Shown one piece after another: positions 1 to 51,148 of a stretch of DNA of 51,148 bases. The notes beneath the pieces are model-generated. The model was not told the origin of the DNA, ran no database searches, and saw only the letters and a list, made by a program, of their open reading frames with translations. Origin of the DNA: Candidatus Nomurabacteria bacterium RIFCSPLOWO2_01_FULL_42_20 (GTDB taxonomy: Bacteria > Patescibacteriota > Minisyncoccia > Phycocordibacterales > CAZVEC01). The stretch covers positions 1-51,148 of the forward strand of contig MFVF01000030.1 of NCBI GenBank assembly GCA_001785965.1, read 5' to 3'. The position numbers and the translations under genes were made by a program. Each line of letters opens with the position of its first letter. Within the stretch, counting starts at the first letter, position 1.

Positions 1-76
1 GTAAAATACGATTTTTGGTATATTCTACTTGTTTGCTTGCCCTTCGTAGCTTTTAAGCGAAGTAGGGCGTGTGTAG

Positions 77-134
77 CCCCGACGTCATTAGAGTCGGGAT
101 CCCGACTTCCGACATTAAGGTCGGAACGTCGGGA
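77..134 (+). repeat. GC-rich self-folding insert 1 in the D-stem of the outer tRNA
   Basis: Closing helix CCCGACGT (78-85) with ACGTCGGG (126-133), enclosing hairpins GTCGGGA/TCCCGAC (93-106) and TCCGAC/GTCGGA (108-113 with 120-125). The 17-mer at 93-109 is identical to 3519-3535. Confidence 0.6.
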
Positions 135-144
135 TTCAGTGGTA

Positions 145-210
145 CCCGCCCGCCAGCCCGACAGAGTCATTCTGGCGGGTACCGAACGTGGTTCGGCACG
201 TTCGGGCGGG
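145..210 (+). repeat. GC-rich self-folding insert 2 in the D-loop/D-stem of the outer tRNA
   Basis: CCCG (145-148) pairs with CGGG (207-210). Internal helices are CCCGCCAG (149-156) with CTGGCGGG (172-179), and CCGAAC (182-187) with GTTCGG (191-196). Confidence 0.55.
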
Positions 211-287
211 GAACGCTGTCCTGATATCGATTACGATATATTTAGTTCGCTCGTTCATAATGAAAATAAAGCCCTAATTTTTTGCGT

Positions 288-359
288 GCGCGTGTAGTTC
301 AGTGGTAGAACGCTGTCCTGATAAGACAGAGGTCGAAGGTCCGATTCCTTCCACGCGCA
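288..359 (+). tRNA. tRNA-Ile, anticodon GAT (320-322), uninterrupted, no encoded CCA
   Basis: Manual cloverleaf: acceptor GCGCGTG/CACGCGC, D arm GTTC-AGTGGTA-GAAC, anticodon arm CTGTC-CTGATAA-GACAG, T arm GAAGG-TCCGATT-CCTTC. The T-loop has C at the normally invariant U55 position. Flanks extend the acceptor helix to 11 bp (284-294 with 352-362). Confidence 0.85.
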
Positions 360-740
360 CGCAGAACGGTAGGCTTTATTTTCATTAGAACTCGCTGCCA
401 AATATAAGACAGAGGTCGAAGGTTCGATTCCTTCCACACGCACAAAATGGAGCAAAGCGGAATTTTGTGCGTGTGGAACAAGCCAATTGCTTGACTTGCG
501 TAAGGAATCGAAAGCCGCAGCCATGTTTTTTCAGCAGAAAAAACAGGCGAGACAGGGTCGTGAAAATTTTAAAGCGACGGCTTTAAAATTATTCCTGACC
601 GATTCCATCCGCCCGCACAAATTAATTGTATTTTATTTTAATCTTGCTTTTTTCCTTGATTTGATGTAATTTACGACAAAGGATGTCAAGCCATAGCTTG
701 ACTTAATTTGTAAACCAAAAAGAAAAAAGGAGGAAAAATC

Positions 741-1868
741 ATGACAAAAAAAATGACCTATGCCGGCGTCGGCGTGAACTACGACGCGATGGATCCGTTC
801 AAACGCGATGCGCAAGCAGTCGCAGCGACAACGGATCACTTTGTCGAGCGTTTTGGTTTCAAGGTCGTACCATGGAGCCGAGGCGAGAGCGTTTTTCTTA
901 TCGAAACGCCTTGGGGGTATCTGGGATTCGTTGTGGAGGGTCTCGGCACTAAGAATATGGTAGCCGATGACCTCTATCGGCTCGGAAAACAGGTGGAATC
1001 GCTCTTTGGTAAATCGTTCTATGATCAAGTAGCGCAATGCAATGTGGCCATGGTGGTCAATGACACGATCACGCTCGGCACACTTCCTGTTTCTCTCGGC
1101 CAGTACCTGGCCGTTGGCGACTCCGGGTGGTTCAGCGACGAGCGGCGCCGCGCTGACCTGATCGAAGGAACGCGGAAGGCCTGTGTTCTGGCACGATGCG
1201 TATGGGGCGGCGGAGAAACACCAACACTCAAAGGCATCATCATGCCTGGAACTTCAGATCTTTCGGGTGCCGCCATGGGATGGCTTGCAAAGAAGGATCG
1301 TGTTTTAGGGCCACATAAAATCCAACACGACGATGCGATCATTCTCATCGAGAGTTCTGGTATCCACGCGAACGGCCTCACGATGGCGCGGAAGATCGCT
1401 GACAAGCTGCCTGACGGCTATCTTACGCGGCTCGACGATGGGCGAACGTACGGAGAGACTCTGCTCGATCCTACGCACATTTACGTTGCACTCGTTGAGG
1501 ATTGCCTCAATCGCGGAGTGAGTATTCACTACGCGGTGAACATCACGGGCCATGGCTGGCGCAAGCTCATGCGGGCGACGCAATCGTTCGCCTACATCAT
1601 CGAGTATCTGCCAAAGCAGCTTCCGATCTTCGACTTTCTGCAGAAGCACGGCCCGGTGGACGATAAGGAAGCATATGGCAACTTCAACATGGGTGCGGGC
1701 TTCGCACTCTATGTTTCGGAAGCCGATGTGGCTACTGTTCTTGAAGTCGCTGCTTCGCACAAACTCGGCGCGCTTCGTGCCGGATACATTGAGCAAAGCA
1801 ACGAGAAGAAAGTCGTCATCCGACCGAAGGGCCTCGAATACTCCGGCTCAACGCTCCGCCTACGTTAA
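741..1868 (+). CDS. PurM/AIR-synthase family protein
   Basis: 375-aa ORF with a strong SD (AAGGAGG) upstream. PurM-like blocks: YAGVGVNYDA, EGLGTKNMVAD, VAMVVNDTITLG, GGETPTLKG, ESSGIHANGLTMARKI, LLDPTHIYV, FNMGAGFALYV. Visibly GC-richer than its neighbours. Confidence 0.7.
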   Translation: MTKKMTYAGVGVNYDAMDPFKRDAQAVAATTDHFVERFGFKVVPWSRGESVFLIETPWGYLGFVVEGLGTKNMVADDLYRLGKQVESLFGKSFYDQVAQCNVAMVVNDTITLGTLPVSLGQYLAVGDSGWFSDERRRADLIEGTRKACVLARCVWGGGETPTLKGIIMPGTSDLSGAAMGWLAKKDRVLGPHKIQHDDAIILIESSGIHANGLTMARKIADKLPDGYLTRLDDGRTYGETLLDPTHIYVALVEDCLNRGVSIHYAVNITGHGWRKLMRATQSFAYIIEYLPKQLPIFDFLQKHGPVDDKEAYGNFNMGAGFALYVSEADVATVLEVAASHKLGALRAGYIEQSNEKKVVIRPKGLEYSGSTLRLR

Positions 1869-1917
1869 AACTTCGGCGGACAAATCGGTGTCCGATGACT
1901 CGCAATTTCAAATTAAT

Positions 1918-1950
1918 GGGTTCTCTGCCAGAAGGCAGTGAACCCTTTTT
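1918..1950 (+). terminator. Rho-independent terminator after the purM-like gene
   Basis: GGGTTCTCTGCC-AGAA-GGCAGTGAACCC followed by TTTTT. Confidence 0.7.
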
Positions 1951-2138
1951 CTTTTTGTAAAAATACTAAAGAATTTGCCGCCATTGGACTTTGTGATTTT
2001 TGTAGTATAATTAAGTAATTAATAGATAATATCCGCCGTCGCTTGCGAAGCTATGGCGAGACAAAGTAAAAATATATGGCAAAAGGAACAGGAATGAGGA
2101 AAGAGGTAAAAAAGCCGAAGAAAAATAAGAAGAAATAG

Positions 2139-3761
2139 ATGACTCAATTAGAGGCACTGAATGTTTTAAAGACTGGCGCCAATGTATTTCTGACCGGCGA
2201 GCCCGGATCGGGGAAGACTTATGTTGTCAATCAATATGTGAAGTATTTGCGCGAACGAAAAATCGAGCCGGCGATTACCGCTTCGACCGGCATTGCCGCC
2301 ACGCACATCGGCGGATATACCATTCACTCTTGGAGCGGGATCGGCATTAAAAATACGCTGACGAAATATGATCTGGATAAAATTGCGCAGAGCGAATATC
2401 TCACTCGCCGGATCCGCAAAGCCAAAGTCTTGATCATTGACGAGATTTCCATGCTCCGCGCCGAGACGCTTTCCATGATTGACGCGGTTTGCCGAGAGGT
2501 GAGGCAATCAAGCGAAGCATTTGGAAATTTGCAAGTAGTTTTAGTCGGCGACTTTTTCCAGTTGCCGCCCATCAATAAGGAGAAACAGGAGAACATTCAA
2601 GTTTCTTTATTGAGTGAAAAGGAAGCTAATTTCGCGTATGAATCAGGAGCCTGGAAAAATATTAAACCGATAACCTGCTATTTGAGCGAACAGCACCGCC
2701 AGGACGACGGCCAATTCTTGGATCTCCTCTGCGCCATTCGGCGCGATACGGTAAATCAAGATCACCTAGATTGTTTGCGGTCGCGTTTTGTCGAAACTGG
2801 TCAGGAAAATATCACCAAGCTTTATTCGCACAATGCCGATGTTGACCGGGTTAATTTGGAAATGTTGGAAAAAATTGGCGAAGAAACGGTTAATTTTGAA
2901 ATGACTTCGGCCGGAGCGCCGGGACTTGTCGCGGGCTTAAAAAAAGGATGCCTCTCGCCGGAGTCGCTTGCGCTCAAAAAACGGGCGGTCGTCATGTGCA
3001 CAAAAAATAATCCGAAGGAGGGTTTTGTAAATGGCACTTTGGGTGTGGTGGCGGATTTTGACGGCTATACTAAATATCCGATTGTGAAAACTTATTCAGG
3101 GCAAACGATTAAAATCTCGCCGATGGATTGGAGCATTGAAGAGCAAGGTAAAATCAAAGCGAAAATCAGCCAAGTTCCGCTTCGGCTGGCCTGGGCGATG
3201 ACGGTTCATAAAAGCCAGGGGATGAGTTTAGATTCGGCGGTGATGGACTTGTCGGGAGTTTTTGAATACGGGCAGGGCTATGTCGCTCTCTCGCGGGTCT
3301 GCCGGCTGTCGGGACTTCATTTGCTTGGTTTGAACGACCGGGCGCTCAAAGTGCATCCGCAAATTTTTGAGCAAGATAATGTTTTTAAAAACGCTTCGGA
3401 GGAGACGCGGAAAACTTTCGGCGAATTGCCGGCCGAAGAAATGAAAAAAATGCACCGCAATTTCATTTCGGCCTTGGGCGGTAAATGGAAGGAAAAGGAA
3501 GTCCCGATGCCCGGAGGGGTCGGGATCCCGACTTCTCCCCAAAAGGAGAATGTCGGGAAAAAACCAAAAAGCAACTATCTGGAAAAAATTCGCGAAAAGC
3601 ACAAAAACGCCTACGCTCGGTGGAGAAAGGAAGAGGAGAAAGATTTAGTCCAAAATTTCAATGAAGGAAAAACAATAAAAGAAATTTCGATTTTACTCGG
3701 CCGAAAAACCGGCGGCATAAGAGCTAGGCTGGTCAAACTTGGCCTGTTGGAAGAAAATTAA
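2139..3761 (+). CDS. Pif1/RecD-family (SF1B) DNA helicase with C-terminal HTH-like tail
   Basis: Walker A GEPGSGKTY, IDEISML, VLVGDFFQLPP, MTVHKSQGMSLD, YVALSRV. C-terminal tail KTIKEISILLGRKTGGIRARLVKLGL. Confidence 0.8.
   Translation: MTQLEALNVLKTGANVFLTGEPGSGKTYVVNQYVKYLRERKIEPAITASTGIAATHIGGYTIHSWSGIGIKNTLTKYDLDKIAQSEYLTRRIRKAKVLIIDEISMLRAETLSMIDAVCREVRQSSEAFGNLQVVLVGDFFQLPPINKEKQENIQVSLLSEKEANFAYESGAWKNIKPITCYLSEQHRQDDGQFLDLLCAIRRDTVNQDHLDCLRSRFVETGQENITKLYSHNADVDRVNLEMLEKIGEETVNFEMTSAGAPGLVAGLKKGCLSPESLALKKRAVVMCTKNNPKEGFVNGTLGVVADFDGYTKYPIVKTYSGQTIKISPMDWSIEEQGKIKAKISQVPLRLAWAMTVHKSQGMSLDSAVMDLSGVFEYGQGYVALSRVCRLSGLHLLGLNDRALKVHPQIFEQDNVFKNASEETRKTFGELPAEEMKKMHRNFISALGGKWKEKEVPMPGGVGIPTSPQKENVGKKPKSNYLEKIREKHKNAYARWRKEEEKDLVQNFNEGKTIKEISILLGRKTGGIRARLVKLGLLEEN
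3498..3535 (+). repeat. GC-rich palindromic element inside the helicase C-terminal linker (in frame)
   Basis: GAAGTC (3498-3503) pairs with GACTTC (3530-3535). It contains GTCGGGATCCCGACTTC (3519-3535), identical to 93-109 in the tRNA insert. Encodes VPMPGGVGIPTS. Confidence 0.55.
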
Positions 3762-3783
3762 AAAGAGATGTATAATAATTAAA

Positions 3784-3819
3784 CAACATTCTCACATTCT
3801 TGAGAATGTGAGAATGTTG
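3784..3819. repeat. 36-bp palindrome (17-bp arms), variant of the CATTCTAACATTCTA family
   Basis: CAACATTCTCACATTCT-tg-AGAATGTGAGAATGTTG, 23 nt after the helicase stop. Related to the palindromes at 21409-21450 and 25101-25130. Confidence 0.8.
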
Positions 3820-3825
3820 CAAAAG

Positions 3826-4230
3826 ATGACCAAGGAAGAATTTGAAAAATTGGTGGCGGCCGCGTCGGAAGAATTACCCGAACGCATTCGGGCTAAGATT
3901 AAAAATGTCGCTTTTCTCACTGAAGATAAAATCCGCCGGCGCAAGAAAGGCGAGCTTGGACTTAAGTTGGGCGAGAGCTTGCTTGGTCTTTATGAAGGTG
4001 TGCCGAGGACGGAGCGCGGTTCCGGATATTTTGGCGTTTTGCCGGACAGGATCACGATTTTCAAAGAGCCGATTGAAGAAATTTGCGCCAGTGATCCGAA
4101 GAAGATTAGACAGCTTGTTTTTGAGGTCGTCTGGCATGAAGTCGGGCATTACTTCGGCTTTGACGAGCCATCTATCCGCAAACTGGAAAAAGAGCGTTTT
4201 TTTTCAAATAAATTCACTCATGATAAATAA
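3826..4230 (+). CDS. Zincin-like metallopeptidase family protein (DUF1025-type)
   Basis: C-terminal WHEVGHYFGFDE (HExxH) with an LYEGVPRTER block. Start chosen at MTKEEF; alternatives at 3814 or 3739 lie inside or upstream of the palindrome. Confidence 0.6.
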   Translation: MTKEEFEKLVAAASEELPERIRAKIKNVAFLTEDKIRRRKKGELGLKLGESLLGLYEGVPRTERGSGYFGVLPDRITIFKEPIEEICASDPKKIRQLVFEVVWHEVGHYFGFDEPSIRKLEKERFFSNKFTHDK

Positions 4231-4280
4231 AATGATAGAATATGGGGGTCGGATTATTATTAGTTAATTTAAATAAAAAA

Positions 4281-4655
4281 ATGTTTTCACAATTACTTGC
4301 GTATAATGATATCGGTTTGTTTTTATTGCGCTTGGCGGTAGCGGTAATTTTTATTTACCACGCTTGGCCAAAATTAAAAAATTCCAAAGGGATGGCGGCC
4401 ATGGTCGGCATGCCCGCGGGCATGATATTTATGCTCGGCGCCGTAGAATTTTTATCATCTGTCGGACTTATTCTAGGTTTATACACCCAGCTGGCCGCGC
4501 TACTTCTAGCGATTGTCATGTTGGGCGCGATCGGTTTTAAAGTAATGAAGTGGAAGGTCTCCTTTAGCGCAACGGATAAAACCGGCTGGGAATTTGATTT
4601 AATATTGCTCGCCGCCAACATTGCCATTTTATTTTCCGGCGGCGGAGTAATATGA
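4281..4655 (+). CDS. DoxX family membrane protein
   Basis: About four TM segments; N-terminus GLFLLRLAVAVIFIYHAWPKL is typical of DoxX. Start taken at MFSQLL. Confidence 0.6.
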   Translation: MFSQLLAYNDIGLFLLRLAVAVIFIYHAWPKLKNSKGMAAMVGMPAGMIFMLGAVEFLSSVGLILGLYTQLAALLLAIVMLGAIGFKVMKWKVSFSATDKTGWEFDLILLAANIAILFSGGGVI

Positions 4656-4670
4656 TCTATCCGATGAACT

Positions 4671-5030
4671 ATGAATCTAAAAGAATTAACTGCGGAAGAA
4701 AAGAGAGTGATTGAGGAGAAGGGGACGGAAGCGCCTTTTTCGGGCGAGTATGAAAATTTTTGGGAAAAAGGAATTTATGTCTGCAAACACTGCGGCGCGC
4801 CGCTATACCACTCGGAAAATAAATTTGACGCCAAGTGCGGCTGGCCGAGCTTTGATGATGAGATTGCAGATGCCGTGAAAAGAACGCCTGATCCGGATAA
4901 TCAGCGTACGGAAATCACTTGCGCCAAATGCGGGGCGCATTTAGGTCACATTTTCCAAGGCGAGGAATTGACTCCGAAAAACATCCGCCACTGCGTGAAT
5001 TCTATTTCCCTAAAATTCAAACCCAATTAA
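4671..5030 (+). CDS. msrB: Peptide-methionine (R)-S-oxide reductase
   Basis: CKHCGAPLY...KCGWPSF...CAKCGAHLGHIF...RHCVNS (zinc CxxC pairs and catalytic Cys). Confidence 0.9.
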   Translation: MNLKELTAEEKRVIEEKGTEAPFSGEYENFWEKGIYVCKHCGAPLYHSENKFDAKCGWPSFDDEIADAVKRTPDPDNQRTEITCAKCGAHLGHIFQGEELTPKNIRHCVNSISLKFKPN

Positions 5031-5220
5031 ACCACCCAAATAACACCCTTACAAACTCCAGTTTGTTGGTATGTTTTAAATTAGTCTTGTTAGACGGATT
5101 TTGAAAAAATAAGAAGAAGTAGTTTTACTTTGAATAAAACTATTTATATGTTACAATAAGACCGTGCTAAGAAGAAATTTAGTCGAGTTTCTTGGTATAA
5201 AAATAATAAAAAACAATCAC

Positions 5221-5421
5221 ATGAAAGGAACTATTAAAACTCTTGTGGTAGGAAAACCTTTTGGATTCATTTCTCGAGAAGGTGAAACAAAGGATCTTTT
5301 TTTTCACGAGAGTGAACTGAAAAGTGTGACATTGGACGAATTGAAAGTTGGCGATGTTGTCACTTTTGAAGTTGGCCAGGGAGACAAAGGCCCATTTGCC
5401 CAAAACGTATCACGCGCCTAA
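5221..5421 (+). CDS. Cold-shock-domain-like nucleic-acid-binding protein
   Basis: 66 aa: MKGTIKTLVVGKPFGFISREG...DLFFHESEL...VGDVVTFEV. CSD/S1-like OB-fold pattern. Confidence 0.6.
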   Translation: MKGTIKTLVVGKPFGFISREGETKDLFFHESELKSVTLDELKVGDVVTFEVGQGDKGPFAQNVSRA

Positions 5422-5445
5422 GCCGTCTACAGGTGCCTCACGAAG

Positions 5446-5484
5446 AAAAAACCACCCCGAGCGTAGTCGAGGGGTGGTTTTTTC
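5446..5484 (+). terminator. Rho-independent terminator
   Basis: AAAAAACCACCCC (5446-5458) pairs with GGGGTGGTTTTTT (5471-5483); T-tract at the 3' end. Confidence 0.8.
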
Positions 5485-5531
5485 TTTAATAGTGTAGACT
5501 CATCCTTTTTATAATGATAGAGTTATTTCTC

Positions 5532-7010
5532 ATGGCAAAAGATGAAACAATTCTTCGATTCGATAAAGTGTCGTTTGAATATGGCCACAATAAACCCATC
5601 CTAGATGAAGTTAGTTTTCCGCTTCGCCGATGTTCGAAGGTAACCATCATGGGTCAAAATGGCGCAGGAAAAAGCACGATGTTTCAGTTGATCACTGGAA
5701 CGTTAAAACCAGAATTAGGCATTATTAATATTATTCCAGGCATTACAACCGCCCTGTCTCGACAAGTTATTTCGCAGGCAGACATGCAACTTACAGTGCG
5801 TGAATTTTTAGAAAAAAGTTTCTTGAAGAAAGTGTACGATATTGACCCCAAGATTGATAAAGTGCTTGAAGTGGTAAATTTAAAAGGTCACGAAAAGCTT
5901 CATGACCGAATTCTGAAAACATTTTCCGGTGGCCAGCAGGCCCGTATATTGCTGGCTTCGGCCCTAATTGCCGAGCCGGATTTACTATTACTTGATGAGC
6001 CAACCAACAATCTCGACGCGGCTGGCATCGCTCATTTAACTAAATTCCTGATTGAATATAAGAAAACAGTCGTGGTAATTTCTCACGACGCGGATTTCCT
6101 TAATGCCTTTAGCGACAGCGTGCTCTATTTAGATATTTACACGCGCAAAGTTGAACAATATGTAGGGAACTATTCCAATGTGCTCAAAGACATTACCGCT
6201 CGGGTTGAAAAAGAAAACAGTAAAAATGCGCGCTTGGCCAAAGCGGCAATAGAGAAGAAAGAAAAAGCGAACTTCTTTGCCATGAAGGGCGGTCGCATGC
6301 GTTTGCTCGCCAAGCGCATGCGAGAAGACGCGGCCGTTATGGAAGAAGAGCAGGTTGATGTACGCAAGGAAGATAAAACAATCAGGTCTTTTACGATTCC
6401 GTGTCAGACTGACCTCGTCGGAGAAATTATTTCGATTACTTCATTTACGACGATGAACTCAAAAACAGGCAAGGTTATAAAACATAAAGCGGAAATTAAA
6501 CTCAAAAAAAATCAGCATTTACTTTTGAAAGGCCCAAATGGCATCGGCAAGAGCGCTTTACTTGAACACCTGGCAAATAATACAGCTCCCGGGGCAAAAA
6601 TTTTAGAAGGCATTCGCGTCGGGTATTATCGTCAGGATTTCTCGACATTAAACTTTGAAGATACTGTCTATGCTTCACTGGCAAGCGCGATGCTTTCAGG
6701 CGGAATACCATTAAATGAAGAGCGCTTACGAGCAACGGCGGCAAGTTTTCTCATCACCGGAGATGTTATCCACACAAAGATCGGATCTCTTTCGGAAGGA
6801 CAAAAGGGTCTTGTTGCTTTTGCGCGTTTGGTGCTTGAACGTCCAGGGCTGCTCATTTTTGATGAACCAACGAATCATATTAACTTTCGCCATATTCCAG
6901 TCATTGCCGAAGCCCTCAATAAATATCAAGGCGCGCTCGTTCTCGTCTCCCATGTCCCCGAATTCATTAAAAAGATCCGCATTGATGAAGTGCTTGATCT
7001 GGAAAAGTAA
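5532..7010 (+). CDS. ABC-F family ATPase (two ABC domains, no TM domain)
   Basis: Walker A motifs GQNGAGKST and GPNGIGKSA. Signatures FSGGQQARI and LSEGQKGLV. Walker B motifs LLLLDEPTN and LLIFDEPTN. Charged linker between the domains. Confidence 0.85.
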   Translation: MAKDETILRFDKVSFEYGHNKPILDEVSFPLRRCSKVTIMGQNGAGKSTMFQLITGTLKPELGIINIIPGITTALSRQVISQADMQLTVREFLEKSFLKKVYDIDPKIDKVLEVVNLKGHEKLHDRILKTFSGGQQARILLASALIAEPDLLLLDEPTNNLDAAGIAHLTKFLIEYKKTVVVISHDADFLNAFSDSVLYLDIYTRKVEQYVGNYSNVLKDITARVEKENSKNARLAKAAIEKKEKANFFAMKGGRMRLLAKRMREDAAVMEEEQVDVRKEDKTIRSFTIPCQTDLVGEIISITSFTTMNSKTGKVIKHKAEIKLKKNQHLLLKGPNGIGKSALLEHLANNTAPGAKILEGIRVGYYRQDFSTLNFEDTVYASLASAMLSGGIPLNEERLRATAASFLITGDVIHTKIGSLSEGQKGLVAFARLVLERPGLLIFDEPTNHINFRHIPVIAEALNKYQGALVLVSHVPEFIKKIRIDEVLDLEK

Positions 7011-7092
7011 AAACTTTTAGTTGTTTTTAGATTGTTTTTGTGATTTAATTATCATTCTGTTATGGATCCCGTAGTAGAATTTTGATTCGATT

Positions 7093-7359
7093 ATGTTCTA
7101 TACCTATGTTTTACAAAGTAAAATGAATAATCAGCTATATATTGGATATACAGCTGATTTAAAACGCAGATTATCAGAACATAATCAAGGGTTAAATTTT
7201 TCTACAAAGAGATACATGCCTTGGCAATTAATTTATTACGAAGCTTCGGTAGAAGAGAGTGACGCCAAACGAAGAGAGAAGTATCTAAAAACAACTCAAG
7301 GTGGTAGATTACTAAAGCGGAGAATAAAGGATTATTTATATAAAAGTCGAAAAATTTAA
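7093..7359 (+). CDS. GIY-YIG nuclease family protein
   Basis: FYTYVLQS...QLYIGYTADLKRRLSEHNQG...E.KRREKYLK. Confidence 0.8.
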   Translation: MFYTYVLQSKMNNQLYIGYTADLKRRLSEHNQGLNFSTKRYMPWQLIYYEASVEESDAKRREKYLKTTQGGRLLKRRIKDYLYKSRKI

Positions 7360-7382
7360 CCAAATCAAAATTTCACTACAGG

Positions 7383-9230
7383 ATGGAAATCAGAAATATC
7401 GCCATCATTGCTCACGTTGACCATGGTAAGACGACCTTGACCGATGCCTTGCTCAAACAAAGCGGCATGGTGGAGGAAGGTTTTACTATGGACATAAACA
7501 AGCTCGAACAAGAGCGGGGTATTACTATTTACTCAAAAAACACTTCGCTTTTTTATCCCTCGATCCATTCGACTAGCGCTCAGGATGGTGAGCAGGGTCG
7601 AACCACAAGCTCTGAATCTTCGCAAGCTACGACTAAAATTAACATCGTTGATACGCCCGGCCACGCCGACTTCGGTTCGGAAGTCGAGCGCGTTCTGCGG
7701 GCCATAGATTCGGTTCTGCTTGTCGTTGACGCGGGGGAAGGCCCTATGCCGCAGACTCGTTTTGTTCTGAAAAAATCACTCGAGCTCGGGCTTAAACCAA
7801 TTGTTGTAATAAATAAAATAGATAAACCTGCCGCTAGGCCCGAAAAAGTCCACGAAGAAATTCTGGAGCTTTTTCTTGAACTCGGAGCAAATGAGGAACA
7901 GCTTGATTTCAAAACAATATACGCCATCGGTAGACAGGGTATTGCTAAAAGGAACTTAAGCGACCAATCAACTAATTTAAACCCTCTGCTTGATCTTATT
8001 TTAGAACAAGTGCCCTCCGCCTCAACTAAGACAGAAAATGATTTTGTGGCTCAAGTTTTTAACTTGGCTTACGACAATTTCTTGGGCCGGTTGGCGATCG
8101 TCCGCATATACGGCGGCAAGATAAAATCCGGCGAGCAGATTTTTGTTAAAAAAGCTATAACTAATGAAACGCGCAAAGCAAAGATAACAAAACTTTTCAC
8201 TTTCGAAGGGATGTCCAGAAAAGATGTGCCGGAAGTCTCGGCCGGAGATATTGTCATCATCGCCGGTATTCCGGATATCTACATTGGAGAAACTATTACT
8301 AGCAACGAGAATGAAATTGCCTTGCCCTCTATTGCGATTGACGAGCCGACCATCTCTCTTAATTTCTTGGTCAACGATTCTCCCTTTGCCGGTCAAGACG
8401 GAAAATTTGTAACTTCCAGGCAGATCAAAGAAAGATTGGAGAAAGAACTTGAAGTAAATGTGGGTTTGAAAGTAGACTTTTCCGCCTTCGGCGGAAAAGT
8501 CTCCGGCCGAGGCGAGCTTCATATTGCCGTCTTGCTTGAAAACATGCGCAGAGAAGGCTATGAGCTTCAGGTTTCCCAGCCGCAAGTGATCATCAAGGAA
8601 ACAGATGGCAAAAAATTCGAACCATATGAAGAAGTTATTATCGATGTGCCTGAAGAAACATCTGGCGCAGTCATAGAAAAAATTACAAAGCGCCGGGGCG
8701 TTATGCAAGAAATGAATAAAAAAGAGGGAATCATGCATCTGCGCTTTGAAATGCCGACCAGGGGGCTTTTGGGCTACAAGAGCCAGTTTATAATTGATAC
8801 TAAGGGCGAAGGGATACTTTCTTCGCGCGTCATCGGCTTCAAGCCGCATGCCGGCGAGATCAAGAAGAGGGAAGTCGGGTCAATGACTTCAATGGAGAAA
8901 GGAACGGCGGTCGCCTTCGCTTTGGATAATCTCCAGAATCGAGGTATTATTTATATTGAACCGGGCACGGAAGTTTATGAGGGCATGGTCATCGGCAATG
9001 TACTCAAAGGCGACGAGATGGCGGTCAATCCGACAAAAGGTAAACAGCTCACTAATGTCCGCGCTTCCGGCACTGATGAAGCGATATTTCTAAAACCGGC
9101 CTATCTGCTCACAATCGAACGCGGCCTTGAAATCATGGCGGGAGACGAATATCTTGAAGTTACGCCGAAGAATGTGCGCTTGCGCAAAAAATTCCTGACC
9201 GAGCGCGACCGCGCCAAGGCCGTTCGATAA
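7383..9230 (+). CDS. typA: Translational GTPase TypA/BipA
   Basis: AIIAHVDHGKTTLTD, DTPGHADFGSEVER, NKIDK, and a C-terminal BipA-type region. Carries an extra segment of about 23-25 aa between KNT and INIVDTPGH. Confidence 0.9.
   Translation: MEIRNIAIIAHVDHGKTTLTDALLKQSGMVEEGFTMDINKLEQERGITIYSKNTSLFYPSIHSTSAQDGEQGRTTSSESSQATTKINIVDTPGHADFGSEVERVLRAIDSVLLVVDAGEGPMPQTRFVLKKSLELGLKPIVVINKIDKPAARPEKVHEEILELFLELGANEEQLDFKTIYAIGRQGIAKRNLSDQSTNLNPLLDLILEQVPSASTKTENDFVAQVFNLAYDNFLGRLAIVRIYGGKIKSGEQIFVKKAITNETRKAKITKLFTFEGMSRKDVPEVSAGDIVIIAGIPDIYIGETITSNENEIALPSIAIDEPTISLNFLVNDSPFAGQDGKFVTSRQIKERLEKELEVNVGLKVDFSAFGGKVSGRGELHIAVLLENMRREGYELQVSQPQVIIKETDGKKFEPYEEVIIDVPEETSGAVIEKITKRRGVMQEMNKKEGIMHLRFEMPTRGLLGYKSQFIIDTKGEGILSSRVIGFKPHAGEIKKREVGSMTSMEKGTAVAFALDNLQNRGIIYIEPGTEVYEGMVIGNVLKGDEMAVNPTKGKQLTNVRASGTDEAIFLKPAYLLTIERGLEIMAGDEYLEVTPKNVRLRKKFLTERDRAKAVR
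7557..7631 (+). repeat. In-frame insertion in the TypA G domain (approximate limits)
   Basis: Encodes PSIHSTSAQDGEQGRTTSSESSQAT, which has no counterpart in the remembered BipA spacing (8 residues between KNT and INIVD; 31 here). The 5' part CATTCGAC-AGC...GCTCAG resembles the flanks of the hairpin element at 21506-21560. Confidence 0.5.
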
Positions 9231-9294
9231 GGATTAGTTTAAATAATTATGAAAAATGCCTTGAAGCACGAGGAAAAATGATGAAATAAATCTT

Positions 9295-9795
9295 ATGGCG
9301 GAATACGAAGCTACAACAAAAGATAACAAATGTGTTTTCTGCGAAATAGTTGCGGGGAATATTAAAACGCCCGGATTGTTTTGGGAGAATGAAGAATTTA
9401 TGGCTTGGCTTGCCATTGACCCTAATACAAAAGGGTTTACGTGCGTCATTCCAAAGCAACATTTTGGAAGCGATGTTTTGAAAATGCCAGATGATGTTTT
9501 ACAAAGATTTATAATCGCTTCCAAAAAAGTTGCTGGCATACTTGAAAACTATTTTGACGATGTTGGGCGAGTTGGACTGATGATGGAGGGAACAGGAATT
9601 GACCACGCACACATTAAACTTGTTCCGCTCCACGGAACAGAAAACCTAAAGAAAGGTGTTTGGAAGCAAGTTTTGAGTAGTAAAGAATTTTGGTTTGATA
9701 AATACGAGGGTTGGATTTCTTCTGGAAGCGGACCAATGGCTGACCCTGAAGAATTGAAAAAACTTGCTTCCGAACTTATTAATAGCCAGAAATAG
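9295..9795 (+). CDS. HIT family protein
   Basis: N-terminal CVFCEIVAG and the histidine-triad region GIDHAHIKLVP (the third His position is Lys). Confidence 0.7.
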   Translation: MAEYEATTKDNKCVFCEIVAGNIKTPGLFWENEEFMAWLAIDPNTKGFTCVIPKQHFGSDVLKMPDDVLQRFIIASKKVAGILENYFDDVGRVGLMMEGTGIDHAHIKLVPLHGTENLKKGVWKQVLSSKEFWFDKYEGWISSGSGPMADPEELKKLASELINSQK

Positions 9796-9799
9796 AATT

Positions 9800-10435
9800 A
9801 TGAAAATCACAAAATTTGGACATTGTTGCTTGTTGATTGAAGAAAACGGAGTCAGAATTTTGACTGACCCTGGAACTTACTCAATGCAACAGAGCGAAGT
9901 AAAAAATATTGATTTTGTGCTAATCACGCACGAACACGCTGACCATCTTCATATTGAATCACTCCAAGCGCTTTTGAAAAATAATCCCCAAGCAAAAGTT
10001 ATCACTAACAAAAGTGTTGGTGCGCTTTTGGAAAAAGAAAATATTGCTTTCAGCATAGTAGAAGACGGTCAAAATTATGACGCAAATGGAGTTTTGATTG
10101 AGGGATTTGGAAAGGATCATGCCCTCATGCACACTTCCATTCCGCCAATCCAAAATACCGGCTATTTTATCGCTAACAAACTCTTTTACCCCGGTGATGC
10201 TTTCACTAATCCAGGAAAACAAGTTGAGGTTTTGGCTCTGCCTGTTGCGGGACCCTGGATGAGATTGCTAGAGGCGATTGATTATGCGCTTGAAATCAAA
10301 CCGAAAACTTGTTTTCCTGTCCATGAGGGCATTTTGAAACAGCCCGGCTCTACGCACGTTATACCGCCTAAAGTGCTAGAGCCGAATGGGATAAAATTCG
10401 TGGTTCTAGAAATTGATAAGGAACACGAATTTTAA
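9800..10435 (+). CDS. MBL-fold metallo-hydrolase
   Basis: FGHCCLLIE...ILTDPG...ITHEHADH...PGDAF...PVHEG. Confidence 0.8.
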   Translation: MKITKFGHCCLLIEENGVRILTDPGTYSMQQSEVKNIDFVLITHEHADHLHIESLQALLKNNPQAKVITNKSVGALLEKENIAFSIVEDGQNYDANGVLIEGFGKDHALMHTSIPPIQNTGYFIANKLFYPGDAFTNPGKQVEVLALPVAGPWMRLLEAIDYALEIKPKTCFPVHEGILKQPGSTHVIPPKVLEPNGIKFVVLEIDKEHEF

Positions 10436-10482
10436 GCGGTAAAAAAATTTTGGGCCTCCCGTGAGAACTTAAATAAAAAAAA

Positions 10483-10506
10483 CCGTTCCGACCTAGGTCG
10501 GAACGG
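10483..10506. terminator. Hairpin between convergent genes (perfect 11-bp arms)
   Basis: CCGTTCCGACC-ta-GGTCGGAACGG. An A-run lies on the + side, which is a T-run for the minus-strand gene ending at 10509. Confidence 0.7.
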
Positions 10507-10508
10507 GG

Positions 10509-11426
10509 TTAAAATAATTCTATTTGATTTGTTTTCTTTTTCTTCTTTGGCCATGGAAAAGAGCTCATGTAGGGAGCTTTGTCAAAATCGTGATTAAGGC
10601 AGATGAAGTAAACTTGACCGCCGCGAATATATTTGCTCTTAGCGGCAATATTGCTTCGGGCAATTCGCCATACCTTTCTTTTGGGCATGGAAAAATGGAT
10701 TACCATGTCGGCTTTAGTTTCTTTGTCTTCTTCATCTTCCTTTATCACCTTGCTGACAAAAACAATGTCCAACTCTCTGCTTTCCAATTTTCTGAAAATT
10801 TCTGCGTACTCTTCCCGTTCTTTTTTGTTTTTAGGCCGGCCAATCACCGCTTCTGTTTTCAATTTATGGACGTTATTGAAATAACACTTGAAGCTCTCTG
10901 CGGTGCTTTTCTGGTTTACAAATACCACCGTGGCAAAATCTTTCCACATTGGGTACATGGGATCAACAGTTAAAAACAGAAGATCGCGAACCTTGGGATG
11001 GGGGGAGGTATCACAATTAACCAAGTCGCGTATTTTTCTGAACCGTTCATCTTTAAAAAGTTTTTTGGCAGACGATTTTCCTTTCTCTTTTTCCATATCT
11101 ACATAATCAATAAATGCCTCATAACCTTCCACCAAACATAATTCATAAGAGCGATAGATTTTCATGTAGTAGCCATAGTCAAGACCAAATCCATAAGAAC
11201 CGTTATCGAATGAACATTGATTCGCGATGAAGCCAATTTCTTTTTGGGAAAACAAATCTGATTTTGGCGGCTGGCGAAAAAAACCTTTAAGGGGAGTAGC
11301 AGCTTCTTTGATGAGATCTTGAAAGAGTTCATCAATTGTCTTCAAAGTGGGATTAAGCGAAACTATCCGACAATGCTCTCTTTCCCGATCATTTTGGGAC
11401 GAAATGACAGAATTAGGATTAATCAT
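10509..11426 (-). CDS. Hypothetical protein, 305 aa
   Basis: Long ORF that is the only convincing frame here. Its C-terminal third (ELDIVFVSKV...ADMVIHFSMPKRKVWRIARSNIAAKS..GGQVYFIC) loosely resembles a degenerate helicase C-terminal domain. Confidence 0.6.
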   Translation of the reverse strand: MINPNSVISSQNDREREHCRIVSLNPTLKTIDELFQDLIKEAATPLKGFFRQPPKSDLFSQKEIGFIANQCSFDNGSYGFGLDYGYYMKIYRSYELCLVEGYEAFIDYVDMEKEKGKSSAKKLFKDERFRKIRDLVNCDTSPHPKVRDLLFLTVDPMYPMWKDFATVVFVNQKSTAESFKCYFNNVHKLKTEAVIGRPKNKKEREEYAEIFRKLESRELDIVFVSKVIKEDEEDKETKADMVIHFSMPKRKVWRIARSNIAAKSKYIRGGQVYFICLNHDFDKAPYMSSFPWPKKKKKTNQIELF

Positions 11427-11527
11427 AATATTTTGTTTTTTAAAGAAGTTAAGAACTTTACTTTAAACCATTTTTTGCTAAAAGTCAAAACCATCGTTCG
11501 GGGGCCTTTAAAAAAGGGAAAAATTCT

Positions 11528-11604
11528 TTTTTGGGGGTGTCTCGCAGGCCGACGGGCCGAGAGGCAGCGCTCTGCCAGCAGGCAGAGACAGCGACCCCCA
11601 AAAA
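11528..11604. repeat. Intergenic GC-rich imperfect palindrome
   Basis: TTTTTGGGGGT (11528-11538) pairs with ACCCCCAAAAA (11594-11604). Inner hairpin GGCAG-cgct-CTGCC (11563-11576). GC-rich island in an AT-rich spacer. Confidence 0.7.
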
Positions 11605-11668
11605 GAGTTTTTCTCTTTTTTAACAGAAAAATTTCAAACTACTAATAAAATGATATATGGATTACCAT

Positions 11669-11732
11669 ATATCAACTGCGTTCGGATGTTGTGTAAGTGA
11701 TTACACTTCCACACATCCTCACTTGTTGATAT
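11669..11732 (+). promoter_or_regulatory. 64-nt imperfect hairpin with GTGATTACAC apex, overlapping a -10 box
   Basis: ATATCAAC (11669-11676) pairs with GTTGATAT (11725-11732). Apex GTGATTACAC at 11697-11706. TGATATAAT (extended -10) at 11727-11735, with the ATG at 11742. Confidence 0.45.
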
Positions 11733-11741
11733 AATAACAAA

Positions 11742-12086
11742 ATGGGTATTTTGGATTTATTTTTTATAAAAAGGAAGGTTAAGGAGGGAATTCAAAATCC
11801 GGGCGGATTTGTTGTTGAACAAGCCACCGATTTCATCAAAGGATATTTAATTGTCGGCACTGTCATTTCCGCAGTTTTCCTGATACTTATCGGATTATTC
11901 GCCTTCAGCCCTTGGCTCGGCGGGCCGTTTCAAGCAGCCAAATTTATTTTTTGGATATTATTGATCATAGTTATCTCAAGCGAGTTTGTTTTCATTTCTC
12001 TTTTTTTGAGAATCAAAAGAAGTTTTAGAAAGCAAGCAGACAAGGCAGCCTTAAAGATAAAGGCTAAGATTGTAAATAAAAAATAA
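11742..12086 (+). CDS. Small membrane protein (2 TM), hypothetical
   Basis: 114-aa ORF with two long hydrophobic segments and a basic C-terminal tail. Confidence 0.55.
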   Translation: MGILDLFFIKRKVKEGIQNPGGFVVEQATDFIKGYLIVGTVISAVFLILIGLFAFSPWLGGPFQAAKFIFWILLIIVISSEFVFISLFLRIKRSFRKQADKAALKIKAKIVNKK

Positions 12087-12092
12087 TATAAT

Positions 12093-12163
12093 CGGGCCAT
12101 CGGATAGTGGTAGTCTACACGCATGGGGTGTGTGCGGCGGCAGTTCGATTCTGCCTGGCCCGA
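12093..12163 (+). tRNA. tRNA-Pro, anticodon GGG
   Basis: Acceptor CGGGCCA/TGGCCCG, anticodon arm CACGC-ATGGGGT-GTGTG with G37, T arm GGCAG-TTCGATT-CTGCC. Followed by the hairpin AAACTTGAA-ctgc-TTCAAGTTT. Confidence 0.8.
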
Positions 12164-12214
12164 AAACTTGAACTGCTTCAAGTTTTCGCCGGTTCTAAAA
12201 AATAATATAATTTT

Positions 12215-12763
12215 ATGAAAAAAGTTTTAACAATTTTGATTTTATTATTAGCGATAATTGTCATTGCTTTATTTATAATTTCCAAAAAACCGGAAGTTAT
12301 GAAAGAAAGCAGTGTCTTAAGCAATATGAAAATAGAAAGTACGGCATTTCAAAATAATCAATCCATTCCGTCGCTCTACACTTGCGACGGGGCAAACATT
12401 AATCCGCCTTTAACTTTTAGCGATATTCCGGCGGGAGCAAAAAGTCTTGCCTTAATCATGGACGACCCCGACGCGCCGATGGGCACTTGGGATCACTGGA
12501 TTATTTTTAATATTCCACCTGAAACCAAAGAAATAAAAGAGGGGCTTGTGCCAGAGGGCGTTTTAGGTGTAACTTCTTTCCGAAAAACCGGCTATGGCGG
12601 ACCTTGCCCGCCGGACAGGGAACATAGATATTTCTTCAAGCTCTACGCTCTTGATACAATACTTAATCTTCCCGAAGGCTCTTCGAAAAAAGAAGTCGAA
12701 GTCGCCATGTCCGGCCATATTATTGCTCAGGCAGAATTGGTGGGGAAATATAATAGGAAATAA
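12215..12763 (+). CDS. YbhB/YbcL (PEBP) family protein with N-terminal membrane anchor
   Basis: MDDPDAP...WDHW...GYGGPCPP..EHRYFFKLYALD. Confidence 0.85.
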   Translation: MKKVLTILILLLAIIVIALFIISKKPEVMKESSVLSNMKIESTAFQNNQSIPSLYTCDGANINPPLTFSDIPAGAKSLALIMDDPDAPMGTWDHWIIFNIPPETKEIKEGLVPEGVLGVTSFRKTGYGGPCPPDREHRYFFKLYALDTILNLPEGSSKKEVEVAMSGHIIAQAELVGKYNRK

Positions 12764-12780
12764 AGAAATAAAAATAGCCG

Positions 12781-13725
12781 CTATAAAGCGGCTAAATTTT
12801 CTTTGAGTAGCTGTTCCAATTTTAATGATTCCGATAAAATTTTCCCTGCTTCATGCATCTTAGCGCGATAAGATGGATCTTTTTCCATTAGGTTTCTGCA
12901 TCTCTTGATACCATGGAGAACCGTAGCATGAGTTCTTTTGCCAACCAGTTCACCTATTTTAGAAAGTAGGAAAAAATTTTTATCATAAGAACGGCAGAAA
13001 AAATAAAACGCAAATCTCGCTCCCACAATCGCTCCTTCTCGGCTTCTGCTTTTTATTATCTTTTTTGAAATTAAAAATACCCGATCAAAAAATGCCCGAT
13101 CAATTGACAGATAAAGTACTTCAACAAAGATATCCTGATGGACAGAAAATTTTTCTTTGTTTAAATTGTCCAAATTAATCTTGATCTCAGAATAACTTGG
13201 TACAATTTTTTTAGGAGCAATTTTTTCAGCAACACTCTTAATTGAATCAGTCACAGCTTGAGTTGAAACTGGCCACCTTCCATCAATTATTATTTTTGCT
13301 TTTGAATACAAAGAAGAGTACTTGTTGTCAAATCGGCCTTGATAGTTTCTGTGTCGTCTGAATAAATAACCTGCGTAAAAGAGAGGCGAGCGCCGACTTT
13401 TATCAATAAAAAATCTGTCAAGCGAGTGATGGTAGACAAATCGTGGATGTCTGTCCAAAATCAGAGCAATAAGCATTATTCGGCCATATGATAAATTATG
13501 ATTCCAAGTATTTTCTTTGTTGAGAAAAGTCGGTAAATCAAAATTTATAAGTTCTGAAATTACTTGAGCGGCCTGATTTGCTGTCTCGCATACCGTTCCG
13601 AACAATTTTTCGTCCTTAACAATGAATTTTTTTGAAGCCAAGTCAAAGAATGATGTTTCGGATTCATTTTGGTTTTGATGCTGATATTTAGTTTTCATAA
13701 GTGCTATGGATTTAAGAATTTTCAA
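12781..13725 (-). CDS. Protein with a DnaA domain-IV-like C-terminus and no AAA+ module
   Basis: The C-terminal 90 aa or so follow the DnaA DNA-binding domain pattern: SRSREGAIVGARFAFYFFCRSY...LSKIGELVGKRTHATVLHGIKRCRNLMEKD. The N-terminal 220 aa or so are unrecognisable, with no Walker motifs. Confidence 0.6.
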   Translation of the reverse strand: MKILKSIALMKTKYQHQNQNESETSFFDLASKKFIVKDEKLFGTVCETANQAAQVISELINFDLPTFLNKENTWNHNLSYGRIMLIALILDRHPRFVYHHSLDRFFIDKSRRSPLFYAGYLFRRHRNYQGRFDNKYSSLYSKAKIIIDGRWPVSTQAVTDSIKSVAEKIAPKKIVPSYSEIKINLDNLNKEKFSVHQDIFVEVLYLSIDRAFFDRVFLISKKIIKSRSREGAIVGARFAFYFFCRSYDKNFFLLSKIGELVGKRTHATVLHGIKRCRNLMEKDPSYRAKMHEAGKILSESLKLEQLLKENLAAL

Positions 13726-13790
13726 TTCTTAAACTAACATAAAATAAAGAAATTGTCTAACTTATTTTTTTATTTTCCACCTCAACCCTA

Positions 13791-13812
13791 ATTCGTACGA
13801 ATAGGTAAATAG
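13791..13812. promoter_or_regulatory. Operator-like site, upstream copy of a 22-bp inverted repeat
   Basis: ATTCGTACGAATAGGTAAATAG contains the perfect 12-bp palindrome ATTCGTACGAAT. A near-copy, ATTCGTATGAA (13831-13841), overlaps the arsR-like start codon. Confidence 0.55.
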
Positions 13813-13836
13813 GGAAGATAGTGATATGATATTCGT

Positions 13837-14097
13837 ATGAAAGAGCATGAAAAAATATTAAAAGCTCTGGCTAATCGCAGACGATTGCAGATTTTAAAGT
13901 ATCTTAAGGATAAAAAATTGGCGACAGTCACGCTTCTTGCGGAGCATATAAAGCTGTCTTTCAAATCTACATCAAAACATCTTGCCATATTGTTCGGAGC
14001 GGGGATTGTGGACAAAGAACAGAAGAGTCTTTCCATGTTTTATTCTCTGGCCAATCCTTTGCCAAAACTTGCAAAACAAGTGATTGATCTTATTTAA
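13837..14097 (+). CDS. ArsR/SmtB family winged-HTH regulator
   Basis: ALANRRRLQILKYL...VTLLAEHIKLSFKSTSKHLAILFGAGIV. Confidence 0.8.
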   Translation: MKEHEKILKALANRRRLQILKYLKDKKLATVTLLAEHIKLSFKSTSKHLAILFGAGIVDKEQKSLSMFYSLANPLPKLAKQVIDLI

Positions 14098-14117
14098 TTT
14101 AAAAAACTTTATTTATT

Positions 14118-14139
14118 CTATTTACCTATTCGTACGAAT
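14118..14139. promoter_or_regulatory. Operator-like site, downstream inverted copy
   Basis: CTATTTACCTATTCGTACGAAT is the exact reverse complement of 13791-13812. Confidence 0.55.
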
Positions 14140-14244
14140 AAGCCAATAACAATAAAATGCACAATCATGCAGTTTTTTGGTTTGCGCTAAAATAGGAAAT
14201 AAAAAATTTAAGCCGATCCTCAAAAATTATGCTAAAATTGAATC

Positions 14245-14973
14245 ATGTCTAAATTTTATGTAGTGGCGACGCCGATAGGGAACTTGGAGGATATTACTTT
14301 AAGAGCATTGAGGGTGCTTAAAGAGGTTGATTTGATTTTATGCGAAGACACAAGAGTGACAAAAAAATTACTTGACCATTACGCCATCAAAAAGCCGCTT
14401 CTAAGCTATCACGAACATAGCAAGCTCGCCAAAATTGATTCTATTTTGAAAGAACTAAAAACCGGCAAAAATATCGCCTTGGTTTCAGACGCCGGCACGC
14501 CAGCCATTTCTGATCCGGGTTCTTTTTTAATTTCCAAGATTAAGGCTAAATTCAGCAAAACTGAATCGCCCGACCTTTCGACAGAAAGGTTTAGGGAGAA
14601 ATTTGGCGACGATGTTCAAATTATTCCTATCCCGGGGCCAAGCGCCTTGATTACAGCTCTGTCAGCAAGCGGCATTCCGTCATCTGAATTTACCTTCTTG
14701 GGCTTCCTGCCGCACAAGAAGGGCCGGGAAACGCTTTTTAAAGAAATTGCCGAGGCTAAGCGCACGATGGTCTTCTACGAATCCCCGCATAGGATTTTAA
14801 AAACTCTGGAATCCCTCCAAAAATTCGCTCCGAATAAGAAAGTCTGCATCGCCCGCGAGCTCACCAAAATTTATGAAGAATTCAAGACCGGCACACCTTT
14901 GGAGCTTCTTGCTTATTTTTCTTTGAATCCCGATAAAGTCAGAGGAGAATTTACTGTGCTTGTAAGCTCATAA
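14245..14973 (+). CDS. rsmI: 16S rRNA (cytidine1402-2'-O)-methyltransferase
   Basis: YVVATPIGNLEDITLRAL..L..VDLILCEDTR, SDAGTPAISDPG, IPGPSA, FLGFLP.K, ARELTK, and a C-terminal RGEFTVLV. About 20 extra aa lie between DPG and PGPSA. Confidence 0.9.
   Translation: MSKFYVVATPIGNLEDITLRALRVLKEVDLILCEDTRVTKKLLDHYAIKKPLLSYHEHSKLAKIDSILKELKTGKNIALVSDAGTPAISDPGSFLISKIKAKFSKTESPDLSTERFREKFGDDVQIIPIPGPSALITALSASGIPSSEFTFLGFLPHKKGRETLFKEIAEAKRTMVFYESPHRILKTLESLQKFAPNKKVCIARELTKIYEEFKTGTPLELLAYFSLNPDKVRGEFTVLVSS
14546..14594 (+). repeat. Two-hairpin element inside rsmI (in-frame insertion region)
   Basis: CTAAA (14546-14550) pairs with TTTAG (14590-14594), enclosing TTCAG-caaaa-CTGAA (14551-14565) and ACCTTT-cgacag-AAAGGT (14573-14590). 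Confidence 0.5.
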
Positions 14974-15247
14974 AATAAAAAAACTGTTCCCAAAAGATTT
15001 AATGCTTTACTTTTCGGCATATGCTGAAAAACGAAACAGAGACTAAAAACCATGACTTGCCGTGGGCTCAAAAATTTATTATCTCATTATCCAAGCGATC
15101 GCTGAGTTAACGAGACACTTCTTTGGGCTTGCCTGAAGCCCTTTGATTGTTGAACTGGGTTAATAATTACTTGTGTTTTTTTGTCTTTTTGATATATTTA
15201 ATATAAAATGAACATTAACAATTTAGTACATATACATACATAAAACT

Positions 15248-15385
15248 ATGGCCAAAAAACAATCCAGATCATATGGAGATCAAAAAAAGACCACCAACAA
15301 ATGGACCCAAAGGGAGCGTGATCAATTTTTTTTCAAAGCATGTCTTGCTAATGTCTTACGAGATGAACACCTCGCTGATGATTAG
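15248..15385 (+). CDS. Possible 45-aa basic small protein
   Basis: Encodes MAKKQSRSYGDQKKTTNKWTQRERDQFFFKACLANVLRDEHLADD, followed by a GGGGGAC/GTCCTCC hairpin with a T-run (about 15425-15451). No homology can be judged by eye. Confidence 0.25.
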   Translation: MAKKQSRSYGDQKKTTNKWTQRERDQFFFKACLANVLRDEHLADD

Positions 15386-15823
15386 AGAGAAATTATTAAA
15401 AAAAGATTGAGCTCAAAATGATAAGGGGGACAAAATCTGTCCTCCTTTTTTCTTTAAGCTCTGCCACTGTAGCAAGAACCATTCTTGCTATACCAAAATT
15501 TAAGCCGATCCTCTTTTGGAGAGATCGGCTTGGGTTTAATACTTTTTTATTTATATTGTGATCCGAACAAAAGTTCGGAAAGAACAGTCGAGGGCTTGCG
15601 GTATAACGATGAGTATTACTGACCGCAAGCCGGCAAAAATACATTTCTACAGCATGCATTGCTCTGCTCAAGCCATCGTCTCACCTACAATGACTAGGGA
15701 GTTTTATTCAAGGCCTTGGTTTTTGTAGCTTTCTAGCTACAAAAGTAGTTTTTATCTTGCCAAAGCAAACTCAAGTGCAAGTGTAGCATACCAGTAATTT
15801 TTGTCAAGTCTTTGTATGGTGGG

Positions 15824-15868
15824 TTCAACTTGCAAAAAGGCGAATTTGTGATTATTGTCGCGCCGTAG
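15824..15868 (+). pseudogene. Orphan rsmI-like 3' end (relic 1)
   Basis: Reads FNLQKGEFVIIVAP-stop. KGEFVIIV matches the conserved RsmI C-terminal KGE-x-V-hydrophobic motif. Same strand as rsmI and about 0.9 kb downstream of it. Confidence 0.4.
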
Positions 15869-15908
15869 CTGTAGCAAGAACCGTTCTTGCTACACTTGCT
15901 ACACTGAA

Positions 15909-15968
15909 TTCTTTAATAAAAATAAGGAGAAAGTGCGGGGTGAGTTTGTGGTGATAGCTAGCGCCTAG
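15909..15968 (+). pseudogene. Orphan rsmI-like 3' end (relic 2)
   Basis: Reads FFNKNKEKVRGEFVVIASA-stop, against DKVRGEFTVLVSS-stop in the intact gene. The similarity is at protein level, with many synonymous differences. Confidence 0.4.
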
Positions 15969-15978
15969 CATCTAGCTC

Positions 15979-16030
15979 CAACCCCCTCCTTTCTCCTCCC
16001 CCTTAATAAGGGGGAGGATGGTGGGGGTGT
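15979..16030. repeat. Intergenic C/G-tract palindrome
   Basis: TCCTCCCCCTTA (15994-16005) pairs with TAAGGGGGAGGA (16007-16018). Outer CCCCC (15982-15986) pairs with GGGGG (16023-16027). Confidence 0.7.
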
Positions 16031-16068
16031 TAGTTGCATTAGCTGGTAGCTGGTGTAAAATATGAGTC

Positions 16069-16296
16069 ATGTTGAAAGAACGAACAATTTTTATTGCGGG
16101 CATTATTTTGGCCTTTTTGCCATTTTCCGGCTTTCCAATTTTATGGAAAAAAATCCTGATCGCCCTAATCGGGCTGTTTTTAAGCTACATCGCTTATTTG
16201 CAATATAAGGAAAAAAACCTGCTCTCGACCGGCCCTAAAAAGACTGAAACTTATACCGAAAACGAAAGCAATATAAATTCTAAACCGCAACAATGA
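16069..16296 (+). CDS. Small membrane protein (2 TM), hypothetical
   Basis: 75-aa ORF with two hydrophobic helices. Its stop overlaps the next start (ATGA). Confidence 0.5.
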   Translation: MLKERTIFIAGIILAFLPFSGFPILWKKILIALIGLFLSYIAYLQYKEKNLLSTGPKKTETYTENESNINSKPQQ

Positions 16297-17483
16297 TTAA
16301 AAAGGGTAAAGTTAATTTAGGCTTAAAACACATTCTTGTGGCTGCCGTGCCTTTTTTATTTATCTTCGCCGGCCTGGCCGCCACTCCCAAATTTGCTTCC
16401 GTAAATTACCAAGCGCCGGAACTGCCGCCGGAGGTAGCAGAGAATAATTTAGCGGAGTTGCCTTTACTTCCAGAAAAGCCAAAAATAATAATCACGCACA
16501 TCCAAACGCCGGAGGCAGTCAAGGGCGTTTATATGACGAGCTATGCCGCCGGCACTGCTTCTTTTCGAGAGAGGATTTTCGGATTGCTGAAAGAGACGGA
16601 ACTAAATTCCATTATCATCGATATTACCGATTACTCCGGCCGCATTTCGTTCCGAGTGCAAGATCCGCTTCTAGTAAAGTTCGGCGCCTCCGAGAATCGT
16701 ATTCCGGATATTGTCGAATTCATAGCAACCCTGCACGAGATGAATGTCTATGTCATTGGCCGAATCACTGTTTTCCAAAATCCGTATATTGCGAAAGCCA
16801 ATCCGAAATGGGCTGTCAAAAAGAAAACAGATCAGAATCAAATCTGGAAAGATAAAAAAGGCCTTAATTTCATCGATCCGGGCGCGCAAGAATATTGGGA
16901 CTATATTGTCGCCCTAAGCCGCGAGTCCTACGGCCTCGGCTTCGACGAATTTAATTACGACTATATTCGTTTTCCATCGGACGGCGACATGAAAGATATT
17001 TATTATCCGTGGAGCCACGACCGAATCAAGGCTGACGTTCTGGAAGAATTTTTTGCTTACTTAAGTGAACAGCTCCGGCCGGAAGGGATTATCACGTCGG
17101 CCGATCTCTTCGGCATGACGATGACTAATGTTGACGACCTTAATATCGGGCAGATTCTTGAAAGAACCGCGCCTCACTTTGATTTTATTGCGCCGATGGT
17201 CTATCCGTCTCATTGGCCGAAGGGCTGGAACGGTTTCAGTAGTCCGGCTACCATGCCTTATGAAGTTGTTAAAATATCCCTGGAAAAGGGAGCCGAACGC
17301 CTGCGGGCGATGGGCGAGGATCCGCTCAAACTAAGGCCGTGGATCCAAGATTTCAATCTCGGCGCGACTTATACGGCCGCCATGGTTCGAAAGCAAATCG
17401 AGGCTACTTATGACGCTGGCCTGACTTCTTGGATGCTTTGGGATCCTAAAAATATATATACCAAAGCCGCTTTGGAAAATTGA
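16293..17483 (+). CDS. Putative glycoside hydrolase, TIM-barrel (DUF4015/GHL-type), membrane anchored
   Basis: GVYMTSYAAGT, IIIDITDYSGRISF, GRITVFQNPY, FIDPGAQEYWDY, GFDEFNYDYIRFP. Confidence 0.6.
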   Translation: MIKKGKVNLGLKHILVAAVPFLFIFAGLAATPKFASVNYQAPELPPEVAENNLAELPLLPEKPKIIITHIQTPEAVKGVYMTSYAAGTASFRERIFGLLKETELNSIIIDITDYSGRISFRVQDPLLVKFGASENRIPDIVEFIATLHEMNVYVIGRITVFQNPYIAKANPKWAVKKKTDQNQIWKDKKGLNFIDPGAQEYWDYIVALSRESYGLGFDEFNYDYIRFPSDGDMKDIYYPWSHDRIKADVLEEFFAYLSEQLRPEGIITSADLFGMTMTNVDDLNIGQILERTAPHFDFIAPMVYPSHWPKGWNGFSSPATMPYEVVKISLEKGAERLRAMGEDPLKLRPWIQDFNLGATYTAAMVRKQIEATYDAGLTSWMLWDPKNIYTKAALEN

Positions 17484-17515
17484 CTATAAAAAATCTTTGT
17501 GTTAATTTAACTAAA

Positions 17516-18739
17516 ATGACTTCTCAATATAAATTCTCAAAAAAATATCTTATTTTCATAGGGGTCGTACTCGTCGCCACGGCTTTCGCCTTAGGCTTCC
17601 AGCTTGGAGCCCAAAATAATCAGCATACGGCGGCGGCCTACCTCTTGAACAAAAGCGTGCCTCTCGCAATAGAAGAAGGAGGCGTTGATTTCGCCCCATT
17701 TTGGAAGGTCTGGAATATTATAGACGAGAAGTATCCCAACGGCCGGGAAGTGGCCGATCAAGATAGAGTTTGGGGAGCAATTTCCGGACTGGCCGGGTCG
17801 TTAAATGACCCCTACACAACCTTCTTTCCGCCCCAGGAAGCAAAAATGTTTAAAGAAAGCATCAGCGGCGAATTTGGCGGAGTCGGCATGGAAGTCGGCA
17901 TTAAGGACAAGGTTCTAACCGTTATCGCCCCGCTTAAAGACACTCCGGCCTATCGGGCCGGCATCAAGTCCGGAGACAAAATTCTAAAAATAGACGAAAC
18001 GGCGACAAATAATCTTTCTATCGATAAGGCCGTCTCGCTGATTCGCGGAGAGCCGGGCACTAAAGTCAAATTGACAATTTTTAGAGAAGGGGACAGTGAA
18101 CCGAGTGAAATCGAAGTCATTCGCGAGATTATAAAAATTCCGACTTTGGACACGGAGAAAAGACCGGACGGCATATTCGTCATCAGGCTTTATAATTTCT
18201 CAAACCAGTCGCCGCTGCTTTTCCGGGAAGCTTTGCGCGAACTTCTTCGAAGCGGATCGAAAAAATTAATCTTAGATTTGCGCGGCAATCCGGGCGGATT
18301 CCTGGAAGCTTCGATTGATATTGCTTCCTGGTTCTTGCCGATTGGCAAGACTGTAGTTATTGAAGACTTCGGCCAAAAATCACCGGAACATATTTATCGA
18401 AGCAAGGGTTATAACTTAATTGATAATAAGTACAAAGTCATAGTTTTGATTGACGGCGGCTCGGCCTCGGCTTCGGAGATTCTGGCCGGCGCGTTAAAGG
18501 ACAACGCTGTTGCAACGCTTGTCGGTGAAAAGACATTCGGCAAGGGCTCGGTCCAAGAACTTGTTGATGTCACGGCGGAGACATCGCTCAAAATTACTAT
18601 CGCCAAATGGCTGACCCCAAGCAGGATTTCAATTTCCGAACAGGGTCTTGAACCGGACATAGAGGTAAAGATAACCAAAGAAGACATCGAGGCAAAAAAA
18701 GATCCGCAGCTGGAGAAAGCGGTAGAACTATTGAAATAG
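17516..18739 (+). CDS. S41 family C-terminal processing peptidase
   Basis: N-terminal TM segment; PDZ region GGVGMEV...AGIKSGDKILKID; LDLRGNPGG; GGSASASEILAGAL; GEKTFGKGSVQ. Confidence 0.9.
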   Translation: MTSQYKFSKKYLIFIGVVLVATAFALGFQLGAQNNQHTAAAYLLNKSVPLAIEEGGVDFAPFWKVWNIIDEKYPNGREVADQDRVWGAISGLAGSLNDPYTTFFPPQEAKMFKESISGEFGGVGMEVGIKDKVLTVIAPLKDTPAYRAGIKSGDKILKIDETATNNLSIDKAVSLIRGEPGTKVKLTIFREGDSEPSEIEVIREIIKIPTLDTEKRPDGIFVIRLYNFSNQSPLLFREALRELLRSGSKKLILDLRGNPGGFLEASIDIASWFLPIGKTVVIEDFGQKSPEHIYRSKGYNLIDNKYKVIVLIDGGSASASEILAGALKDNAVATLVGEKTFGKGSVQELVDVTAETSLKITIAKWLTPSRISISEQGLEPDIEVKITKEDIEAKKDPQLEKAVELLK

Positions 18740-18741
18740 TT

Positions 18742-19866
18742 ATGTCCGAATATTTAAAAACATGGGTTGAAATTAACAGAAGTGCAATAAAAAAAAATTA
18801 TCGCACTTTTAGAAATATTTTGAGTCCCGGAATCAAGCTAATGGCTGTTGTCAAATCTAACGCTTACGGACATGGATTAGCGCATTTTGCCAAAGAAATC
18901 TCAAAACTTGGCGCAGACTTTTTAGCGGTAGATGATATCGATGAAGCTTTAATTTTAAGGAAAAGCGGAATTAAGAAACCAATTTTAGTTTTCGGCTATG
19001 TGCCGGATTCATTTATTAAAGAAGCAAGCTTGAAAAATATATCGCTCACTATCTCTAATTTTGATTTTTTAAGGAAGATAATCAAAACAAAATTAATAAA
19101 GAAAATAAAAATTCACATTGAAGTCGATACGGGCTTGGGCCGTCAGGGTTTTTTAGGAAAAGATTTGCCTGCTGTATTAGTCTTAATTAAGAAAAGCAAA
19201 AACATCGAAATTGAAGGCTTGTATACGCATTTTGCTATTGCTGAAAATCCAAAGTTTTTTTCTTACACAAAAAAACAAATTGAGAATTTCAAAATCTGGA
19301 TACAAGCTTTTAGACAAAACAGTTTCAAGCCGATTGCTCATTCTTCGGCCAGCGCTGAAACAATGCGAAGCAGCGAATTTCACTTTGATATGGTTCGCGT
19401 AGGCATATCTATGTATGGACTTTTTCCATCCAAAGAAATCAAGAAATATGTTAAAACGAAAATAGAGCTAGAGCCAGTATTGTTCTGGAAAACCATAGTG
19501 AGCGAAATAAAAAAATTACCCAAAGGTCATAATATTGGATATGATCTTACAGAGACTTTAAAAAGGGATTCAATTATCGGTATTTGCCCAATTGGCTATT
19601 GGCATGGTTATCCGAGAGCGCTTTCAGGCAAAGGAGAAGTTTTAGTAAGAGGAAAAAGGGCAAAAGTGCTGGGCAGGGTGTCTATGGATATGATAACTGT
19701 TGATTTAACTGAAATTAAAGGGGCTAAAAGAGGAGATGAGGCAGTTTTAATCGGGCAAAGTAAAAACAAAAGAATAACTGCAGAAGAAGTCGCTAATCAA
19801 GCAGAAACAATTAATTATGAAATTGTGACAAGAATAAATACGGAAATTATGCGAATTTATAAATAA
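18742..19866 (+). CDS. alr: Alanine racemase
   Basis: AVVKSNAYGHG (PLP lysine), DTGLGRQGF, ISMYGL, and a C-terminal GRVSMDMITVD. Confidence 0.9.
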   Translation: MSEYLKTWVEINRSAIKKNYRTFRNILSPGIKLMAVVKSNAYGHGLAHFAKEISKLGADFLAVDDIDEALILRKSGIKKPILVFGYVPDSFIKEASLKNISLTISNFDFLRKIIKTKLIKKIKIHIEVDTGLGRQGFLGKDLPAVLVLIKKSKNIEIEGLYTHFAIAENPKFFSYTKKQIENFKIWIQAFRQNSFKPIAHSSASAETMRSSEFHFDMVRVGISMYGLFPSKEIKKYVKTKIELEPVLFWKTIVSEIKKLPKGHNIGYDLTETLKRDSIIGICPIGYWHGYPRALSGKGEVLVRGKRAKVLGRVSMDMITVDLTEIKGAKRGDEAVLIGQSKNKRITAEEVANQAETINYEIVTRINTEIMRIYK

Positions 19867-19874
19867 ATATTTTT

Positions 19875-20771
19875 ATGATTAATCCTGAAAAATTTGAAGA
19901 AAAGAGCGATCCTATAAAAAAATTTAATGATTTTAAAATAAAACTTGCAGCAAATTCTTTGTATTTGCCAAACTACAAAGAATTGAAGGAAGCTTTTTCA
20001 CTTTTAGATAGTTCTGATATGGAAAAGTATGATATGGAAACGGCATTGTCCCATTTGTTTGTCGGGAAAGATCTCAAAAACACTCCTTTTGAAATTTGGA
20101 CAAAAGAGTATGTTGAACAACTTAGTTATTATTTAATTGAGAGACTAAAGGCACTAAAAGAAAATGATCCAAATACTCAAAATACTGTTCTGGAAGTTGG
20201 CGCAAGGGATGGCAGATTATCCCATTTCTTAAAAAACATTACTAGAAAAATAAATTCTTTTAAAGATTCTGGTTTAGATTTTGTAGCTACTGATAATCCG
20301 GAAAAATACAAAAAAGACTGGACAATTTTACCAAATATACCATTAGAAAAAATTGATTACAAAGATGCGATTGAGAAGTTTAAACCAACATTAGTAATAT
20401 GTTCATGGATGCCAGAAAATGAAGATTGGACTGAATTTTTCAGATCAAAACCATTTATTAAGGAATATATATTGGTTGGTAATATTGATAAATATGGAGA
20501 TTTTGAAAAAACATGGGGAGGGAGAGAAATTGTTAATTTATTAGGCAAGGCATTTTTAACGACTGCCAATAAAAACATTCCCAATGAAGTCATGGATAAA
20601 ATTAAAAAATTACCATTTTATAAAGATGGTTTTGATTTATATAGTCTCAAAAGATTAGAGAGTTATCAAGTTGATCACTCAACTTATTTTTACACAAAGC
20701 CTTTGGATAAAAGCGAGTGGAAATACAGTTATGCCAGAAGTGTTTCATTTAGGCGTCGAGATATTCAATAA
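19875..20771 (+). CDS. Hypothetical protein, possible SAM-methyltransferase-like fold
   Basis: 298-aa ORF. VLEVGARDGRLSHFL resembles SAM-binding motif I. Nothing else is recognisable. Confidence 0.5.
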   Translation: MINPEKFEEKSDPIKKFNDFKIKLAANSLYLPNYKELKEAFSLLDSSDMEKYDMETALSHLFVGKDLKNTPFEIWTKEYVEQLSYYLIERLKALKENDPNTQNTVLEVGARDGRLSHFLKNITRKINSFKDSGLDFVATDNPEKYKKDWTILPNIPLEKIDYKDAIEKFKPTLVICSWMPENEDWTEFFRSKPFIKEYILVGNIDKYGDFEKTWGGREIVNLLGKAFLTTANKNIPNEVMDKIKKLPFYKDGFDLYSLKRLESYQVDHSTYFYTKPLDKSEWKYSYARSVSFRRRDIQ

Positions 20772-20842
20772 TTCTTTCAAATGTCATTACTCTAGTTTTG
20801 GTTGAAGATGCATTAAATTAAAAAATATACTACAATTAAACT

Positions 20843-21364
20843 GTGAAAATAATTTTATTAAAAGACGTGCCGAAATTGGGACGAAAATACGATATCAAAG
20901 AAGCCAGCGACGGCTACGCTTTGAATTTTTTGATTCCCAGAAAATTAGCTGAAAGAGCCACTCCAGAAAAAATCGCCCAAATTGATAAATTAAAAAAAGA
21001 AATGCTGATTGCCAAAGAAGCGGGGGAGCAGGAGCTTTTGAAGGCCTTGGGGGCCATCAAAGGTCTAGAATTGATCATGAAAGCCAAAGTTTCCGACCTG
21101 CCTGCTCGCCTCGCTGACTCGCCTCGCTTCGCGGGCGAAGCGGGAGCTCCGGCGAAGCGGGCCGGCAAGGCAGGAAAAGGCCACCTTTTCTCGAGCATCA
21201 AAAAAGAAGATATAATAGAAAAAATGAAAAAAGATTATAACATAAGTCTCTCCGAGGATTCCATAAAAATGGAAAGCATAAAAGAAACAGGGGAGTTTGA
21301 AATACCGGTCGAAGTCAGCGGCAAAAAATCATCCTTCAAATTGATTGTTGAAAAGATTGATTAA
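20843..21364 (+). CDS. rplI: 50S ribosomal protein L9 (GTG start)
   Basis: MKIILLKDVPKLGRKYDIKEASDGYALNFLIPRKLA, with GHLFSSIKKEDI in the C-domain. Contains a 26-codon GC-rich insert. Confidence 0.9.
   Translation: MKIILLKDVPKLGRKYDIKEASDGYALNFLIPRKLAERATPEKIAQIDKLKKEMLIAKEAGEQELLKALGAIKGLELIMKAKVSDLPARLADSPRFAGEAGAPAKRAGKAGKGHLFSSIKKEDIIEKMKKDYNISLSEDSIKMESIKETGEFEIPVEVSGKKSSFKLIVEKID
21097..21174 (+). repeat. 78-nt GC-rich palindromic element inserted in frame in rplI
   Basis: CCTGCC (21097-21102) pairs with GGCAGG (21169-21174). Internal hairpin CGCTTCG-cggg-CGAAGCG (21125-21142). Encodes roughly DLPARLADSPRFAGEAGAPAKRAGKA between KAKVS and GKGHLF. Confidence 0.7.
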
Positions 21365-21408
21365 CTGCTTGGCTGTGCAGTATCCGATGTTACACATAAT
21401 AATTAAAA

Positions 21409-21450
21409 ATTATTCATTCTAACATTCTATAGAATGTTAGAATGAATAAT
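21409..21450. repeat. Perfect 42-bp palindrome with core CATTCTAACATTCTA|TAGAATGTTAGAATG
   Basis: Arms 21409-21429 and 21430-21450 are exact reverse complements. The 30-bp core is identical to 25101-25130. Confidence 0.9.
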
Positions 21451-21478
21451 CGGGCGAAATAAATAAAATAGTAATAAT

Positions 21479-21637
21479 ATGGAAAATAAATCAGAAACAA
21501 AAACACATTCGACAAGCCCCCACACCTTTTTACAAAAAGGTGTGGGGGCAAGCTCAGTGCAGGCCTGCCAAAACTGCAAGCAAAACTTCACGATCGAACC
21601 GGAATCCCAGCACTACATCAATTTATCGAATGCATAA
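21479..21637 (+). pseudogene. 5' fragment of a third Cys-rich zinc-ribbon paralog, carrying a hairpin element
   Basis: Reads MENKSET...CQNCKQNFTIEPE. All but one of the first 19 nt match the start of the gene at 23416. A perfect 15-bp-stem hairpin, CCCCCACACCTTTTT-ac-AAAAAGGTGTGGGGG (21517-21548), lies in frame. The ORF stops after 52 codons. Confidence 0.55.
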
Positions 21638-21675
21638 ATTGCTGAGTGCGGGATTTCGCTTTCAAAGATAAACAT

Positions 21676-23355
21676 ATGGAACAAAGTGAAAATAGAATAT
21701 GTCAAAACTGCCAGACTTCATTTGAGATAGACGCTCAAGATTTTGATTTTTATAAAAAGATCAATGTCCCGCCGCCGACATTTTGCCCGGAGTGCCGGTT
21801 TCAAAGAAGAATCATGTTTAGAAACGAGCGAACTCTTTATCGTAATTCTTGCGGTTTATGCGAGAAACAGATTATAACTATCTTTGATCCAGCTGGAGGC
21901 AAAAAAGTTTATTGTGGTAAATGTTGGTGGAGTGATGGTTGGGATGGCAGAGATTATGGACTTGGGTATAATCCCAATATAAACTTTTTCAAACAGCTTC
22001 GTGAACTTGTTAATAAAACTCCGTACCAATATCTTATTGTTGATTATTCAACTCTTGTGAATAGTGAGTATGTAAACCATGCCGGCAGTCTTAAAAATTG
22101 CTACTTAGTTTTTAACGCAGACCTTTGTGAAAATACTTATTACTCATCGGTAGTGGTAAAAGTTAATGATTCTGCCGACTGCACCATGATGAATAACACG
22201 GAACTTGCTTACGGCTGTATCGGCGGAGATGGGTCACAATTATATTTCTCTGAAAATTGCCCCAAATCTGTTAATGTTTGGTATTCGAAAGATTGCGTGG
22301 GCTGTACTAATTGTTTTGGCTGTGTAAATTTACGCAATAAAAGCTACCATATCTTTAACAAGCCGGTCACCAAAGAAGAATTTGAGAAAAATATTTCTGA
22401 AATGAGGCTCGACCTGCACTCGACACATGTTGCACTGAAGCCAAAAATATATGATTTCTGGAACAAATTTCCGCGAAAATATATGTACGGGCGAATGAAT
22501 AATAATGCAACAGGAGATTATATTTATGAATCTAAAAATGCTCTTGATTGCTATCAGGCGGTTTTTGTAGAAGATAGCCGGTATTGCCAATTCGTCACCA
22601 TGCCAACCACCAGGGATTGCTATGATTTTACCGAGTGGGGACATGGTGTGGAGCGCTGTATTGAGACGATAACAACAGGCGAAGGGGCCTATGAAGTCAA
22701 ATATTGTTCAGGAGTTTGGAGTAATACAAAAAACGTAGAGTATTCTATTTATTCGCCGGGGTGCAATAACTGCTTTGGCTGTGTAAATCTAATAAAAAAA
22801 GAATATTGCATCTTAAACAAGCAGTATTCTAAAGAAGAATTTTTCAAGCTCAAAGAAAAAATTATTTCGGATATAAAAACTAGGCCATATGAAGATTCAA
22901 AGGGGCGTAAGTTTAGTTATGGAGAATTTCTTCCTTATGATCTGTCACCGTTTGATTATAATGAATCATTTGCCCAACAATATTTTCCTCTAACAAAGGA
23001 GGAGACTATTAATAAAGGCTGGCGATATCATAATATTAAAAAACCGGATTATACTCCGACACTTACCACCGATCAGATTCCGGACAGTATTAATGATGTT
23101 AAAGACGACTTTTTGAAAGAAATAATTCCGTGCGTTGAATGTGAAAAACCATTTCGTGTTGTAAAGGGCGAACTAGAGCTGCTTAGACGTTTTAAGATAC
23201 ATGTCCCTCGTTCATGCCCGGATTGCCGTCATATGGGCCGACTCAAAAGAATGAATAAACCAAAATTTAACCACCGAAAATGCCAATGGCGATCACTGTC
23301 CGAACAAATTCGAAACCAGTTATTCTCCCGACCGGCCGGAAATAGTATACTGTGA
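21676..23355 (+). CDS. Cys-rich zinc-ribbon repeat protein, paralog 1 (apparent frameshift near 23284; conserved end in the next frame stops at 23383)
   Basis: N-terminal CQNC...FY.K.NVPPPTFCPECRFQRR and CGLC...VYCGKCWW. Two NCFGCVNL(R/I)(N/K)K.Y motifs. C-terminal CVEC...CPDCRH. The final ribbon DHCPNKF...DRPEIVYCEKCYQSEVV is readable only in the next reading frame (shifted by one base). Confidence 0.7.
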   Translation: MEQSENRICQNCQTSFEIDAQDFDFYKKINVPPPTFCPECRFQRRIMFRNERTLYRNSCGLCEKQIITIFDPAGGKKVYCGKCWWSDGWDGRDYGLGYNPNINFFKQLRELVNKTPYQYLIVDYSTLVNSEYVNHAGSLKNCYLVFNADLCENTYYSSVVVKVNDSADCTMMNNTELAYGCIGGDGSQLYFSENCPKSVNVWYSKDCVGCTNCFGCVNLRNKSYHIFNKPVTKEEFEKNISEMRLDLHSTHVALKPKIYDFWNKFPRKYMYGRMNNNATGDYIYESKNALDCYQAVFVEDSRYCQFVTMPTTRDCYDFTEWGHGVERCIETITTGEGAYEVKYCSGVWSNTKNVEYSIYSPGCNNCFGCVNLIKKEYCILNKQYSKEEFFKLKEKIISDIKTRPYEDSKGRKFSYGEFLPYDLSPFDYNESFAQQYFPLTKEETINKGWRYHNIKKPDYTPTLTTDQIPDSINDVKDDFLKEIIPCVECEKPFRVVKGELELLRRFKIHVPRSCPDCRHMGRLKRMNKPKFNHRKCQWRSLSEQIRNQLFSRPAGNSIL

Positions 23356-23415
23356 GAAATGTTATCAGTCGGAAGTGGTGTAAGCGCTTCTCTAATTCGC
23401 ACGAATAGGAGAATA

Positions 23416-25095
23416 ATGGAAAATAAATCGGAAAACAGAATATGTCAGAATTGTAAGACTTCTTTCGTAATTGAGATAGATGATTTTTCATTTTATGAAA
23501 AAATGAATGTGCCGGCACCCGTTTTATGTCCCAATTGCCGTTTCAAACGCCGGGCGATTTGGCGCAATGAAACCACTCTTTACACCGGCCGCAAATGCGC
23601 CAAATGCGGCAAATCAATTGTTTCGATGTATAATCCAAAATCACCTTACACGGTTTATTGTCACGAGTGCTATAATTCCGATTCCTGGGACCCGAGAGAC
23701 TACGCAATGGATTACAACGAATCAAAACCGTTCTTTGAACAATTTGGCGAATTGATTAAAAAAGTTCCTAAGATGACTACTTACATCACCACTGGATTGG
23801 GCCCAAATGTTAATAGTGACTATACTAATACCGCCGGCGGCAATAAGAATTGCTATATGGTTTTTAATAGTGGTTTAAATGAAAATGTTCTGTATTCTCG
23901 CGGCGTTACTTCTTGCAGAGACTCTCTTGATATGTATTTTACAACTGAAATAGAACTCGGCTATGAATTAGTAAATACGCACAAAGCAAGCAAAATAATT
24001 TGGAGCAAGAACAACCCCGCTTGTCTGGACTGCGCTTTTCTTTTAAATTGCAGTGGGTGCACTAATTGCTTCGGCTGTGTAAACTTGCGCAATAAATCTT
24101 ATCATTTCTTCAACCAACCATTGAGTAAAGAGGAATATCAAGACAAGGTTAACAAAATCATGGGAAGCTATAGAGAGATGGAAAAATTCCGGAAAGAATT
24201 TGAGGATTTTTCTCTTCAATTTCCGCGTCGGGAAAATAATAATCTTAAAACCGTCAATTGCGTCGGAGATTATATCACCGAAGGCAAGAATCTTTTTAAC
24301 TGTTTTGAGGTGGCGGAAGCCGAAGATTGCAAAAATATGTTTTCCGCCAAAAAAATAAAAGATTCTTATGATGTTATTGGTCACGGTTATTACAGCGAAC
24401 TTCTTTTAGAGTGTAATGGGACAGGTATTTCAAGTCGGGTTATTGGTTCGTCTAATGTTGAAAATGGTAATAATTTAGAATATTGTTATTTTTTGATGCC
24501 TAACAACAAGTATTGTTTTGGTTGTAATTCTCTGCGAAATGCCGAATATTGTATTTTAAACAAGCAATACACTAAAGAATCCTTCGACAAGCTCAGGACG
24601 AAAATTATTTCGGAATTAAAAGAAAAAAATTTATATGGTCTTTTTATGCCGCCGGAATTATCGCCTTTTGCCTATAACGAAACGGTTGCCCAAGACAACA
24701 TGCCTCTCTCCAAAGAAGAAGCTTTAAAACAAGGCTGGCGCTGGGAAGACAACTTGCAAAAAACCGAAGGCAAAGAAACTCTTAAACCGGAGCAAATTCC
24801 TGATCATATTAAGGATGTGCAAGACGGCATTACCAAAGAGATTTTGGTCTGCATTTCCTGCAACAGGAATTACAAAATTGTGCCGGATGAACTTTTGTTT
24901 TACCGTAAAATGAATTTGCCTTTGCCCCGCAAGTGCTTCAGTTGCCGCCATACCGACCGAATTCGCCGCCGCGGGCCGATGAAATTCTGGACTCGCCATT
25001 GTGCTAAATGCAATAAAATTATTACAACAACTTTTGCTCCCGACCGCCCCGAAATAGTATACTGTGAGAAATGCTATCAGTCAGAAGTTGTTTAA
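23416..25095 (+). CDS. Cys-rich zinc-ribbon repeat protein, paralog 2
   Basis: AGGAG SD upstream. Same architecture as paralog 1: CQNC...CPNCRFKRR, CAKC...VYCHECY, NCFGCVNLRNKSYHFFNQP, CFGCNSLRNAEYCILNKQY, CISC...CFSCRH, CAKC...VYCEKCYQSEVV. Confidence 0.8.
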   Translation: MENKSENRICQNCKTSFVIEIDDFSFYEKMNVPAPVLCPNCRFKRRAIWRNETTLYTGRKCAKCGKSIVSMYNPKSPYTVYCHECYNSDSWDPRDYAMDYNESKPFFEQFGELIKKVPKMTTYITTGLGPNVNSDYTNTAGGNKNCYMVFNSGLNENVLYSRGVTSCRDSLDMYFTTEIELGYELVNTHKASKIIWSKNNPACLDCAFLLNCSGCTNCFGCVNLRNKSYHFFNQPLSKEEYQDKVNKIMGSYREMEKFRKEFEDFSLQFPRRENNNLKTVNCVGDYITEGKNLFNCFEVAEAEDCKNMFSAKKIKDSYDVIGHGYYSELLLECNGTGISSRVIGSSNVENGNNLEYCYFLMPNNKYCFGCNSLRNAEYCILNKQYTKESFDKLRTKIISELKEKNLYGLFMPPELSPFAYNETVAQDNMPLSKEEALKQGWRWEDNLQKTEGKETLKPEQIPDHIKDVQDGITKEILVCISCNRNYKIVPDELLFYRKMNLPLPRKCFSCRHTDRIRRRGPMKFWTRHCAKCNKIITTTFAPDRPEIVYCEKCYQSEVV

Positions 25096-25100
25096 TATAG

Positions 25101-25130
25101 CATTCTAACATTCTATAGAATGTTAGAATG
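25101..25130. repeat. Perfect 30-bp palindrome, identical to the core at 21415-21444
   Basis: CATTCTAACATTCTA|TAGAATGTTAGAATG, beginning 6 nt after the paralog 2 stop. Confidence 0.9.
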
Positions 25131-25157
25131 TTATTCAAGCGGAGGTTGTATAATCCA

Positions 25158-25298
25158 ATGAAATTTGATATAGTTAGGCCAATGAAAATTTTGCCCATAT
25201 TTATATTGATTATTTTCGTTTCTATAGCTGTTTTCGGCTTTTTGGCCATGGGCCACCATGATGGCAATTGCACTTTTGATTGCCTGGCTCAATCTTAA
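25158..25298 (+). CDS. Possible 46-aa membrane peptide with His/Cys tail
   Basis: GGAGG lies 12 nt upstream. Encodes MKFDIVRPMKILPIFILIIFVSIAVFGFLAMGHHDGNCTFDCLAQS. Below the 60-aa size of the ORFs listed in the supplied track. Confidence 0.3.
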   Translation: MKFDIVRPMKILPIFILIIFVSIAVFGFLAMGHHDGNCTFDCLAQS

Positions 25299-25494
25299 TA
25301 TGCTCTTCATCCGGAAATCTACACGGCTAAAATAGCAGAAGTTCCTTCATTTTTGGAACCTCAAACCTCTAAAGGCTTTTCTGTTTTTGTCCCTGATCAT
25401 ATCGTCGTGCCCATATAAATTTCTCCTAATAAGTCTTGCTCAAGTCGATGAGTAAGGGTTTTTTATTGTTTATTAAATTAGATTTTAGAAAATT

Positions 25495-26007
25495 ATGAAA
25501 AATAAAAACACAATCATTACAGTTATCGCACTGATAATAATTTTCGGCGGGCTTGTTTATTTCGCCAAGCCGAGCCAGAAACCAAGCGAAAAAGCAAACG
25601 CCGTTTCAGATGAACCTTCTTCTGCGGCGGCTCTTACTGCCGCTGAAACATTCTATAATTTCGGAGAAGTTTCCATGGCGAACGGCAATGTGAATCATGA
25701 ATTCAAGGTTAAAAATAATGCGGCCGGCCCGATTAACGTTGCTAAAATTTACACGTCCTGCATGTGCACAACCGCTTCAATTACAGTAGGAGAGAAAACG
25801 AAAGGACCTTTTGGCATGCCCGGGCACGGCTTGGTGCCAAAAGCCAATATGGAAATTCCGGCTGGAGCGGAAGCTGTAATCACAGCTATATTTGACCCGA
25901 ACGCCCACGGTCCGGCAGGCGTAGGCCGGATTGAAAGGGAAATATATCTTGAAGACGACGCTGGCGCTCAAACAATACTCAAGTTTGAGGCGACGGTCAC
26001 CCCGTAG
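25495..26007 (+). CDS. DUF1573-like membrane-anchored protein
   Basis: N-terminal TM segment; YNFGEVSMANGNVNHEFKVKNNAAGPINVAKIYTSCMCTT matches the DUF1573 pattern. Confidence 0.6.
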   Translation: MKNKNTIITVIALIIIFGGLVYFAKPSQKPSEKANAVSDEPSSAAALTAAETFYNFGEVSMANGNVNHEFKVKNNAAGPINVAKIYTSCMCTTASITVGEKTKGPFGMPGHGLVPKANMEIPAGAEAVITAIFDPNAHGPAGVGRIEREIYLEDDAGAQTILKFEATVTP

Positions 26008-26011
26008 TAAG

Positions 26012-26046
26012 ACGCGGACTTTCGCTGACTAAACGCGGACTTTCGC
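26012..26046 (+). promoter_or_regulatory. Direct repeat ACGCGGACTTTCGC x2, 21 nt apart, upstream of the ccdA-like gene
   Basis: Copies at 26012-26025 and 26033-26046 are identical, between the stop at 26007 and the start at 26057. Confidence 0.4.
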
Positions 26047-26056
26047 AGAAAAAAAT

Positions 26057-26911
26057 ATGGAAAATATGGAAAATGAAAATAAAAATAATTGTTGCCAAAA
26101 CGGAGAACAAAAAGAAAATAATGTGAAAAAATCAAATAAAATATGGTGGCTTATTATTGCCGGCTTGATTGTCGTCGGACTCGCGATTCTTCTTAAATAT
26201 TCCACGGGTTCGTCGCAGGTGATCTGGGATATAAGCGATGGGGGAAAGTGGCTTCTGCCGCTTGTCGGAATTACGGCTTTAGTTGACAGCATCAATCCCT
26301 GCGCCTTCTCAATTTTGCTTTTAACCATCGCCTTTCTCCTGTCGATAGGACGAATGAGATCAAGTATTCTGAAAATCGGAGGAATATATATCTTCGGAGT
26401 TTTCACCGCCTATATTCTGATCGGCCTCGGCATTCTGGGAGCGCTTCACATATTCAACACTCCGCATTTCATGGGCAAATTGGGCGCCGGACTTTTAATT
26501 GCTCTCGGCATTATAAGCTTGATCCAAGAAATATTTCCCAATTCTCCGATCAAGCTTAAAATTCCAAAATGGAGCCACGGCTTGCTCGCGCGCGTAATGG
26601 AAAAAGCTTCTATTCCAGCCGCTTTTGTTCTCGGCATTTTAGTCGGCCTCTGCGAATTTCCTTGCACTGGCGGACCGTACTTGATGATTCTCGGACTTCT
26701 TCACGACAATGTCACCTATATTAAAGGCGTCGGCTATTTGTTCATCTACAATCTTATCTTCATCTTGCCGCTCGTCATCATTCTGGCGATTGCCAGCCGA
26801 AAGTACTTGCTTGATAAAGTTGAAGCGTGGCAGAATAAAGAAAAAAGATTGATGCGTCTTGGCGGCGGAATCGCCATGATTATTCTTGGCATAATTATCT
26901 TCTTGTTATAA
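26057..26911 (+). CDS. ccdA: CcdA/DsbD-type thiol:disulfide electron-transfer membrane protein
   Basis: Polytopic protein; SINPCAFSILL and LCEFPCTGGPYL are cysteine-bearing TM motifs. Confidence 0.65.
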   Translation: MENMENENKNNCCQNGEQKENNVKKSNKIWWLIIAGLIVVGLAILLKYSTGSSQVIWDISDGGKWLLPLVGITALVDSINPCAFSILLLTIAFLLSIGRMRSSILKIGGIYIFGVFTAYILIGLGILGALHIFNTPHFMGKLGAGLLIALGIISLIQEIFPNSPIKLKIPKWSHGLLARVMEKASIPAAFVLGILVGLCEFPCTGGPYLMILGLLHDNVTYIKGVGYLFIYNLIFILPLVIILAIASRKYLLDKVEAWQNKEKRLMRLGGGIAMIILGIIIFLL

Positions 26912-26948
26912 AATAATATTACTATCAGTAGTTAAAATATATAATTAC

Positions 26949-27449
26949 ATGAAAAAAATAATTATCTGGATCTTGGTTGCTATTATCATTGTGGGAGGAT
27001 TTTATTGGCTTTCAAAGATTTCAAAGAAAGAGGAAGGCGTTCGGCCGGGGGAAGCTATTTCAGTTCAGGGCGCTAAACACATTTCCGTTGGAGACTCTCA
27101 TCCGGAATATAATTCCAATCCGCCGACGTCCGGCTGGCATTATGCAGGTCCGGCTGATTGGGGTTTTTATGACGAGGAACTTCCGGACGAACAACTCGTG
27201 CATAGTTTAGAGCACGGCGGTATTTGGATCTCTTATAAAGATATTGATGAAGAAACAAAAGGAAAATTGAAAGAATTGGGCGGTCGTTACCCAAAAAGCG
27301 TTATCACAACGCCGCGGGCGAAAAACGACGCCAAAATTGTCCTGGCGTCATGGGGCCGTTTGCAGAAATTTGATCAATATGACGAGGAAGCCATAAAGAG
27401 CTATATCAAAGCCAATCTAAACAAATCTCCGGAACCGTTGGCCATGTAA
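26949..27449 (+). CDS. DUF3105 domain protein, membrane anchored
   Basis: YNSNPPTSGWHY...LVHSLEHGGIWISY. Confidence 0.65.
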   Translation: MKKIIIWILVAIIIVGGFYWLSKISKKEEGVRPGEAISVQGAKHISVGDSHPEYNSNPPTSGWHYAGPADWGFYDEELPDEQLVHSLEHGGIWISYKDIDEETKGKLKELGGRYPKSVITTPRAKNDAKIVLASWGRLQKFDQYDEEAIKSYIKANLNKSPEPLAM

Positions 27450-27459
27450 TCTTACGATT

Positions 27460-27906
27460 ATGATTATTGCCATTGCTTCAATCTTAATAATTACCTTCGC
27501 GGTTTGGTTGGTGAACAAGCTGTTGTCGTTTAAGATTTGCCCGATATGCGCCGGAGTTTTTCTGACTTGGATTTGGTTATTAATTGGCATGAAACTGAAT
27601 TTACTACTAACTACTAACTACCAACTACTAACTGCCATACTCATGGGAGGAACAGTGGTTGGATCAACATTTAAGCTGGAGCAATTCATCAAGCCAAAAT
27701 TTATCTTGATTTGGAAAACGATATTTGTGATCTTGGGATTTTTGGCCGTTTATGGTTTACTTTCTTCGGCCTGGATTGTATTTATTATTGCTTTAGTTTT
27801 GGCCGTTTTGACCACGCTTGTATTCAAGATCAAAAAGGGCAGCGAGAAAAAACCGGAATCAGAACAAACAAGAATACTTGAAGAAAAGATGAAAAATTGT
27901 TGCTAA
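27460..27906 (+). CDS. CxxC-containing polytopic membrane protein, hypothetical
   Basis: 148-aa ORF with CPICAG at the start of TM2 and four hydrophobic segments. Contains a heptanucleotide tandem repeat. Confidence 0.55.
   Translation: MIIAIASILIITFAVWLVNKLLSFKICPICAGVFLTWIWLLIGMKLNLLLTTNYQLLTAILMGGTVVGSTFKLEQFIKPKFILIWKTIFVILGFLAVYGLLSSAWIVFIIALVLAVLTTLVFKIKKGSEKKPESEQTRILEEKMKNCC
27604..27631 (+). repeat. Tandem heptamer (CTACTAA)x4, third unit CTACCAA, inside a CDS
   Basis: Units at 27604-10, 27611-17, 27618-24 and 27625-31, read directly from the sequence. Confidence 0.9.
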
Positions 27907-27978
27907 ATCCCGAGTAAAATCGAGGGGCTGTTAATTTTGAAAATGATATATGAAGACGTATAATAAAGAGTACTTTGA

Positions 27979-28040
27979 TTCGACGTCGACTCGGACATTG
28001 TGAATGTGATTACACATTCACATGCTCCTCGCTCGTCGAA
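27979..28040 (+). promoter_or_regulatory. 62-nt hairpin with GTGATTACAC apex, second member of the family
   Basis: TTCGACG (27979-27985) pairs with CGTCGAA (28034-28040). Perfect inner stem TGTGAATGTG (27999-28008) with CACATTCACA (28013-28022). Lies 33 nt upstream of the ATG at 28073. Confidence 0.5.
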
Positions 28041-28072
28041 ATAAAAACATTATCAATTAATTATCTAACACT

Positions 28073-28459
28073 ATGACCATGAATAATAAACTTATAGAGT
28101 GGATTCTCCGAATTGCCGTCGCCGGCGAATTTGTCGGCCACGGCGTCTTCGCTCTCTCGGGCAAGGCGCAGTGGGTCGGCTGGTTTGCCAATTTCGGCAT
28201 TACCGACGCTATTTTAGCGACAAAACTTTTGTTTTTTGTCGGCTTGCTTGATTTGCTGGTGGCCCTTATTGTTTTACTCCGGCCGATTCGGTTAGTGCTT
28301 CTTTGGGCGGTTCTCTGGGGTTTTTGGACGGCGCTTATTCGCCCGATTGTCGGCGAACCAATTTGGGATTTTGTAGAACGCTGGGCAAACTGGGGCGCGC
28401 CCCTGGCCCTTCTTATCCTTCTTGGCTGGCCGAAAAATTGGCGAGAGTGGTTTAAATAA
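28073..28459 (+). CDS. Polytopic membrane protein, hypothetical
   Basis: 128-aa ORF with four hydrophobic helices and Trp-rich loops. Confidence 0.55.
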   Translation: MTMNNKLIEWILRIAVAGEFVGHGVFALSGKAQWVGWFANFGITDAILATKLLFFVGLLDLLVALIVLLRPIRLVLLWAVLWGFWTALIRPIVGEPIWDFVERWANWGAPLALLILLGWPKNWREWFK

Positions 28460-28509
28460 AAATGTTTGATTCGAATTGAAAATTAAAAGGCTGATATTAT
28501 TAAAAAAAT

Positions 28510-29496
28510 ATGGAAACAAAAAATAAAAATTTAATACCGCAAATTCTTATCATCGCCGTTTTTGTGGTTGGTTTAGTTTTAATTTACCGAGTTGCTCCCC
28601 CGCTTCGCCAAGGCTTCGCAGGGCAAGCGCCGCTTAGCCCTATTACGACAGAGGCCGTGGAGAATTCAAGTCTTGATGGCTCGACTATACTCACCATCAA
28701 TCCTGAGCAAGGTCGAAGGATTGAAGAAAAAGTATTTCCGGAAGAAATTGTTTTGCCTGTTCGCTGGGGCGACTTGGGTTATCAGATGGCTCAAGCGGGA
28801 GTAATCGATAAACAGAAATTTGAAGAACTTTATGAGAGTCGGGGCGGACTTTCAGTGGAAGAGAAGAAATTGCTCGAAGGCCTGTCTAACGGCAACTTGG
28901 TCATAACTCAAGAAAACTCCGGATATGTCTTGAATCTGCTCTGGGCCTTCGGCTTGGGCAATAAAAATCCCGTTTTAGAAGAAGGGCCAATGGTGACATA
29001 CGATGGAGGGGAAGCGGGCTTGTCCGCCGAAGCCTTGGCGAAGGCGGGGCGCTTTGCTTCTACAGGCGGATGGACCCTAGCGAAGGGCGGCGCCATGGAC
29101 CACTATTCAAAACATTCATTCGTTGTCCTGACGACGCAGCAGCAGGCCAAAGTGGAGCACATGGCCAAAAATATTTACCGCCCCTGCTGCGGCAACTCGA
29201 CATATTTCCCGGACTGCAATCATGGCATGGCCATGCTCGGCCTTCTGGAACTTTTGGCCGCAAACGGCGTCTCGGAAGGGGAGATGTATAAAATCGCCCT
29301 TCAGGTCAATTCTTACTGGTTCCCACAAACTTATCTGACGCTCGCTAAATATTTTGAAATGAAAGGCGTCTCTTGGGACAAAGTTGATGCCAAAGAAGTC
29401 TTGGGTTTTGATTTTTCCAGCGCCTCCGGCTATCAGAAAATATTGACAGAAATAACTCCGGCCAATGTCTCCGGAGGCGGCAGCTGCGGCGCTTAA
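28510..29496 (+). CDS. Membrane-anchored extracytoplasmic protein with a Cys cluster, hypothetical
   Basis: N-terminal TM segment, RPCCGNSTYFPDCNHGMAMLG, and a C-terminal GGGSCGA. Confidence 0.6.
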   Translation: METKNKNLIPQILIIAVFVVGLVLIYRVAPPLRQGFAGQAPLSPITTEAVENSSLDGSTILTINPEQGRRIEEKVFPEEIVLPVRWGDLGYQMAQAGVIDKQKFEELYESRGGLSVEEKKLLEGLSNGNLVITQENSGYVLNLLWAFGLGNKNPVLEEGPMVTYDGGEAGLSAEALAKAGRFASTGGWTLAKGGAMDHYSKHSFVVLTTQQQAKVEHMAKNIYRPCCGNSTYFPDCNHGMAMLGLLELLAANGVSEGEMYKIALQVNSYWFPQTYLTLAKYFEMKGVSWDKVDAKEVLGFDFSSASGYQKILTEITPANVSGGGSCGA

Positions 29497-29561
29497 AGAT
29501 TGCCGTGAATCTAGAAATTTTACATTTCGTAATTCGCGATAAATATGCTAAAATATGAGAC

Positions 29562-30137
29562 ATGAGACAAGTATTTGCTCTGCGAACGCATGAAGAAATC
29601 AAAGAAGTCCTTCTTGACGAGACTGCCGGCGGCCCGGACATTCATTATTATATGATCCGCGGCGGCAGGGAAAAAGGTAATGTCACAGTCTTGGAAAGCG
29701 GTTTGGCTGGCGGGGAATATATAAAAACATACGGGCATTATCATGTCGGTAAAATAGATGAAACATATAAAATCCTTTCCGGCGAAGGGATAATCATCAT
29801 GCAGACAAGGCATCTTGGTAAGAACGGGAAACCCATCGACGATGAAATAGAAACATTCAAAGCCGTAAATGTTAAAACCGGCGACTCGGTCGCCATACCG
29901 GCCGAGGCGGGACATTTGCTTATCAATACGGGGAAAAAGTGGCTGATTACCTTAGACGATAGTCCGGTTAATTTTGATGAGAAAAAGGCCGCCAGCTTTC
30001 CGGGCCACGCCGACTATGAGCCGTTTAAAAAGCTCCGCGGAGCCGCCTATTACATTGTCGAAAAAAACGGCAAGCCCTATTTTATAAAAAATCCGCGGTA
30101 TAAGAGCGCGCCGCCGGCAGAAGAACTTTATGCCTAA
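29562..30137 (+). CDS. Cupin-type glucose-6-phosphate isomerase family protein
   Basis: KTYGHYHVGKIDETYKIL and IPAEAGHLLINTG fit the cupin PGI metal-site pattern (T-x-G-H-x-H ... E-x-Y ... H). Confidence 0.6.
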   Translation: MRQVFALRTHEEIKEVLLDETAGGPDIHYYMIRGGREKGNVTVLESGLAGGEYIKTYGHYHVGKIDETYKILSGEGIIIMQTRHLGKNGKPIDDEIETFKAVNVKTGDSVAIPAEAGHLLINTGKKWLITLDDSPVNFDEKKAASFPGHADYEPFKKLRGAAYYIVEKNGKPYFIKNPRYKSAPPAEELYA

Positions 30138-30197
30138 AAAAAATGTTTTTCTCAAAAAATATTTTAGAGATTTATAAATTATGTTATTGTAAAAGAA

Positions 30198-33100
30198 ATG
30201 AGTATTTCTAAAACATCTTCAATTGCCGATATTTTAAAGAAAAAAACATCTCTTTCTTCTAATCCCGATATTGCCCTTAAATATTTAAAGAAATTTAAAT
30301 TAAAAGCCCGCAATGTCAGAGCGCTCTATGGCGAGCTGATGGCGCTTTGTTCGGGCCTTCGGCATATCACTCATGAGATTGAATCAATTATTGACAACTT
30401 TTTCGCGGTAGAAGCCGCTATTTTTGAAATAGAAAATCATATTAAAAAAAGCGATTTCAAAAATCTTCCGCTTATTGCCGCCGAAAAAAATAAATATGCC
30501 CCTCGCTTGCACTTCATCCTTTCCGGGCTTCTTAAAGAAAATAGTCAGATTATTGATAGAGAAATATTAGAATCTTTTCTTGTCTCGTACCAAAAGCATA
30601 GCCCGCTTTCAATTAGAGAATTATATGCCATTCCTCTTTTACTCCAAGTCGTTCTTGTTGAACATTTTGGAAAACTTATAGAGCAATCCATAAAATTCCT
30701 TAGAGAATACCGCGAGGCTGATATTACATATCAAAACATAAAAGATCAGGTCAATAAAGCATCATTCAGCGAATTTTCAAAAATTACTTCCGATCTTGGA
30801 TCAAAATACCCGCTTATTCCGCTTTCTTTCGGACTTCATCTCTACCAGAAACTTTCCCAAGAAGGCTCTGTCATGAGGCCGGTTATCAAATGGATAAAGC
30901 TTAATTTAGACAAACAGGGGATTAATCTAAAAAATCTTGGAGAAATAGAAAGCAGATTAAAAAGCGAAGATTTCAATACAATATCGCATATTATCGAATC
31001 GCTTCATTGGATAGCTCAAACTCGCTGGGATGATATTGTGCAGGAAATAAATGTTGTTGATACCATACTTTCAAGAGATCCGGCTGGAATATATTCAAAA
31101 ATGGATATTGAAAGCGCCATGGAGTACCGAAAAGCGATTGTGCGCATTGCTGAAAGAGCGGCTATTCATGAAGCGGAAGTTGCAAAAATTGCCGTAAGAT
31201 TGGCCTCCTCTAATGATGCATCTTTAAGCATGGCTAAAAAGCATGTGGGGTATTATCTTGTGGATAAAGGGATAATTGAACTTGAAAAGAAGATCGGGTA
31301 CCGGCTTTCTTGGAAAGACGTCTTGTATCGCTTTATTGTAAAAAACAATCAGGAATTTTATTTTTCTTCAGCTTTTGGTATTAATATTGTTCTAACTCTC
31401 GGCTTGGGCTTTATTTTTTGGAATTACAATGCTTCACTTTTATCCGCTTCTCTGTTTATGGTTGTTGTTTTTTTATTGAACACTGAAATTACGCTTAATA
31501 TTTTGAATGTTATTATTACTCGTTTCTTGCCGGTAAGAAAGCTTCCGAAGCTTGATCTTTTAAGTGTCGTAAGCGAAAAGCAAAGAACTTTTGTCGTTGT
31601 TCCTTCAATGTTCCACGGTGTTGAAACCGTGCATAATCTTATAAGAAAGCTTGAGGTTTGTTATCTAGGCAATCCTCAGGAAAATATTTTATACGCGCTT
31701 CTGCTTGACTTTAAAGATGCGTCAAGCGAGACGATGCCTGAAGATGACGCCCTTATAAAAGCAACTCAGGAAGGAGTAGATAATCTAAACGCCCGCTATT
31801 CCCAAAATGGCCAAAAATTTTTTATCTTGTACCGAAAACGCATCTGGAATGAAAAAGAGGGCGCTTATATGGGCTGGGAGAGAAAAAGAGGAAAGCTTCG
31901 CGAATTTAATATGCTTCTTAGGGGAGCGCGGGAGACATCATACATGAATGGTGATGTTCTTAGAAATATTGGCCATATTTCTTATGTAATTACTCTAGAT
32001 GAAGACACAGAATTGCCAAAAGACGCCGCCTCTGGGCTTATCGGAACCATTGACCACCCTCTTAATAGGCCCGTGCTTTCTTTATCCGGAGACAGAGTTG
32101 AAAGAGGTTATGGAATTATACAGCCGAGGATAGGCATACGGTTGGCGCTAGCTTCAAAATCAATTTTTTCAAGGCTTTTTTCATCTGTTTCCGGTATTGA
32201 TTCATATTCCAGCGCCGTATCGGATGTCTATTATGATCTTTTTGATAACAGTCTTTTTTTTGGAAAAGGAATATATGATATTGATGCCGTAGAAAAAGTG
32301 ATGGATGGAAAAATTCCAGATAATCTTATTTTATCGCATGATTTGCTCGAGGGACTCTACACTAGAGTAGGTTTTGCCAGCACTATTGTTTTATTTGACG
32401 GTTTTCCAAATTTTTACCACGAATTTATGATTCGCCTGGATCGATGGATCAGGGGCGATTGGCAGATTATTGGCTGGATAAAAAGAAAATATCATCCGAA
32501 GGGAGCCAGAGAGCCAACTCTTCATTTTTCTTTCATTGACAGATGGAAAATTATTGACAACCTGCGCAGAAGCCTCATACCGGTATTTTCAATAATGATC
32601 ATAGCTTATGGAATATTTTCCGCTATGCCGCTAGGGCAGATAAGCATATACGCGGTTTTTGTTTTCGGCGCTCCTTTTTTAGCCGCTCTAGCCAGCGATC
32701 TTTTCTCACTTAAAAAGGTGCCTTTTTCTGTAAGATTTTATGATACATTAAGGCAAATAAAATTGACATTTCTGCATATAATTTTGCGCGCCGCCATCAT
32801 TCTGCACCAGGCAATTGTTTCAATCACGGCGATTTTCAGGGCTATCATTAATTTGATAATAAAGAAAAATCTTCTTAGATGGCATAGTTTCTCCGATGTT
32901 AGCAAAAAATTGAGCGGAAAATTGCTTGGGTATTATCAAACAATGTGGACAACGCAATTTGTATCAATTTTTTTAGCCATCTTAGCCTATTTTTTCGCTC
33001 CGATCAATAATTTTTTGTATTTTTGGCTGATTTTTTGGTTATTGTCTCCCTTAGTCGGGTATTTTATCAGCTTGCCTCGGAATAAAAAGAAAATTCTTAA

Positions 33101-36100
33101 TCCTAAGGATACAAGAATGCTGCGATCCATTGCTTATAGGACATCACATTTTTTTACTGATTTTTCACATAAAGAAAACAATTGGCTGGCCCAAGATAAT
33201 TATCAGGAATATCCTAAAATTATAGGGATTTCACATCCTGCAACTTCTCCAACAAATATAGGAATGCTTTTTACCTCGCTTTTTTCTTCGTATGAATTCG
33301 GATTTATACCTCTTGATCATTATATAGATAAAACCCGCAGGGCTTTCGCGAGCGTTTCAAAACTTGATCGTTTTAAGGGCCATCTTTATAATTGGTATGA
33401 TATTACAAAATTGCAGTCCCTTCACCCGAAATACGTATCAAGCATAGATAGCGCAAATTTTGTCGTGGCTCTCATTACTGTGCGCCAAGGACTCAAATCC
33501 ATTGCCCAAAAACCTCTTGTGAGTAGCAGTGTGATTCGGGGGGTAGAAGATGCGCTTTATGTCTTAGATGAAGAGGTTGAACGCGTGATGAATAGAAATT
33601 CGTTTTCCAAAATTTCCCGAAAAATATTGCGGGCAATACGCCTCAAAGTCAAAGTGGTTTATAAAATGGTCAATACTTTCAATGAGCCTGAAACAATTTC
33701 TGAAGCGTATTTGTTTCTTTCCAAGGTTTACGAACATATAGGCCGCATAGAAAAGTCTATTACCAGCCTTAAAGCGCATACCCATTCAAGCGAACTTAGC
33801 TTTCTGTTTGCATATGGCGAAAGATTGATGAATCTTGTTGAAACTCATCTTAGGTTTATAAGATATATTTTCCCTCACTCCACGCCACTGGATACGGCAA
33901 TACGCTCATATGTTTTCAGGGATATTTATTTGTTTGCGGTGTACAAAGATTTTATAAAGTGTATTCAAAAAATCCCAACTTTTTATGAACTTGCTACTTC
34001 ATATTTAGATCAGGCAGAATCTTTGAATTTCAGAAAAGCAATTATATCTTCACATCTGGCCCCCGATACAAAAAAATATATTTTGTCGTGGTATGACATT
34101 ACAGTAGCTGATATACGTCGCGCCCAATCACGGGCTAGAGAATTTCTTTCTGATATTGAATATTGTGAAAATGAATGCGCTAGATTTATTGATGAGCCGG
34201 ATTTTACGTTCTTTTACAATAAAGAGCGGGGACTTTTTCATATAGGATACAATGCGGCTTTTGGGAAAATTGACAGTGCTACGTATAATTTCTTAGCTTC
34301 AGAATCAAATTCTATTTCATTTGTTTCAATACTCAAAAATCAAATTTCTTCAAAAAACTGGTTTTATTTGGGACGCAAGTTTATACGATCAGGCCAAGGA
34401 ATTGCCCTGGTATCATGGGGCGGTTCGCTTTTTGAATATTTGACTCCTCTTCTTTTCTTCAAAACCCACCCGGAAAGTCTGCTGGGAAAAACAGCTTTGA
34501 CGGCTATCCGCACTCACCAAAGCGATGCTCGAAGAGAGGGCACGCCCTGGGGCATGGGCGAATCCGCCTATTATGCTTTTGACTCCGTGAAGCATTATCA
34601 GTATCAAGTTTTTGGAAGCGCCAAACTTGGTCTGAAGCGCGGCCTTTCTGATCATCATGTAATTGCTCCTTACACCAGTATTTTGGCGCTTTCTGTTGCC
34701 CTGCGCAAAGCAGTCGACAATATTAAAAATTTAATTTCTTTGGGCGCGAAAGGGAATTATGGCTTGTATGATGCCATTGATTATATGGATGAAAGGCGAG
34801 TAAGAATTTCCGAACCCCTGCCAATAAAGATATATTATGCCCACCATCAAGGTTTTGTTATGCTTGGCCTCCACAATATTCTCCTCAAAAATACGATTCA
34901 GGAATATTTTCACAATGATCCCCGAGTTGAAGCGCTCGAAATTCTTCTTGAAGAAAAAATGCCGACAAGCATAGACGCGCGGTTCTTGTCAAAGCCAGTA
35001 AGAATGTCTCTGGCGGTCGCTTCTACAAGCAGAGATACCGGCTTTGAAAGTAAAAGATATATTCCCGCCAAGATCCGCATTCCTCGATATGCTCTTATAT
35101 CAAATGGTTCTTATTCCATAGGAATCAGTAATTCCGGCGCCGGATGGTCTAATTATAAAGGTGTTTCCTTAACCCGGTCGAGACACGACGGTATCATAGA
35201 AGAATATGGCTCATATATTTTCGTTAAGGATGAAAAGACCGGCATGGTCTGGTCTCCAACAATTCATCCGCTCTCGCGAGAGGCCCAAAAGCAAAAAATT
35301 ATTTTTTTTGAGAATAAAGCCGAATTTTTTTCCTCCATGGGCAATATTGCTTCCCGGCTGGAAGTAACAGTCGATCCGCAAAATCCTGTCGAGGTGAGGC
35401 AGTTGACCATGACAAATAATGGAAGTGAAAGAGTTAAGCTCCAAGTAGCGAGTTACGGGGAAGTGTCGCTTGCTCTCAATCTGCAGGATGTCCAGCATCC
35501 AAAATATCATAAGCTTTTGGTGGCATCAGAATTTCTAGAGGAATACGATACTCTTATATATTCGCGCCCTCATCCGGAAGATAGATTGAAAAAAATTTAT
35601 TTTTCCCACACCCTTGTTCAGGGGGTGTTTGAAAAAGCGCCAATATTTCCCTGTGTGGAAAGAGAAAAGTTTATTGGCCAGTATGGGTCATTATCAGAGC
35701 CTATCATTTTTAACTCGAATATAACTGATTCAGGCGTGAAAGAATATTCCCTTGACCCCATATTTTCCTTGCGCCACACTATCGATCTTAAAGCCGGGGA
35801 ATCAGTTCATTTTTCTTTTGTAAATTGCGCGAGTGAGAGCAGGGAAGAACTCATAAGGCTGATTAAGCAATATAAAAAACCAAGGATGCTGGCGAATCTT
35901 TTTGCTCGCGCGGAAAAGGAAAGCGCTATGACGACTAAAAAATTAAACATCACTCAGGAAATGGCCGTCGTTTATCAGGAACTTGCGAGCGTGGTGCTGG
36001 GCGGAAAGATGCAAACTACAGTGTCTCATGCGCCTGAAACGCGCCTTCCTTACATTCATTTTTTATGGCACCATGGAATTTCCGGAAATAATCCTCTTGT

Positions 36101-38927
36101 AATGATAGCCATAAAAGACACTGAAGATCTTCAAATGATCCAATATGCCTTGTCATGCCATGCTTATTGGAAACACAAGGGCTTGAATATTGATATTGTT
36201 ATTTTTAATCAAGAACCCGCGAGTTATATAAAGTTTTTAGATGATGAAATAGACTTTCTTATCCGCCAAAAACGCATAGCGGAGGCCGATGGCAAGAAAA
36301 GTGCCGTATATCATGTTAAGTCCGATTTGATGACAAACGAAGAAAGAAAGGCGCTTCTCTTTGCCGCTAAAGTCATAATCGACAGTAAGACCGGCAGTTT
36401 TAAAAAGCAGGTTTCAAACTTCCTCTTTTCAAAAAATTTAAAATTTCCGGAAAAACTTTCAGCCCTTGCTCGTCATTCTAAAATTTCACCAAAAACAGCA
36501 TTAAGGGGGGCGCTGCCAAAAAATTTGCTTTTTACCAATAGTTTTGGCGGATTTGATGAGATAAATTCAGAATACGCAATGCATATTTCCAGCAATAATA
36601 TGCCGCCGGCTCCATGGACAAATATTATTTCAAATGAAAATTTTGGAACTATTATTACTGAGGCCGGTTCAGCGAATACATGGGCCGTCGATAGTTATGA
36701 TAATCGCATTACTTCATGGCAGAATGATTCTCTCGTATTCAAAAGTCCTGAAATTGTTTATATTCGCGATAAGGAAACGGGCGAAATATGGAATCCGACT
36801 CCGTTTCCGGTGCCTACGGACGAACCATTTATTGTCCGCCATGGAAAAGGCTACACCATATTTGAACATAATCATTCTGGCATTGAACACTCATTTGAGA
36901 TTTTTGTGCCCCGATCTGAAAAAATAAAGATATCTCGTCTTAAAATTAAAAATAAAACAAAGATAAAAAGAAATCTATCCGTCACTTCGTATTTGGAAAC
37001 GGTAATGGGTATTAGTATTGACCCTAGTAATAGTCGGGATTTTTTGCAGTTTTCAAAAAACCGTGCTACCGGCGCTCTCTTGATTAGAAACATGTTTAGA
37101 AATAATTTTCACAATAGCATTGCTTTTGCAGATATAAATGGCGGCTCATATAAGGTTTCCACCAATAGGGAGGAATTTTTGGGCCGTTATGGCTCTTATA
37201 GTTCCCCTGAAGCTCTTAGTCGAGTTTCTCTTTCAGATGAGATTACCCATGGCTCCGAAGGGTGCGCGGTATTAGAGAGTGTTATCAAACTCGATCCGGA
37301 TGAGGAAAAAGAAATCATTATCATTCTTGGCGAAACCGAAAGCGAATCAGAAGTTGAGCGAATGATTATCAAGTATCGTTCAATAAAGAATGTTAAAGCA
37401 GAGCGAGAAAAAATTCGTTCATTTTGGTCATCCGTTTCATCAAAAATTCAGATTGAATCTCCCGACAAAAAGCTTGATATTATGTTTAATCAAAATCTTT
37501 TATATCAAGTGCTGTCGTCTCGCTTGATGGCAAAAACCGGATTTGACCAGCCGGGCGGCGCCTATGGTTTCAGAGACCAGCTTCAAGATATTATTTCTTT
37601 GGTTTGGTCGAATCCAGGGCGTGTCCGATCATTTATTCTGAAAGCCGCGATGCATCAATTTAAAGAAGGAGACGCGATGAATTGGTGGCACGACCATAAT
37701 AATTTTGGAATTCGAAACGTGCTTTCCGACCATCAGTTATGGCTTGTATATGCGATTACTGAATATATTTCTATCACAGGAGACAAAGATATTCTTGATG
37801 AATTAATCCCATATCTTGAAGGACACGATGTTAATTTCACTTATCAAAGGGAATGGGCGGGCATCCCGGATCTTTCTAATGAAAAAGACACTCTGTATGA
37901 GCACTCTATCAGAGCGCTTGAAAAAAGCCTGGTTTTTGGAAAACACAATCTGCCTCTTATAGGAATGAGTGACTGGAATGACGGTCTTTCAAGAGTGGGG
38001 ATTTTGGGCAAAGGTGAAAGTGTTTGGTTAGGGTGGTTTCTTATTTATCTTCTGGAAAAAATTATTCCTTACGTGGAAGAAAGAAATGACACTCTGCGTC
38101 TTTCTCGCTACAAGCTCGCAATAGACAATCTTGTGAAAGCCCTTGATAAAAACGCCTGGGATGGGAGGTGGTATAAAAGAGCTTTCCTCGACAATGGTGT
38201 CGCTCTTGGCTCGCACAAACTGAAGGAATTTAAAATAGATTCTCTTTCGCAATCTTGGTCAGTCTTATCAAAAAAAGGCAATCCCGAAAAAGTTTCAAAA
38301 GCTATTCATTCAGGGCTCTCGTATCTGTATAATGGAAAAAGCATGAAGATTATCGCGCCGCCGCTCAAAATGTCTTTATTTGATCCGGGTTATATAAAAG
38401 ATTATCCGCCCGGTGTTCGCGAAAACGGCTCGCAGTATAATCACGCGGCGCTTTTTATGGCTCAAGCCCTTTTTATTCTGGGCGAATCAGATACCGCGAA
38501 AAAGATTATTGATTTAGTAAATCCGATTACCCACTCTGATTCCCATAAAAAAGCTTTAGTCTATCGTGCCCAACCAAATGTCGTCGCTTCAGATATTTAT
38601 ACCAATCCTTCATTTGAAGGCAGGGGCGGATGGACTTGGTATACGGGTTCCGCGGCTACAATGTATAAAACTATTATTCAGTTTATGTTTGGTTTTAATA
38701 AAAAAGGGGATTCTCTTTCTTTCAGCCCTTCTTTACCTTCAGACTGGACTTCGTGCGCCATCACATATCATTATGGAAATTCTTTGTATCATATAAATAT
38801 TGAAAAGCCGGCCGGCATCCACAATACTGTTATGGAAGTGTATGAAAATAACGTAAAAATAAAAGATAAAACAATCAAGCTCGTTGATGACAGTCAAGAA
38901 CATTTTATTAAAGTTGTTCTATCCTAG
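30198..38927 (+). CDS. cgs: Cyclic beta-1,2-glucan synthase-like giant protein (GT84 domain, TM segments, GH94 phosphorylase-like C-terminus)
   Basis: 2909-aa uninterrupted ORF. GT-region motifs ITLDEDTELPKDA, ILSHDLLEG and RWIRGDWQ, flanked by multiple TM helices. C-terminal GH94-like motifs FRDQLQD, GMSDWNDGL and ENGSQYNHAA. Confidence 0.8.
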   Translation: MSISKTSSIADILKKKTSLSSNPDIALKYLKKFKLKARNVRALYGELMALCSGLRHITHEIESIIDNFFAVEAAIFEIENHIKKSDFKNLPLIAAEKNKYAPRLHFILSGLLKENSQIIDREILESFLVSYQKHSPLSIRELYAIPLLLQVVLVEHFGKLIEQSIKFLREYREADITYQNIKDQVNKASFSEFSKITSDLGSKYPLIPLSFGLHLYQKLSQEGSVMRPVIKWIKLNLDKQGINLKNLGEIESRLKSEDFNTISHIIESLHWIAQTRWDDIVQEINVVDTILSRDPAGIYSKMDIESAMEYRKAIVRIAERAAIHEAEVAKIAVRLASSNDASLSMAKKHVGYYLVDKGIIELEKKIGYRLSWKDVLYRFIVKNNQEFYFSSAFGINIVLTLGLGFIFWNYNASLLSASLFMVVVFLLNTEITLNILNVIITRFLPVRKLPKLDLLSVVSEKQRTFVVVPSMFHGVETVHNLIRKLEVCYLGNPQENILYALLLDFKDASSETMPEDDALIKATQEGVDNLNARYSQNGQKFFILYRKRIWNEKEGAYMGWERKRGKLREFNMLLRGARETSYMNGDVLRNIGHISYVITLDEDTELPKDAASGLIGTIDHPLNRPVLSLSGDRVERGYGIIQPRIGIRLALASKSIFSRLFSSVSGIDSYSSAVSDVYYDLFDNSLFFGKGIYDIDAVEKVMDGKIPDNLILSHDLLEGLYTRVGFASTIVLFDGFPNFYHEFMIRLDRWIRGDWQIIGWIKRKYHPKGAREPTLHFSFIDRWKIIDNLRRSLIPVFSIMIIAYGIFSAMPLGQISIYAVFVFGAPFLAALASDLFSLKKVPFSVRFYDTLRQIKLTFLHIILRAAIILHQAIVSITAIFRAIINLIIKKNLLRWHSFSDVSKKLSGKLLGYYQTMWTTQFVSIFLAILAYFFAPINNFLYFWLIFWLLSPLVGYFISLPRNKKKILNPKDTRMLRSIAYRTSHFFTDFSHKENNWLAQDNYQEYPKIIGISHPATSPTNIGMLFTSLFSSYEFGFIPLDHYIDKTRRAFASVSKLDRFKGHLYNWYDITKLQSLHPKYVSSIDSANFVVALITVRQGLKSIAQKPLVSSSVIRGVEDALYVLDEEVERVMNRNSFSKISRKILRAIRLKVKVVYKMVNTFNEPETISEAYLFLSKVYEHIGRIEKSITSLKAHTHSSELSFLFAYGERLMNLVETHLRFIRYIFPHSTPLDTAIRSYVFRDIYLFAVYKDFIKCIQKIPTFYELATSYLDQAESLNFRKAIISSHLAPDTKKYILSWYDITVADIRRAQSRAREFLSDIEYCENECARFIDEPDFTFFYNKERGLFHIGYNAAFGKIDSATYNFLASESNSISFVSILKNQISSKNWFYLGRKFIRSGQGIALVSWGGSLFEYLTPLLFFKTHPESLLGKTALTAIRTHQSDARREGTPWGMGESAYYAFDSVKHYQYQVFGSAKLGLKRGLSDHHVIAPYTSILALSVALRKAVDNIKNLISLGAKGNYGLYDAIDYMDERRVRISEPLPIKIYYAHHQGFVMLGLHNILLKNTIQEYFHNDPRVEALEILLEEKMPTSIDARFLSKPVRMSLAVASTSRDTGFESKRYIPAKIRIPRYALISNGSYSIGISNSGAGWSNYKGVSLTRSRHDGIIEEYGSYIFVKDEKTGMVWSPTIHPLSREAQKQKIIFFENKAEFFSSMGNIASRLEVTVDPQNPVEVRQLTMTNNGSERVKLQVASYGEVSLALNLQDVQHPKYHKLLVASEFLEEYDTLIYSRPHPEDRLKKIYFSHTLVQGVFEKAPIFPCVEREKFIGQYGSLSEPIIFNSNITDSGVKEYSLDPIFSLRHTIDLKAGESVHFSFVNCASESREELIRLIKQYKKPRMLANLFARAEKESAMTTKKLNITQEMAVVYQELASVVLGGKMQTTVSHAPETRLPYIHFLWHHGISGNNPLVMIAIKDTEDLQMIQYALSCHAYWKHKGLNIDIVIFNQEPASYIKFLDDEIDFLIRQKRIAEADGKKSAVYHVKSDLMTNEERKALLFAAKVIIDSKTGSFKKQVSNFLFSKNLKFPEKLSALARHSKISPKTALRGALPKNLLFTNSFGGFDEINSEYAMHISSNNMPPAPWTNIISNENFGTIITEAGSANTWAVDSYDNRITSWQNDSLVFKSPEIVYIRDKETGEIWNPTPFPVPTDEPFIVRHGKGYTIFEHNHSGIEHSFEIFVPRSEKIKISRLKIKNKTKIKRNLSVTSYLETVMGISIDPSNSRDFLQFSKNRATGALLIRNMFRNNFHNSIAFADINGGSYKVSTNREEFLGRYGSYSSPEALSRVSLSDEITHGSEGCAVLESVIKLDPDEEKEIIIILGETESESEVERMIIKYRSIKNVKAEREKIRSFWSSVSSKIQIESPDKKLDIMFNQNLLYQVLSSRLMAKTGFDQPGGAYGFRDQLQDIISLVWSNPGRVRSFILKAAMHQFKEGDAMNWWHDHNNFGIRNVLSDHQLWLVYAITEYISITGDKDILDELIPYLEGHDVNFTYQREWAGIPDLSNEKDTLYEHSIRALEKSLVFGKHNLPLIGMSDWNDGLSRVGILGKGESVWLGWFLIYLLEKIIPYVEERNDTLRLSRYKLAIDNLVKALDKNAWDGRWYKRAFLDNGVALGSHKLKEFKIDSLSQSWSVLSKKGNPEKVSKAIHSGLSYLYNGKSMKIIAPPLKMSLFDPGYIKDYPPGVRENGSQYNHAALFMAQALFILGESDTAKKIIDLVNPITHSDSHKKALVYRAQPNVVASDIYTNPSFEGRGGWTWYTGSAATMYKTIIQFMFGFNKKGDSLSFSPSLPSDWTSCAITYHYGNSLYHINIEKPAGIHNTVMEVYENNVKIKDKTIKLVDDSQEHFIKVVLS

Positions 38928-39009
38928 TTTATTATAGTCTCTTACGGTTCGGGTCCGATTCACAGCAGCCCGATAAAAAGATATAATAATTAGAGAGAAA
39001 CATGTATAG

Positions 39010-39822
39010 ATGAAAAACAAACCATTAAAAGATTTAAAACAGGAGTTTATTCGCCAAAATATTAAGGCCGTTACTTTTGATATTGACGGCGTGATTATCC
39101 CGGTTGGAACTTTCTTGCGCGAAAATATTGATGGAACGGAACTGACTATCAAAACGCATAAATTAAGCGCGAAAATGCTTGAAATGATTCTTGAGCTTAA
39201 AAAACATTTCTGGGTTAATTTTTCAAGCGGGCGATCGCTCTTGTATTTGCAAAGCATGCTTAATGACATTTTGTGGGACAGGGTATCATTAACCGCCGAG
39301 AATGGTAATTTTATTTTAATGAACGGCGAAGTCAGGCAATTGGCTAAATACGACCAAAATTATTTTCAAAAATTAACTAATATCAGGAATGATTTAAAAA
39401 AGCTAAAAGCAAAGAAGCCGGAGATGGTTTACGGCTTTGAGCCGAAGCATGTCATTCTCACCGTTCATACGGCAAGCCAAATGCCTGAAGTGAAAGAAAT
39501 TGTAAAAAAGCATGACAAGGAAAAAGAACTTTATTGCCTCTGGACGAGCGAAGGATATGACATTGGACACAAGAAAACAAACAAAAATACCGCTCTCCAA
39601 TATCTGGTTAAAAAATTAAAAATCAAACCAAAGCAGATGATTACAACCGGCAATAATCAAAACGACAAGGAAATGCTTGACTTTGGAATTGGCGTCAGTG
39701 TTGATCCGGCACAAGTAAGCGCGCCGTATGCCATCCAAAAGAAAGAAGGCGAGCTCGGCGGAGAAATCCTCGCTGAATATCTTCTCTCTGCAAAGAAGAA
39801 ATATAGAAAACATATGTACTAG
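39010..39822 (+). CDS. HAD-IIB (Cof-type) phosphatase
   Basis: FDIDGVI (motif I), FSSGRS (motif II), GNNQNDKEM (motif IV). Confidence 0.75.
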   Translation: MKNKPLKDLKQEFIRQNIKAVTFDIDGVIIPVGTFLRENIDGTELTIKTHKLSAKMLEMILELKKHFWVNFSSGRSLLYLQSMLNDILWDRVSLTAENGNFILMNGEVRQLAKYDQNYFQKLTNIRNDLKKLKAKKPEMVYGFEPKHVILTVHTASQMPEVKEIVKKHDKEKELYCLWTSEGYDIGHKKTNKNTALQYLVKKLKIKPKQMITTGNNQNDKEMLDFGIGVSVDPAQVSAPYAIQKKEGELGGEILAEYLLSAKKKYRKHMY

Positions 39823-39930
39823 AAGTGTTGCACTTACTTATTGAACTTGCGTTTTTTTGAATTGACATTTTTTATGGAATATGTTTATATATTTAGTAGA
39901 TGAACACAGAAAACCCTAAATTTTTTAGCC

Positions 39931-40989
39931 ATGAAAAACATAATATTGATCTTTGTATTCTTTACTTTGGGGTTTAATGCCAATGCACAAGAAGGTGATA
40001 CCTCGTGTGCTCCTGAAGTGCCGAGGTACAATTACTTCGGCAAGGGCAACACCAAAACTGACGGAAAACCCGGCAGGCTCGGCGGCTTTTATGAAGGAGC
40101 GGAAACAAGAATAAGCGACTATGAAAAGGGAAGATTGTCCGGGTATAAACAGGGCAATCTGACGCTTAAATTGGATTCGATTCTCTCGGTTGTCTTGGGG
40201 TATTACGGAATATCCTATAACGACGGCGCTAAAGAGCGCTTATCGGACAAGCTAAAATCTTTCAACCTCTCGGAAGATCAGCAAGAAGGCCTAACGCTTT
40301 TCATGGATTCTATCATTACGACACTCCTCGAATATCACGGGGTGCCGTATGAAAACGCCTCTTCGCTTGAAGATCGCTTAGCAGGTAAGCTAAAAGCTTA
40401 CCAGATCTACAAGTTCAATAAGGGAGTAGCTCTGACCAATAGGGGCCAGGGGTACGACCTTATTGTAGGACCTAAAACGAGAGAGGAACTGCTGAAGGAC
40501 AAAGACATTGTCTGCCGTGAAGAGATTGGAGAAAATGTTGCAAAAAGTAGCAGCGGTGACAATCTTGCCGAAGGTTGGGTTAAGATAACTCCCGAAAAGA
40601 AAGATAGCTTAATCAGAATCAGAAAAGACATCCGCTTCTTTTTTGTTCAATTTCTCTACGGATTCGGAGAGGTGCTGGATTCCCGCCGACTCGAATACAC
40701 CGAGGGCGCTATTGGATTTCGAATAGCGCATAATCTGTATCTTGGAGGAAGCGTGATGTACGAAAACGTACACTCGCGCGGAAAAGAAATAAGGTACGGA
40801 GCGATGCTGGTCTATGATTTTAGAGGTCGCAACACTCTTCCGATCACCTTCGGATACCAAATTAGCTTCGGGGAAATTGTTTACCACTCTGTTGTTGCCT
40901 CGGCTGAAATAGTGAGGCACATCGGCATAGTGGGTAAATACAACTTTAACAATCCCTCCATGGGCATCGGAGTCAGGATAACCCTATAG
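39931..40989 (+). CDS. Secreted protein, hypothetical
   Basis: Signal-peptide-like N-terminus MKNIILIFVFFTLGFNANAQ. The C-terminal 110 aa or so alternate hydrophobic and polar residues. Confidence 0.6.
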   Translation: MKNIILIFVFFTLGFNANAQEGDTSCAPEVPRYNYFGKGNTKTDGKPGRLGGFYEGAETRISDYEKGRLSGYKQGNLTLKLDSILSVVLGYYGISYNDGAKERLSDKLKSFNLSEDQQEGLTLFMDSIITTLLEYHGVPYENASSLEDRLAGKLKAYQIYKFNKGVALTNRGQGYDLIVGPKTREELLKDKDIVCREEIGENVAKSSSGDNLAEGWVKITPEKKDSLIRIRKDIRFFFVQFLYGFGEVLDSRRLEYTEGAIGFRIAHNLYLGGSVMYENVHSRGKEIRYGAMLVYDFRGRNTLPITFGYQISFGEIVYHSVVASAEIVRHIGIVGKYNFNNPSMGIGVRITL

Positions 40990-41034
40990 CCATCGACACA
41001 TTTGTTTGATGGCTTTTTTTATATCCGTGCGATT

Positions 41035-41316
41035 TCACCCGAATAATTTTTTTAATTCAATTTTAGCTTCTTCAAGAATTCTTTTTCGCTCTGCCAGCAG
41101 GTTTTTGCCGGCCCGGTTGATGTAGAAGTTAAGCATGGACATGGCTGATTGATAGGGATTTGCTTTGCGGCGGGAACTTTCCTCTGCCGATTGTTTGAGC
41201 GATAAGGCGATTTTTCTCGGGTCATTCCATGTAAATACTCCCTTTTCCAGATCAAGGGCATTGCTTTCTTTCGTTACTCGGCCGGACCAGTATTTTGACA
41301 ATTTCTTTTTTGCCAT
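41035..41316 (-). CDS. DUF3175 family protein
   Basis: KYWSGRVTKESNALDLEKGVFTW.DP.KIA.SLK.SAE.S.RRK..PYQSAMSML.FYINRAGKNL. Confidence 0.7.
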   Translation of the reverse strand: MAKKKLSKYWSGRVTKESNALDLEKGVFTWNDPRKIALSLKQSAEESSRRKANPYQSAMSMLNFYINRAGKNLLAERKRILEEAKIELKKLFG

Positions 41317-41336
41317 ATAATAATAAATGATAACAT

Positions 41337-41960
41337 ATGGAAGTAGAGATAAAAATAAATGACGAGGGCATTAAAGGCATATTGGAAGTGCCGAAAGAAG
41401 CCAAGGGAATCGTGATTTTCTCCCACGGTTCGGGCAGCGGCCGACTCTCTCCGCGGAATAACTTCGTGGCTAAAGTTTTGCAAAAAGCCGGCATCGCCAC
41501 TCTTCTGATTGACCTCCTGACGCCCGAAGAAGAGCTTGATCGGAGAAATGTTTTTGATATTCCCTTACTCACAGAACGGCTTAAATTGGCGACTGAGTTT
41601 ATTCAAAAAAAACCACTTACGAAAAAATTTGCTATTGGATATTTCGGCGCCTCAACCGGCGCCGCCTCGGCCCTCCGAGCCTCGGCCGCACTGGGCAGTC
41701 AAATCAAAGCCGTTGTTTCTCGCGGCGGCCGGCCGGATATGGCCATGGAGGATTTGCCTCAAGTGAAAAGCCCCACTCTTCTTATTGTCGGCAGTTTGGA
41801 TGACGTGGTCATCGGACTTAACAGGGAAGCTTACGAAAAATTAAATTGTGAAAAAGAATTGAAAATAATTCCCGGCGCGAGCCACCTTTTTGAAGAACCG
41901 GGCAAATTGGAAGAAGTGGCCAATCTTGCCGCAGAGTGGTTTTTGAAATACCTGGGATAA
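41337..41960 (+). CDS. Dienelactone-hydrolase-like alpha/beta hydrolase
   Basis: VIFSHGSGSGRLSPRN, nucleophile elbow GYFGASTGAA, and IPGASHLFEEPG. Confidence 0.7.
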   Translation: MEVEIKINDEGIKGILEVPKEAKGIVIFSHGSGSGRLSPRNNFVAKVLQKAGIATLLIDLLTPEEELDRRNVFDIPLLTERLKLATEFIQKKPLTKKFAIGYFGASTGAASALRASAALGSQIKAVVSRGGRPDMAMEDLPQVKSPTLLIVGSLDDVVIGLNREAYEKLNCEKELKIIPGASHLFEEPGKLEEVANLAAEWFLKYLG

Positions 41961-42148
41961 ATAAATTTTTTTAAAAAATCCTAAAATCTCTGGTTGAAAA
42001 AAGTCCTTGAAAATTAGGACAAAATTATTGAGAAAATATCTTGAATATGTTATTTTATTTAGATAGGGGGTGAACATAAATAATGTGCTATAATACGCGA
42101 AGCGGGTTTCCCTGTGGTCTTGCCACGGGAACATTGTAGAATAAAACT

Positions 42149-42622
42149 ATGACAAAATTTGAAAAAATATCTTTGTTTTTGCTCCGAGTCGGTTTAGGCT
42201 GGTTTTTCTTTTATGCTGGCATTACTAAAGTTTTAGACCCGAGCTGGTCAGCGGCGGGGTATCTTCAAAACGCCAAAACTTTTTCCGGCTTCTTTGCCTG
42301 GTTCGCCAGCCCGGGTATTTTGCCGGTCACTAATTTTCTGAACGAATGGGGGCTGACCATTCTTGGCGCTTCGCTTATTTTGGGAATTTTCGTACGATTT
42401 TCTTCCGGCCTTGGAATTATTTTGATGCTTCTTTATTATTTTTCCGGCGCCGAGTTTCCATTTGTTGAACACGGATTTTTGGTTGACGATCATATTATCT
42501 ACGCTCTCATTCTTCTTTACTTTGCCGCGATCCGCGCCGGCCGCGTTTACGGCCTTGAAAACTGGTGTTCCAATTTGCCGATCTGTTCTCGTTTCCCCAA
42601 ATTGCGAAATTGGCTAGGCTAG
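42149..42622 (+). CDS. DoxX/DoxD-like membrane protein
   Basis: LFLLRVGLGWFFFYAGITKV plus four TM segments. Extended -10 TGCTATAAT at about 42085-42093. Confidence 0.65.
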   Translation: MTKFEKISLFLLRVGLGWFFFYAGITKVLDPSWSAAGYLQNAKTFSGFFAWFASPGILPVTNFLNEWGLTILGASLILGIFVRFSSGLGIILMLLYYFSGAEFPFVEHGFLVDDHIIYALILLYFAAIRAGRVYGLENWCSNLPICSRFPKLRNWLG

Positions 42623-42810
42623 ATTATTAATCTGTATTAATTATATTGATGAAAAAAATTATACGGCTAGCCTCTTACGGGTTCTTGCATGTACTTACAT
42701 TATCGCTTGGCCTGTCACTTGGTTTTGCAATAAGTTTTGATATTCAAGGAGGCCAATTTGCCCAAGCAAAAAACTTGTCGCCGCGACGAGTTTATGGCGA
42801 ATTAGTTAAA

Positions 42811-43158
42811 TTAATTCAAGCCTTTTTTAATTCTCAAAAGAATTTCTTTTAACTCTGGTAAGTCCTTTTTTATAGTATCCCAAACAACCTTTTCATCAAT
42901 GCCCCAATACTCATGCACTAACATATTCCGCATGTCCATAATTTCTTTCCATTCGACTTTAGGATATTTCTCACGAACTTGTTCATAAATATTCTTGATT
43001 GCTTCCCCGATAATAATAAAATTCATCATCACTGCCTCATAAGTTTTTTTATCGTTTTTTAATTCGCCACCATCTTTATGAACTAAAACATAGCTATTAA
43101 TTTTATCTATAGCGTCAAAAATGTCTTCAATGTATAAATTTACATCTCTTTCGATCAT
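42811..43158 (-). CDS. hepT: HepT (DUF86) toxin of a type VII TA pair
   Basis: RNMLVHEYWGID contains the R-x4-H-x-Y motif. 115 aa. The antitoxin gene's 3' end overlaps this gene's start by 4 nt. Confidence 0.85.
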   Translation of the reverse strand: MIERDVNLYIEDIFDAIDKINSYVLVHKDGGELKNDKKTYEAVMMNFIIIGEAIKNIYEQVREKYPKVEWKEIMDMRNMLVHEYWGIDEKVVWDTIKKDLPELKEILLRIKKGLN

Positions 43159-43451
43159 ACAATCTCTAGCTGACTTAAAATTTTATCGCGAATAAGTGGC
43201 TTAATTCCACTTTTAGTAACAAGATCAACTTCTCGTCCTAATAAATCTTTTAAATAAAATTTAAGACGGGCAAACTCAAAAAGACCTACTGGAACTTTGT
43301 GACTTAATTCAACAGCAATATCAATGTCGCTATCCGCGCCATGTTCGTCTCGGACAACTGAACCGAAAACGCCTATCTCTTCCACGCCGTAAGTTTCCTT
43401 AAGATAATCTTTCTTTTGAGCGATTTTTTCTTTGATTTCATTTAGATTCAT
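43155..43451 (-). CDS. mntA: MntA nucleotidyltransferase antitoxin
   Basis: GVFGSVVRDEHGADSDIDIAV (G-S-x10-D-x-D), 98 aa. Confidence 0.85.
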   Translation of the reverse strand: MNLNEIKEKIAQKKDYLKETYGVEEIGVFGSVVRDEHGADSDIDIAVELSHKVPVGLFEFARLKFYLKDLLGREVDLVTKSGIKPLIRDKILSQLEIV

Positions 43452-43675
43452 AAATTTAATATATCAAAAACAAGCCGAAAAAGCAAACTCCGTTGAATGT
43501 TGAAGTTAGGCTTCAACAGGAAGGTTTTACAGAAGCTAGACCAGTTTGACGAAGCGGCTATCCTCGATTTCATCAAATCAGCCAGAGGCAAGTCGCCGGA
43601 ACCCCTCGCGCCGTAAAACTAGCAAGAATGATTTTTGTTAATTTCCACTCTGTGGATAATTTATCCTTGACACCA

Positions 43676-43694
43676 TATACCCCCCTAGGGTATA
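43676..43694. promoter_or_regulatory. CsoR-type operator between -35 and -10
   Basis: TATACCC-cccta-GGGTATA sits between TTGACA (43667-43672) and TATACT (43691-43696). The ATG at 43704 is 7 nt after the -10. Confidence 0.6.
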
Positions 43695-43703
43695 CTTAAT
43701 TGT

Positions 43704-43985
43704 ATGCATGCGCATCGCGATTCTAAGTATAAAAAACAACTCATCAGGCGGCTTTCCATCGCTTCCGGGCAGATTAAGGGGCTTATGAAGATGATTGAGG
43801 AAGACAAATACTGCATTGATATCTTGCATCAGTCGCTTGCCGTCAAGCAGGCTCTTTCGGGTTGTGAAGATTTGATTTTGGAAAATCATCTCTCCACTCA
43901 CGTCATTGAGCAGATAAAATCAGGAAAGGAATCAAAATCAACCAAAGAAATTTTGGATATTTATAAGTTGTCAAAAAGAAAATAA
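43704..43985 (+). CDS. csoR: CsoR/RcnR family metal-sensing repressor
   Basis: IRRLSIASGQIKGLMKMIEEDKYCIDILHQSLAVKQAL..C.. is the DUF156 pattern with Cys/His/Cys ligand positions. Confidence 0.85.
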   Translation: MHAHRDSKYKKQLIRRLSIASGQIKGLMKMIEEDKYCIDILHQSLAVKQALSGCEDLILENHLSTHVIEQIKSGKESKSTKEILDIYKLSKRK

Positions 43986-43987
43986 TA

Positions 43988-44872
43988 ATGGAACTTCTTT
44001 TAAGCGCATCAATAATAGCCGCATTTATCGCTGGAGTAGCCGCTCTTTTTGCGCCATGCTGCATTACCGTGCTTTTGCCGTCGTATTTTGCTTCTATTTT
44101 CCGCGAAAAGCGCAAAGTTTTTTTAATGACTTTTATTTTCTTTCTGGGAATTCTGGCGGTTTTCCTGCCGATTGGATTGGGGGCGGCGACGCTCGGAAAG
44201 TTCTTCAGCCAATATCACAATATTATTTTCGGCATCGGCGGCACATTTCTCGCTATTCTCGGAATCATTCTTCTCACTGGCATTCATTTTTCTTTGCCAA
44301 TGAGAGCAAGCCCCGCTCTCAAAAATCATAATGCGGTTTCCGTGTTTGTATTGGGCGTATTTTCAGCGATTGCCACGACCTGTTGCGCGCCGGTGCTGGC
44401 CGGAGTGCTCGCCCTCTCCGCGCTTCCCGGGTCAATATTCTGGGGCGGTATCTATACTCTGGCTTATGTCTTCGGGATGGTCGCGCCATTGTTCTTGATC
44501 TCGCTTTTCCTTGATAAGGTCAACTTCGAACAAAAATTCCAAAAGACTTTTAGCAGACCGATCCGATACCGATTGCTTGGCAAGGAAGTCAGCATTGCTG
44601 TTTCTGAAGCGGTTTCAGGCGTTACTTTTCTGGCTATGGGCGTTTTGATTCTTTATTTCGCCCTTACTAATAAGCTCTTTATGCAAGCCGGAGGTTATCA
44701 GACAGACATCAATATTTTTCTTACTAAAATTCTGCAATCCATAAACGGCTTTATAAAAATTGTTCCCGAATATGTCTGGGCGATTATCCTTATTGTATTA
44801 GTAGTATTAATAGTTAAGTGGTCGATTAAACAATTTATTAGAGAAAATAAGAATAATAAAAATTATGAATAA
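43988..44872 (+). CDS. DsbD_2/CcdA-like membrane protein with CC motifs
   Basis: FAPCCITVLLPSYF and TTCCAPVLAG lie in TM helices; about 7 TM segments. Confidence 0.6.
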   Translation: MELLLSASIIAAFIAGVAALFAPCCITVLLPSYFASIFREKRKVFLMTFIFFLGILAVFLPIGLGAATLGKFFSQYHNIIFGIGGTFLAILGIILLTGIHFSLPMRASPALKNHNAVSVFVLGVFSAIATTCCAPVLAGVLALSALPGSIFWGGIYTLAYVFGMVAPLFLISLFLDKVNFEQKFQKTFSRPIRYRLLGKEVSIAVSEAVSGVTFLAMGVLILYFALTNKLFMQAGGYQTDINIFLTKILQSINGFIKIVPEYVWAIILIVLVVLIVKWSIKQFIRENKNNKNYE

Positions 44873-45497
44873 AAATAATATTTTAACCGTTGCAATAATA
44901 GTTATATTTATAGTTGGCGTTGGCGCATTGATATACAGCGGAAAAAATAATGGTAATAATAAAACTGAAACAGTCGCAGTCGATGAACACGGGCATTCCT
45001 TGCCTGCTAACGCCGCAGTTTCATCCATTGCAGACATGGTTGACAAGCCGGCGCCAGATTTTTCACTCTCTGACCGAGACGGGAAAGTGTATTCATTGAG
45101 CGAATTGCGGGGTAAAAACATCATTCTCTTTTTTAACGAAGGATTGATGTGCTATCCAGCCTGTTGGAGCCAAATAGCTTCTTTCCCCAAAGATGAACGA
45201 TTTAGTAATACTGGCACAGTGGTACTCTCGATTGTAGTTGATTCCGCGGATGATTGGCAAAGCGCGATTGAAAAAATGCCGGAGCTTGCTACGGCCACCG
45301 TTGTTTTTGACAAAGGCGCCACAGTATCAAAACAGTTTGACATGCTTAAATCCGCATCCTCAATGCATTACGGGTCCCTGCCAGGGCACACTTATGTGCT
45401 TATAGATAAAGAAGGAATTGTCCGCCATGTTTTTGACGATCCGAATATGGCTATCCACAACGATCAATTGATAGCGGAGCTTGATAAAGTAAGTTAA
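44865..45497 (+). CDS. Redoxin/AhpC-TSA-like thioredoxin-fold protein, membrane anchored
   Basis: PAPDFSLSDRDGKVYSLSELRGKNIILFFNEGLMCYPACW. Confidence 0.7.
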   Translation: MNKNNILTVAIIVIFIVGVGALIYSGKNNGNNKTETVAVDEHGHSLPANAAVSSIADMVDKPAPDFSLSDRDGKVYSLSELRGKNIILFFNEGLMCYPACWSQIASFPKDERFSNTGTVVLSIVVDSADDWQSAIEKMPELATATVVFDKGATVSKQFDMLKSASSMHYGSLPGHTYVLIDKEGIVRHVFDDPNMAIHNDQLIAELDKVS

Positions 45498-45504
45498 AAC
45501 TAAC

Positions 45505-46647
45505 ATGGAGGCCTTTTCTCATTCTTTGCATACACATGAAAACGACAGCGGCTGGAAGCCAAACAAATATATTGCCGCTTTTATTCTGGCCATATCGATA
45601 CTGGCTGTTTTTCTGGCCATGTCCGGATCGCCAAATCAAGATATAATTAAAGGAGAAGTTAAGCAGATAAAAGCCGAGAGAATTGTGGATTCGGTGGCGG
45701 GCATGAAAGTGAAAGAACAAGATTTATCTGTTGAGGTAATGGTTGATAGAGAGAAGAAAGAAATTGCGGTCATGAATGATTTTACACCCATTAGAGTAGG
45801 GGACAAGATATTTTTGCAGGGTTCGCTTTTTGGCGATGAAGAGGCGTTTGAAATCAAGGATATAAGCAGAGAAAAAGGTGTTTTTGTACTGACGGCCTTA
45901 TTTATTATTCTTGTTTTTGCCACGAGCGGTTGGAGGGGTTTTTATTCGCTGATCGGCCTTATATTCAGTTTGAGCGTCATCTTTGTTTTTATCGTGCCGC
46001 TTATATTAAAAGGATTAAATCCTATCTTTGTCGGCATAGCTGGCTCTTTTCTGATTTTACTCGTGACCCTTTATCTTTCCCACGGTTTGACTAAAAAATC
46101 CATTTCAGCTTTTATTGGCATTATTCTTTCGCTTTTATTTACCGGCATTCTTGCGAATTTAGCAGTTCAAGCTATGCGCTTTACCGGCTTTAGCAATGAA
46201 GGGGCGCTGTATTTAAATATGGAGACAGGCAGTCCTTTTAACCTTGTCGGTCTTTTAACAGCCGGCATTATTATTGCGGCGATTGGAATTTTGGACGATG
46301 TGGCGGTTACCCAATCATCGACGGTTTTCAGTATTGCTTCGGCCAATTCTTCTCTCAAAGGGATGCCGCTTTATAAAAAAGCGATGAGCGTCGGCAAAGA
46401 TCATATTTCGGCGGTAATCAACACGCTTGTCTTGGCTTACACCGGCGCGGCTTTGCCGCTCGTGCTTCTTCTGACCCTACGAAATACGCCCGTTGATTTT
46501 TTCCTTAGCTTTGAAATGGTTTCAGAAGAGATCGTGAGAACCCTTATCGCTTCTTCCGGCTTATTGCTGGCCGTTCCGATTACAACCGCGATTGCGGTAT
46601 TCTTCCGCCAATATAAATTTAAAAGGTCGAAATTATTAGTTAATTAA
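45505..46647 (+). CDS. YibE/F-like polytopic membrane protein
   Basis: His-rich N-terminus (HSLHTHE), one TM segment plus an extracytoplasmic domain, then about 6 TM segments in the YibE/F arrangement. Confidence 0.5.
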   Translation: MEAFSHSLHTHENDSGWKPNKYIAAFILAISILAVFLAMSGSPNQDIIKGEVKQIKAERIVDSVAGMKVKEQDLSVEVMVDREKKEIAVMNDFTPIRVGDKIFLQGSLFGDEEAFEIKDISREKGVFVLTALFIILVFATSGWRGFYSLIGLIFSLSVIFVFIVPLILKGLNPIFVGIAGSFLILLVTLYLSHGLTKKSISAFIGIILSLLFTGILANLAVQAMRFTGFSNEGALYLNMETGSPFNLVGLLTAGIIIAAIGILDDVAVTQSSTVFSIASANSSLKGMPLYKKAMSVGKDHISAVINTLVLAYTGAALPLVLLLTLRNTPVDFFLSFEMVSEEIVRTLIASSGLLLAVPITTAIAVFFRQYKFKRSKLLVN

Positions 46648-46666
46648 ACCCTCCTTCGCTAAAGCT

Positions 46667-46888
46667 ATGGAGGGCAAAGAAAAAATTATGACGCAAAATT
46701 TAGGAAAATTAGACAGAATCTTTCGTTTTATTTTGGGGATATTATGGCTTAGTCCGATGGCTCCGCAATTTGGCGCTCCCTGGCTTAACACGGTTGTCTT
46801 TATCGTAGCCTTAATTGCGCTTGTTGAAAGTTTTATCGGCTGGTGCGGTCTGCACAGTGTGTTCAAAATAAATAATTGCAATCAATAA
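46667..46888 (+). CDS. DUF2892 (YgaP-like) small membrane protein
   Basis: LGKLDRIFRFILGI...ALVESFIGWCGLHSVF. Confidence 0.65.
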   Translation: MEGKEKIMTQNLGKLDRIFRFILGILWLSPMAPQFGAPWLNTVVFIVALIALVESFIGWCGLHSVFKINNCNQ

Positions 46889-46929
46889 AAAAGTCGAAAA
46901 TTATTAGTTTAACTTTAATAAATAAATAT

Positions 46930-47211
46930 ATGGAACTACAAAAAAATAAGTTTGCTTTAGCGGCTGGCGGAGTCATGGGAATCGTTTATGTCGTTTGCGC
47001 GATTTTTGTCGCCCTTTGGCCGAACTTTGCAATGCAGCTTTTCGGTTGGTTGATTCATCTGGTCAATGTTGATAAATTTGCCGGTGATGTGCAAATTACT
47101 GCCAGCGGCTTCATTATTGGCCTCTTGCAGGCAGTCATCTACACCTATATTGTCGCTTACCTTTTTGCCTCACTGCACAATCGCTTCATGAGCGGAAATA
47201 AGCAGCAATAA
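46930..47211 (+). CDS. Small membrane protein (DUF5676-like)
   Basis: MELQKNKFALAAGGVMGIVYVVCAIFVALWP...; 93 aa with 2-3 TM segments. Confidence 0.5.
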   Translation: MELQKNKFALAAGGVMGIVYVVCAIFVALWPNFAMQLFGWLIHLVNVDKFAGDVQITASGFIIGLLQAVIYTYIVAYLFASLHNRFMSGNKQQ

Positions 47212-47215
47212 AATC

Positions 47216-47386
47216 ATGTTTAACTTCTTCAAAGAAAAATGTCCGGTTTGCAAAATGGTCCTGGAAAAAGATAAAAATTACCCCGAAGGATTCGGCAAGA
47301 AATTCTGTTCTGAAAATTGCAAAGAAGAATTCGGGAAGAACACAGTAAAAGAACAACCTCATAAGAGCCACGGCTGTTGTCATTAA
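47216..47386 (+). CDS. 56-aa TRASH/YHS-like metal-binding protein (shorter than any ORF in the supplied track)
   Basis: Encodes MFNFFKEKCPVCKMVLEKDKNYPEGFGKKFCSENCKEEFGKNTVKEQPHKSHGCCH. Has a CxxC...FCSxxC pattern and a C-terminal HGCCH. Confidence 0.55.
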   Translation: MFNFFKEKCPVCKMVLEKDKNYPEGFGKKFCSENCKEEFGKNTVKEQPHKSHGCCH

Positions 47387-47388
47387 TA

Positions 47389-47817
47389 ATGATTACTAAA
47401 TCCACAATATACGGATTTATAGGAATGACGATATTGCTCGCTGTGTATTTTTCTGTTGTCAGCTTAATTTCCGGCTGGTCGTTTGCCGTTAGCCAATTCA
47501 GTCAGTTTTGGTATTTCATTGTCAGCTTGGCAGTCGGATTCGGAATTCAAATCGGGCTTTACGCATATCTGAAAAGCGCCATTCACAGGAAAAATGCCGG
47601 CGGCGGAGCTTTAGCTGTCTCGGGCGCAACTTCCACTGTGGCGATGCTCTCTTGCTGTGCTCATTATCTCGTTAACATTTTGCCGATTATCGGGGCAGCG
47701 GGAATTATCAGTTTAATAGGGCAATATCAGATTCAATTATTCTGGGTTGGGCTGATTTTCAATATCGCCGGCATAATTTATATTGCCCGGAAAATTATCA
47801 TCTTCCAGACTAAATAA
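47389..47817 (+). CDS. Polytopic membrane protein with an SCCAHY motif, hypothetical
   Basis: 142 aa, 4 TM segments, LSCCAHYLVNILP within a TM helix. Confidence 0.55.
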   Translation: MITKSTIYGFIGMTILLAVYFSVVSLISGWSFAVSQFSQFWYFIVSLAVGFGIQIGLYAYLKSAIHRKNAGGGALAVSGATSTVAMLSCCAHYLVNILPIIGAAGIISLIGQYQIQLFWVGLIFNIAGIIYIARKIIIFQTK

Positions 47818-47821
47818 TAAT

Positions 47822-48532
47822 ATGCAATACGCTTGGTTAATTTGGAGTTCTGTATTGGTCGTGATATGGCTGGCCGTGTATTTTTCTTTGAAAAATAAAG
47901 AAAGCAAAAGAGAAATGCTTTTGGTAAGTTTATGGACTTCGCTACTTGGATTTACCGAACCGCTCTTTGTGCCGGAATACTGGAATCCGCCGTCGCTTTT
48001 TAATTTGGCGGCAAGAACAGGTTTTGATATAGAAAGTTTTATTTTCGCCTTCGGCGTTGGAGGGCTTGCTGTAATCATCTATGAAAGAATTTTCCAGATC
48101 AGACATGAGCAAATAAGCACGGAAGAAAAACACCTCCCGCGGCACAGATATCATTTATTCGCGCTTCTTTCGGCGCCGATTATTTTTATTTTACTTTCAA
48201 TTTTTACTAATTTAAATCCTATTTATTCGGCTACTATTGCGCTTATCGGTGGCGGATTATTTACTTGGTATTGCCGCCCCAACCTTAAAAAGAAAATGAT
48301 TGCAAGCGCATTTATATTCTTAGGGTTTTATTCCTTGTACTTTTTAATACTAACTACTCTGTATTCTGATTATGTTCGGCAAGTATGGAATCTTGCGGCA
48401 GTCTCTGGAATTTTGATTTTAGGCATTCCATTGGAAGAATTAATGTTTGCTTTCGGATTGGGATTTCTGTGGTCAAGCGTGCATGAACATTTGAAATGGT
48501 ATAAGATTAAAAATTTTGATATTATCAAGTAA
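47822..48532 (+). CDS. Lycopene-cyclase-domain-like membrane protein
   Basis: 236 aa, about 7 TM segments, GIPLEELMFAFGLGFLW (h-P-h-E-E motif). Confidence 0.45.
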   Translation: MQYAWLIWSSVLVVIWLAVYFSLKNKESKREMLLVSLWTSLLGFTEPLFVPEYWNPPSLFNLAARTGFDIESFIFAFGVGGLAVIIYERIFQIRHEQISTEEKHLPRHRYHLFALLSAPIIFILLSIFTNLNPIYSATIALIGGGLFTWYCRPNLKKKMIASAFIFLGFYSLYFLILTTLYSDYVRQVWNLAAVSGILILGIPLEELMFAFGLGFLWSSVHEHLKWYKIKNFDIIK

Positions 48533-48667
48533 AATACTATGGAGCAGAAAGAAACAACAACCCCAGCACCAGAAATCAATAACGAATGCTTATTGATTTC
48601 GGTGCGAGGCGAGAAGCGGTTAGATAAGGCAAGTATTGCAAAACAAATTTAATTTTTTATAGTAATT

Positions 48668-51115
48668 ATGGCTAATAAAACAACAAAATCGCAGTTTCCG
48701 GTTATAGGTATGCATTGTGCCAGTTGCGCTTTGACGATCGAGCGGGCGCTCAAGAAAGTGCCGGGAGTGAAAGGCGCCAGCGTGAATTTCGCGACCGAAA
48801 AAGCGACTGTTGAATCCGAAGAGGAGATTGATTCAAAAGTTCTCAAAAAAGCCGTAGCAGATACTGGCTACAATCTTATCGTCCAATCAGACGGGGTTTC
48901 ATCAGAGGGAGTTCATACGGAACATAAAATGGAGGGAATGGAAGAGAAGCCGGCGGACATGCATGACCATCACCGGATGCTCAAAGAAGCGGAAATAAAA
49001 AAACTGCGGAATAAATTCGTAATCGGCGCCATATTGTCTGTCTTAGTTATCCTCTTAAGTTTCCCGGATTATTTCAAAGTTTTTAATCTTGAATCATTCT
49101 TGCCAACTTCCTGGCGTTTTATTCTGCTTTTTATTCTCACTCTGCCTGTTGAATTCTGGGTCGGCTACCAATTTTGGCGCGGAGCCTGGTTTGGGCTCAA
49201 GGGTTTCCGGGCAAATATGGATACGCTCGTCGCCTTAGGCACCGGCACCGCTTTCATATTCAGTACAATTGTTACGATTTTAGAAATCGTCGCGCCAGTC
49301 GACGGGCTTGATGTTTATTTTGACGTGGCGGCTGTTGTTACCACTCTCGTTATTTTAGGCAAATTCCTGGAAGCGCGGGCTAAAGGCGCCGCTTCGGAGG
49401 CGATTAAAAAACTTCTGCGCCTTCAGGCGAAAGTCGCTCATATTGTCCATGAGGGAGGCCACATAATGGATATTTCCGTTGAAGAAATAAAGGCCGGCGA
49501 CATTCTTTTGGTTAAGCCTGGAGAAAAAGTTCCGACCGACGGGCTCATTATAGAAGGGGAGTCGTCTCTGGACGAATCAATGGTTACCGGCGAGTCCATG
49601 CCGGTTGATAAAAAAGTTGGCAATGAAGTCATCGGCGCGACGATCAATAAGACCGGGGCTTTCAAAATGCGAGCGACTAAAGTTGGCAAGGACACTTTTC
49701 TTTCGCACATCATTAAACTCGTTGAAGAAGCCCAGGCTTCCAAGGCGCCGATTCAGAAATTGGCCGACCAAATCACCGGTTTTTTTGTGCCGATTGTTTT
49801 GGCTATTTCTATAATTTCATTTGTTATTTGGATTTTTGCCGGGCCGGAACCTTCTTTACGTTTTGCTTTGATCAACGCGGTGGCGGTGCTGGTTGTAGCC
49901 TGTCCTTGCGCACTTGGATTAGCTACCCCAACGGCCATCATGGTTGGCACGGGCAAAGCCGCCGAGAGGGGGATTATCATCCGCGACGCCGAGGCGCTTG
50001 AGCTGGCCGGCAAGATTGATACAGTCATTTTAGACAAAACGGGCACGCTGACCAAAGGGGAGCCAATTGTTACAGATATCAAAGCCGGGCTTCAGAAGTC
50101 AGACTTCAAGGGCAGCCCGAAGTCTGACTTCGGGGAGCCCGAAGCCCGGCTTTTGCAAATCGCCGGAAGCTTGGCCCGCCTTGATAATCATCCTCTTGAT
50201 ATCGCCGTGGCAAAAAAAGCAAGCAATGAAAAACTGCTTGAAGTGAAAAATTTCAAAAACACGCCCGGCAAAGGTATCAGTGGGGAAATTGGCGGAAAGA
50301 AATATTTTCTGGGCAATCAAAATTGGCTCTCTGAATTTAATATTTTAGTTACAGAAGAAAATAATAAAAAAGTAATAGAACTTGAACAAGGCGGCAAAAC
50401 AGTTATTTTTCTTTTTTCCCTCGGCTATAGCCTTACGGGCGAGGCCCAAGATGAAGTTTTAGGCCTAAACCAATCCAAAGAATTGGTCGGCCCTAGAGCG
50501 ACCACGCACGGGCTAGCTCGAACTTCGCACGGCGAAGTTTTAGGCCTGATTGCCTTGGCTGATGAAATAAAAGAATCGGCTTTGCTGGCCGTTCAAAAAC
50601 TCTCAAGTCTTGGTTTGGAAATTTGGCTTTTGACGGGGGACAATGAAAGAACGGCGCAAGCTGTGAGCCGTAAATTAGGCATAACGAATATTATGTCAAG
50701 AGTTATGCCGGAAAATAAATCAGAAAAGGTGAAAGAATTACAAGCAAAAGGAAAGAAAGTAGCCATGGTCGGCGACGGCATCAATGACGCGCCGGCGCTT
50801 ACGCAGGCCGATATCGGCATCGCCATCGGCACGGGAACCGATATTGCGATTGAAGCGGGGGATATTACGCTTATCTCCGGCGACCCGATGCACGTCTACG
50901 AAGCAATCAAATTAAGCCGGCAGACCTTGCGGAACATAAAACAAAACCTCTTTTGGGCTTACATATATAATATAGTTTTGATTCCAGTGGCAGGCGGCGT
51001 TCTTTGGCCGCTTTTCGGAATCTTGCTCAACCCGATCTTAGCCGGCGGAGCTATGGCCTTTAGCTCGGTTTCCGTGGTATTAAACTCATTACGTTTGAAA
51101 AGAGTAAAGTTATAA
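48668..51115 (+). CDS. copA: Copper-translocating P1B-type ATPase
   Basis: HMA domain [32 protein letters not shown]. Two extra in-frame segments are present. Confidence 0.95.
50084..50150 (+). repeat. Nested palindromic element in frame in copA (after DKTGT..VTDI)
   Basis: GCCGGGCTTC (50084-50093) pairs with GAAGCCCGGC (50141-50150). GAAGTCAGACTTC (50095-50107) pairs with GAAGTCTGACTTC (50119-50131). Confidence 0.75.
50453..50547 (+). repeat. In-frame 81-nt insertion in copA bounded by a 14-nt direct repeat
   Basis: GAAGTTTTAGGCCT occurs at 50453-50466 and again at 50534-50547, exactly 81 nt apart (27 codons). EVLGL is encoded twice. Confidence 0.7.
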
Positions 51116-51148
51116 TTGAAATACTTCTCGCCCCGTACTCAAAAATTT

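What the first reader, a model, noticed from the sequence alone, without database searches (positions are those of the whole stretch)
67..442. An intact tRNA-Ile(GAU) nested in the anticodon-loop insert of a second, triply interrupted tRNA-Ile(GAU)
Four + strand segments (67-76, 135-144, 211-226, 407-442) join into a perfect 72-nt tRNA-Ile(GAU) cloverleaf. The three interruptions lie at tRNA positions 10/11 (58 nt), 21/22 (66 nt) and 37/38 (180 nt); 37/38 is the canonical archaeal and eukaryal intron site. Each D-arm insert closes on itself through GC-rich helices. The 180-nt insert forms a long helix (taatgaaaataaagcc at 256-271 with ggctttattttcatta at 372-387, plus atattt with aaatat). At its tip sits a complete uninterrupted tRNA-Ile(GAU) (288-359) whose acceptor helix is extended to 11 bp. 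The two copies differ at only three exon positions. Two of these are a compensatory acceptor-stem pair (C4:G69 in the inner copy, T4:A69 in the outer), which argues that the structure of both copies is maintained. The third is in the T-loop: the interrupted outer copy keeps canonical TTCGATT, while the uninterrupted inner copy has TCCGATT, with C at the near-invariant U55. Multi-intron and split tRNAs are known in Archaea, but I know of no such arrangement in a bacterial context (rplI, rsmI and typA are present here). Excision of the inner tRNA by RNase P and RNase Z would leave two outer halves held together by the intron helix. That last point is inference.
Basis: partly seen in the sequence, partly recalled or inferred. 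Interest (0 to 1): 0.88.

Follow-up and report, generated by a model that had tools for sequence, protein, structure and literature searches.

The report
Invaded tRNA gene carrying its replacement
An isoleucine tRNA gene of a tiny groundwater bacterium has been split by small pieces of mobile DNA, one of which carries a working copy of the same tRNA. It is therefore a scar of selfish-DNA invasion rather than a tRNA with introns, and the same kind of invasion is widespread in these bacteria and seems not to have been described.

Summary
Four collinear segments join into a 72-nt tRNA-Ile(GAU) that is 69/72 identical to the intact tRNA at 288-359.

The intron reading does not hold. Other contigs of the same population (Candidatus Nomurabacteria, Rifle groundwater) have identical left flanks and carry the "outer" sequence as one uninterrupted gene, 72/72. 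There it sits behind a 93-aa GIY-YIG nuclease gene. One allele is a recombinant that lacks outer nt 20-36.

The 180-nt insert is a conserved cassette without an ORF. It has a left arm, a complete tRNA-Ile and a right arm. The same cassette sits at the same anticodon-loop site in other Patescibacteria, where the outer halves are often truncated or come from another acceptor lineage.

The first D-arm insert is a CCGAC...GTCGG palindrome module. This module marks a large family: 64 of 76 loci with a small UPF0213/SLX1-like GIY-YIG gene have it, and the gene abuts a tRNA gene in 66 of 80. Many of these loci show an intact tRNA nested in a hairpin-riddled copy.

Best reading: the outer copy is the dead ancestral gene and the inner copy is the functional replacement brought by mobile DNA. 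C55 is a common natural variant (40/77). The mobility mechanism is inferred. I found no prior description.

The parts
67..76 (+). Outer (ancestral, now broken) tRNA-Ile(GAU), nt 1-10
   Evidence: Identical to nt 1-10 of the uninterrupted gene in alleles L013-L016.
77..134 (+). Palindrome module hp1 (58 nt), made of CCGAC...GTCGG hairpins and inserted at tRNA position 10/11
   Evidence: Its composite CCCGACTTCCGAC..GTCGGAACGTCGGG recurs just upstream of GIY-YIG ORFs in the unrelated loci L074 and L095. The 17-mer GTCGGGATCCCGACTTC recurs at window 3519-3535.
135..144 (+). Outer tRNA nt 11-20 (D-stem 5' strand and D-loop)
   Evidence: family D8.
145..210 (+). GC-rich palindrome module hp2 (66 nt), inserted after GGTA (standard numbering 21/22)
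   Evidence: (I14, I16). GC-rich hairpins lie after GGTA in outer copies of L139 and L152, and after TTCAG in L141.
211..226 (+). Outer tRNA nt 21-36 (D-stem 3' strand, anticodon stem 5' strand, anticodon GAT, A37)
   Evidence: D3.
227..287 (+). Left arm of the ORF-less tRNA cassette: small hairpin that includes exon ATA, helix P3, internal loop with GTTCGCTCG, helix P2, and GCGT extending the acceptor stem
   Evidence: Homologous arms are at the same site in L181, L172, L114 and L126. RNAalifold counts 14 pairs kept through changes on both sides.
288..359 (+). Inner, intact tRNA-Ile(GAU) (C4:G69, C55): the functional gene
   Evidence: ARAGORN. Rfam RF00005, 73.5 bits. The C55 T-loop is common in this tRNA family.
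360..406 (+). Right arm of the cassette: CGC pairing with the left arm's GCG (its T pairs with A73), GAACGGTA, P2 3' strand, internal loop with CTCGCTGCC, P3 3' strand
   Evidence: (I1, I3). The same right arm follows the tRNA in allele L007.
407..442 (+). Outer tRNA nt 37-72 (T55, A69)
   Evidence: D2: 404-443 is 95% identical to 321-360.
449..599 (+). A further insertion block behind the tRNA. It holds antisense copies of the tRNA 3' end (462-478, 497-512) and a degenerate 3' half.
   Evidence: Present in L014 and absent in L015. In L014 it is flanked by a 24-nt direct repeat, CGATTCCTTCCACACGCACAAAAT. (I2, I4). Analogous blocks with the motif GCG.A.GGAATCG are in L134, L164 and L171.
600..622 (+). 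Older, decayed relic of a tRNA 3' end (CGATTCCATCCGCCCGCACAAAT)
   Evidence: D1, 86% identical to 425-446. In L014 this position holds a perfect copy.
3500..3560 (+). Second copy of the palindrome family, in frame inside the Pif1-like helicase gene
   Evidence: It lies in a length-variable linker of the protein.
7093..7359 (+). Free-standing 88-aa GIY-YIG (UPF0213-like) gene: a possible nuclease acting in trans. Its link to the tRNA locus is inferred only.
   Evidence: Pfam GIY-YIG, E = 7.8e-18. Translation.

Best explanation
The outer tRNA is the ancestral tRNA-Ile(GAU) gene of this locus, now dead. It was cut in its anticodon loop, between nt 36 and 37 (standard 37/38), by a 180-bp cassette without an ORF. 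The cassette consists of a left arm, a complete tRNA-Ile(GAU) and a right arm. Because it brings a working copy of the gene it destroys, the insertion costs the cell nothing. The now redundant 5' half then took up two GC-rich palindrome modules in its D-arm.

The inner tRNA is the gene that is used. I infer that the two arms pair into a long leader-trailer helix that isolates the inner tRNA from the identical outer halves in the transcript, so that it folds and is released by the normal tRNA end-processing enzymes, and that the outer pieces are discarded.

Spread is most likely by break repair or recombination, with the two tRNA halves acting as homology arms. The break would be supplied in trans by the small GIY-YIG nucleases that occupy the same tRNA gene in sister alleles and many tRNA genes across Patescibacteria.

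Shown: the anatomy, the insertion polymorphism, the homology of the cassette and of the first palindrome module to elements elsewhere, and the decay of outer copies elsewhere. Inferred: the nuclease target, the copying mechanism and the RNA processing.
For: (1) Same locus, other alleles. L013, L014, L015 and L016 share the window's upstream flank and carry the outer sequence as one uninterrupted gene, 72/72. It is preceded by tRNA nt 1-19, CCGAC hairpins and a 93-aa GIY-YIG ORF. Three samples hold both alleles.

(2) L007 is a recombinant: T4 from the outer type, C55/G69 plus the right arm from the inner type, and no outer nt 20-36.

(3) The outer sequence is an ordinary stand-alone gene in other genomes, for example L107 and L142.

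(4) Homologous cassettes sit at the identical site in L181, L172, L114 and L126. L181 has no D-arm hairpins, so those are secondary.

(5) The arms share one fold, and 14 pairs are kept through changes on both sides.

(6) In L112, L139, L145, L146 and L172 the outer halves are truncated, decayed or belong to a different acceptor lineage from the inner gene. So the outer is the host relic and the inner is the incomer.

(7) hp1 belongs to the palindrome family found within 160 nt upstream of 64 of 76 GIY-YIG ORFs, against 1 of 76 controls. The closing pair is complementary in 117 of 124 hairpins, and the exact composite is shared with L074 and L095.

(8) In 66 of 80 species-level loci the GIY-YIG ORF abuts a same-strand tRNA; 25 end on the TAG at tRNA positions 8-10. 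At least 40 have a 5' tRNA copy upstream. About 14 also have a 3' copy downstream, which makes them nested tRNAs with an ORF: L123, L082, L102 and L064. Derivatives without the ORF exist: L131, L164.

(9) C55 occurs in 40 of 77 genes, and at least 20 fully paired acceptor stems are present.
Against: The window's cassette encodes no nuclease or recombinase, so its mobility rests on analogy and on polymorphism.

The outer exons of this genome are still perfect, so non-function cannot be read from the window alone.

The arms are conserved by covariation. This shows selection on a structure (RNA or single-stranded DNA) whose role I can only guess, and it leaves a little room for RNA-level processing of the whole nest.

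If the GIY-YIG enzyme cuts the tRNA D-arm, I cannot explain how the intact inner copy escapes.

The rest of the genome could not be searched for a second tRNA-Ile(GAU), RtcB or a splicing endonuclease.

All comparison sequences are metagenomic contigs.
Confidence: 0.8

Rival explanations
1. The outer copy is a functional tRNA with three introns. The D-arm inserts and the 180-nt insert are removed from the RNA. The inner tRNA is cut out by RNase P and RNase Z, and the outer halves are held together by the arm helix and then ligated.
For: One insert lies at the canonical 37/38 site. All outer exons are intact and fold into a cloverleaf. The arm helix is conserved by covariation. In the window and in L181 the outer halves are undecayed.
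Against: The inserts are present or absent among alleles of one population. Allele L007 has lost outer nt 20-36. Outer halves are truncated or mismatched in L112, L145, L146 and L172. hp1 is a dispersed palindrome module that is also found inside a protein gene.

No Rfam family other than tRNA matches, whereas a group I intron is found in L084 with the same tool.

At 37/38 the four intron bases that would have to pair with C32-A35 (CUGA) in a bulge-helix-bulge are AAUA: none of the four positions forms a pair (read from the sequence). An insert between G10 and U11 splits the D-stem. An intact copy of the same tRNA lies 60 nt away, so nothing selects for splicing.
Confidence: 0.04
2. The fragments are att-site duplications left by a tRNA-targeting integrase (a genomic island or prophage) that later lost almost all of its DNA.
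For: The anticodon loop and the T-loop are classical integrase crossover sites (established knowledge). The 3' fragments at 404-443 and 600-621 are direct repeats of the tRNA 3' part. The region upstream encodes a primase-like protein and a HicB antitoxin, which could be island genes. L014 and L015 have a different right flank behind the tRNA.
Against: Integration duplicates only the part of the tRNA carried in attP, normally the 3' part. Here a complete second gene lies between a complete 5' half and a complete 3' half.

The cassette is a conserved 180-bp unit with its own covarying structure in several genomes. That is not what random deletion remnants look like.

No integrase was annotated in the ORFs checked around the locus in the window or in L001-L010.

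This mechanism remains possible for the 449-599 block.
Confidence: 0.05
3. A local rearrangement with no mobile element: replication slippage or template switching between tandem tRNA copies made the nested duplicate, and the palindromes arose in place.
For: The region is full of short direct and inverted repeats of tRNA pieces. Recombination between the copies clearly happens (L007).
Against: The same cassette arms and the same insertion point recur in distant genomes with different flanks. hp1 shares an exact 13 + 14 nt composite stem with loci from other phyla. The inner and outer copies belong to different alleles or lineages.
Confidence: 0.06

Closest known systems
Free-standing GIY-YIG homing endonucleases of T4-like phages, especially SegB in the T4 tRNA gene cluster (PMC2330249, abstract seen)
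   Same: A GIY-YIG nuclease gene without an intron sits among tRNA genes. Its presence or absence varies between close relatives. Inheritance is thought to run through cleavage of the allele that lacks it and copying of the gene with its flanking markers.
   Different: The proteins here are about 90 aa, a bare UPF0213/SLX1-like catalytic domain with no DNA-binding tail. They sit inside a duplicated tRNA, are always accompanied by CCGAC palindromes, and belong to cellular genomes of Patescibacteria. The window allele has no ORF at all. Cleavage has not been tested.
Endonuclease-linked cassettes of organelle genomes that carry a replacement piece of the invaded gene and leave the displaced piece as a pseudogene fragment (for example Allomyces atp6, Paquin et al. 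1994; recalled from memory, not checked here)
   Same: The logic is gene-for-gene replacement: the incoming DNA restores the function it destroys, and the host's own segment stays next to it as a relic.
   Different: The target here is a tRNA. A whole gene, not a terminal segment, is supplied and ends up nested. The arms form a conserved helix. The relic collects palindromes.
Archaeal multi-intron and split tRNA genes (established knowledge)
   Same: tRNA sequence is interrupted at up to three places, including 37/38 and D-arm sites, with helices bringing the pieces together.
   Different: No bulge-helix-bulge is present. An intact copy lies inside. The inserts are polymorphic within a population and are homologous to dispersed repeats. 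Outer copies decay in relatives.
Group I introns in bacterial tRNA anticodon loops (review PMC3984707, seen)
   Same: An insert in the anticodon loop of a bacterial tRNA. Such introns really occur in these bacteria: L084 tRNA-Asn, RF00028, 80.3 bits.
   Different: The window insert has no group I core. Apart from the tRNA it holds only 108 nt. It lacks the U at the end of the 5' exon and the terminal G of the intron (read from the sequence).
tRNA-targeting integrative elements with att duplications (established knowledge)
   Same: Partial direct repeats of a tRNA gene flank inserted DNA. The anticodon loop and the T-loop are used as sites.
   Different: Both halves are duplicated. The inserted unit is 180 bp, has no integrase and has its own conserved fold.
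Dispersed palindromic repeats: REP elements with RAYT transposases, and Rickettsia palindromic elements (established knowledge)
   Same: Short GC-rich palindromes with a conserved core and covarying stems are scattered in the genome, one of them in frame inside a protein gene. They are statistically tied to one nuclease gene family.
   Different: The associated protein is a GIY-YIG nuclease, not an HUH transposase. The preferred sites are redundant tRNA copies.

Membership tests
Archaeal/eukaryal-type tRNA introns (splicing endonuclease) | Bulge-helix-bulge at the exon-intron junctions | tested here: not met
   At 37/38 the intron bases AAUA would have to pair with C32-A35 (CUGA): none of the four positions forms a pair (read from the sequence). 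In the predicted fold the D-arm inserts are closed hairpins that abut exon bases, without two 3-nt bulges.
Archaeal/eukaryal-type tRNA introns (splicing endonuclease) | The genome encodes a splicing endonuclease and an RNA ligase (EndA, RtcB) | not testable with these tools
Archaeal/eukaryal-type tRNA introns (splicing endonuclease) | The interrupted gene is the copy the cell depends on and is conserved as such | tested here: not met
   An intact copy lies inside it. Sister alleles have the gene uninterrupted. Outer copies are decayed in L112, L145, L146 and L172.
Group I intron in a tRNA anticodon loop | Catalytic core recognised by the Rfam model RF00028 | tested here: not met
   No hit down to E = 10 in window 1-760. 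Positive control: L084 scores 80.3 bits.
Group I intron in a tRNA anticodon loop | U at the end of the 5' exon and G at the end of the intron | tested here: not met
   Junctions are ..CTGATA|TCG.. and ..AAATATA|AGACAG. No placement within the 3-nt ambiguity gives a terminal G.
Homing-endonuclease element (free-standing GIY-YIG type) | Encodes the endonuclease | tested here: not met
   There is no ORF in window 67-442. The sister allele (L007, L011-L016) encodes a 93-aa GIY-YIG at the same tRNA gene. The window allele can therefore be at most a derivative without the ORF, or a passenger.
Homing-endonuclease element (free-standing GIY-YIG type) | Presence/absence polymorphism at one precise site in a conserved target gene | tested here: met
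   Alleles with and without each insert share the same left flank. The same site is used in other genomes.
Homing-endonuclease element (free-standing GIY-YIG type) | Site-specific cleavage of the empty allele | not testable with these tools
   Needs purified protein and DNA substrates.
Integrase-borne island at a tRNA gene | Tyrosine or serine recombinase gene next to the repeat | tested here: not met
   No recombinase domain appears among the genes annotated around the locus.
Integrase-borne island at a tRNA gene | Only the attP-borne part of the tRNA (usually the 3' part) is duplicated | tested here: not met
   The 5' half, the 3' half and a whole gene are all present. The feature may hold for the separate 449-622 block.
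MITE / cut-and-paste transposon | Terminal inverted repeats and a fixed target-site duplication | tested here: not met
   The inverted repeats are internal (258-273/372-387), and the ends TCGATTACGA.. and ..CTGCCAAATA are not complementary. The ATA overlap in the window is absent in L181 and L172.
GIY-YIG-associated CCGAC palindrome family (defined here) | YCCGAC-loop-GTCGGR hairpins with a covarying closing pair, inserted in a redundant tRNA copy | tested here: met
   hp1 (77-134) has three such hairpins. The exact composite is shared with L074 and L095. Family statistics are. hp2 (145-210) is GC-rich and palindromic but has a different core, so its membership is open.
ORF-less tRNA-Ile cassette family (defined here) | Insertion at 37/38 of tRNA-Ile(GAU); arms with TCGCTC / CTCGCTGC in an internal loop and an ATGAAAAT/ATTTTCAT helix; a complete tRNA at the tip | tested here: met
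   Window, L181, L172, L114 and L126.

The most novel reading that the evidence does not exclude
The window holds an ORF-less member of an undescribed, widespread class of selfish elements of Patescibacteria and neighbouring phyla. These elements take over tRNA genes by replacement. A bare UPF0213/SLX1-like GIY-YIG nuclease, together with CCGAC palindromes that would be its structure-specific substrate, breaks or riddles the resident tRNA gene. The element supplies an intact copy nested inside it. The host then depends on the element, and the two tRNA halves serve as universal homology arms for spread between genomes. The 180-bp structured cassette would be a nuclease-less hitch-hiker on this system. 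If so, it would also give a first biological role to the UPF0213 (YhbQ-like) protein family.
Probability: 0.45. Interest if true: 0.8.

Novelty: new variant of a known kind. Interest (0 to 1): 0.6.

Why it matters
It removes a tempting but wrong claim, that of a bacterial tRNA with three introns. It also shows how such a pattern arises.

tRNA genes of candidate-phyla-radiation bacteria are a battleground for several kinds of small selfish DNA. These elements avoid harming the host by carrying a spare copy of the gene they break.

This has three practical consequences:
- tRNA fragments and hairpin-bearing pseudo-tRNAs will confuse tRNA counts in these reduced genomes.
- The tight link between a roughly 90-aa GIY-YIG protein, a conserved palindrome and tRNA genes gives a testable function for a large family of "hypothetical" nucleases.
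- The cassette arms are a new conserved structured element whose role can be tested.

Tried and rejected
Phage records: distant BLAST of window 1-740 found only generic tRNA similarity.

Rfam: at the gathering threshold and at E <= 10, nothing but tRNA in the window. In 11 related loci there was nothing besides tRNA. No known ribozyme or intron family matches.

Hammerhead-like reading of CUGAUA at the exon end: rejected, because the base at the invariant G8 position is A (read from the sequence).

Group I intron: rejected.

MITE with a TA or ATA target duplication: rejected, because L181 and L172 lack the duplication and the ends are not inverted repeats.

The tRNA-Pro locus at 12092 as a second example: the upstream 114-aa ORF is a small membrane-like protein with no nuclease domain.

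C55 as a marker of element-borne copies: 16 of 25 relic-bearing loci against 24 of 52 plain loci, which is not convincing.

Promoter and terminator scan of 1-760: no more hits than in shuffled sequence.

Literature: five full-text searches found no description of GIY-YIG genes abutting tRNA genes in Patescibacteria or of nested tRNA cassettes. The library lacks most subscription journals.

Full report
**Observation**

The four + strand segments 67-76, 135-144, 211-226 and 407-442 join into a 72-nt sequence. ARAGORN calls it tRNA-Ile(GAU). It is 69/72 identical to the intact gene at 288-359, and the differences are at position 4 (T against C), at T-loop position 55 (T against C) and at position 69 (A against G). 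In the raw DNA only the inner gene is found (ARAGORN; Rfam tRNA 73.5 bits).

The inserts are 58, 66 and 180 nt long. In linear numbering they lie at 10/11, 20/21 and 36/37.

Eight contigs from different samples and assemblers carry the same locus, identical or with a single base change.

**Organism**

The window is the 51,148-bp contig of Candidatus Nomurabacteria bacterium RIFCSPLOWO2_01_FULL_42_20. This is a candidate-phyla-radiation (Patescibacteria) genome from the Rifle aquifer (name attached to P0026; assembly GCA_001785415.1).

**Other alleles of the same locus**

The protein look-up also returned L007. It has the same flanks on both sides but a different middle:
- tRNA nt 1-19;
- a cluster of CCGAC...GTCGG hairpins;
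- a 93-aa GIY-YIG ORF whose stop codon is the TAG at tRNA positions 8-10 of the next gene;
- a complete tRNA, the same 47-nt right arm, and outer nt 37-72.

L007 has no outer nt 20-36. Its complete tRNA has T4 (outer type) with C55 and G69 (inner type), so it is a recombinant of two allele types.

Five further contigs from other samples carry the nuclease allele. In L013, L014, L015 and L016 the gene behind the ORF is the outer sequence, uninterrupted and identical at 72/72. It is followed directly by the outer 3' flank, except in L015, which has the alternative right flank. Three samples hold both the window allele and the nuclease allele.

The outer tRNA is therefore the ancestral gene of this locus. 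The window allele and the nuclease allele are two independent disruptions of it.

**The 180-nt insert is a conserved cassette**

A scan of metagenome contigs with 36 nt of the tRNA core returned more than 120 hits; 80 were read.
- 49 are plain genes. Some are 72/72 identical to the outer sequence in quite different contexts, for example L107 and L142.
- L181, L172, L114 and L126 have, at exactly the same point of the anticodon loop, arms homologous to window 227-287 and 360-406, with a complete tRNA-Ile between them.

All of these fold alike. The elements are: a small hairpin that includes the exon's ATA; an outer helix; an internal loop with TCGCTC on one side and CTCGCTGC on the other; a second helix (ATGAAAAT/ATTTTCAT with a variable distal part); and a 4-bp extension of the acceptor stem that includes the discriminator base. 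With only four sequences, RNAalifold still counts 14 pairs kept through changes on both sides.

L181 has the outer 5' half in one piece, so the two D-arm inserts of the window are later additions.

In L172, L145 and L146 the outer 3' half is truncated. In L112 and L139 the outer halves pair with each other but belong to a different acceptor lineage from the inner gene. This is what one expects if the outer copy is the host's displaced gene and the inner copy arrived with the cassette. It is not expected of a gene maintained for splicing.

**The D-arm inserts and the nuclease family**

hp1 (77-134) is built of CCGAC...GTCGG hairpins. The GIY-YIG protein of the sister allele has homologues in many Patescibacteria. 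A scan of one genome per species found 221 relatives; the best 80 loci were read. The results are as follows.

| Feature of the 80 GIY-YIG loci | Count |
|---|---|
| Same-strand tRNA begins between about 100 nt before and 120 nt after the ORF stop | 66 of 80 |
| ORF stop is exactly the TAG at tRNA positions 8-10 | 25 |
| Different tRNA identities involved | 14 |
| Copy of the tRNA 5' part (8-41 nt) upstream of the ORF, interrupted by or ending in the palindromes | at least 40 |
| CCGAY...RTCGG hairpin within 160 nt upstream of the ORF | 64 of 76 |
| The same hairpin in control stretches | 1 of 76 |
| Hairpin closing pair complementary | 117 of 124 |

Typical hairpin positions in the upstream tRNA copy are 10/11, 15/16, 19-21, 26/27, or in place of the anticodon arm.

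The composite stem of hp1 (CCCGACTTCCGAC ... GTCGGAACGTCGGG) recurs exactly in front of GIY-YIG ORFs in L074 and L095, which come from unrelated genomes. About 14 loci also have a 3' tRNA copy behind the intact gene, often with the same hairpins: L123, L082, L102 and L064. These are intact tRNAs nested in a hairpin-bearing copy, as in the window, but with the ORF still present. Forms without the ORF also exist: L131, L164.

The nearest solved structures are the UPF0213 proteins BH0048 and EF2693, and SLX1, a structure-specific nuclease. A second copy of the palindrome family lies in frame inside the window's Pif1-like helicase gene. hp2 is GC-rich and palindromic but has another core. GC-rich hairpins also lie in the D-loop of outer copies in L139, L141 and L152, after GGTA or after TTCAG.

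**Tests of the intron reading**

- Rfam finds no family but tRNA in 1-760 down to E = 10. The same tool finds a group I intron (80.3 bits) in the tRNA-Asn gene of L084, so the negative result means something.
- A bulge-helix-bulge cannot form at 37/38: the intron bases that would face C32-A35 are AAUA.
- The insert at 10/11 splits the D-stem.
- The compensatory 4:69 pair only shows that each copy was a good tRNA before they were brought together. At least 20 fully paired acceptor stems occur among 77 related genes.
- C55 is found in 40 of those 77 genes, so it is a normal variant of this lineage and not damage.

**How it most likely works**

Shown:
- an ancestral plain gene;
- insertion of a tRNA-bearing cassette at 37/38;
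- later insertion of palindromes into the redundant 5' half;
- recombination between alleles;
- the same processes in many genomes.

Inferred:
- The cassette and the nuclease elements spread by repair of a break in an empty tRNA gene, with the two tRNA halves acting as homology arms.
- The break is made by the small GIY-YIG nucleases, acting in trans for forms without an ORF.
- The arm helix keeps the inner tRNA from mispairing with the identical outer halves in the transcript.
- The palindromes are the nuclease's structure-specific substrate and are tolerated only in redundant copies.

I put the core claim (the outer copy is a dead relic, the inner copy is the functional incomer, and mobile DNA is the cause) at about 0.8. 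The particular copying mechanism is much less certain.

**Further layers at the locus**

Behind the outer 3' end, block 449-599 is another insertion. L014 has it between two perfect 24-nt repeats of the tRNA 3' end, and L015 lacks it. The block contains antisense copies of the tRNA 3' end and has analogues in L134, L164 and L171. Window 600-622 is the corresponding older relic, now decayed. The locus thus records at least three rounds of invasion.

**Comparison with what is known, and novelty**

The logic is that of free-standing homing endonucleases (T4 SegB among tRNA genes, PMC2330249) and of organelle cassettes that replace the gene segment they displace. The palindromes recall REP and Rickettsia palindromic elements.

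Several things appear new. A whole tRNA is nested in the copy it replaces. A bare UPF0213/SLX1-like GIY-YIG gene, a conserved palindrome and a tRNA gene are tightly and widely associated. The structured ORF-less cassette is also new. Five full-text searches found no description, but the library is incomplete.

I rate it a new variant of a known kind, with interest 0.6. The original claim falls, but what replaces it is a sizeable and testable phenomenon.

**Caveats**

All comparison data are metagenomic contigs. No expression data were available. The rest of this genome could not be searched. Nuclease activity and its target are untested. The covariation in the arms rests on four sequences.

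Noticed in passing
window 3500-3560: Two CCGAC-type palindromes, including a 17-mer identical to part of hp1, lie in frame inside the Pif1-like helicase ORF (2139-3761). They sit in a linker whose length varies among homologues. This looks like a palindromic element inserted into a protein-coding gene.
   Followed up: partly
window 449-622: A separate insertion block lies behind the tRNA. It holds antisense copies of the tRNA 3' end and an older decayed 3' relic. It is present in L014 and absent in L015. Analogues with the motif GCG.A.GGAATCG occur in L134, L164 and L171.
   Followed up: partly
window 7093-7359: A second small GIY-YIG (UPF0213-like) gene lies between the ABC-F gene and typA, with no tRNA beside it. 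The sequence before its ATG (GGATCCCGTAGTAGAATTTTGATTCGATT) is nearly the same in L090, from another Nomurabacteria genome, and shares AGTAGAATT with the leader of the L007 nuclease.
   Followed up: partly
L105-L184 (metagenome tRNA-Ile loci): 40 of 77 tRNA-Ile(GAU) genes of this sequence family have C instead of the near-universal U at T-loop position 55, on many different fully paired acceptor stems.
   Followed up: partly
L084 2153-2400; L068 after about 1790: The tRNA-Asn(GUU) gene behind a GIY-YIG element is itself interrupted in the anticodon loop. In L084 the insert is a group I intron (RF00028, 80.3 bits) and carries an HNH-like ORF (read by eye, not scanned). In L068 the contig ends inside a similar insert.
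   Followed up: partly
L151, L152, L159 (downstream of tRNA-Ile): Another GIY-YIG subfamily (MYYVY.., MHYVYILQ..) starts a few to about 130 nt downstream of the tRNA-Ile 3' end, instead of upstream.
   Followed up: no
L059, L067, L093, L096: A mirror-image arrangement: intact tRNA, then the GIY-YIG ORF, then a 3' tRNA copy that in L067, L093 and L096 bears a hairpin.
   Followed up: no
L089 about 1300-2150: The GIY-YIG ORF is flanked by three hairpin-bearing tRNA-Ala-like copies. No intact tRNA is detected within 3.2 kb. The last copy has a 3' end that does not match its 5' end.
   Followed up: no
L001 and L005, upstream of the window start: The genes just upstream of the tRNA locus encode a 928-aa primase-like protein (weak DnaG zinc ribbon), a HicB antitoxin and a 103-aa protein. 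This may be an island abutting the tRNA gene. L014 and L015 have a different right flank behind the tRNA.
   Followed up: no
L181 about 2530-2612; L116 and L161 upstream of the tRNA: Another recurrent relic type: tRNA nt 1-12 (GCGTGTGTAGTT) followed by GTTGGT.. In L181 the upstream flank is also duplicated. This suggests yet another small insertion element that hits position 12/13.
   Followed up: no

Follow-up and report, generated by a model that had tools for sequence, protein, structure and literature searches.

A double-hairpin DNA element in tRNA and protein genes of Patescibacteria and other bacteria and its association with small GIY-YIG nuclease genes

In a 51,148-nucleotide contig of Candidatus Nomurabacteria (called the window here, meaning the whole stretch of DNA that was analyzed), one exact 17-mer occurs both in an insert within a tRNA gene and in the coding sequence of a helicase. 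We think it likely that each of these 17-mers represents the invariant core of a selfish, nonautonomous mobile DNA that forms a double hairpin and is linked to GIY-YIG cassettes that target tRNA genes. We observed the family itself, its genomic contexts, the rule that copies in long open reading frames (ORFs) add whole codons, the polymorphisms among strains, and the architecture of hairpins, GIY-YIG gene, and duplicated tRNA. The mechanism by which the element moves is inferred and not shown; loci and strains were compared, and no transposition or homing event was directly observed. An earlier note on this DNA had read the repeat as a dispersed palindromic family like the Rickettsia palindromic elements (RPEs), an interpretation that our results support.

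RESULTS

The shared 17-mer lies within a larger two-hairpin unit

A search of the window found GTCGGGATCCCGACTTC as an exact match at positions 93 to 109 and 3519 to 3535, on the plus strand in both cases, which verifies the two sites named in the earlier note, one in the tRNA insert and one in the helicase coding sequence. With up to three mismatches allowed, the only further matches were the sequence's own palindromic reverse readings. By our own length-based estimate, a random 51-kb sequence has a chance of about 0.15 of holding some exact 17-mer repeat, and the tRNA copy of the element lies close to the contig end, so a chance match and an assembly artifact both had to be considered. However, shuffling of the window gave 0.04 expected hits, and the observed count of the 17-mer was reached in none of 100 shuffles. 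A chance match was dropped on these shuffles and because the likeness reaches into the arms and the fold as an extended arm-core-arm architecture. An artifact was dropped because independent assemblies from several samples concur, the helicase copy being present in 10 of 10 (L001 to L010) and the tRNA copy in L001, L003, and L006, and the family is also found in other genomes. Both explanations are refuted, and we attach practically no remaining weight to them. The same population occurs in groundwater time-series samples (JGI 3300025317, 3300025159, and 3300025289; ENA ERZ28563625).

The 17-mer is real, but the unit that is truly shared is about 57 nt long (77 to 134 and 3502 to 3558), with arms and a two-hairpin fold that are alike in both copies. 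The common plan is an arm TCCCGAy, a loop, GTCGGGA abutting TCCCGAC-TTC, a hairpin, and an arm GTCGGGA. Copy 1 (77 to 134, plus strand, 58 nt) reads CCCCGACG, a loop, the GTCGGGA and TCCCGAC-TTC core, a nested TTCCGAC..GTCGGAA hairpin, and CGTCGGGA; it folds as two tandem hairpins at -35.4 kcal/mol (z -5.2). Copy 2 (3502 to 3558, plus strand, 57 nt or 19 codons) reads TCCCGATG, a loop, the same core, a TTCTCC..GGAGAA hairpin, and TGTCGGGA, and it takes the same two-hairpin form at -37 kcal/mol (z -5.1). Although arms and core are common to both copies, their loops differ, which means that neither was copied recently from the other. A solo perfect hairpin, CCGTTCCGAC-CTAG-GTCGGAACGG, lies between convergent ORFs at 10483 to 10506 (no strand assigned) and, with its TTCCGAC/GTCGGAA stem, is a relative of the hairpin nested in copy 1. 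Since the 51 kb of the window contain no more than a pair of full copies and this solo hairpin, the number carried per genome may be modest. A DNA uptake sequence was rejected as an identity on the basis of only two full copies in 51 kb.

The helicase copy reads in frame through a hypervariable linker

Copy 2 is hosted by a PIF1-family helicase of 540 amino acids (2139 to 3761, plus strand; Pfam PF05970, 2.2e-34). As previously noted, positions 3498 to 3535 form a self-complementary patch through which the helicase ORF passes in frame, as ...KEVPMPGGVGIPTSPQKENVGKK...; the translation of the whole of copy 2 is VPMPGGVGIPTSPQKENVG. The copy is placed in a linker between the helicase core, which ends in ...GGKWKE, and a C-terminal helix-turn-helix-like tail (LEKIREKH...).

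The patch is not conserved in orthologs, a point that the earlier note had left to be checked. In an alignment of 32 helicase homologs, the linker around copy 2 was hypervariable, and the orthologous linker of another helicase bears a different palindrome. A near-identical strain, L011, carries an allele that differs from the window exactly at the element: the two are identical across 3 kb except for two divergent patches, one an approximately 100-nt tract (3482 to 3581) without the element and with flanking single-nucleotide polymorphisms (SNPs) at 3482, 3579, and 3581 and the other a cluster of 8 SNPs at 4049 to 4176. The polymorphism is a replacement, with 34 nt in the window versus a different 25 nt in L011, and not a clean presence or absence. 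The divergence tract and flanking SNPs at the helicase element are merely indirect evidence for site-specific cleavage of a cassette-free allele and for gene conversion.

The tRNA copy lies in a broken duplicate

The tRNA gene that the earlier note described as interrupted is indeed broken by three inserts, but it also wraps an uninterrupted tRNA, so that copy 1 sits in a broken duplicate and not in the sole tRNA gene. The outer tRNA-Ile(GAU) (67 to 459, plus strand) is in four pieces (67 to 76, 135 to 144, 211 to 226, and 407 to 459), and what separates them is copy 1, lodged in the D-stem between positions 10 and 11; another GC hairpin (145 to 210); and a 180-nt insert (227 to 406) at anticodon-loop position 37/38. 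The inner tRNA-Ile(GAU) (288 to 360, plus strand; ARAGORN; Rfam tRNA, 73.5 bits) is carried within the 180-nt insert with inverted repeats on its flanks, and direct repeats were found between the outer and inner genes. The acceptor reads GCGUGUG in the outer gene, which has U55, and GCGCGUG in the inner one. The T-loop of the inner gene, TCCGATT, has an unusual C at position 55, despite which the inner gene is probably the working copy.

In L002, window positions 77 to 287 are replaced by a three-hairpin array and a 93-aa GIY-YIG ORF. We read the tRNA-Ile locus as a cassette site, with the nuclease in one strain and hairpin inserts without a nuclease gene here. Elsewhere in the window, an 88-aa UPF0213-like GIY-YIG ORF, of the type found with these hairpins in other genomes, was called at 7093 to 7359 (plus strand; Pfam families of called genes and phmmer), with no hairpin nearby, as judged by CCGAC/GTCGGGA positions, and no tRNA.

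The element family is dispersed over several phyla

Genome contigs, one genome per species, were scanned for the exact 17-mer; the elements are thus ascertained on the exact core. The motif is not unique to the two sites in the window. At least 52 further loci carried the full arm-core-arm architecture, and their taxon labels, as deposited, were 36 Patescibacteria lineages, 6 Omnitrophota, 1 Planctomycetia metagenome-assembled genome, and 9 other or none. Among the matches listed, the Patescibacteria copies come from many classes, and several genomes hold two to four copies each. The family is therefore dispersed, as had been proposed, but over several phyla and not within one genome. About half of the listed 17-mer matches were high-GC chance matches without arms, which act as an internal control. 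In viral contigs, the 17-mer gave two matches, both without arms, and the two-hairpin array pattern gave none; we take the two matches as chance and see no sign of phage carriage. A literature search on the candidate phyla radiation (CPR) and other organisms found no description of this double-hairpin element, sequence strings matched only primers and similar noise in papers, and we are aware of no published description of this family.

The listed elements (n = 54) are 32 to 81 nt long and repeat one heptamer four times in alternating orientation, TCCCGAC ... GTCGGGA followed directly by TCCCGAC ... GTCGGGA. Arms and core are invariant among them, and the loops are variable yet self-complementary, often with a further hairpin. 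The 8-nt arms, TCCCGACG and CGTCGGGA, form terminal inverted repeats that are often lengthened to G...C. Because loop lengths were too variable for a trustworthy MAFFT alignment, each element was folded against its own shuffles; in the 41 elements with a second loop of 12 nt or more, the mean z was -2.7. Variant copies with changed stems, such as ATCGGGATCCCGAT, still pair. Stem positions with G-U and with C-A both occur, and since these wobble and mismatch sites favor neither strand, they do not tell whether selection acts on the DNA or on the RNA. The flanks of the copies had no short direct repeats, and no target-site duplication was evident. Integron attC sites, whose ends are RYYYAAC/GTTRRRY, were rejected because copies lie inside ORFs and have unlike ends.

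Palindromes might also arise independently, growing in place from GTCGGGA seeds by hairpin-primed or template-switch repair without any transfer. GTCGGGA is locally overrepresented in the window (14 copies versus 3.2 expected, 8 of them within the first 3.6 kb), a nested CCGAC hairpin is often found in the loops, and the different palindrome in the other helicase's linker would fit as well. However, more than 50 loci of different phyla have the same 8-nt arms and 17-nt core with their parts in the same order, far beyond what a 7-nt seed would produce, and the chance 17-mer matches listed in other genomes are always without arms. We consider local origin very unlikely.

Copies in protein genes add whole codons, and copies in tRNA genes lie in truncated or broken duplicates

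The listed elements occur in three contexts: in long ORFs (16 of 54), in the D-stem of truncated tRNA copies (10 of 54), and between genes. A family that enters both protein and RNA genes, as the earlier note had inferred from two sites, is thus borne out. In ORFs of at least 180 amino acids, the element length was a multiple of three in 16 of 16 cases, versus 12 of 38 elsewhere. The 16 include a doubtful case, L076. When the uniform 36-nt form was excluded, the count was 8 of 8, or 7 of 7 if L076 was dropped as well. The host proteins are unrelated and include FGAM synthase (PurL), LeuRS, SecA, RpoA (in the linker between the N- and C-terminal domains), PIF1, an RNase T-like exonuclease, and a DNA polymerase III delta-like subunit. 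The element core is free of stops in every frame and is usually translated as V-P-x ... V-G-I-P-T ... V-G-K. Solo copies in protein genes had no adjoining GIY-YIG gene.

In tRNA genes, the site is the conserved D-stem TAG/CTCAG. When the element alone was taken out of the 10 D-arm sequences, ARAGORN detected no complete tRNA spanning the rejoined ends in any of them. An intact tRNA lies 21 to 77 nt from the element in L012 and L121, and an intact copy of the same tRNA comes after the element in L058, L118, and L105.

These contexts bear on whether the hairpins are instead selected RNA or DNA signals, such as processing sites, stabilizers, terminators, or nuclease operators, which do not move, with the tRNA inserts being removed like introns. 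In the window, joining the four outer pieces by removal of copy 1 and the two other inserts restores exactly a perfect canonical 73-nt tRNA-Ile (ARAGORN), the longest of these inserts falls at 37/38, the canonical site of tRNA introns, and the inner tRNA-Ile has its C55. The solo hairpin at 10483 is also terminator-like in its place between convergent genes, and a signal near nuclease start codons is conceivable, given that the last hairpin arm carries GGAG 10 to 15 nt before the ATG in four of six cassettes. Against this, element-only removal and the intact neighboring tRNAs do not fit an intron, and a search of positions 1 to 3700 with Rfam, at the gathering score and at E values up to 5, found no match to the inserts, which rules out a known RNA family or a group I intron as their identity. 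The element-type inserts are simple hairpins of 58 to 66 nt. We know of no bulge-helix-bulge splicing enzyme in bacteria. The codon-length rule in unrelated, essential proteins implies that the copies there are translated passengers and not signals. Stationary signals thus seem to us a poor account of the family, and we judge them quite improbable.

A small GIY-YIG nuclease recurs beside the hairpins

When ORFs within 600 nt of the 54 listed elements were clustered, GIY-YIG was the sole recurrent protein family. The layout was a 5' tRNA fragment with the element, then the GIY-YIG gene, and then the intact same tRNA in L118, L058, and L105; it was mirrored in L094, messier in L116, and without the ORF in L012. 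The duplication in L118 takes in a promoter-like TTGACA stretch. Pfam PF01541 was detected in the GIY-YIG ORFs of L002, L058, L118, and L094. The nuclease is about 90 amino acids long, consists of the catalytic domain only, and is nearest to UPF0213.

GIY-YIG relatives were also sampled without reference to the 17-mer. All seven distinct loci adjoin a tRNA, and in six of them the 130 nt upstream of the start codon contain two to four hairpins. Hairpin units numbered 15 in 910 nt upstream of GIY-YIG versus 2 in 16.9 kb elsewhere, a 111-fold difference. In five of these six, the 5' end of the downstream tRNA is repeated ahead of the array; in L141, the fragment was unlike the downstream tRNA-Val. 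Four distant GIY-YIG loci, found among the matches listed in a single-protein search of metagenome contigs, were without such hairpins.

A different mover is possible: the element could be of the REP/REPIN type and be moved on single-stranded hairpins by a Y1 transposase (RAYT or IS200/IS605-like), with GIY-YIG merely sharing a preference for tRNA genes. The short GC hairpins of the element form a head-to-head dimer, its terminal arms read CGTC at the foot (CGTCGGGA), and it lacks target duplication, as do IS200/IS605 elements. The CGTC foot recalls the CGTC-tagged REPs, which are intragenic too and have no known dedicated transposase (PMC3733652). However, only GIY-YIG recurs among neighboring ORFs within 600 nt of the 54 listed elements (no whole-genome Y1 profile was made), the position of the hairpin arrays with respect to GIY-YIG start codons is constant, and the unpaired tag, A/T-first stem, and CCA tail of CGTC REPs are all absent. 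Movement by a Y1 transposase is therefore unlikely in our estimation.

DISCUSSION

We propose that the element is selfish DNA that would survive just where its harm is small. In protein genes, it may be tolerated in flexible interdomain linkers, where it would be kept in the mRNA, add whole codons, and be translated; in tRNA genes, it would persist only in truncated or broken duplicates beside an intact copy. The hairpin arrays would form the upstream boundary of small GIY-YIG cassettes, which are proposed to insert into tRNA genes and, in doing so, to duplicate part of the tRNA and leave one copy whole. We infer that the GIY-YIG nuclease initiates double-strand-break repair or gene conversion and that the element spreads in this way. 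The nuclease, a stand-alone catalytic domain that is kin to UPF0213, the I-TevI catalytic domain, and SLX1, possibly recognizes extruded hairpins, and the last cassette hairpin, whose 3' arm GTCGGAG includes GGAG, may damp translation of the nuclease.

A broader version of this proposal is much more tentative, and taken as a whole we think it possible rather than probable. It holds that bacteria of the CPR, Omnitrophota, and Planctomycetota carry a class of mobile cassettes that has not been described and that has the double hairpin as its cis element; that the approximately 90-aa GIY-YIG protein recognizes extruded hairpins by their structure, without a DNA-binding domain; that the nuclease inserts into tRNA genes with partial duplication and mobilizes solo hairpins in trans into linkers; and that movement takes place between phyla sharing groundwater habitats.

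If this is true, it would be the first demonstration of miniature elements that a homing-type nuclease drives. The proposal would explain interrupted or nested-looking tRNA genes and GC-rich, Pro/Gly-rich patches in conserved CPR proteins, and it would mark sites in SecA, the RpoA linker, LeuRS, PurL, and PIF1 that tolerate 12 to 22 added residues. Patescibacteria, Omnitrophota, and Planctomycetota have reduced genomes with few recognized transposable elements, and arms plus core would provide a sequence marker for DNA exchange among them. A hairpin repeat would also be linked to an enzyme family of unknown function (UPF0213-like GIY-YIG), and the question of the mobilizing enzyme, long unanswered for CGTC-type REPs and RPEs, would become directly testable.

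Several known systems share parts of this picture. Miniature inverted-repeat elements (MITEs) such as Correia/NEMIS in Neisseria are small, nonautonomous, co-transcribable, and sometimes within genes; they have terminal inverted repeats, derive from an insertion sequence, and make target-site duplications. The present element has terminal inverted repeats, but among the 54 listed elements there was neither a target-site duplication at the copies nor a transposase ORF within 600 nt, and no parent insertion sequence was seen. The mitochondrial GC clusters, double-hairpin elements, and repetitive hairpin-forming elements of yeast, Allomyces, and sponges are organellar, and their GC hairpin units invade AT-rich compact genomes, in rRNA and protein genes and near mobile endonuclease genes. 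They resemble the present family in being GC-rich hairpin or double-hairpin units, whereas the present elements are bacterial, cross-phylum, and tied to tRNA gene duplications; we know of no sequence relation between the two.

On the nuclease side, phage T4 SegB is a free-standing GIY-YIG homing endonuclease gene in a tRNA gene cluster, with presence or absence among close relatives and co-conversion of flanking markers (PMC2330249). Here too a GIY-YIG gene lies among or in tRNA genes, and comparison of the window with L002 and L011 reveals polymorphism of both kinds; a GIY-YIG ORF at a conserved target gene, present or absent among strains, is what L002 and the window display. Unlike I-TevI and the Seg enzymes, however, the present nuclease of about 90 amino acids has no DNA-binding domain of their kind. 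The cassettes also differ in that they include, besides the nuclease gene, a hairpin array and a duplicate that replaces the 5' part of the tRNA.

REPs and REPINs are similar in being GC-rich hairpins of 20 to 40 nt, mostly head-to-head dimers, with conserved stems, free loops, and occasional intragenic copies. CGTC REPs have an unpaired tag, stems of 8 to 9 bp that open with A/T pairs, and a CCA tail next to them (PMC3733652). In contrast to the unpaired REP tags (GTAG/CGTC), CGTC is paired here inside the stem (TCCCGAC), within CGTCGGGA and TCCCGACG, with no CCA tail. REPs are mostly extragenic, whereas about a quarter of the listed copies lie in ORFs, and REPINs flank a RAYT gene, whereas GIY-YIG, and not a Y1 transposase, is what recurs here within 600 nt of the listed elements.

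RPEs, named in the earlier note as the closest analogue, are short palindromes that lie in frame in unrelated, often essential protein genes, where they are translated, and also in noncoding DNA; the types run from RPE-1 to RPE-8, with RPE-4 and RPE-6 belonging to the CGTC-tagged REPs, and none has a known transposase of its own (PMC3733652). The analogy holds for in-frame palindromic insertion (all 16 ORF-embedded lengths being divisible by three), translation, and noncoding copies. It does not extend to host range or partner, since RPEs are confined to one genus and the present family crosses phyla with a GIY-YIG partner. To our knowledge, RPEs have no partner gene. The present family is also set apart by its constant plan of four heptamers and two hairpins and by its specific site in the tRNA D-stem, and no sequence resemblance was noticed, although the RPE consensus families were not compared. 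With hosts in Patescibacteria, Omnitrophota, and Planctomycetia, the present family is thus an analogue of the RPEs and not a member of them.

A GC-rich double hairpin common to a tRNA-Ile and a helicase gene

The 17-mer GTCGGGATCCCGACTTC has two exact copies in the window, at 93-109 and 3519-3535. Shuffled sequence gives an expectation of 0.04 matches, and none of 100 shuffles attained the observed count, which bears out the earlier note's claim that a tRNA insert and a helicase coding sequence share this motif. The only other matches in the window at up to three mismatches are palindromic reverse readings of the 17-mer itself. The patch has a G+C content of about 63% versus about 41% for the window, and the heptamer GTCGGGA is enriched (14 observed versus 3.2 expected), with 8 of the 14 in the first 3.6 kb.

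The common unit is longer than the 17-mer, spanning 77-134 (58 nt) in the tRNA-Ile and 3502-3558 (57 nt) in the helicase gene. Both copies follow the same plan, which reads 5' to 3' as an arm (C/T)CCCGA(C/T)G, a short loop, the core GTCGGGA/TCCCGAC-TTC, a second hairpin, and an arm (C/T)GTCGGGA. The second hairpin is unlike in sequence (TTCCGAC..GTCGGAA in the tRNA, TTCTCC..GGAGAA in the helicase), with pairing kept at both. The fold is the same at both sites, two hairpins in tandem, with energies of -35.4 (tRNA) and -37.0 (helicase) kcal/mol (z about -5 against shuffles); neither copy matched any family in an Rfam search. An assembly artefact was excluded, since the 17-mer sites recur across independent assemblies: ten (L001 to L010) encode the exact helicase protein with the 17-mer within its gene, and L001, L003, and L006 also contain the tRNA copy.

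A dispersed family in protein and tRNA genes

Scanning 596 Gb of genome contigs with the 17-mer gave at least 119 loci. Roughly half of the listed matches lie in high-GC genomes without flanking arms; they are the chance hits that a 17-mer should give in this amount of sequence (about 70 by estimate) and serve as an internal control. The full architecture was found in at least 54 elements from 53 sources, window included, so that the 17-mer is not unique to its two window sites but has at least 52 further loci. By deposited labels, 36 of the 52 listed belong to Patescibacteria lineages (Saccharibacteria; Nomura-, Terry-, Kerfeld-, Roizman-, Falkow-, Buchanan-, Ryan-, and Sungii-bacteria; Paceibacteria), 6 to Omnitrophota, including the complete genome of Velamenicoccus archaeovorus, 6 to metagenome-assembled genomes (MAGs) labelled Gammaproteobacteria, and 1 to a Planctomycetia MAG; 3 are unclassified. 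Among the matches listed, several genomes hold two to four copies. Across the 54 listed elements the arms and core are invariant and the loops vary in length and sequence. Most copies have a self-complementary second loop (mean z of -2.7 for the 41 elements with a loop of at least 12 nt), and stem-variant copies keep complementarity (ATCGGGATCCCGAT in locus L094; GTCGGGGTCCCGAC, the second copy in the SecA gene of L078). Three subtypes were seen: one of 36 nt with two tetraloops, one with a GC-rich second hairpin (both window copies), and one with an AT-rich second loop of 22 to 30 nt, mostly in Saccharibacteria. The double hairpins thus form a dispersed, cross-phylum family.

We scored an element as ORF embedded when it lay in an ORF of at least 180 amino acids with at least nine residues on either side. 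Sixteen of the 54 listed elements met this definition, 10 lay in a tRNA D-arm context (..TAG/CTCAG.., position 10/11 or 12/13), and the rest were intergenic. The proposal of one dispersed palindromic family that enters both RNA and protein genes is upheld by these counts. Length was divisible by 3 in 16/16 ORF-embedded elements versus 12/38 others; this was 8/8 without eight uniform 36-nt copies and 7/7 when L076, a doubtful case that also has the look of a tRNA context, was dropped as well. Pfam showed the hosts to be unrelated to one another: FGAM synthase (L066), leucyl-tRNA synthetase (L070), SecA (L078), a DNA polymerase III delta-like subunit (L040), a GH130 phosphorylase (L024), an RNase T-like exonuclease with the element between two domains (L019), and RpoA, where it sits exactly at the junction of the N- and C-terminal domains (L110). 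The most frequent translated frame, used by the window copy too, is V-P-T ... V-G-I-P-T ... V-G-K, and direct reading found no stop codon in the element core in any frame. The copies in protein linkers are in-frame passengers.

When the element alone was excised from the 10 D-arm cases, ARAGORN found a complete tRNA across the junction in none. Four loci have an intact tRNA at a distance of 21 to 77 nt: two belong to the D-arm set (L012, L121) and two do not (L020, L021). The D-arm copies occupy one D-stem site in broken tRNA duplicates.

The helicase copy and its linker

ORF 2139-3761 encodes a PIF1-family helicase (Pfam PF05970, 2.2e-34) and, as had been read from the sequence alone, translates the patch in frame, as KEVPMPGGVGIPTSPQKENVGKK. 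In an alignment of 32 homologs (59 to 69% identity) the patch lies within a hypervariable linker; the helicase core (..GGKWKE) precedes this linker, and a conserved C-terminal tail (LEKIREKH..) follows it. Homolog P0124 (90% cluster), from contig L011, equals the window protein except at residues 451-472, where 19 different residues replace 22. Over 1347-4391, L011 is identical to the window save for two divergent patches. In the first (3482-3581, with bordering SNPs at 3482, 3579, and 3581), 34 nt, the 17-mer among them, are missing from L011, where a different 25 nt stand instead. Orthologous helicases thus do not conserve the patch: the element is a strain-variable allele in a putative short recombination tract and no conserved part of the protein.

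The second patch comprises eight SNPs clustered at 4049-4176, in a zincin-like gene downstream of the helicase, and is consistent with short recombination tracts in the window's population. Separately, in the helicase ortholog P0008 (about 66% identical) the same interdomain linker contains a perfect palindrome of unrelated sequence, CCCACACCAAAAATTTTGGTGTGGG (1709-1735 of contig L147), whose translation is HPHTKNFGVG; palindromic insertions seem to be accepted repeatedly in this linker.

A tRNA-Ile within a tRNA-Ile

ARAGORN and Rfam identify one tRNA-Ile(GAU) here, an inner copy at 288-360. Around it lies an outer tRNA-Ile (67-459) in four pieces, which when joined give a perfect canonical tRNA-Ile. 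Its three inserts are the element (tRNA positions 10/11), a different GC hairpin (145-210; positions 21/22, D-loop), and a 180-nt stretch (227-406; positions 37/38) that holds the inner tRNA between inverted repeats. The description of an interrupted tRNA with the 17-mer in its D-arm insert is therefore right for the outer copy, which encloses an uninterrupted one. In strain L002, 363 nt stand in place of window 77-287, comprising three hairpins (TCCCGAC-caaa-GTCGGGA, CCCCGAC-atgg-GTCGGGG, and CTCCGAC-accag-GTCGGAG) and a 93-amino-acid GIY-YIG ORF whose last codons and TAG stop are the inner tRNA's first ten nucleotides. Both window sites of the element are polymorphic between strains.

Other features of the locus were also recorded. 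The 180-nt insert occupies the canonical 37/38 intron position. The inner T-loop, TCCGATT, has C where U55 is normally invariant, and the acceptors differ (inner GCGCGTG, outer GCGTGTG). The inverted repeats around the inner tRNA are 258-281 and 366-389 (GGCTTTATTTTCATTA and its complement), and a 17-nt inverted repeat, 432-448/462-478 (TTCCACACGCACAAAA/TTTTGTGCGTGTGGAA), pairs the outer 3' acceptor end with downstream sequence. The D-loop insert, which starts CCCGCCCGCC and directly follows the double hairpin's tRNA segment, has counterparts at L022 2320-2535 and about L094 6982-7060. In L022, a Kerfeldbacteria tRNA-Thr, it encloses a whole tRNA-Tyr, and its first 14 nt are the window's, on the reverse strand. 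It is probably a second element family common to these loci.

A GIY-YIG gene accompanies the hairpins

Clustering all ORFs of at least 70 amino acids within 600 nt of the 54 listed elements gave a sole family recurring in at least four loci, a GIY-YIG protein of about 90 amino acids. In the recurrent layout, a 5' tRNA fragment with the element is followed by the GIY-YIG ORF and an intact copy of the same tRNA: tRNA-Asn in L118, where the duplication takes in a promoter-like TTGACA stretch, tRNA-Ala in L058, tRNA-Arg in L105, and a messier version in L116. L094 is mirrored (intact tRNA-Val, GIY-YIG, variant element, tRNA-Val 11-76), and L012 has the tRNA duplication with the element and no ORF.

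Because these loci were ascertained on the 17-mer, we ran the converse search from the nuclease side, placing 25 homologs of the L002 protein, all from CPR-type sources, on contigs to give 7 distinct loci. An array of two to four hairpins (NCCGAY-N4-RTCGGN) precedes the start codon in 6/7. In five of these six, the array follows 7 to 19 nt that repeat the 5' sequence of the tRNA gene starting where the ORF ends; the exception is L141, whose fragment is unlike its downstream tRNA-Val. Upstream of the start codons, 910 nt contain 15 hairpin units and the remaining 16.9 kb contain 2, densities that differ 111-fold, and in 4/6 array loci the last 3' arm (GTCGGAG or ATCGGAG) sets GGAG 10 to 15 nt before the ATG. 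The nuclease consists of the catalytic domain alone; among solved structures UPF0213 proteins (1zg2, 1.8e-5) are closest, with the I-TevI catalytic domain and SLX1 next. The hairpins, the partial tRNA duplications, and the small GIY-YIG genes stand in a fixed spatial relation to one another.

Other repeats

A 30-nt AT-rich perfect palindrome, CATTCTAACATTCTATAGAATGTTAGAATG, has two exact copies (21415-21444 and 25101-25130) and a third at 87% identity directly past the helicase stop codon (3787-3816); it has the look of a further repeat family or of a common operator or terminator. A 70-nt direct repeat (23314-23383/25026-25095, 86% identity) with a stop codon at its end suggests two paralogous genes about 1.7 kb apart with conserved C termini, an AT-rich palindrome region after each. 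In the same organism, at L001 3611-3632 (about 470 nt before the window begins), a solo hairpin, GCTCCGAC-ata-GGTCGGAGC, stands after a large primase-like gene. This one and the solo hairpin at window 10483-10506 suggest that gene ends in this genome carry scattered single CCGAC hairpins. The exact 18-mer AAAATTTAAGCCGATCCT occurs at 14203-14220 and, 1.3 kb away, at 15495-15512, where it continues into a different small hairpin motif, GCCGATCCTCTTTTGGAGAGATCGGC (15504-15529).

Possible mode of spread and known systems

We infer that the element is selfish DNA persisting at sites tolerant of insertion. Its preferred target would be the D-stem sequence TAG/CTCAG, with insertions seen only in spare tRNA copies because insertion into a sole copy would be lethal. 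Spread could occur via break repair or gene conversion initiated by the GIY-YIG nuclease, which would perhaps recognise extruded hairpins by structure, and the last hairpin of the cassette (hairpin array plus nuclease gene) might restrict nuclease translation. Several observations count against a simple story: the loops differ between the two window copies, no target duplication was seen at element copies, one sequence replaces another in the helicase polymorphism, solo copies do not adjoin nuclease genes, and no hairpins accompany the GIY-YIG ORF that the window itself contains (7093-7359). Of the whole finding, the nuclease link most merits testing.

No published description of the double-hairpin family was found in the literature, although coverage was incomplete and this is absence of evidence only. 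Two assignments were rejected: membership of the CGTC REPs, whose unpaired tag, A/T stem start, and CCA tail are all unmet, and of MITEs, since the element has neither a target duplication nor a parent IS. The element resembles mitochondrial GC clusters and double-hairpin elements, a likeness that rests partly on general background. In behaviour it is like intragenic CGTC/GTAG REPs and the Rickettsia palindromic elements, the analogue first suggested for it (PMC3733652). The cassettes recall, in their behaviour, free-standing GIY-YIG homing genes, of which T4 segB in a tRNA cluster is one example (PMC2330249).

What the first reader, a model, noticed from the sequence alone, without database searches (positions are those of the whole stretch)
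21097..21174. Ribosomal protein L9 carries a 78-nt GC-rich palindromic insertion that preserves the reading frame
A 26-codon block lies between KAKVS and GKGHLFSSIKKEDI, the start of the L9 C-domain. It is bounded by CCTGCC and GGCAGG and contains the CGCTTCG-cggg-CGAAGCG hairpin. Its GC content contrasts sharply with the rest of rplI. It encodes low-complexity Ala/Arg/Gly/Pro sequence (DLPARLADSPRFAGEAGAPAKRAGKA), with no counterpart in the approximately 149-aa Bacillus L9 as I recall it. An exact multiple of 3 with no stop codons in a ribosomal protein suggests either selection for tolerated insertions or removal at the RNA level.
Basis: partly seen in the sequence, partly recalled or inferred. 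Interest (0 to 1): 0.7.

Follow-up and report, generated by a model that had tools for sequence, protein, structure and literature searches.

The report
Nested mobile hairpins inside L9 gene
The 78-base GC-rich block in this Nomurabacteria ribosomal protein L9 gene is three copies of tiny hairpin-forming repeated DNA elements nested inside one another and read through in frame; the 21-base core element turns up unchanged in over a hundred unrelated genes and spacers in environmental genomes.

Summary
rplI (20843..21364, +) carries an exact 78-nt, about 76% GC palindromic insertion at 21097..21174. A 90%-identical ortholog lacks exactly these bases (…TCCGA|TAAAGG…).

The insert is not peculiar to L9. 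Its outer shell is a 21-nt hairpin, CCTGCCTGCCGGCAAGGCAGG, encoding LPAGKAG. That 21-mer alone occupies the same L9 site in a related lineage. It also sits seamlessly in gltX of another Paceibacterota genome and in a glucose-6-phosphate isomerase gene whose empty and filled alleles coexist in one sample.

The 78 nt rebuild exactly as 21-mer + 30-mer + 27-mer. The first two units were also seen alone; the 27-mer was not.

There is no target-site duplication. Insertion falls after GA of a GAN codon. Among copies inside ORFs, 70% lie in the LPAGKAG frame against 31% expected. This argues for translation and selection, not RNA-level removal.

In L9 the 26 residues form a predicted disordered loop at the first β-hairpin turn of the C-domain.

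Best reading: a REP/RPE-like selfish hairpin element, possibly moved by an HUH-type single-strand transposase. The transposase step is inferred, not shown. I found no description of it in the searchable literature. I rate it a new variant of a known kind.

The parts
20843..21364 (+). rplI, ribosomal protein bL9, 173 aa including the insert. The organism is Candidatus Nomurabacteria bacterium RIFCSPLOWO2_01_FULL_42_20. NCBI labels the protein 'hypothetical protein' (OGI70677.1).
   Evidence: ORF list; Pfam L9_N and L9_C; homologs; exact-sequence look-up with longest contig 51148; organism name.
21095..21096 (+). GA, the first two bases of the split Asp codon. This is the 5' flank of the insertion site. 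The third base of the original codon is now at 21175 (T in relatives, A here).
   Evidence: Empty-site alignment with L002, and filled sites in L001 and L004.
21097..21174 (+). The whole 78-nt composite palindromic insert. It encodes LPARLADSPRFAGEAGAPAKRAGKAG.
   Evidence: It is rebuilt exactly from three units.
21097..21104 (+). Outer unit L1, left part (CCTGCCTG) of the 21-mer CCTGCCTGCCGGCAAGGCAGG.
   Evidence: The 21-mer occurs alone at the same L9 site in P0003/P0004, in gltX of L042, in PGI, and in more than 100 metagenome loci.
21162..21174 (+). Outer unit L1, right part (CCGGCAAGGCAGG).
   Evidence: Same as for the left part. All 21 shared bases are identical to L004, while the rest of the gene is 72.7% identical.
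21105..21117 (+). Middle unit L2, left part (CTCGCCTCGCTGA) of the 30-mer CTCGCCTCGCTGAAGCTCCGGCGAAGCGGG.
   Evidence: The 30-mer occurs alone, exactly, in loci L250, L252 and L253. The L1+L2 51-mer occurs in another gene in L167 with 1 nt difference.
21145..21161 (+). Middle unit L2, right part (AGCTCCGGCGAAGCGGG).
   Evidence: direct repeat D8.
21118..21144 (+). Inner unit L3, a 27-mer CTCGCCTCGCTTCGCGGGCGAAGCGGG. It has the same arms as L2 with a 6-nt centre (TTCGCG), and it is inserted after CTGA of L2. Its tip is the hairpin CGCTTCG-CGGG-CGAAGCG at 21125..21142.
   Evidence: Direct repeats D8/D9 and inverted repeat I20; exact reconstruction. This exact 27-mer was not found alone. A 27-nt relative with a different centre is in L251.

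Best explanation
The 78 nt are selfish repeated DNA. They are a three-deep nest of very short GC-rich hairpin-forming elements: a 21-nt unit, a 30-nt unit inside it, and a 27-nt unit inside that.

Shown:
- The 21-nt unit is a discrete, repeatedly inserted sequence.
- It enters DNA seamlessly, with no target-site duplication.
- It usually lands right after a GA dinucleotide.
- In three genes with matched empty sites, it sits between the 2nd and 3rd base of a GAN (Asp/Glu) codon.
- Every unit length is a multiple of three, and the 21-mer has no stop codon in any of its six frames.

Inferred from the frame statistics:
- Copies in coding DNA are translated.
- Selection keeps mainly those in the frame that gives the Gly/Ala/Pro-rich peptide LPAGKAG, located in surface loops.

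In rplI the insert lies in the turn of the first beta-hairpin of the L9 C-domain. L9's C-domain projects away from the ribosome body (established knowledge of L9 structure). There the insert adds a 26-residue loop that is predicted to be disordered and is probably harmless.

Inferred, not shown: the units move as single-stranded hairpins through a trans-acting HUH/Y1 transposase of the IS200/IS605 or RAYT type ('peel and paste'). That mechanism would explain the missing duplication, the preference for a short 5' motif, the footprint-free empty alleles, and insertion into the exposed tips of other hairpins.
For: - **Exact empty/filled pairs in three genes.** rplI: window against L002. gltX: L042 AAAATAGA[21 nt]AAAAATA against L063, L029 and L016 AAAATAGA|NAAAATT. 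Glucose-6-phosphate isomerase: L270/L271 filled against L269 empty, with L269 and L270 from the same sample ERZ27227323. The first 165 aligned positions are identical apart from the 21 nt, although the genes differ at about 9% overall.
- **Copy number.** The 21-mer is in 7 viral-collection loci, while its reversed-sequence control is in none.
- **Host diversity.** By my reading of the host sequences, the genes include DnaE, PolA, IleRS, PheT, PNPase, FtsK, IF-2 and type I restriction-modification subunits. Only PGI was confirmed by a Pfam hit. One PolA host is named Candidatus Adlerbacteria, and gltX is from Paceibacterota. The PGI contig has a Por_Secre_tail neighbour, which suggests Bacteroidota.
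- **Frame bias.** 56 of 80 copies inside ORFs are in the DLPAGKAG frame, against 31% expected from GA/TC availability (chi-square p about 1e-11).
- **Nesting.** The window insert equals L1 + L2 + L3 exactly. L1 and L2 are each seen alone, and the L1+L2 intermediate is seen in another gene.
- **Conservation.** The 21 outer bases are 21/21 identical between two L9 lineages whose genes are otherwise 72.7% identical (P about 0.001). Presence and absence do not follow the L9 or PGI trees.
- **GA preference.** GA precedes the element in 5 of 6 contexts found without requiring GA. L3 also sits after CTGA.
- **Structure.** AlphaFold2 gives pLDDT below 50 for residues 82-117, between strand 76-81 and the GHLF strand. 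The site maps to the AKAGEGG turn of 1DIV.
- **Stability.** All 12 members of the 90% protein cluster, drawn from NCBI, JGI, ENA and other sources, keep the full insert.
Against: - No transposase has been linked to the element. I could not screen for one, so the HUH mechanism rests only on the anatomy.
- The element lacks the GTAG or CGTC tag of classical REPs (PMC3733652).
- The L2-into-L1 junction is not preceded by GA, so nesting may follow a different rule, such as targeting of hairpin tips.
- Copy density in the sampled Paceibacteria is low. There is one copy in this 51-kb window and about two in 1.3 Mb of related genomes.
- The census is biased. It required exact termini and, in the large scan, a GA prefix. 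Several contexts are orthologous and so not independent.
- Translation of the insert is inferred, not observed.
- Identical 21-mers in genomes ranging from 30% to 67% GC are unusual for a REP-like family and remain unexplained.
Confidence: 0.78

Rival explanations
1. The palindrome grew locally. Replication template switching or hairpin-primed repair at this spot of rplI created and extended an inverted repeat de novo, with no mobile element involved.
For: The insert has internal direct and inverted repeats: CTCGCCTCGCT twice and GGCGAAGCGGG twice. Three L9 lineages carry different lengths (21, 30 and 78 nt) at the same site, which could look like stepwise local growth.
Against: The same 21-mer, the same 30-mer and the 51-nt intermediate occur base for base in unrelated genes and genomes. 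Local mutation cannot produce identical 21-51-nt sequences repeatedly. A composition-matched reversed control had zero hits.
Confidence: 0.04
2. The insert is an adaptive protein feature. The extra loop gives L9, and the other host proteins, a new function such as an interaction or modification motif (D)LPAGKAG.
For: There is a strong preference for one reading frame. The insert is retained in all 12 variants of this lineage. A related segment, PAEALAKAG, is conserved across many orthologs of another window protein.
Against: The conservation is at the DNA level, including synonymous positions. About a third of copies lie outside long ORFs. The hosts are functionally unrelated housekeeping and restriction enzymes. 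Closely related lineages and co-occurring strains lack the insert. The loop is predicted to be disordered.
Confidence: 0.07
3. The hairpin acts at the RNA or DNA level for the host, for example as an mRNA stabiliser, an RNase III site, a translational pause site or a protein-binding site. Its spread reflects that use rather than selfishness.
For: The hairpins are stable. Copies inside ORFs favour the sense orientation, 63 to 17. The outer stem is perfectly conserved between diverged L9 genes. REPs are proposed to act as RNA elements (PMC3733652).
Against: The orientation bias is explained equally well by peptide tolerance. The positions are scattered inside unrelated genes with no common location. 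Presence/absence polymorphism occurs within single populations. No known RNA family matches.
Confidence: 0.08
4. The 78 nt are removed or bypassed during gene expression, as an intron-like element or by translational hopping, so mature L9 is normal.
For: None beyond the stable hairpin. Bypassed inserts are known in yeast-relative mitochondria and in T4 gene 60 (my own knowledge).
Against: All unit lengths are multiples of 3, the 21-mer has no stop codon in any frame, and there is strong frame selection. None of these would be needed if the element were removed. There is no intron or ribozyme signature. The 21-nt form is too small for an intron.
Confidence: 0.02
5. The insert is a sequencing or assembly artefact, such as an adaptor or a chimeric hairpin.
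For: Palindromes can arise from amplification chimeras.
Against: The identical L9 protein with the insert was recovered on at least 20 contigs from NCBI, JGI, ENA and other sources. The frame bias and the codon-exact empty sites are biological signatures.
Confidence: 0.01

Closest known systems
Rickettsia palindromic elements (RPEs; Ogata et al. 2000 and 2002, as summarised in PMC10969869 and PMC3733652)
   Same: They are palindromic repeated elements that insert in frame into many unrelated, still functional protein-coding genes. They add peptide segments that appear compatible with the protein fold, and they are regarded as selfish DNA.
   Different: RPEs are about 100-150 bp (shorter for RPE-4 and RPE-6), are confined to Rickettsia and its relatives, and according to PMC3733652 carry a CGTC tag. 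The element here is 21-30 nt per unit, is GC-rich in AT-rich hosts, nests inside itself, and occurs with identical sequence in Patescibacteria, in a probable Bacteroidota contig and in GC-rich virus-labelled contigs. I did not test for sequence relationship to RPEs.
REP / REPIN elements mobilised by RAYT (IS200/IS605-family HUH tyrosine transposases), including the intragenic REPs described in PMC3733652
   Same: They are imperfect palindromes of 20-40 nt that occur as singles, inverted dimers (seen here in L094 and L102) and clusters. They have no coding capacity of their own. Some are found inside replication and repair genes. The absence of a target-site duplication fits single-strand HUH transposition.
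   Different: There is no GTAG or CGTC tag. Most copies here lie inside ORFs rather than outside genes. Copy density per genome appears low. The distribution crosses phyla. No RAYT has been identified.
Mobile GC clusters of yeast mitochondrial DNA (reviewed in PMC8811140), hairpin-forming repeats of sponge mitochondria (PMC2800124), and coding palindromes of Nematomorpha mitochondria (PMC6649704)
   Same: They are short GC-rich hairpin elements that invade very AT-rich genomes, sometimes inside coding sequence and sometimes inside one another.
   Different: Those are organellar systems and the sequences are unrelated. The yeast clusters are generally reported with short target duplications (my own knowledge). 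None of this was tested here.
Classical bacterial MITEs (Correia, ERIC, RUP and others; PMC10969869)
   Same: They are non-autonomous elements with inverted-repeat ends, and they occasionally form in-frame fusions with host ORFs.
   Different: MITEs are 70-300 bp, are moved by DDE transposases, and create target-site duplications. Here there is no duplication and the basic unit is 21 nt. In one assembly the 21-mer is itself a passenger inside an ordinary MITE of about 170 nt.

Membership tests
Ribosomal protein bL9 (host gene) | An N-terminal L9_N domain and a C-terminal L9_C domain joined by a long helix | tested here: met
   Pfam PF01281 (E 6.6e-21) and PF03948 (E 5.8e-09). PDB L9 chains match both halves. 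The AlphaFold2 model shows helix 41-72 between the two domains.
REP / REPIN (RAYT-associated) | Short (20-40 nt) imperfect palindrome, repeated | tested here: met
   The units are 21, 27 and 30 nt and form hairpins. There are more than 100 copies across collections.
REP / REPIN (RAYT-associated) | Conserved GTAG (or CGTC) tetranucleotide at one end (PMC3733652) | tested here: not met
   The ends are (GA)CCTGCC... and ...GGCAGG, with no GTAG or CGTC.
REP / REPIN (RAYT-associated) | Predominantly extragenic location | tested here: not met
   80 of 116 distinct contexts lie inside ORFs of at least 120 aa.
REP / REPIN (RAYT-associated) | A cognate RAYT / HUH transposase gene in the same genome | not tested
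   Only fragments of the host genomes are available, and no transposase screen was run.
IS200/IS605-type single-strand ('peel and paste') mobilisation | No target-site duplication, and footprint-free empty sites | tested here: met
   Three empty/filled pairs are exact to the base.
IS200/IS605-type single-strand ('peel and paste') mobilisation | Insertion immediately 3' of a short specific target motif | tested here: inconclusive
   GA precedes the element in 5 of 6 contexts found without requiring GA, and L3 follows CTGA. However, unselected extra copies follow AA or TA, and the L2-in-L1 junction does not follow GA.
Rickettsia palindromic elements | In-frame insertion into functional ORFs of unrelated genes | tested here: met
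Rickettsia palindromic elements | Roughly 100-150-bp families restricted to Rickettsia and relatives | tested here: not met
   The units are 21-30 nt. The hosts include Nomurabacteria, Paceibacterota and Adlerbacteria.
DDE-type MITE | Target-site duplication flanking terminal inverted repeats | tested here: not met
   None of the three empty/filled pairs shows a duplication.
Self-splicing intron, intein or known structured RNA | Match to a known RNA family, or an intein/intron-sized element | tested here: not met
   Rfam gives only a tRNA elsewhere in the window at gathering thresholds. Around rplI there are only sub-threshold miRNA-like hairpin hits. At 26 aa, or 21 nt for the basic unit, the element is too small.

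The most novel reading that the evidence does not exclude
A cosmopolitan, currently active family of the smallest known mobile elements. These are 21-30-nt hairpins whose lengths are multiples of three and which lack stop codons, so that they can live inside protein-coding genes. They insert without footprints after GA, preferentially survive in one reading frame, nest inside each other's loops, and are shared base for base across distant bacterial phyla and virus-labelled contigs. That distribution would imply an as yet unidentified broad-host-range mobilising enzyme.
Probability: 0.4. Interest if true: 0.85.

Novelty: new variant of a known kind. Interest (0 to 1): 0.72.

Why it matters
Coding palindromes have been treated as a curiosity, mainly of Rickettsia and a few organelles. 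If this family is what it appears to be, several things follow.
- Very small hairpin elements would be shown to colonise essential genes (ribosomal proteins, tRNA synthetases, DNA polymerases) in the reduced genomes of Patescibacteria and beyond.
- They would be a recurrent source of new surface loops in proteins.
- They would have practical consequences. They break profile-HMM annotation: this L9 is labelled 'hypothetical protein' at NCBI. They create apparent low-complexity inserts in protein alignments. They offer strain-level presence/absence markers.
- The co-occurring filled and empty alleles make the transposition mechanism directly testable with existing metagenomic reads.

Tried and rejected
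- **Second copy in the window.** I looked for another copy of the 78-mer or its core. There is none. Only 8-11-nt chance matches appear, and other GC-rich hairpins in the window belong to different sequences.
- **Rfam.** Scans at gathering threshold and at permissive E-value found nothing relevant.
- **Peptide search.** Searching the protein database with the insert peptide failed. A 50-aa concatenated query found only 14 candidates and none scored. That tool is unsuitable for short low-complexity queries.
- **18-mer palindrome.** CCTGCCTGCGCAGGCAGG, encoding LPAQAG, occurs in L081 and L050 and in 25 virus-labelled loci. Most viral contexts are GC-rich generic hairpins and I ran no control, so I do not count it as family evidence.
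- **An autonomous parent element.** I looked for one through the six WBZY01 copies. They proved to be copies of an ordinary MITE of about 170 nt (terminal repeat GAGACTTCTGAA) that carries the 21-mer as a passenger, not a transposase-bearing element.
- **Chance pattern matches.** Long-gap matches in GC-rich contigs (L139, L184, L211, L233, L235, and most long viral hits) are ordinary coding sequence. I treat them as noise when describing the nested forms, but they were not removed from the 116-context frame tally.
- **Artefact, local template switching and RNA removal.** I considered and rejected each, for the reasons given under the rival explanations.
- **Taxonomy of host contigs.** Exact-sequence look-up named only 2 of 10 hosts.

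Full report
**1. The observation**

The ORF at 20843..21364 (+ strand, GTG start, 173 aa) is ribosomal protein bL9. It matches Pfam L9_N over residues 1-47 (E 6.6e-21) and L9_C over residues 109-159 (E 5.8e-09). An exact-sequence look-up identifies the window as a 51,148-bp contig of Candidatus Nomurabacteria bacterium RIFCSPLOWO2_01_FULL_42_20. NCBI calls this protein 'hypothetical'.

- It runs CCTGCC...GGCAGG, with the hairpin CGCTTCG-CGGG-CGAAGCG at 21125..21142.
- It holds the highest 60-nt GC value in the whole window, 0.78, in a gene that is otherwise 25-40% GC.
- It folds much better than shuffled controls, both as RNA and as DNA.

**2. Exact boundaries and position in the protein**

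Among 735 homologs, nearly all are 147 aa. The closest insert-free ortholog is P0002, 90% protein identity outside the insert by the alignment tool. It reads KAKVSD-KGHLF, and its DNA reads ...TCCGA|TAAAGG... The window has exactly 78 extra bases at the bar, with no duplicated flank. The insertion therefore splits an Asp codon after its second base.

AlphaFold2, run with a 61-sequence alignment, gives pLDDT below 50 for residues 82-117. These lie between strand 76-81 and the GHLF strand. Alignment to the Geobacillus L9 structure 1DIV puts the site at the AKAGEGG turn of the first beta-hairpin of the C-domain. So the insert sits in a surface turn, not in the interdomain linker.

Of 80 GTDB species representatives of Nomurabacteria and Paceibacteria, 79 have no insert at this site.

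**3. Shorter versions at the same site**

The lineage of Nomurabacteria GW2011_GWB1_37_5 (P0003, and also P0004) has only seven extra residues here, LPAGKAG. These are encoded by the 21-mer CCTGCCTGCCGGCAAGGCAGG, which equals the two ends of the window's insert. A distant L9 (P0020) has a related 30-nt form.

The 21 shared bases are identical between the window and L004, although the rest of the gene is only 72.7% identical (P about 0.001). The insert-free P0002 is as close to the window as the short-insert P0004 is (88% each). P0003 is an outgroup to all three. The pattern therefore needs either repeated insertion at one site or precise loss.

**4. The same DNA in other genes**

A short-word BLAST of the insert against the related loci hit gltX of a Paceibacterota MAG (L042). 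That gene reads ...AAAATAGA-CCTGCCTGCCGGCAAGGCAGG-AAAAATA..., which translates as ELKI-DLPAGKAG-KIIP. Dozens of gltX orthologs lack exactly these seven codons and read AAAATAGA|NAAAATT.

Three collection scans extended this.
- The viral collection, scanned for the two termini with a variable interior, gave seven loci with the exact 21-mer.
- The reversed sequence, used as a control with the same composition, gave none.

After removing duplicates there are 116 contexts. The contigs are mostly 34-47% GC, but range up to 58% (95th percentile) and higher.

By my reading of the host sequences, the hosts include DnaE, PolA, IleRS, PheT, PNPase, FtsK, IF-2, a UvrD-like helicase and type I restriction-modification subunits. 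Only glucose-6-phosphate isomerase was confirmed by a Pfam hit. One PolA host is named Candidatus Adlerbacteria.

**5. A recent event**

One 90%-identity cluster of glucose-6-phosphate isomerases contains both SD-LPAGKAG-V and SE-V forms. The filled allele (L270) and the empty allele (L269) come from the same ENA sample. Their first 165 aligned positions are identical apart from the 21 nt, inserted between TCTGA and AGTT. Overall the genes differ at about 9% of sites. Presence and absence again cut across sequence relatedness. The neighbouring gene on the empty-allele contig carries a Por_Secre_tail domain, which suggests a Bacteroidota host.

**6. Rules of insertion and survival**

- All three empty/filled pairs are seamless and lack a target-site duplication.
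- GA precedes the element in five of six contexts that were found without requiring GA. Some unselected extra copies follow AA or TA instead.
- Of 80 copies lying in ORFs of at least 120 aa, 56 are in the frame GAC-CTG-CCT... (DLPAGKAG). The other five frames hold 3, 4, 10, 3 and 4.
- From the availability of GA/TC dinucleotides in 1,378 long ORFs of the same loci, only 31% would be expected in the favoured frame (chi-square p about 1e-11).
- My own translation of the 21-mer shows that four of the five disfavoured frames encode a Cys and all five an Arg. No frame has a stop codon.
- About a third of the contexts (36 of 116) are not in a long ORF.

Together these points indicate that copies are translated and filtered by selection. 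This is the opposite of what RNA-level removal would predict.

**7. Nesting**

The window's 78 nt can be rebuilt exactly in two steps. First, the 30-mer CTCGCCTCGCTGAAGCTCCGGCGAAGCGGG is inserted after base 8 of the 21-mer. Second, the 27-mer CTCGCCTCGCTTCGCGGGCGAAGCGGG is inserted after CTGA of the 30-mer.

Independent evidence for the units:
- The 30-mer occurs alone, base for base, in three loci of the viral collection.
- The 51-nt intermediate occurs in a different gene in a Hainich groundwater contig (L167), with one substitution.
- A 42-nt form, the 21-mer plus a 21-nt version of the inner unit, occurs in two further contexts (L138, L165).
- Solo inner units occur in L245 and L178.
- The exact 27-mer was not found alone. 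A 27-nt relative with a different centre is in L251.

All unit lengths (21, 27, 30) are multiples of three.

**8. Interpretation**

The L9 insert is one instance of a family of non-autonomous, hairpin-forming repeated elements. These elements tolerate life inside genes, and appear suited to it. The closest concepts are the Rickettsia palindromic elements and the intragenic REPs (PMC10969869, PMC3733652).

Four features fit single-strand HUH (IS200/IS605 or RAYT-type) transposition: the lack of a duplication, the short 5' motif, the footprint-free empty alleles and the hairpin itself. No transposase was examined, so this step is inference.

The family also fails defining features of the known groups. 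It has no GTAG or CGTC tag. It is mostly intragenic. It is far smaller than RPEs or MITEs. It is not lineage-restricted.

Full-text searches for the DNA string, for the peptide, and for CPR together with MITE, REP or palindromic terms returned nothing relevant.

**9. Caveats**

- Several contexts are orthologous: DnaE twice, one protein with NELKK-DLPAGKAG four times, another five times.
- A few long-gap pattern matches in GC-rich contigs look like ordinary coding sequence rather than family members, and they were not removed from the 116-context tally.
- Host taxonomy is known for only a few loci.
- The 'viral' labels are as given by IMG/VR.
- Why identical 21-mers occur in genomes from 30% to 67% GC is unexplained.
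- Translation of the L9 insert has not been observed directly.

Noticed in passing
window about 28597-28623 (- strand) and about 29024-29049 (+ strand), both inside ORF 28510..29496: There are two opposite-orientation copies of a second GC-rich repeat with the core CGAAGCCTTGGCGAAG. The full form is CCTGCC-CGCCGAAGCCTTGGCGAAGGCGGG, encoding LPAEALAKAG, and it shares its termini with the L9 element. The same core (at most 1 mismatch) is in L009 and L161, and the longer 24-mer CCGCCGAAGCCTTGGCGAAGGCGG is exact in 12 virus-labelled contigs. In this protein family the 12-residue segment containing PAEALAKAG is present in most CPR orthologs but absent from P0153, P0212 and P0194. That looks like an old, widely inherited insertion of the same kind.
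   Followed up: partly
L163, L169, L171, L179, L192, L193 (WBZY01/WBZR01 contigs): An ordinary MITE-like repeat of about 170 nt, with terminal inverted repeats GAGACTTCTGAA.../...TTCAGAAGTCTC, carries the 21-mer hairpin as a passenger and is present in at least six copies.
   Followed up: partly
L094 632-673 and L102 2003-2044: Two 21-mers lie head to head and form a perfect 42-nt palindrome, a REPIN-like inverted dimer. Further variant copies (CCTGCCTACCGGCAAGGCAGG) lie in tandem in the same contig.
   Followed up: no
window 11529-11600: A 72-nt GC-rich (78%) structured block, -42 kcal/mol, sits in an AT-rich spacer flanked by T and A runs (TTTTTTGGGGG...CCCCCAAAAA). It contains CTCTGCCAGCAGGCAGAG. 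It may be a bidirectional terminator or another hairpin element.
   Followed up: no
window 10483-10506, 95-131, 3519-3532: There is a perfect 24-nt palindrome CCGTTCCGACCTAGGTCGGAACGG in an intergenic spacer. Related GGTCGGAAC / GTCGGGATCCCGAC motifs occur near the tRNA-Ile at the window start and inside ORF 2139..3761. This appears to be a separate small repeat family.
   Followed up: no
window 21646..23355 and 23359..25095: Two adjacent paralogous Cys-rich proteins of about 570 aa with weak treble-clef zinc-finger hits lie directly downstream of rplI. They are preceded by a 10-bp-stem hairpin (CCCCCACACC / GGTGTGGGGG) at about 21518-21549.
   Followed up: no
window 20843..21364: NCBI annotates this L9 as 'hypothetical protein' (OGI70677.1, OGI91366.1), while UniRef calls it bL9. 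The insert probably weakens the L9_C profile match. In a related contig the precomputed hit is flagged 'weak'.
   Followed up: partly
host proteins from L224, L154, L173 and L152: Several host proteins carry additional similar peptides elsewhere: NLPAGQAG..., GNLPAGRQGE, ALPAGRSH, and DLPAPLPEPGE next to what looks like a GIY-YIG-like segment. This suggests multiple hairpin insertions per gene and further subfamilies.
   Followed up: no
window 30198..38927: A single 2,909-aa ORF occupies 8.7 kb of the window. It was not examined.
   Followed up: no

Follow-up and report, generated by a model that had tools for sequence, protein, structure and literature searches.

Among the closest known counterparts of the proteins considered here are some small ones. 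[quoted passage not shown] The domain is that of TIGR04272 or PF23477 (zf_Tbcl_2), and small proteins of Methanosarcina mazei that bind zinc are an example. The Methanosarcina proteins consist of a single domain, whereas the proteins that we describe have two ribbons with the same spacing (type B) embedded in about 560 amino acids along with other modules. The type A ribbons of our proteins resemble another Pfam domain, PF13451 (zf_Tbcl, "probable treble clef domain"), in having two CxxC pairs, the latter of which opens a helix. Our proteins match it at 20 bits against a cutoff of 24 bits, which is below threshold, but the match recurs in their relatives. Because PF13451 has no known function, this match gives a name to the module but none to the protein.

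Two other kinds of proteins invite comparison. The beta-solenoids, which include right-handed parallel beta-helix enzymes, tailspikes, and pentapeptide-repeat proteins such as MfpA, are beta-rich, as is the core of our proteins, and the only Foldseek neighbors of the core, weak ones, are beta-helices. The core differs from them in that a unit of roughly 140 residues, ending in CFGC..L.N..Y and a helix, is duplicated. Also, hexameric ATPases have adaptors, such as the partners of type IV coupling proteins or the adaptors of the zinc-binding domain of ClpX. Gene adjacency and a shared zinc module suggest that our family may be analogous to these. But the family has no sequence or structural kinship to known adaptors, the ATPases near it appear to be soluble and have no co-encoded secretion channel, and the interaction is one that we infer.

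A recent survey gives some context for these ATPases. In 2,918 genomes of Patescibacteria, there are 5,713 homologs of VirD4, of which only 148 are near virB4, and it was suggested that these homologs may be exapted for other functions (2025; PMC12102498). According to the same paper, the type IV secretion systems of Patescibacteria lack key components for conjugation and their substrates are unknown.

Two old paralogs and a probable relic

The window (the whole stretch of 51,148 nucleotides that we analyzed, from Candidatus Nomurabacteria) contains a two-gene operon of ancient paralogs and a probable decayed relic, all on the forward strand. Copy 2 (23416-25095) is intact and encodes 559 amino acids. 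Its product is identical to the NCBI hypothetical protein A3A09_01870 and to P0001 in our data, and the open reading frame matches the family profile with E = 8e-303. Copy 1 (21676-23383) was identified from the listing of open reading frames and from a match to the family profile (E = 4e-205). The open reading frames as listed are longer at the 5' end, at 21646-23355 and 23359-25095, and the true starts are likely to be the ATG codons at 21676 for copy 1 (MEQSENRICQNC) and at 23416 for copy 2 (MENKSENRICQNC). The latter is preceded by GGAG and lies 32 nt past the restored stop codon of copy 1.

That stop codon needed to be restored because copy 1 is frameshifted, as was originally noted. Relative to four sister assemblies that are about 99.9% identical, copy 1 has lost 59 nt between 23288 and 23289; in all four, it is intact and encodes 588 amino acids (P0271). 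Copy 1 can be read in frame 0 until 23288 and then in the +1 frame from 23285, which leads to a C-terminus that is typical of the family (...PDRPEIVYCEKCYQSEVV*), with the stop codon at 23381-23383. So the frameshift is real in the present sequence, but it is a deletion that is specific to one assembly, and it does not serve as the sign of turnover that it was taken for.

Over 540 residues, copies 1 and 2 share 41% identity at the protein level (E = 4e-140) and are therefore old paralogs. With their matching layouts, this bears out the original prediction of tandem paralogs of an uncharacterized cysteine-rich protein with a pair of ribbons at both ends. The N-terminal pair of one copy can even be aligned with the pair at the C-terminus of its paralog (35% identity over 80 amino acids, E = 8e-13). 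Relatives of copy 2 from elsewhere are up to 84% identical (P0002) or 74-78% identical (P0003-P0005), and most are 57-63% identical and are in contigs that are labeled as several candidate groups. For copy 1, P0272 is a relative from elsewhere at 64% identity. Thus other Patescibacteria have relatives of each copy that are 60-64% identical. Local gene conversion is suggested by the 3' ends of copies 1 and 2, where about 70 nt are 86% identical.

We predict from sequence that the family's proteins are soluble, with neither a signal peptide nor a membrane segment. Copies 1 and 2 have no hydrophobic segment: the Kyte-Doolittle mean over 19 residues reaches at most 0.59 in copy 1 and 1.19 in copy 2. 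In both, the first CxxC is already at residue 9-10.

Upstream of copy 1, an open reading frame of 52 amino acids (21479-21637) is probably the decayed remnant of the 5' end of another, third gene of the family, in keeping with the third fragment that had been proposed. The match is weak: SVQACQNCKQNFTIEPESQHY aligns to positions 5-25 of the family profile with E = 6e-5 (hmmsearch, in a search of three sequences). The first zinc knuckle, CQNCKQNFTIEPE, is at 21554-21616, and 31 nt around the start of this reading frame (21467-21497) are 81% identical to the start region of copy 2 (23404-23434). The sister assemblies contain it too. A repeat scan found a perfect, G+C-rich hairpin within the relic (21516-21549), with 16-bp arms and a 2-nt gap (-31 kcal/mol, z = -6.7). 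It occurs once in the window and elsewhere only in the four sister contigs.

Zinc ribbons around a duplicated core

Both copies have the same layout: a type A and a type B ribbon, a duplicated beta-rich core, a linker, and another pair of type A and type B ribbons. As originally written, the type A motif has zero matches, owing to a spacer that is too long by a single residue; once x4 is changed to x3, F may also be Y, and the end reads CR-x2-3-R, all four sites match. In copy 1, direct reading and regular expressions place the type A ribbons at amino acids 9-45 (21700-21810) and 486-522 (23131-23241). The N-terminal type B ribbon is CGLC-x17-CGKC (21850-21924), while the C-terminal type B site reads ..GDHC-x17-CEKC and the ribbon has a His-rich insert of 20 residues. 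In copy 2, the N-terminal module (23443-23670) has its type A ribbon at amino acids 10-46 (23443-23553) and its type B ribbon, CAKC-x17-CHEC, at amino acids 61-85 (23596-23670). The C-terminal module of copy 2 (24850-25074) has a type A ribbon at amino acids 479-515, in the C-A region of pI 10.1, and a type B ribbon, CAKC-x17-CEKC, at amino acids 529-553. Copy 2 has the exact CxxC-x17-CxxC spacing in each of its type B ribbons, and copy 1 has it in the N-terminal one.

Judging from sequence profiles, only the ribbons map to Pfam or NCBIfam (zf_Tbcl and zf_Tbcl_2/TIGR04272), and these matches are near threshold. For zf_Tbcl_2, the cutoffs are 27 bits for PF23477 and 36 bits for TIGR04272. The C-terminal module of copy 2 reaches 26.4 bits (E = 5.5e-6). 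Copy 1 scores 21 bits, and its N-terminal match, at amino acids 62-94 of the reading frame as listed, has E = 2.7e-4. The N-terminus of copy 2 matches zf_Tbcl at amino acids 8-47 with E = 6.6e-4 (20.0 bits against the gathering cutoff of 24 bits). Among 32 aligned proteins of the family, 28 match zf_Tbcl_2 (best E = 3.6e-7); for zf_Tbcl, 26 have a match with E no higher than 1, the best being 3.2e-5. Precomputed matches to PF23477 exist for many database relatives, and matches to PF13451 for a few (P0026, P0039, and P0297).

The cysteines of the type A knuckle (C10/C13 and C38/C41) are conserved across the family. In the AlphaFold 2 model of copy 2, this ribbon has strands at 6-9 and 16-19 and helices at 21-30 and 39-47 (pLDDT mostly 88-91), and the N-terminal module as a whole shows the hairpin-plus-helix pattern with pLDDT of 86-91 over most of its length. 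As modeled, the type A ribbon fits the treble-clef pattern of two CxxC pairs with a hairpin and a helix. An Arg-rich helix follows it. Profile-profile comparisons of the hhalign type relate the N-terminal and C-terminal ribbons to each other (E = 3e-15 for type A and 3e-14 for type B). The cysteines of the N-terminal type B ribbon have been lost in some subfamilies.

With a median of 34 cysteines and three or four predicted zinc sites per protein, the family might be thought to buffer or store zinc or another metal, having expanded in cells that have little else in reserve. Near the family's gene arrays, CutA1 and a transporter of the NRAMP type do recur. But four zinc ions per 560 residues is a poor store, and the strong conservation of the non-ligand sequence and of the subfamilies implies specific binding functions. 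We consider the metal store highly implausible.

The core of copy 2 (23806-24630) was delimited with hhalign and AlphaFold 2. Its halves, amino acids 131-268 and 269-405, each end in CFGC..L.N..Y followed by a helix, and they match each other with an hhalign probability of 99% (E = 2.4e-18). The CFGC motif does occur twice per protein, as predicted. Regular expressions find it at 24064-24102 and 24511-24549 in copy 2; in copy 1, where a repeat scan also finds it, NCFGCVNLRNKSY lies at the end of the first half (22309-22347) and a second motif of this type is at 22768-22806. Of the CFGC cysteines, only C218 and C370 are conserved family wide. After the core of copy 2 comes an acidic linker of pI 4.6 (24631-24825) with a near-invariant (L/I)(A/S)PF(A/S)YNE, which we used as a scan pattern.

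The core has no match in Pfam, NCBIfam, PADLOC, PHROG, or the PDB. The model of the core by itself is of moderate confidence (pLDDT 78, pTM 0.70); the full-length model is compact (pTM 0.81), with pLDDT of only 57-77 in the core. In Foldseek searches against the PDB, the full-length model found nothing, and the best hit of the core model is insignificant (E = 0.028, TM of about 0.1). Neither HMM nor structure searches gave a confident match to a characterized family, and the whole protein still cannot be assigned to a named one, as was originally noted. The core has a sequence period of roughly 12 residues, as estimated by eye from the consensus and from how far apart the strands are in the first model. 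A beta-helix or pentapeptide-repeat solenoid is not supported, given the poor Foldseek scores and the lack of any Pfam repeat family among the 32 proteins of our alignment (A1). We had considered a DnaJ-type CxxCxGxG zinc finger because of the dnaJ/dnaK context described below and the CFGC motif, and rejected it: none of those 32 proteins matches PF00684, and the motif here is CFGC..L, twice.

Conservation differs between the parts of the protein. Between subfamilies, the zinc modules are better conserved than the core. When conservation is taken within subfamilies and not family wide, it rises by 0.18 in both halves of the core as compared to 0.07-0.15 in the zinc modules. K144, E156, and D172 (and also Y147 and Y183) are conserved family wide in the first half only. 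The asymmetric conservation of the charged residues could equally indicate an enzyme, with its site formed by these five residues and a substrate that differs by paralog. The weak Foldseek list for the core model, which is mostly beta-helix glycan-active enzymes, would fit. But all of those hits are insignificant (E of at least 0.028, TM of about 0.1), there is no HMM match to enzyme families, and we found no cofactor motif, so an enzyme seems quite improbable to us.

A large family with old copies

These proteins belong to a very large unnamed family that we have seen only in Patescibacteria-type contigs. Our first homolog search gave 6,492 matches. At 50% identity, there are 4,966 clusters at E up to 1e-3, 3,488 at 1e-10, and 2,049 at 1e-30. 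The family is present in at least 587 stretches of species-representative genomes, all of which are labeled as or composed like Patescibacteria. In a sample of 83 loci and the window, 54 of the 84 sequences have more than one copy. Arrays have up to 17 distinct copies, which lie in 32.4 kb of a contig where two loci, L044 (11 copies) and L060, overlap. Nearly all genes in arrays are on one strand (233 of 234), and they are packed with hardly any space between them: the first CxxC codon of the next gene follows a stop codon after a median of 29.5 nt. In other genomes, adjacent copies are 28-58% identical (median 40%, 137 pairs) and are therefore old. Depending on the cutoff, there are 16-72 subfamilies, and many of them recur across genomes. 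The position of arrays varies between close relatives.

Could the paralogs form a hetero-oligomer or filament, joined head to tail by their terminal zinc modules, as a lineage-specific structural scaffold? The homology of the N- and C-terminal modules, the repeat-rich beta structure of the core, gene spacing that suggests translational coupling, the co-directional arrays, and the old and conserved subfamilies would all be expected. On the other hand, a locus may have anywhere from 1 to 17 copies, unlike a complex with fixed stoichiometry, and the full-length model is compact. We view a scaffold as improbable.

The original prediction was of a rapidly turning-over and possibly cassette-like locus between identical palindromes. 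We considered it as a cassette or contingency locus that is bounded by its own palindromes, perhaps for defense or variation. A repeat scan did find palindromes on both sides. The first (21409-21450) is 42 nt, perfect, and 45 nt past the stop codon of the L9 gene; it folds at -22.8 kcal/mol (z = -8.9) and has a terminator-like score on the minus strand. The second (25097-25134) is 38 nt, 95% self-complementary, and 2 nt past the stop codon of copy 2; it folds at -22.4 kcal/mol (z = -7.3). Their 30-nt cores (21415-21444 and 25101-25130) are identical, as predicted, and the 26-nt core occurs at just these two sites in the window and never in 100 shuffles. But they do not mark the boundaries of a unit: the palindrome is in at least 118 unrelated metagenome stretches, mostly past the 3' ends of genes or between convergent genes, and in the 80 of these that we fetched, with 85 sites, it adjoins a family gene just twice. 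It is a generic element. A mobile cassette with its own repeats was rejected for this reason, and also because no recombinase was found among the Pfam-scanned neighbors and the paralogs are just 41% identical.

The 5' relic, the disrupted copy, the similar 3' ends, and the differing positions of arrays in close relatives might still be read as signs of fast turnover. Some slow birth and death of copies does occur, as shown by the relic and the array positions. Nevertheless, the copies in the window are old and have closer relatives elsewhere, no adjacent pair in the other genomes is over 58% identical, and the sister assemblies lack the deletion. Neither protein belongs to a known defense or phage family: PADLOC-DB gave no match at E up to 0.1, and PHROGs gave only matches to the ribbons at E = 0.02-0.04. 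The cassette is already largely refuted and we think it very unlikely.

ATPases beside the arrays

Elsewhere, the arrays are flanked, more often than expected by chance, by soluble ATPases that resemble VirD4/TraD (the FtsK-HerA class), often within grpE-dnaK-dnaJ, which was not part of the original prediction. These ATPases are the commonest non-family neighbors, with 60 genes in 34 loci. They account for 14.4% of immediate flanking positions as compared to 6.2% of all non-family genes in these loci (binomial p = 1.5e-5). When the nearest two non-family genes in each direction are considered, 53 of 132 evaluable family genes have an ATPase; for about 60%, none is close. A recurrent gene order is dnaK - ATPase - family genes - ATPase - dnaJ, and the closest non-strain relative of copy 1 is in this arrangement. 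The long form of the ATPase itself bears zf_Tbcl_2, the type B ribbon (E = 3.7e-13). There is no such ATPase in the window's 51 kb. Also, the arrays lie among conserved housekeeping genes (grpE, dnaK, dnaJ, rpsI, rplI, and cysS), so part of the association could be inherited synteny. From gene position, we propose with low confidence a functional link between the family and the ATPases.

If there is such a link, then the paralogs could be the cargo of the ATPases and be delivered to a host cell, either inside it or onto its surface, by the type IV secretion system of Patescibacteria, with many paralogs for many host targets. The arrays do adjoin homologs of coupling proteins, multigene arrays are typical of host-interaction proteins, and the secretion systems lack key conjugation components and have unknown substrates, as discussed above (PMC12102498). 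But the ATPase sequences that we read have no N-terminal membrane anchor, save for an atypical member of 790 amino acids with a hydrophobic start (L074), and are rarely near virB4. The C-terminus of the family is modeled as a folded zinc knuckle and not as a disordered charged tail: the last 31 residues of copy 2 include a CxxC-x17-CxxC ribbon that ends 6 residues before the stop codon, with pLDDT of about 78-85. Transport would require the unfolding of four zinc sites. Furthermore, the subfamily of copy 2 is mostly 57-63% identical across contigs labeled as many candidate groups, which is far above the usual for effectors. So cargo seems unlikely. The C-terminal signal of type IV secretion substrates, disordered and usually positively charged, appears from the sequence to be absent.

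Instead, we tentatively favor the idea that the members of this old paralog operon are target-specific partners or adaptors of orphan VirD4-like ATPases, although we would not be surprised to be wrong. The zinc modules would be constant docking handles: they are better conserved between subfamilies than the core is, and the type A ribbon is followed by the Arg-rich helix. The duplicated core would be the paralog-specific binding surface, and each of the co-expressed paralogs would bring its own macromolecule, either a protein or a nucleic acid, to the ATPase motor. The pair in the window would then be an adaptor set that has parted from its ATPases.

A previously undescribed machine?

A bolder version is that the arrays and the orphan soluble ATPases make up a previously undescribed machine that is specific to Patescibacteria: a zinc-ribbon hexameric motor with up to 17 or more co-expressed adaptor paralogs, each of which selects a different macromolecular cargo. 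This is a doubtful extrapolation. If it were true, the machine's cargo might be for exchange with the host cell, or it might handle imported DNA or protein. It would also account for why minimal genomes keep about two homologs of coupling proteins without a co-encoded secretion system.

Architecture of the two proteins

The two copies of the unnamed Cys-rich family are adjacent open reading frames on the same strand, at 21646-23355 (copy 1) and 23359-25095 (copy 2), and alignment with relatives indicates that the true starts are ATG 21676 and ATG 23416. From this start, copy 2 has 559 amino acids and is identical to NCBI's "hypothetical protein A3A09_01870" from Candidatus Nomurabacteria bacterium RIFCSPLOWO2_01_FULL_42_20. 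Over 540 residues, the two copies share 41% identity (E 4e-140).

The original prediction described a type A and a type B zinc ribbon at each end of these proteins, with two copies of a CFGC motif between them. Profile-profile comparison confirms that this architecture is real. The N-terminal and C-terminal ribbons are homologous for type A (E 3e-15) and for type B (E 3e-14), and the central ~290 residues are a duplication of a ~140-residue unit (probability 99%, E 2.4e-18). Each core unit closes with CFGC..L.N..Y, and a helix follows. The CFGC motif matches just as it was first worded; the type A motif did not match as written, because one spacer was off by one residue, and in its corrected form it matches 4 of 4 sites.

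We agree that the family is uncharacterised: searches of Pfam, NCBIfam, PADLOC, PHROGs, and PDB profiles recognised only the ribbon domains. The core had no match in Pfam, NCBIfam, PADLOC, or PHROGs, or in a profile search of PDB sequences. Type A is a recurrent sub-threshold match to Pfam's zf_Tbcl (PF13451; 20 bits versus a cut-off of 24 bits, in 26 of 32 aligned proteins), and type B matches zf_Tbcl_2 (PF23477) and TIGR04272 "CxxC-x17-CxxC" (26.4 bits versus 27, in 28 of 32 aligned proteins). Both type B ribbons of copy 2 and the N-terminal one of copy 1 have the exact x17 spacing. Some subfamilies are missing the cysteines of the N-terminal type B ribbon. Small Methanosarcina proteins that consist of the CxxC-x17-CxxC domain bind zinc, as measured by ICP-MS (PMC12704099). 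One rival explanation, to be read beside the median of 34 Cys per protein, is that the family is a zinc store. Neither a signal peptide nor a hydrophobic segment is present in the proteins, and their median pI is 6.3, with a basic C-terminal type A region (pI 10.1) and an acidic linker (pI 4.6). Beyond its zinc fingers, the family is outside every described kind of protein that we tested.

An AF2 model of full-length copy 2, built from 32 sequences, has a pLDDT of 79.7 and a pTM of 0.81; confidence is good in the zinc modules and helices and lower in the core (pLDDT 57-77). Modelled by itself with 122 sequences, the core has two halves rich in beta structure, with a helix after each (pLDDT 78, pTM 0.70). 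Foldseek, which had been proposed as a check, found nothing significant for the full-length model in PDB or among viral structures (BFVD), or for the core-only model in PDB. The sole near-match was to a phage "zinc-ribbon" protein (E 5e-3) and was confined to the ribbons. The core's list of insignificant matches (E >= 0.028, TM ~0.1) consists mostly of parallel beta-helices, and the sequence of the core has, as judged by eye, a period of ~12 residues. Together these fit a solenoid-like repeat, although they are not evidence of homology.

A large family of old paralogues

A search with either copy brings up over 6,000 proteins in the databases. The named relatives are almost all "hypothetical protein" and come nearly all from Patescibacteria. 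An exhaustive search of 1.84 billion cluster representatives with a profile yielded 4,966, 3,488, and 2,049 clusters at E <= 1e-3, 1e-10, and 1e-30, respectively; the 150 cluster matches listed are 527-602 amino acids long, and almost all of them cover the profile from end to end. Relatives are encoded in at least 587 stretches of species-representative genomes. Among the 80 stretches listed, the labels are Patescibacteria or unclassified metagenome-assembled genomes (MAGs), save for one "Burkholderiales" MAG, which is probably mislabelled, as the G+C content of that locus is 31%. The family is huge and ancient, and it is found only in Patescibacteria-type contigs.

Family genes often occur in arrays. 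When we searched the open reading frames of 83 fetched loci and the window with the family profile, 54 of these 84 sequences had more than one copy. Several 21-kb loci carry 7-11 copies, and one contig has 17 distinct copies within 32.4 kb (the overlapping loci L044 and L060). All but one of 234 family open reading frames are on the strand of the seed gene, and the first CxxC codon of a gene lies a median of just 29.5 nt after the stop codon of the gene before it, so the arrays are tightly coupled and operon-like. A rival explanation for such sets of co-oriented genes is that the paralogues form a hetero-oligomeric scaffold.

The paralogues are old. Adjacent pairs are 28-58% identical (median 40%, n = 137), and the number of subfamilies varies with the clustering cut-off from 16 to 72; many of them are seen again in other genomes. 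The subfamily of copy 2 is the best conserved, and its members are mostly 57-63% identical across contigs whose candidate-group labels include Nomura-, Jorgensen-, Lipton-, and Staskawiczbacteria. Copy 1 belongs to a different subfamily, and its nearest relative from outside the strain is 64% identical. Subfamilies differ more in the core than in the zinc modules. No position was both conserved within subfamilies (at least 0.85) and variable between them (at most 0.45 family-wide). A rival reading of the core is that it is an enzyme, with a K144/E156/D172 site in half 1.

Features that resembled rapid turnover

The original prediction took the duplication, the frameshift in copy 1, a third gene fragment, and a pair of palindromes as signs of a rapidly turning-over, possibly cassette-like locus. 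This reading does not hold up. The features behind it turn out to be unremarkable, in that only this assembly has the frameshift and the palindrome is a generic element at gene ends, and the paralogues are old.

The frameshift is present in this sequence, but four other assemblies of a ~99.9% identical strain encode an intact copy 1 of 588 amino acids (P0271). Compared with those assemblies, 59 nt are missing from the window between 23288 and 23289, a loss that takes out the His-rich insert of copy 1's last ribbon and shifts the frame. This deletion is either a strain variant or an assembly error. Over their last 70 nt, the two copies share 86% identity, which is far over the gene-wide level and suggests local gene conversion or strong constraint.

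The third fragment is a 52-amino-acid open reading frame at 21479-21637. Its similarity to the first zinc knuckle is short and weak, and the sequence around its start is like that of copy 2; judging from the sequence, it is plausibly the relic of a third family gene. Within it, at 21516-21549, lies a perfect G+C-rich hairpin of 16 bp (-31 kcal/mol). We rejected the idea that this is a repeated element: it occurs once in the window, and the only other places where it was found are the four contigs of the sister strain. The hairpin may have arrived as a small insertion and contributed to inactivating the ancestral gene.

The palindromes, at 21409-21450 (after rplI) and 25097-25134 (after copy 2), were thought to bracket the locus. 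Their 24-nt core TCTAACATTCTATAGAATGTTAGA is exactly conserved in at least 118 metagenome stretches; the outer arms vary from site to site while remaining complementary, so that whole palindromes are 34-42 nt. We examined 85 sites in 80 fetched stretches (loci L089-L168). They lie mostly 3' of genes or between convergent genes, and a family gene adjoins just 2 of the 85. Given this conservation at gene ends and rarity beside the family, the palindrome appears to be a terminator-like or REP-like element that occurs across the lineage, and for which we found no published description. In view of the 22 convergent versus 3 divergent sites, we rejected a role as an operator or promoter. An Rfam search of 20700-25600 had no match.

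We also noticed that the gene for ribosomal protein L9 (20843-21364) contains a G+C-rich insert, rich in Ala, Gly, Arg, and Pro (..LPARLADSPRFAGEAGAPAKRAGKAGKG..), which separates its two domains. This gene is called as 165 amino acids in two sister assemblies and as 173 in a third. Elsewhere in the window, 30198-38927 on the plus strand is a single open reading frame of 2,909 amino acids.

Association with orphan VirD4-like ATPases

Among neighbors from outside the family, a soluble VirD4/TraD/HerA-like ATPase is the commonest: 34 loci contain 60 such genes (for example L003:2280-4451, L042:1533-3044, and L207:1-1935, plus 57 more). The short form has ~500 amino acids. The long form (~700-1,000 amino acids) has an extra, strong zf_Tbcl_2 (CxxC-x17-CxxC) ribbon (E 3.7e-13), a long low-complexity or disordered tail, and a conserved C-terminal KE(I/V)PEDVL..VLE motif. 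These ATPases make up 14.4% of the immediate flanks of family runs, as against 6.2% of all genes in these loci that do not belong to the family, an excess over chance (binomial p 1.5e-5), and for 53 of 132 evaluable family genes, one is within the two nearest non-family genes on either side. A recurring order is rpsI-grpE-[family]-dnaK-ATPase-[family]-ATPase-dnaJ, with ATPases often between dnaK and dnaJ, and the closest relative of copy 1 is in exactly this setting. Because of the dnaK context, we looked for the CIRCE heat-shock operator, which is absent from the window and from 84 family loci. Overall, family arrays are positionally associated with orphan VirD4-like ATPases that have a ribbon type in common with them.

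A survey from 2025 found 5,713 VirD4 homologues in 2,918 Patescibacteria genomes, of which just 148 are near virB4; in one cultured species, the homologue is dispensable for epibiotic growth, and exaptation was suggested (PMC12102498). The survey explicitly left open the role of the roughly two coupling-protein homologues per genome that lie outside a type IV secretion system (PMC12102498). Our literature search found no paper that connects these ATPases with the family, and none on the family itself, on its motifs, or on tandem paralogues of Cys-rich proteins in Patescibacteria. (The Lipocone paper has keywords in common with our search but is unrelated.)

The zinc modules may be constant handles for docking or for binding nucleic acids, the duplicated core would give each paralogue its own specific surface, and a set of paralogues would provide the VirD4-like ATPases with target-specific partners. 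We offer this mechanism tentatively, as we think it somewhat more apt to be wrong than right. Alternatively, the paralogues could be cargo that the ATPases, or a type IV secretion system, transport, which would also place the two kinds of gene together; the survey's low count near virB4 speaks against this reading.

No VirD4-like ATPase is encoded within the window. The pair lies downstream of rplI and is followed, right after the second palindrome, by genes at 25128-27449 for a small hydrophobic membrane protein, a DUF1573 protein, a DsbD/CcdA-like membrane protein, and a DUF3105 protein, which could be an envelope operon for handling thiols or metals. In or beside arrays, 9 loci have CutA1-like genes and 4 have an NRAMP-type metal transporter (for example L042, L059, and L068).

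Implications

Patescibacteria have some of the smallest genomes of any bacteria, and yet 32 kb of one contig is given to 17 copies of this family. The best-conserved subfamily remains ~60% identical across several candidate-group labels. Together these observations point to an important, lineage-specific cellular function that is named in no database, for proteins whose core fold has no detectable relative in PDB. The positional tie to orphan VirD4-like ATPases is a concrete lead, as it gives a very large family a testable genomic partner.
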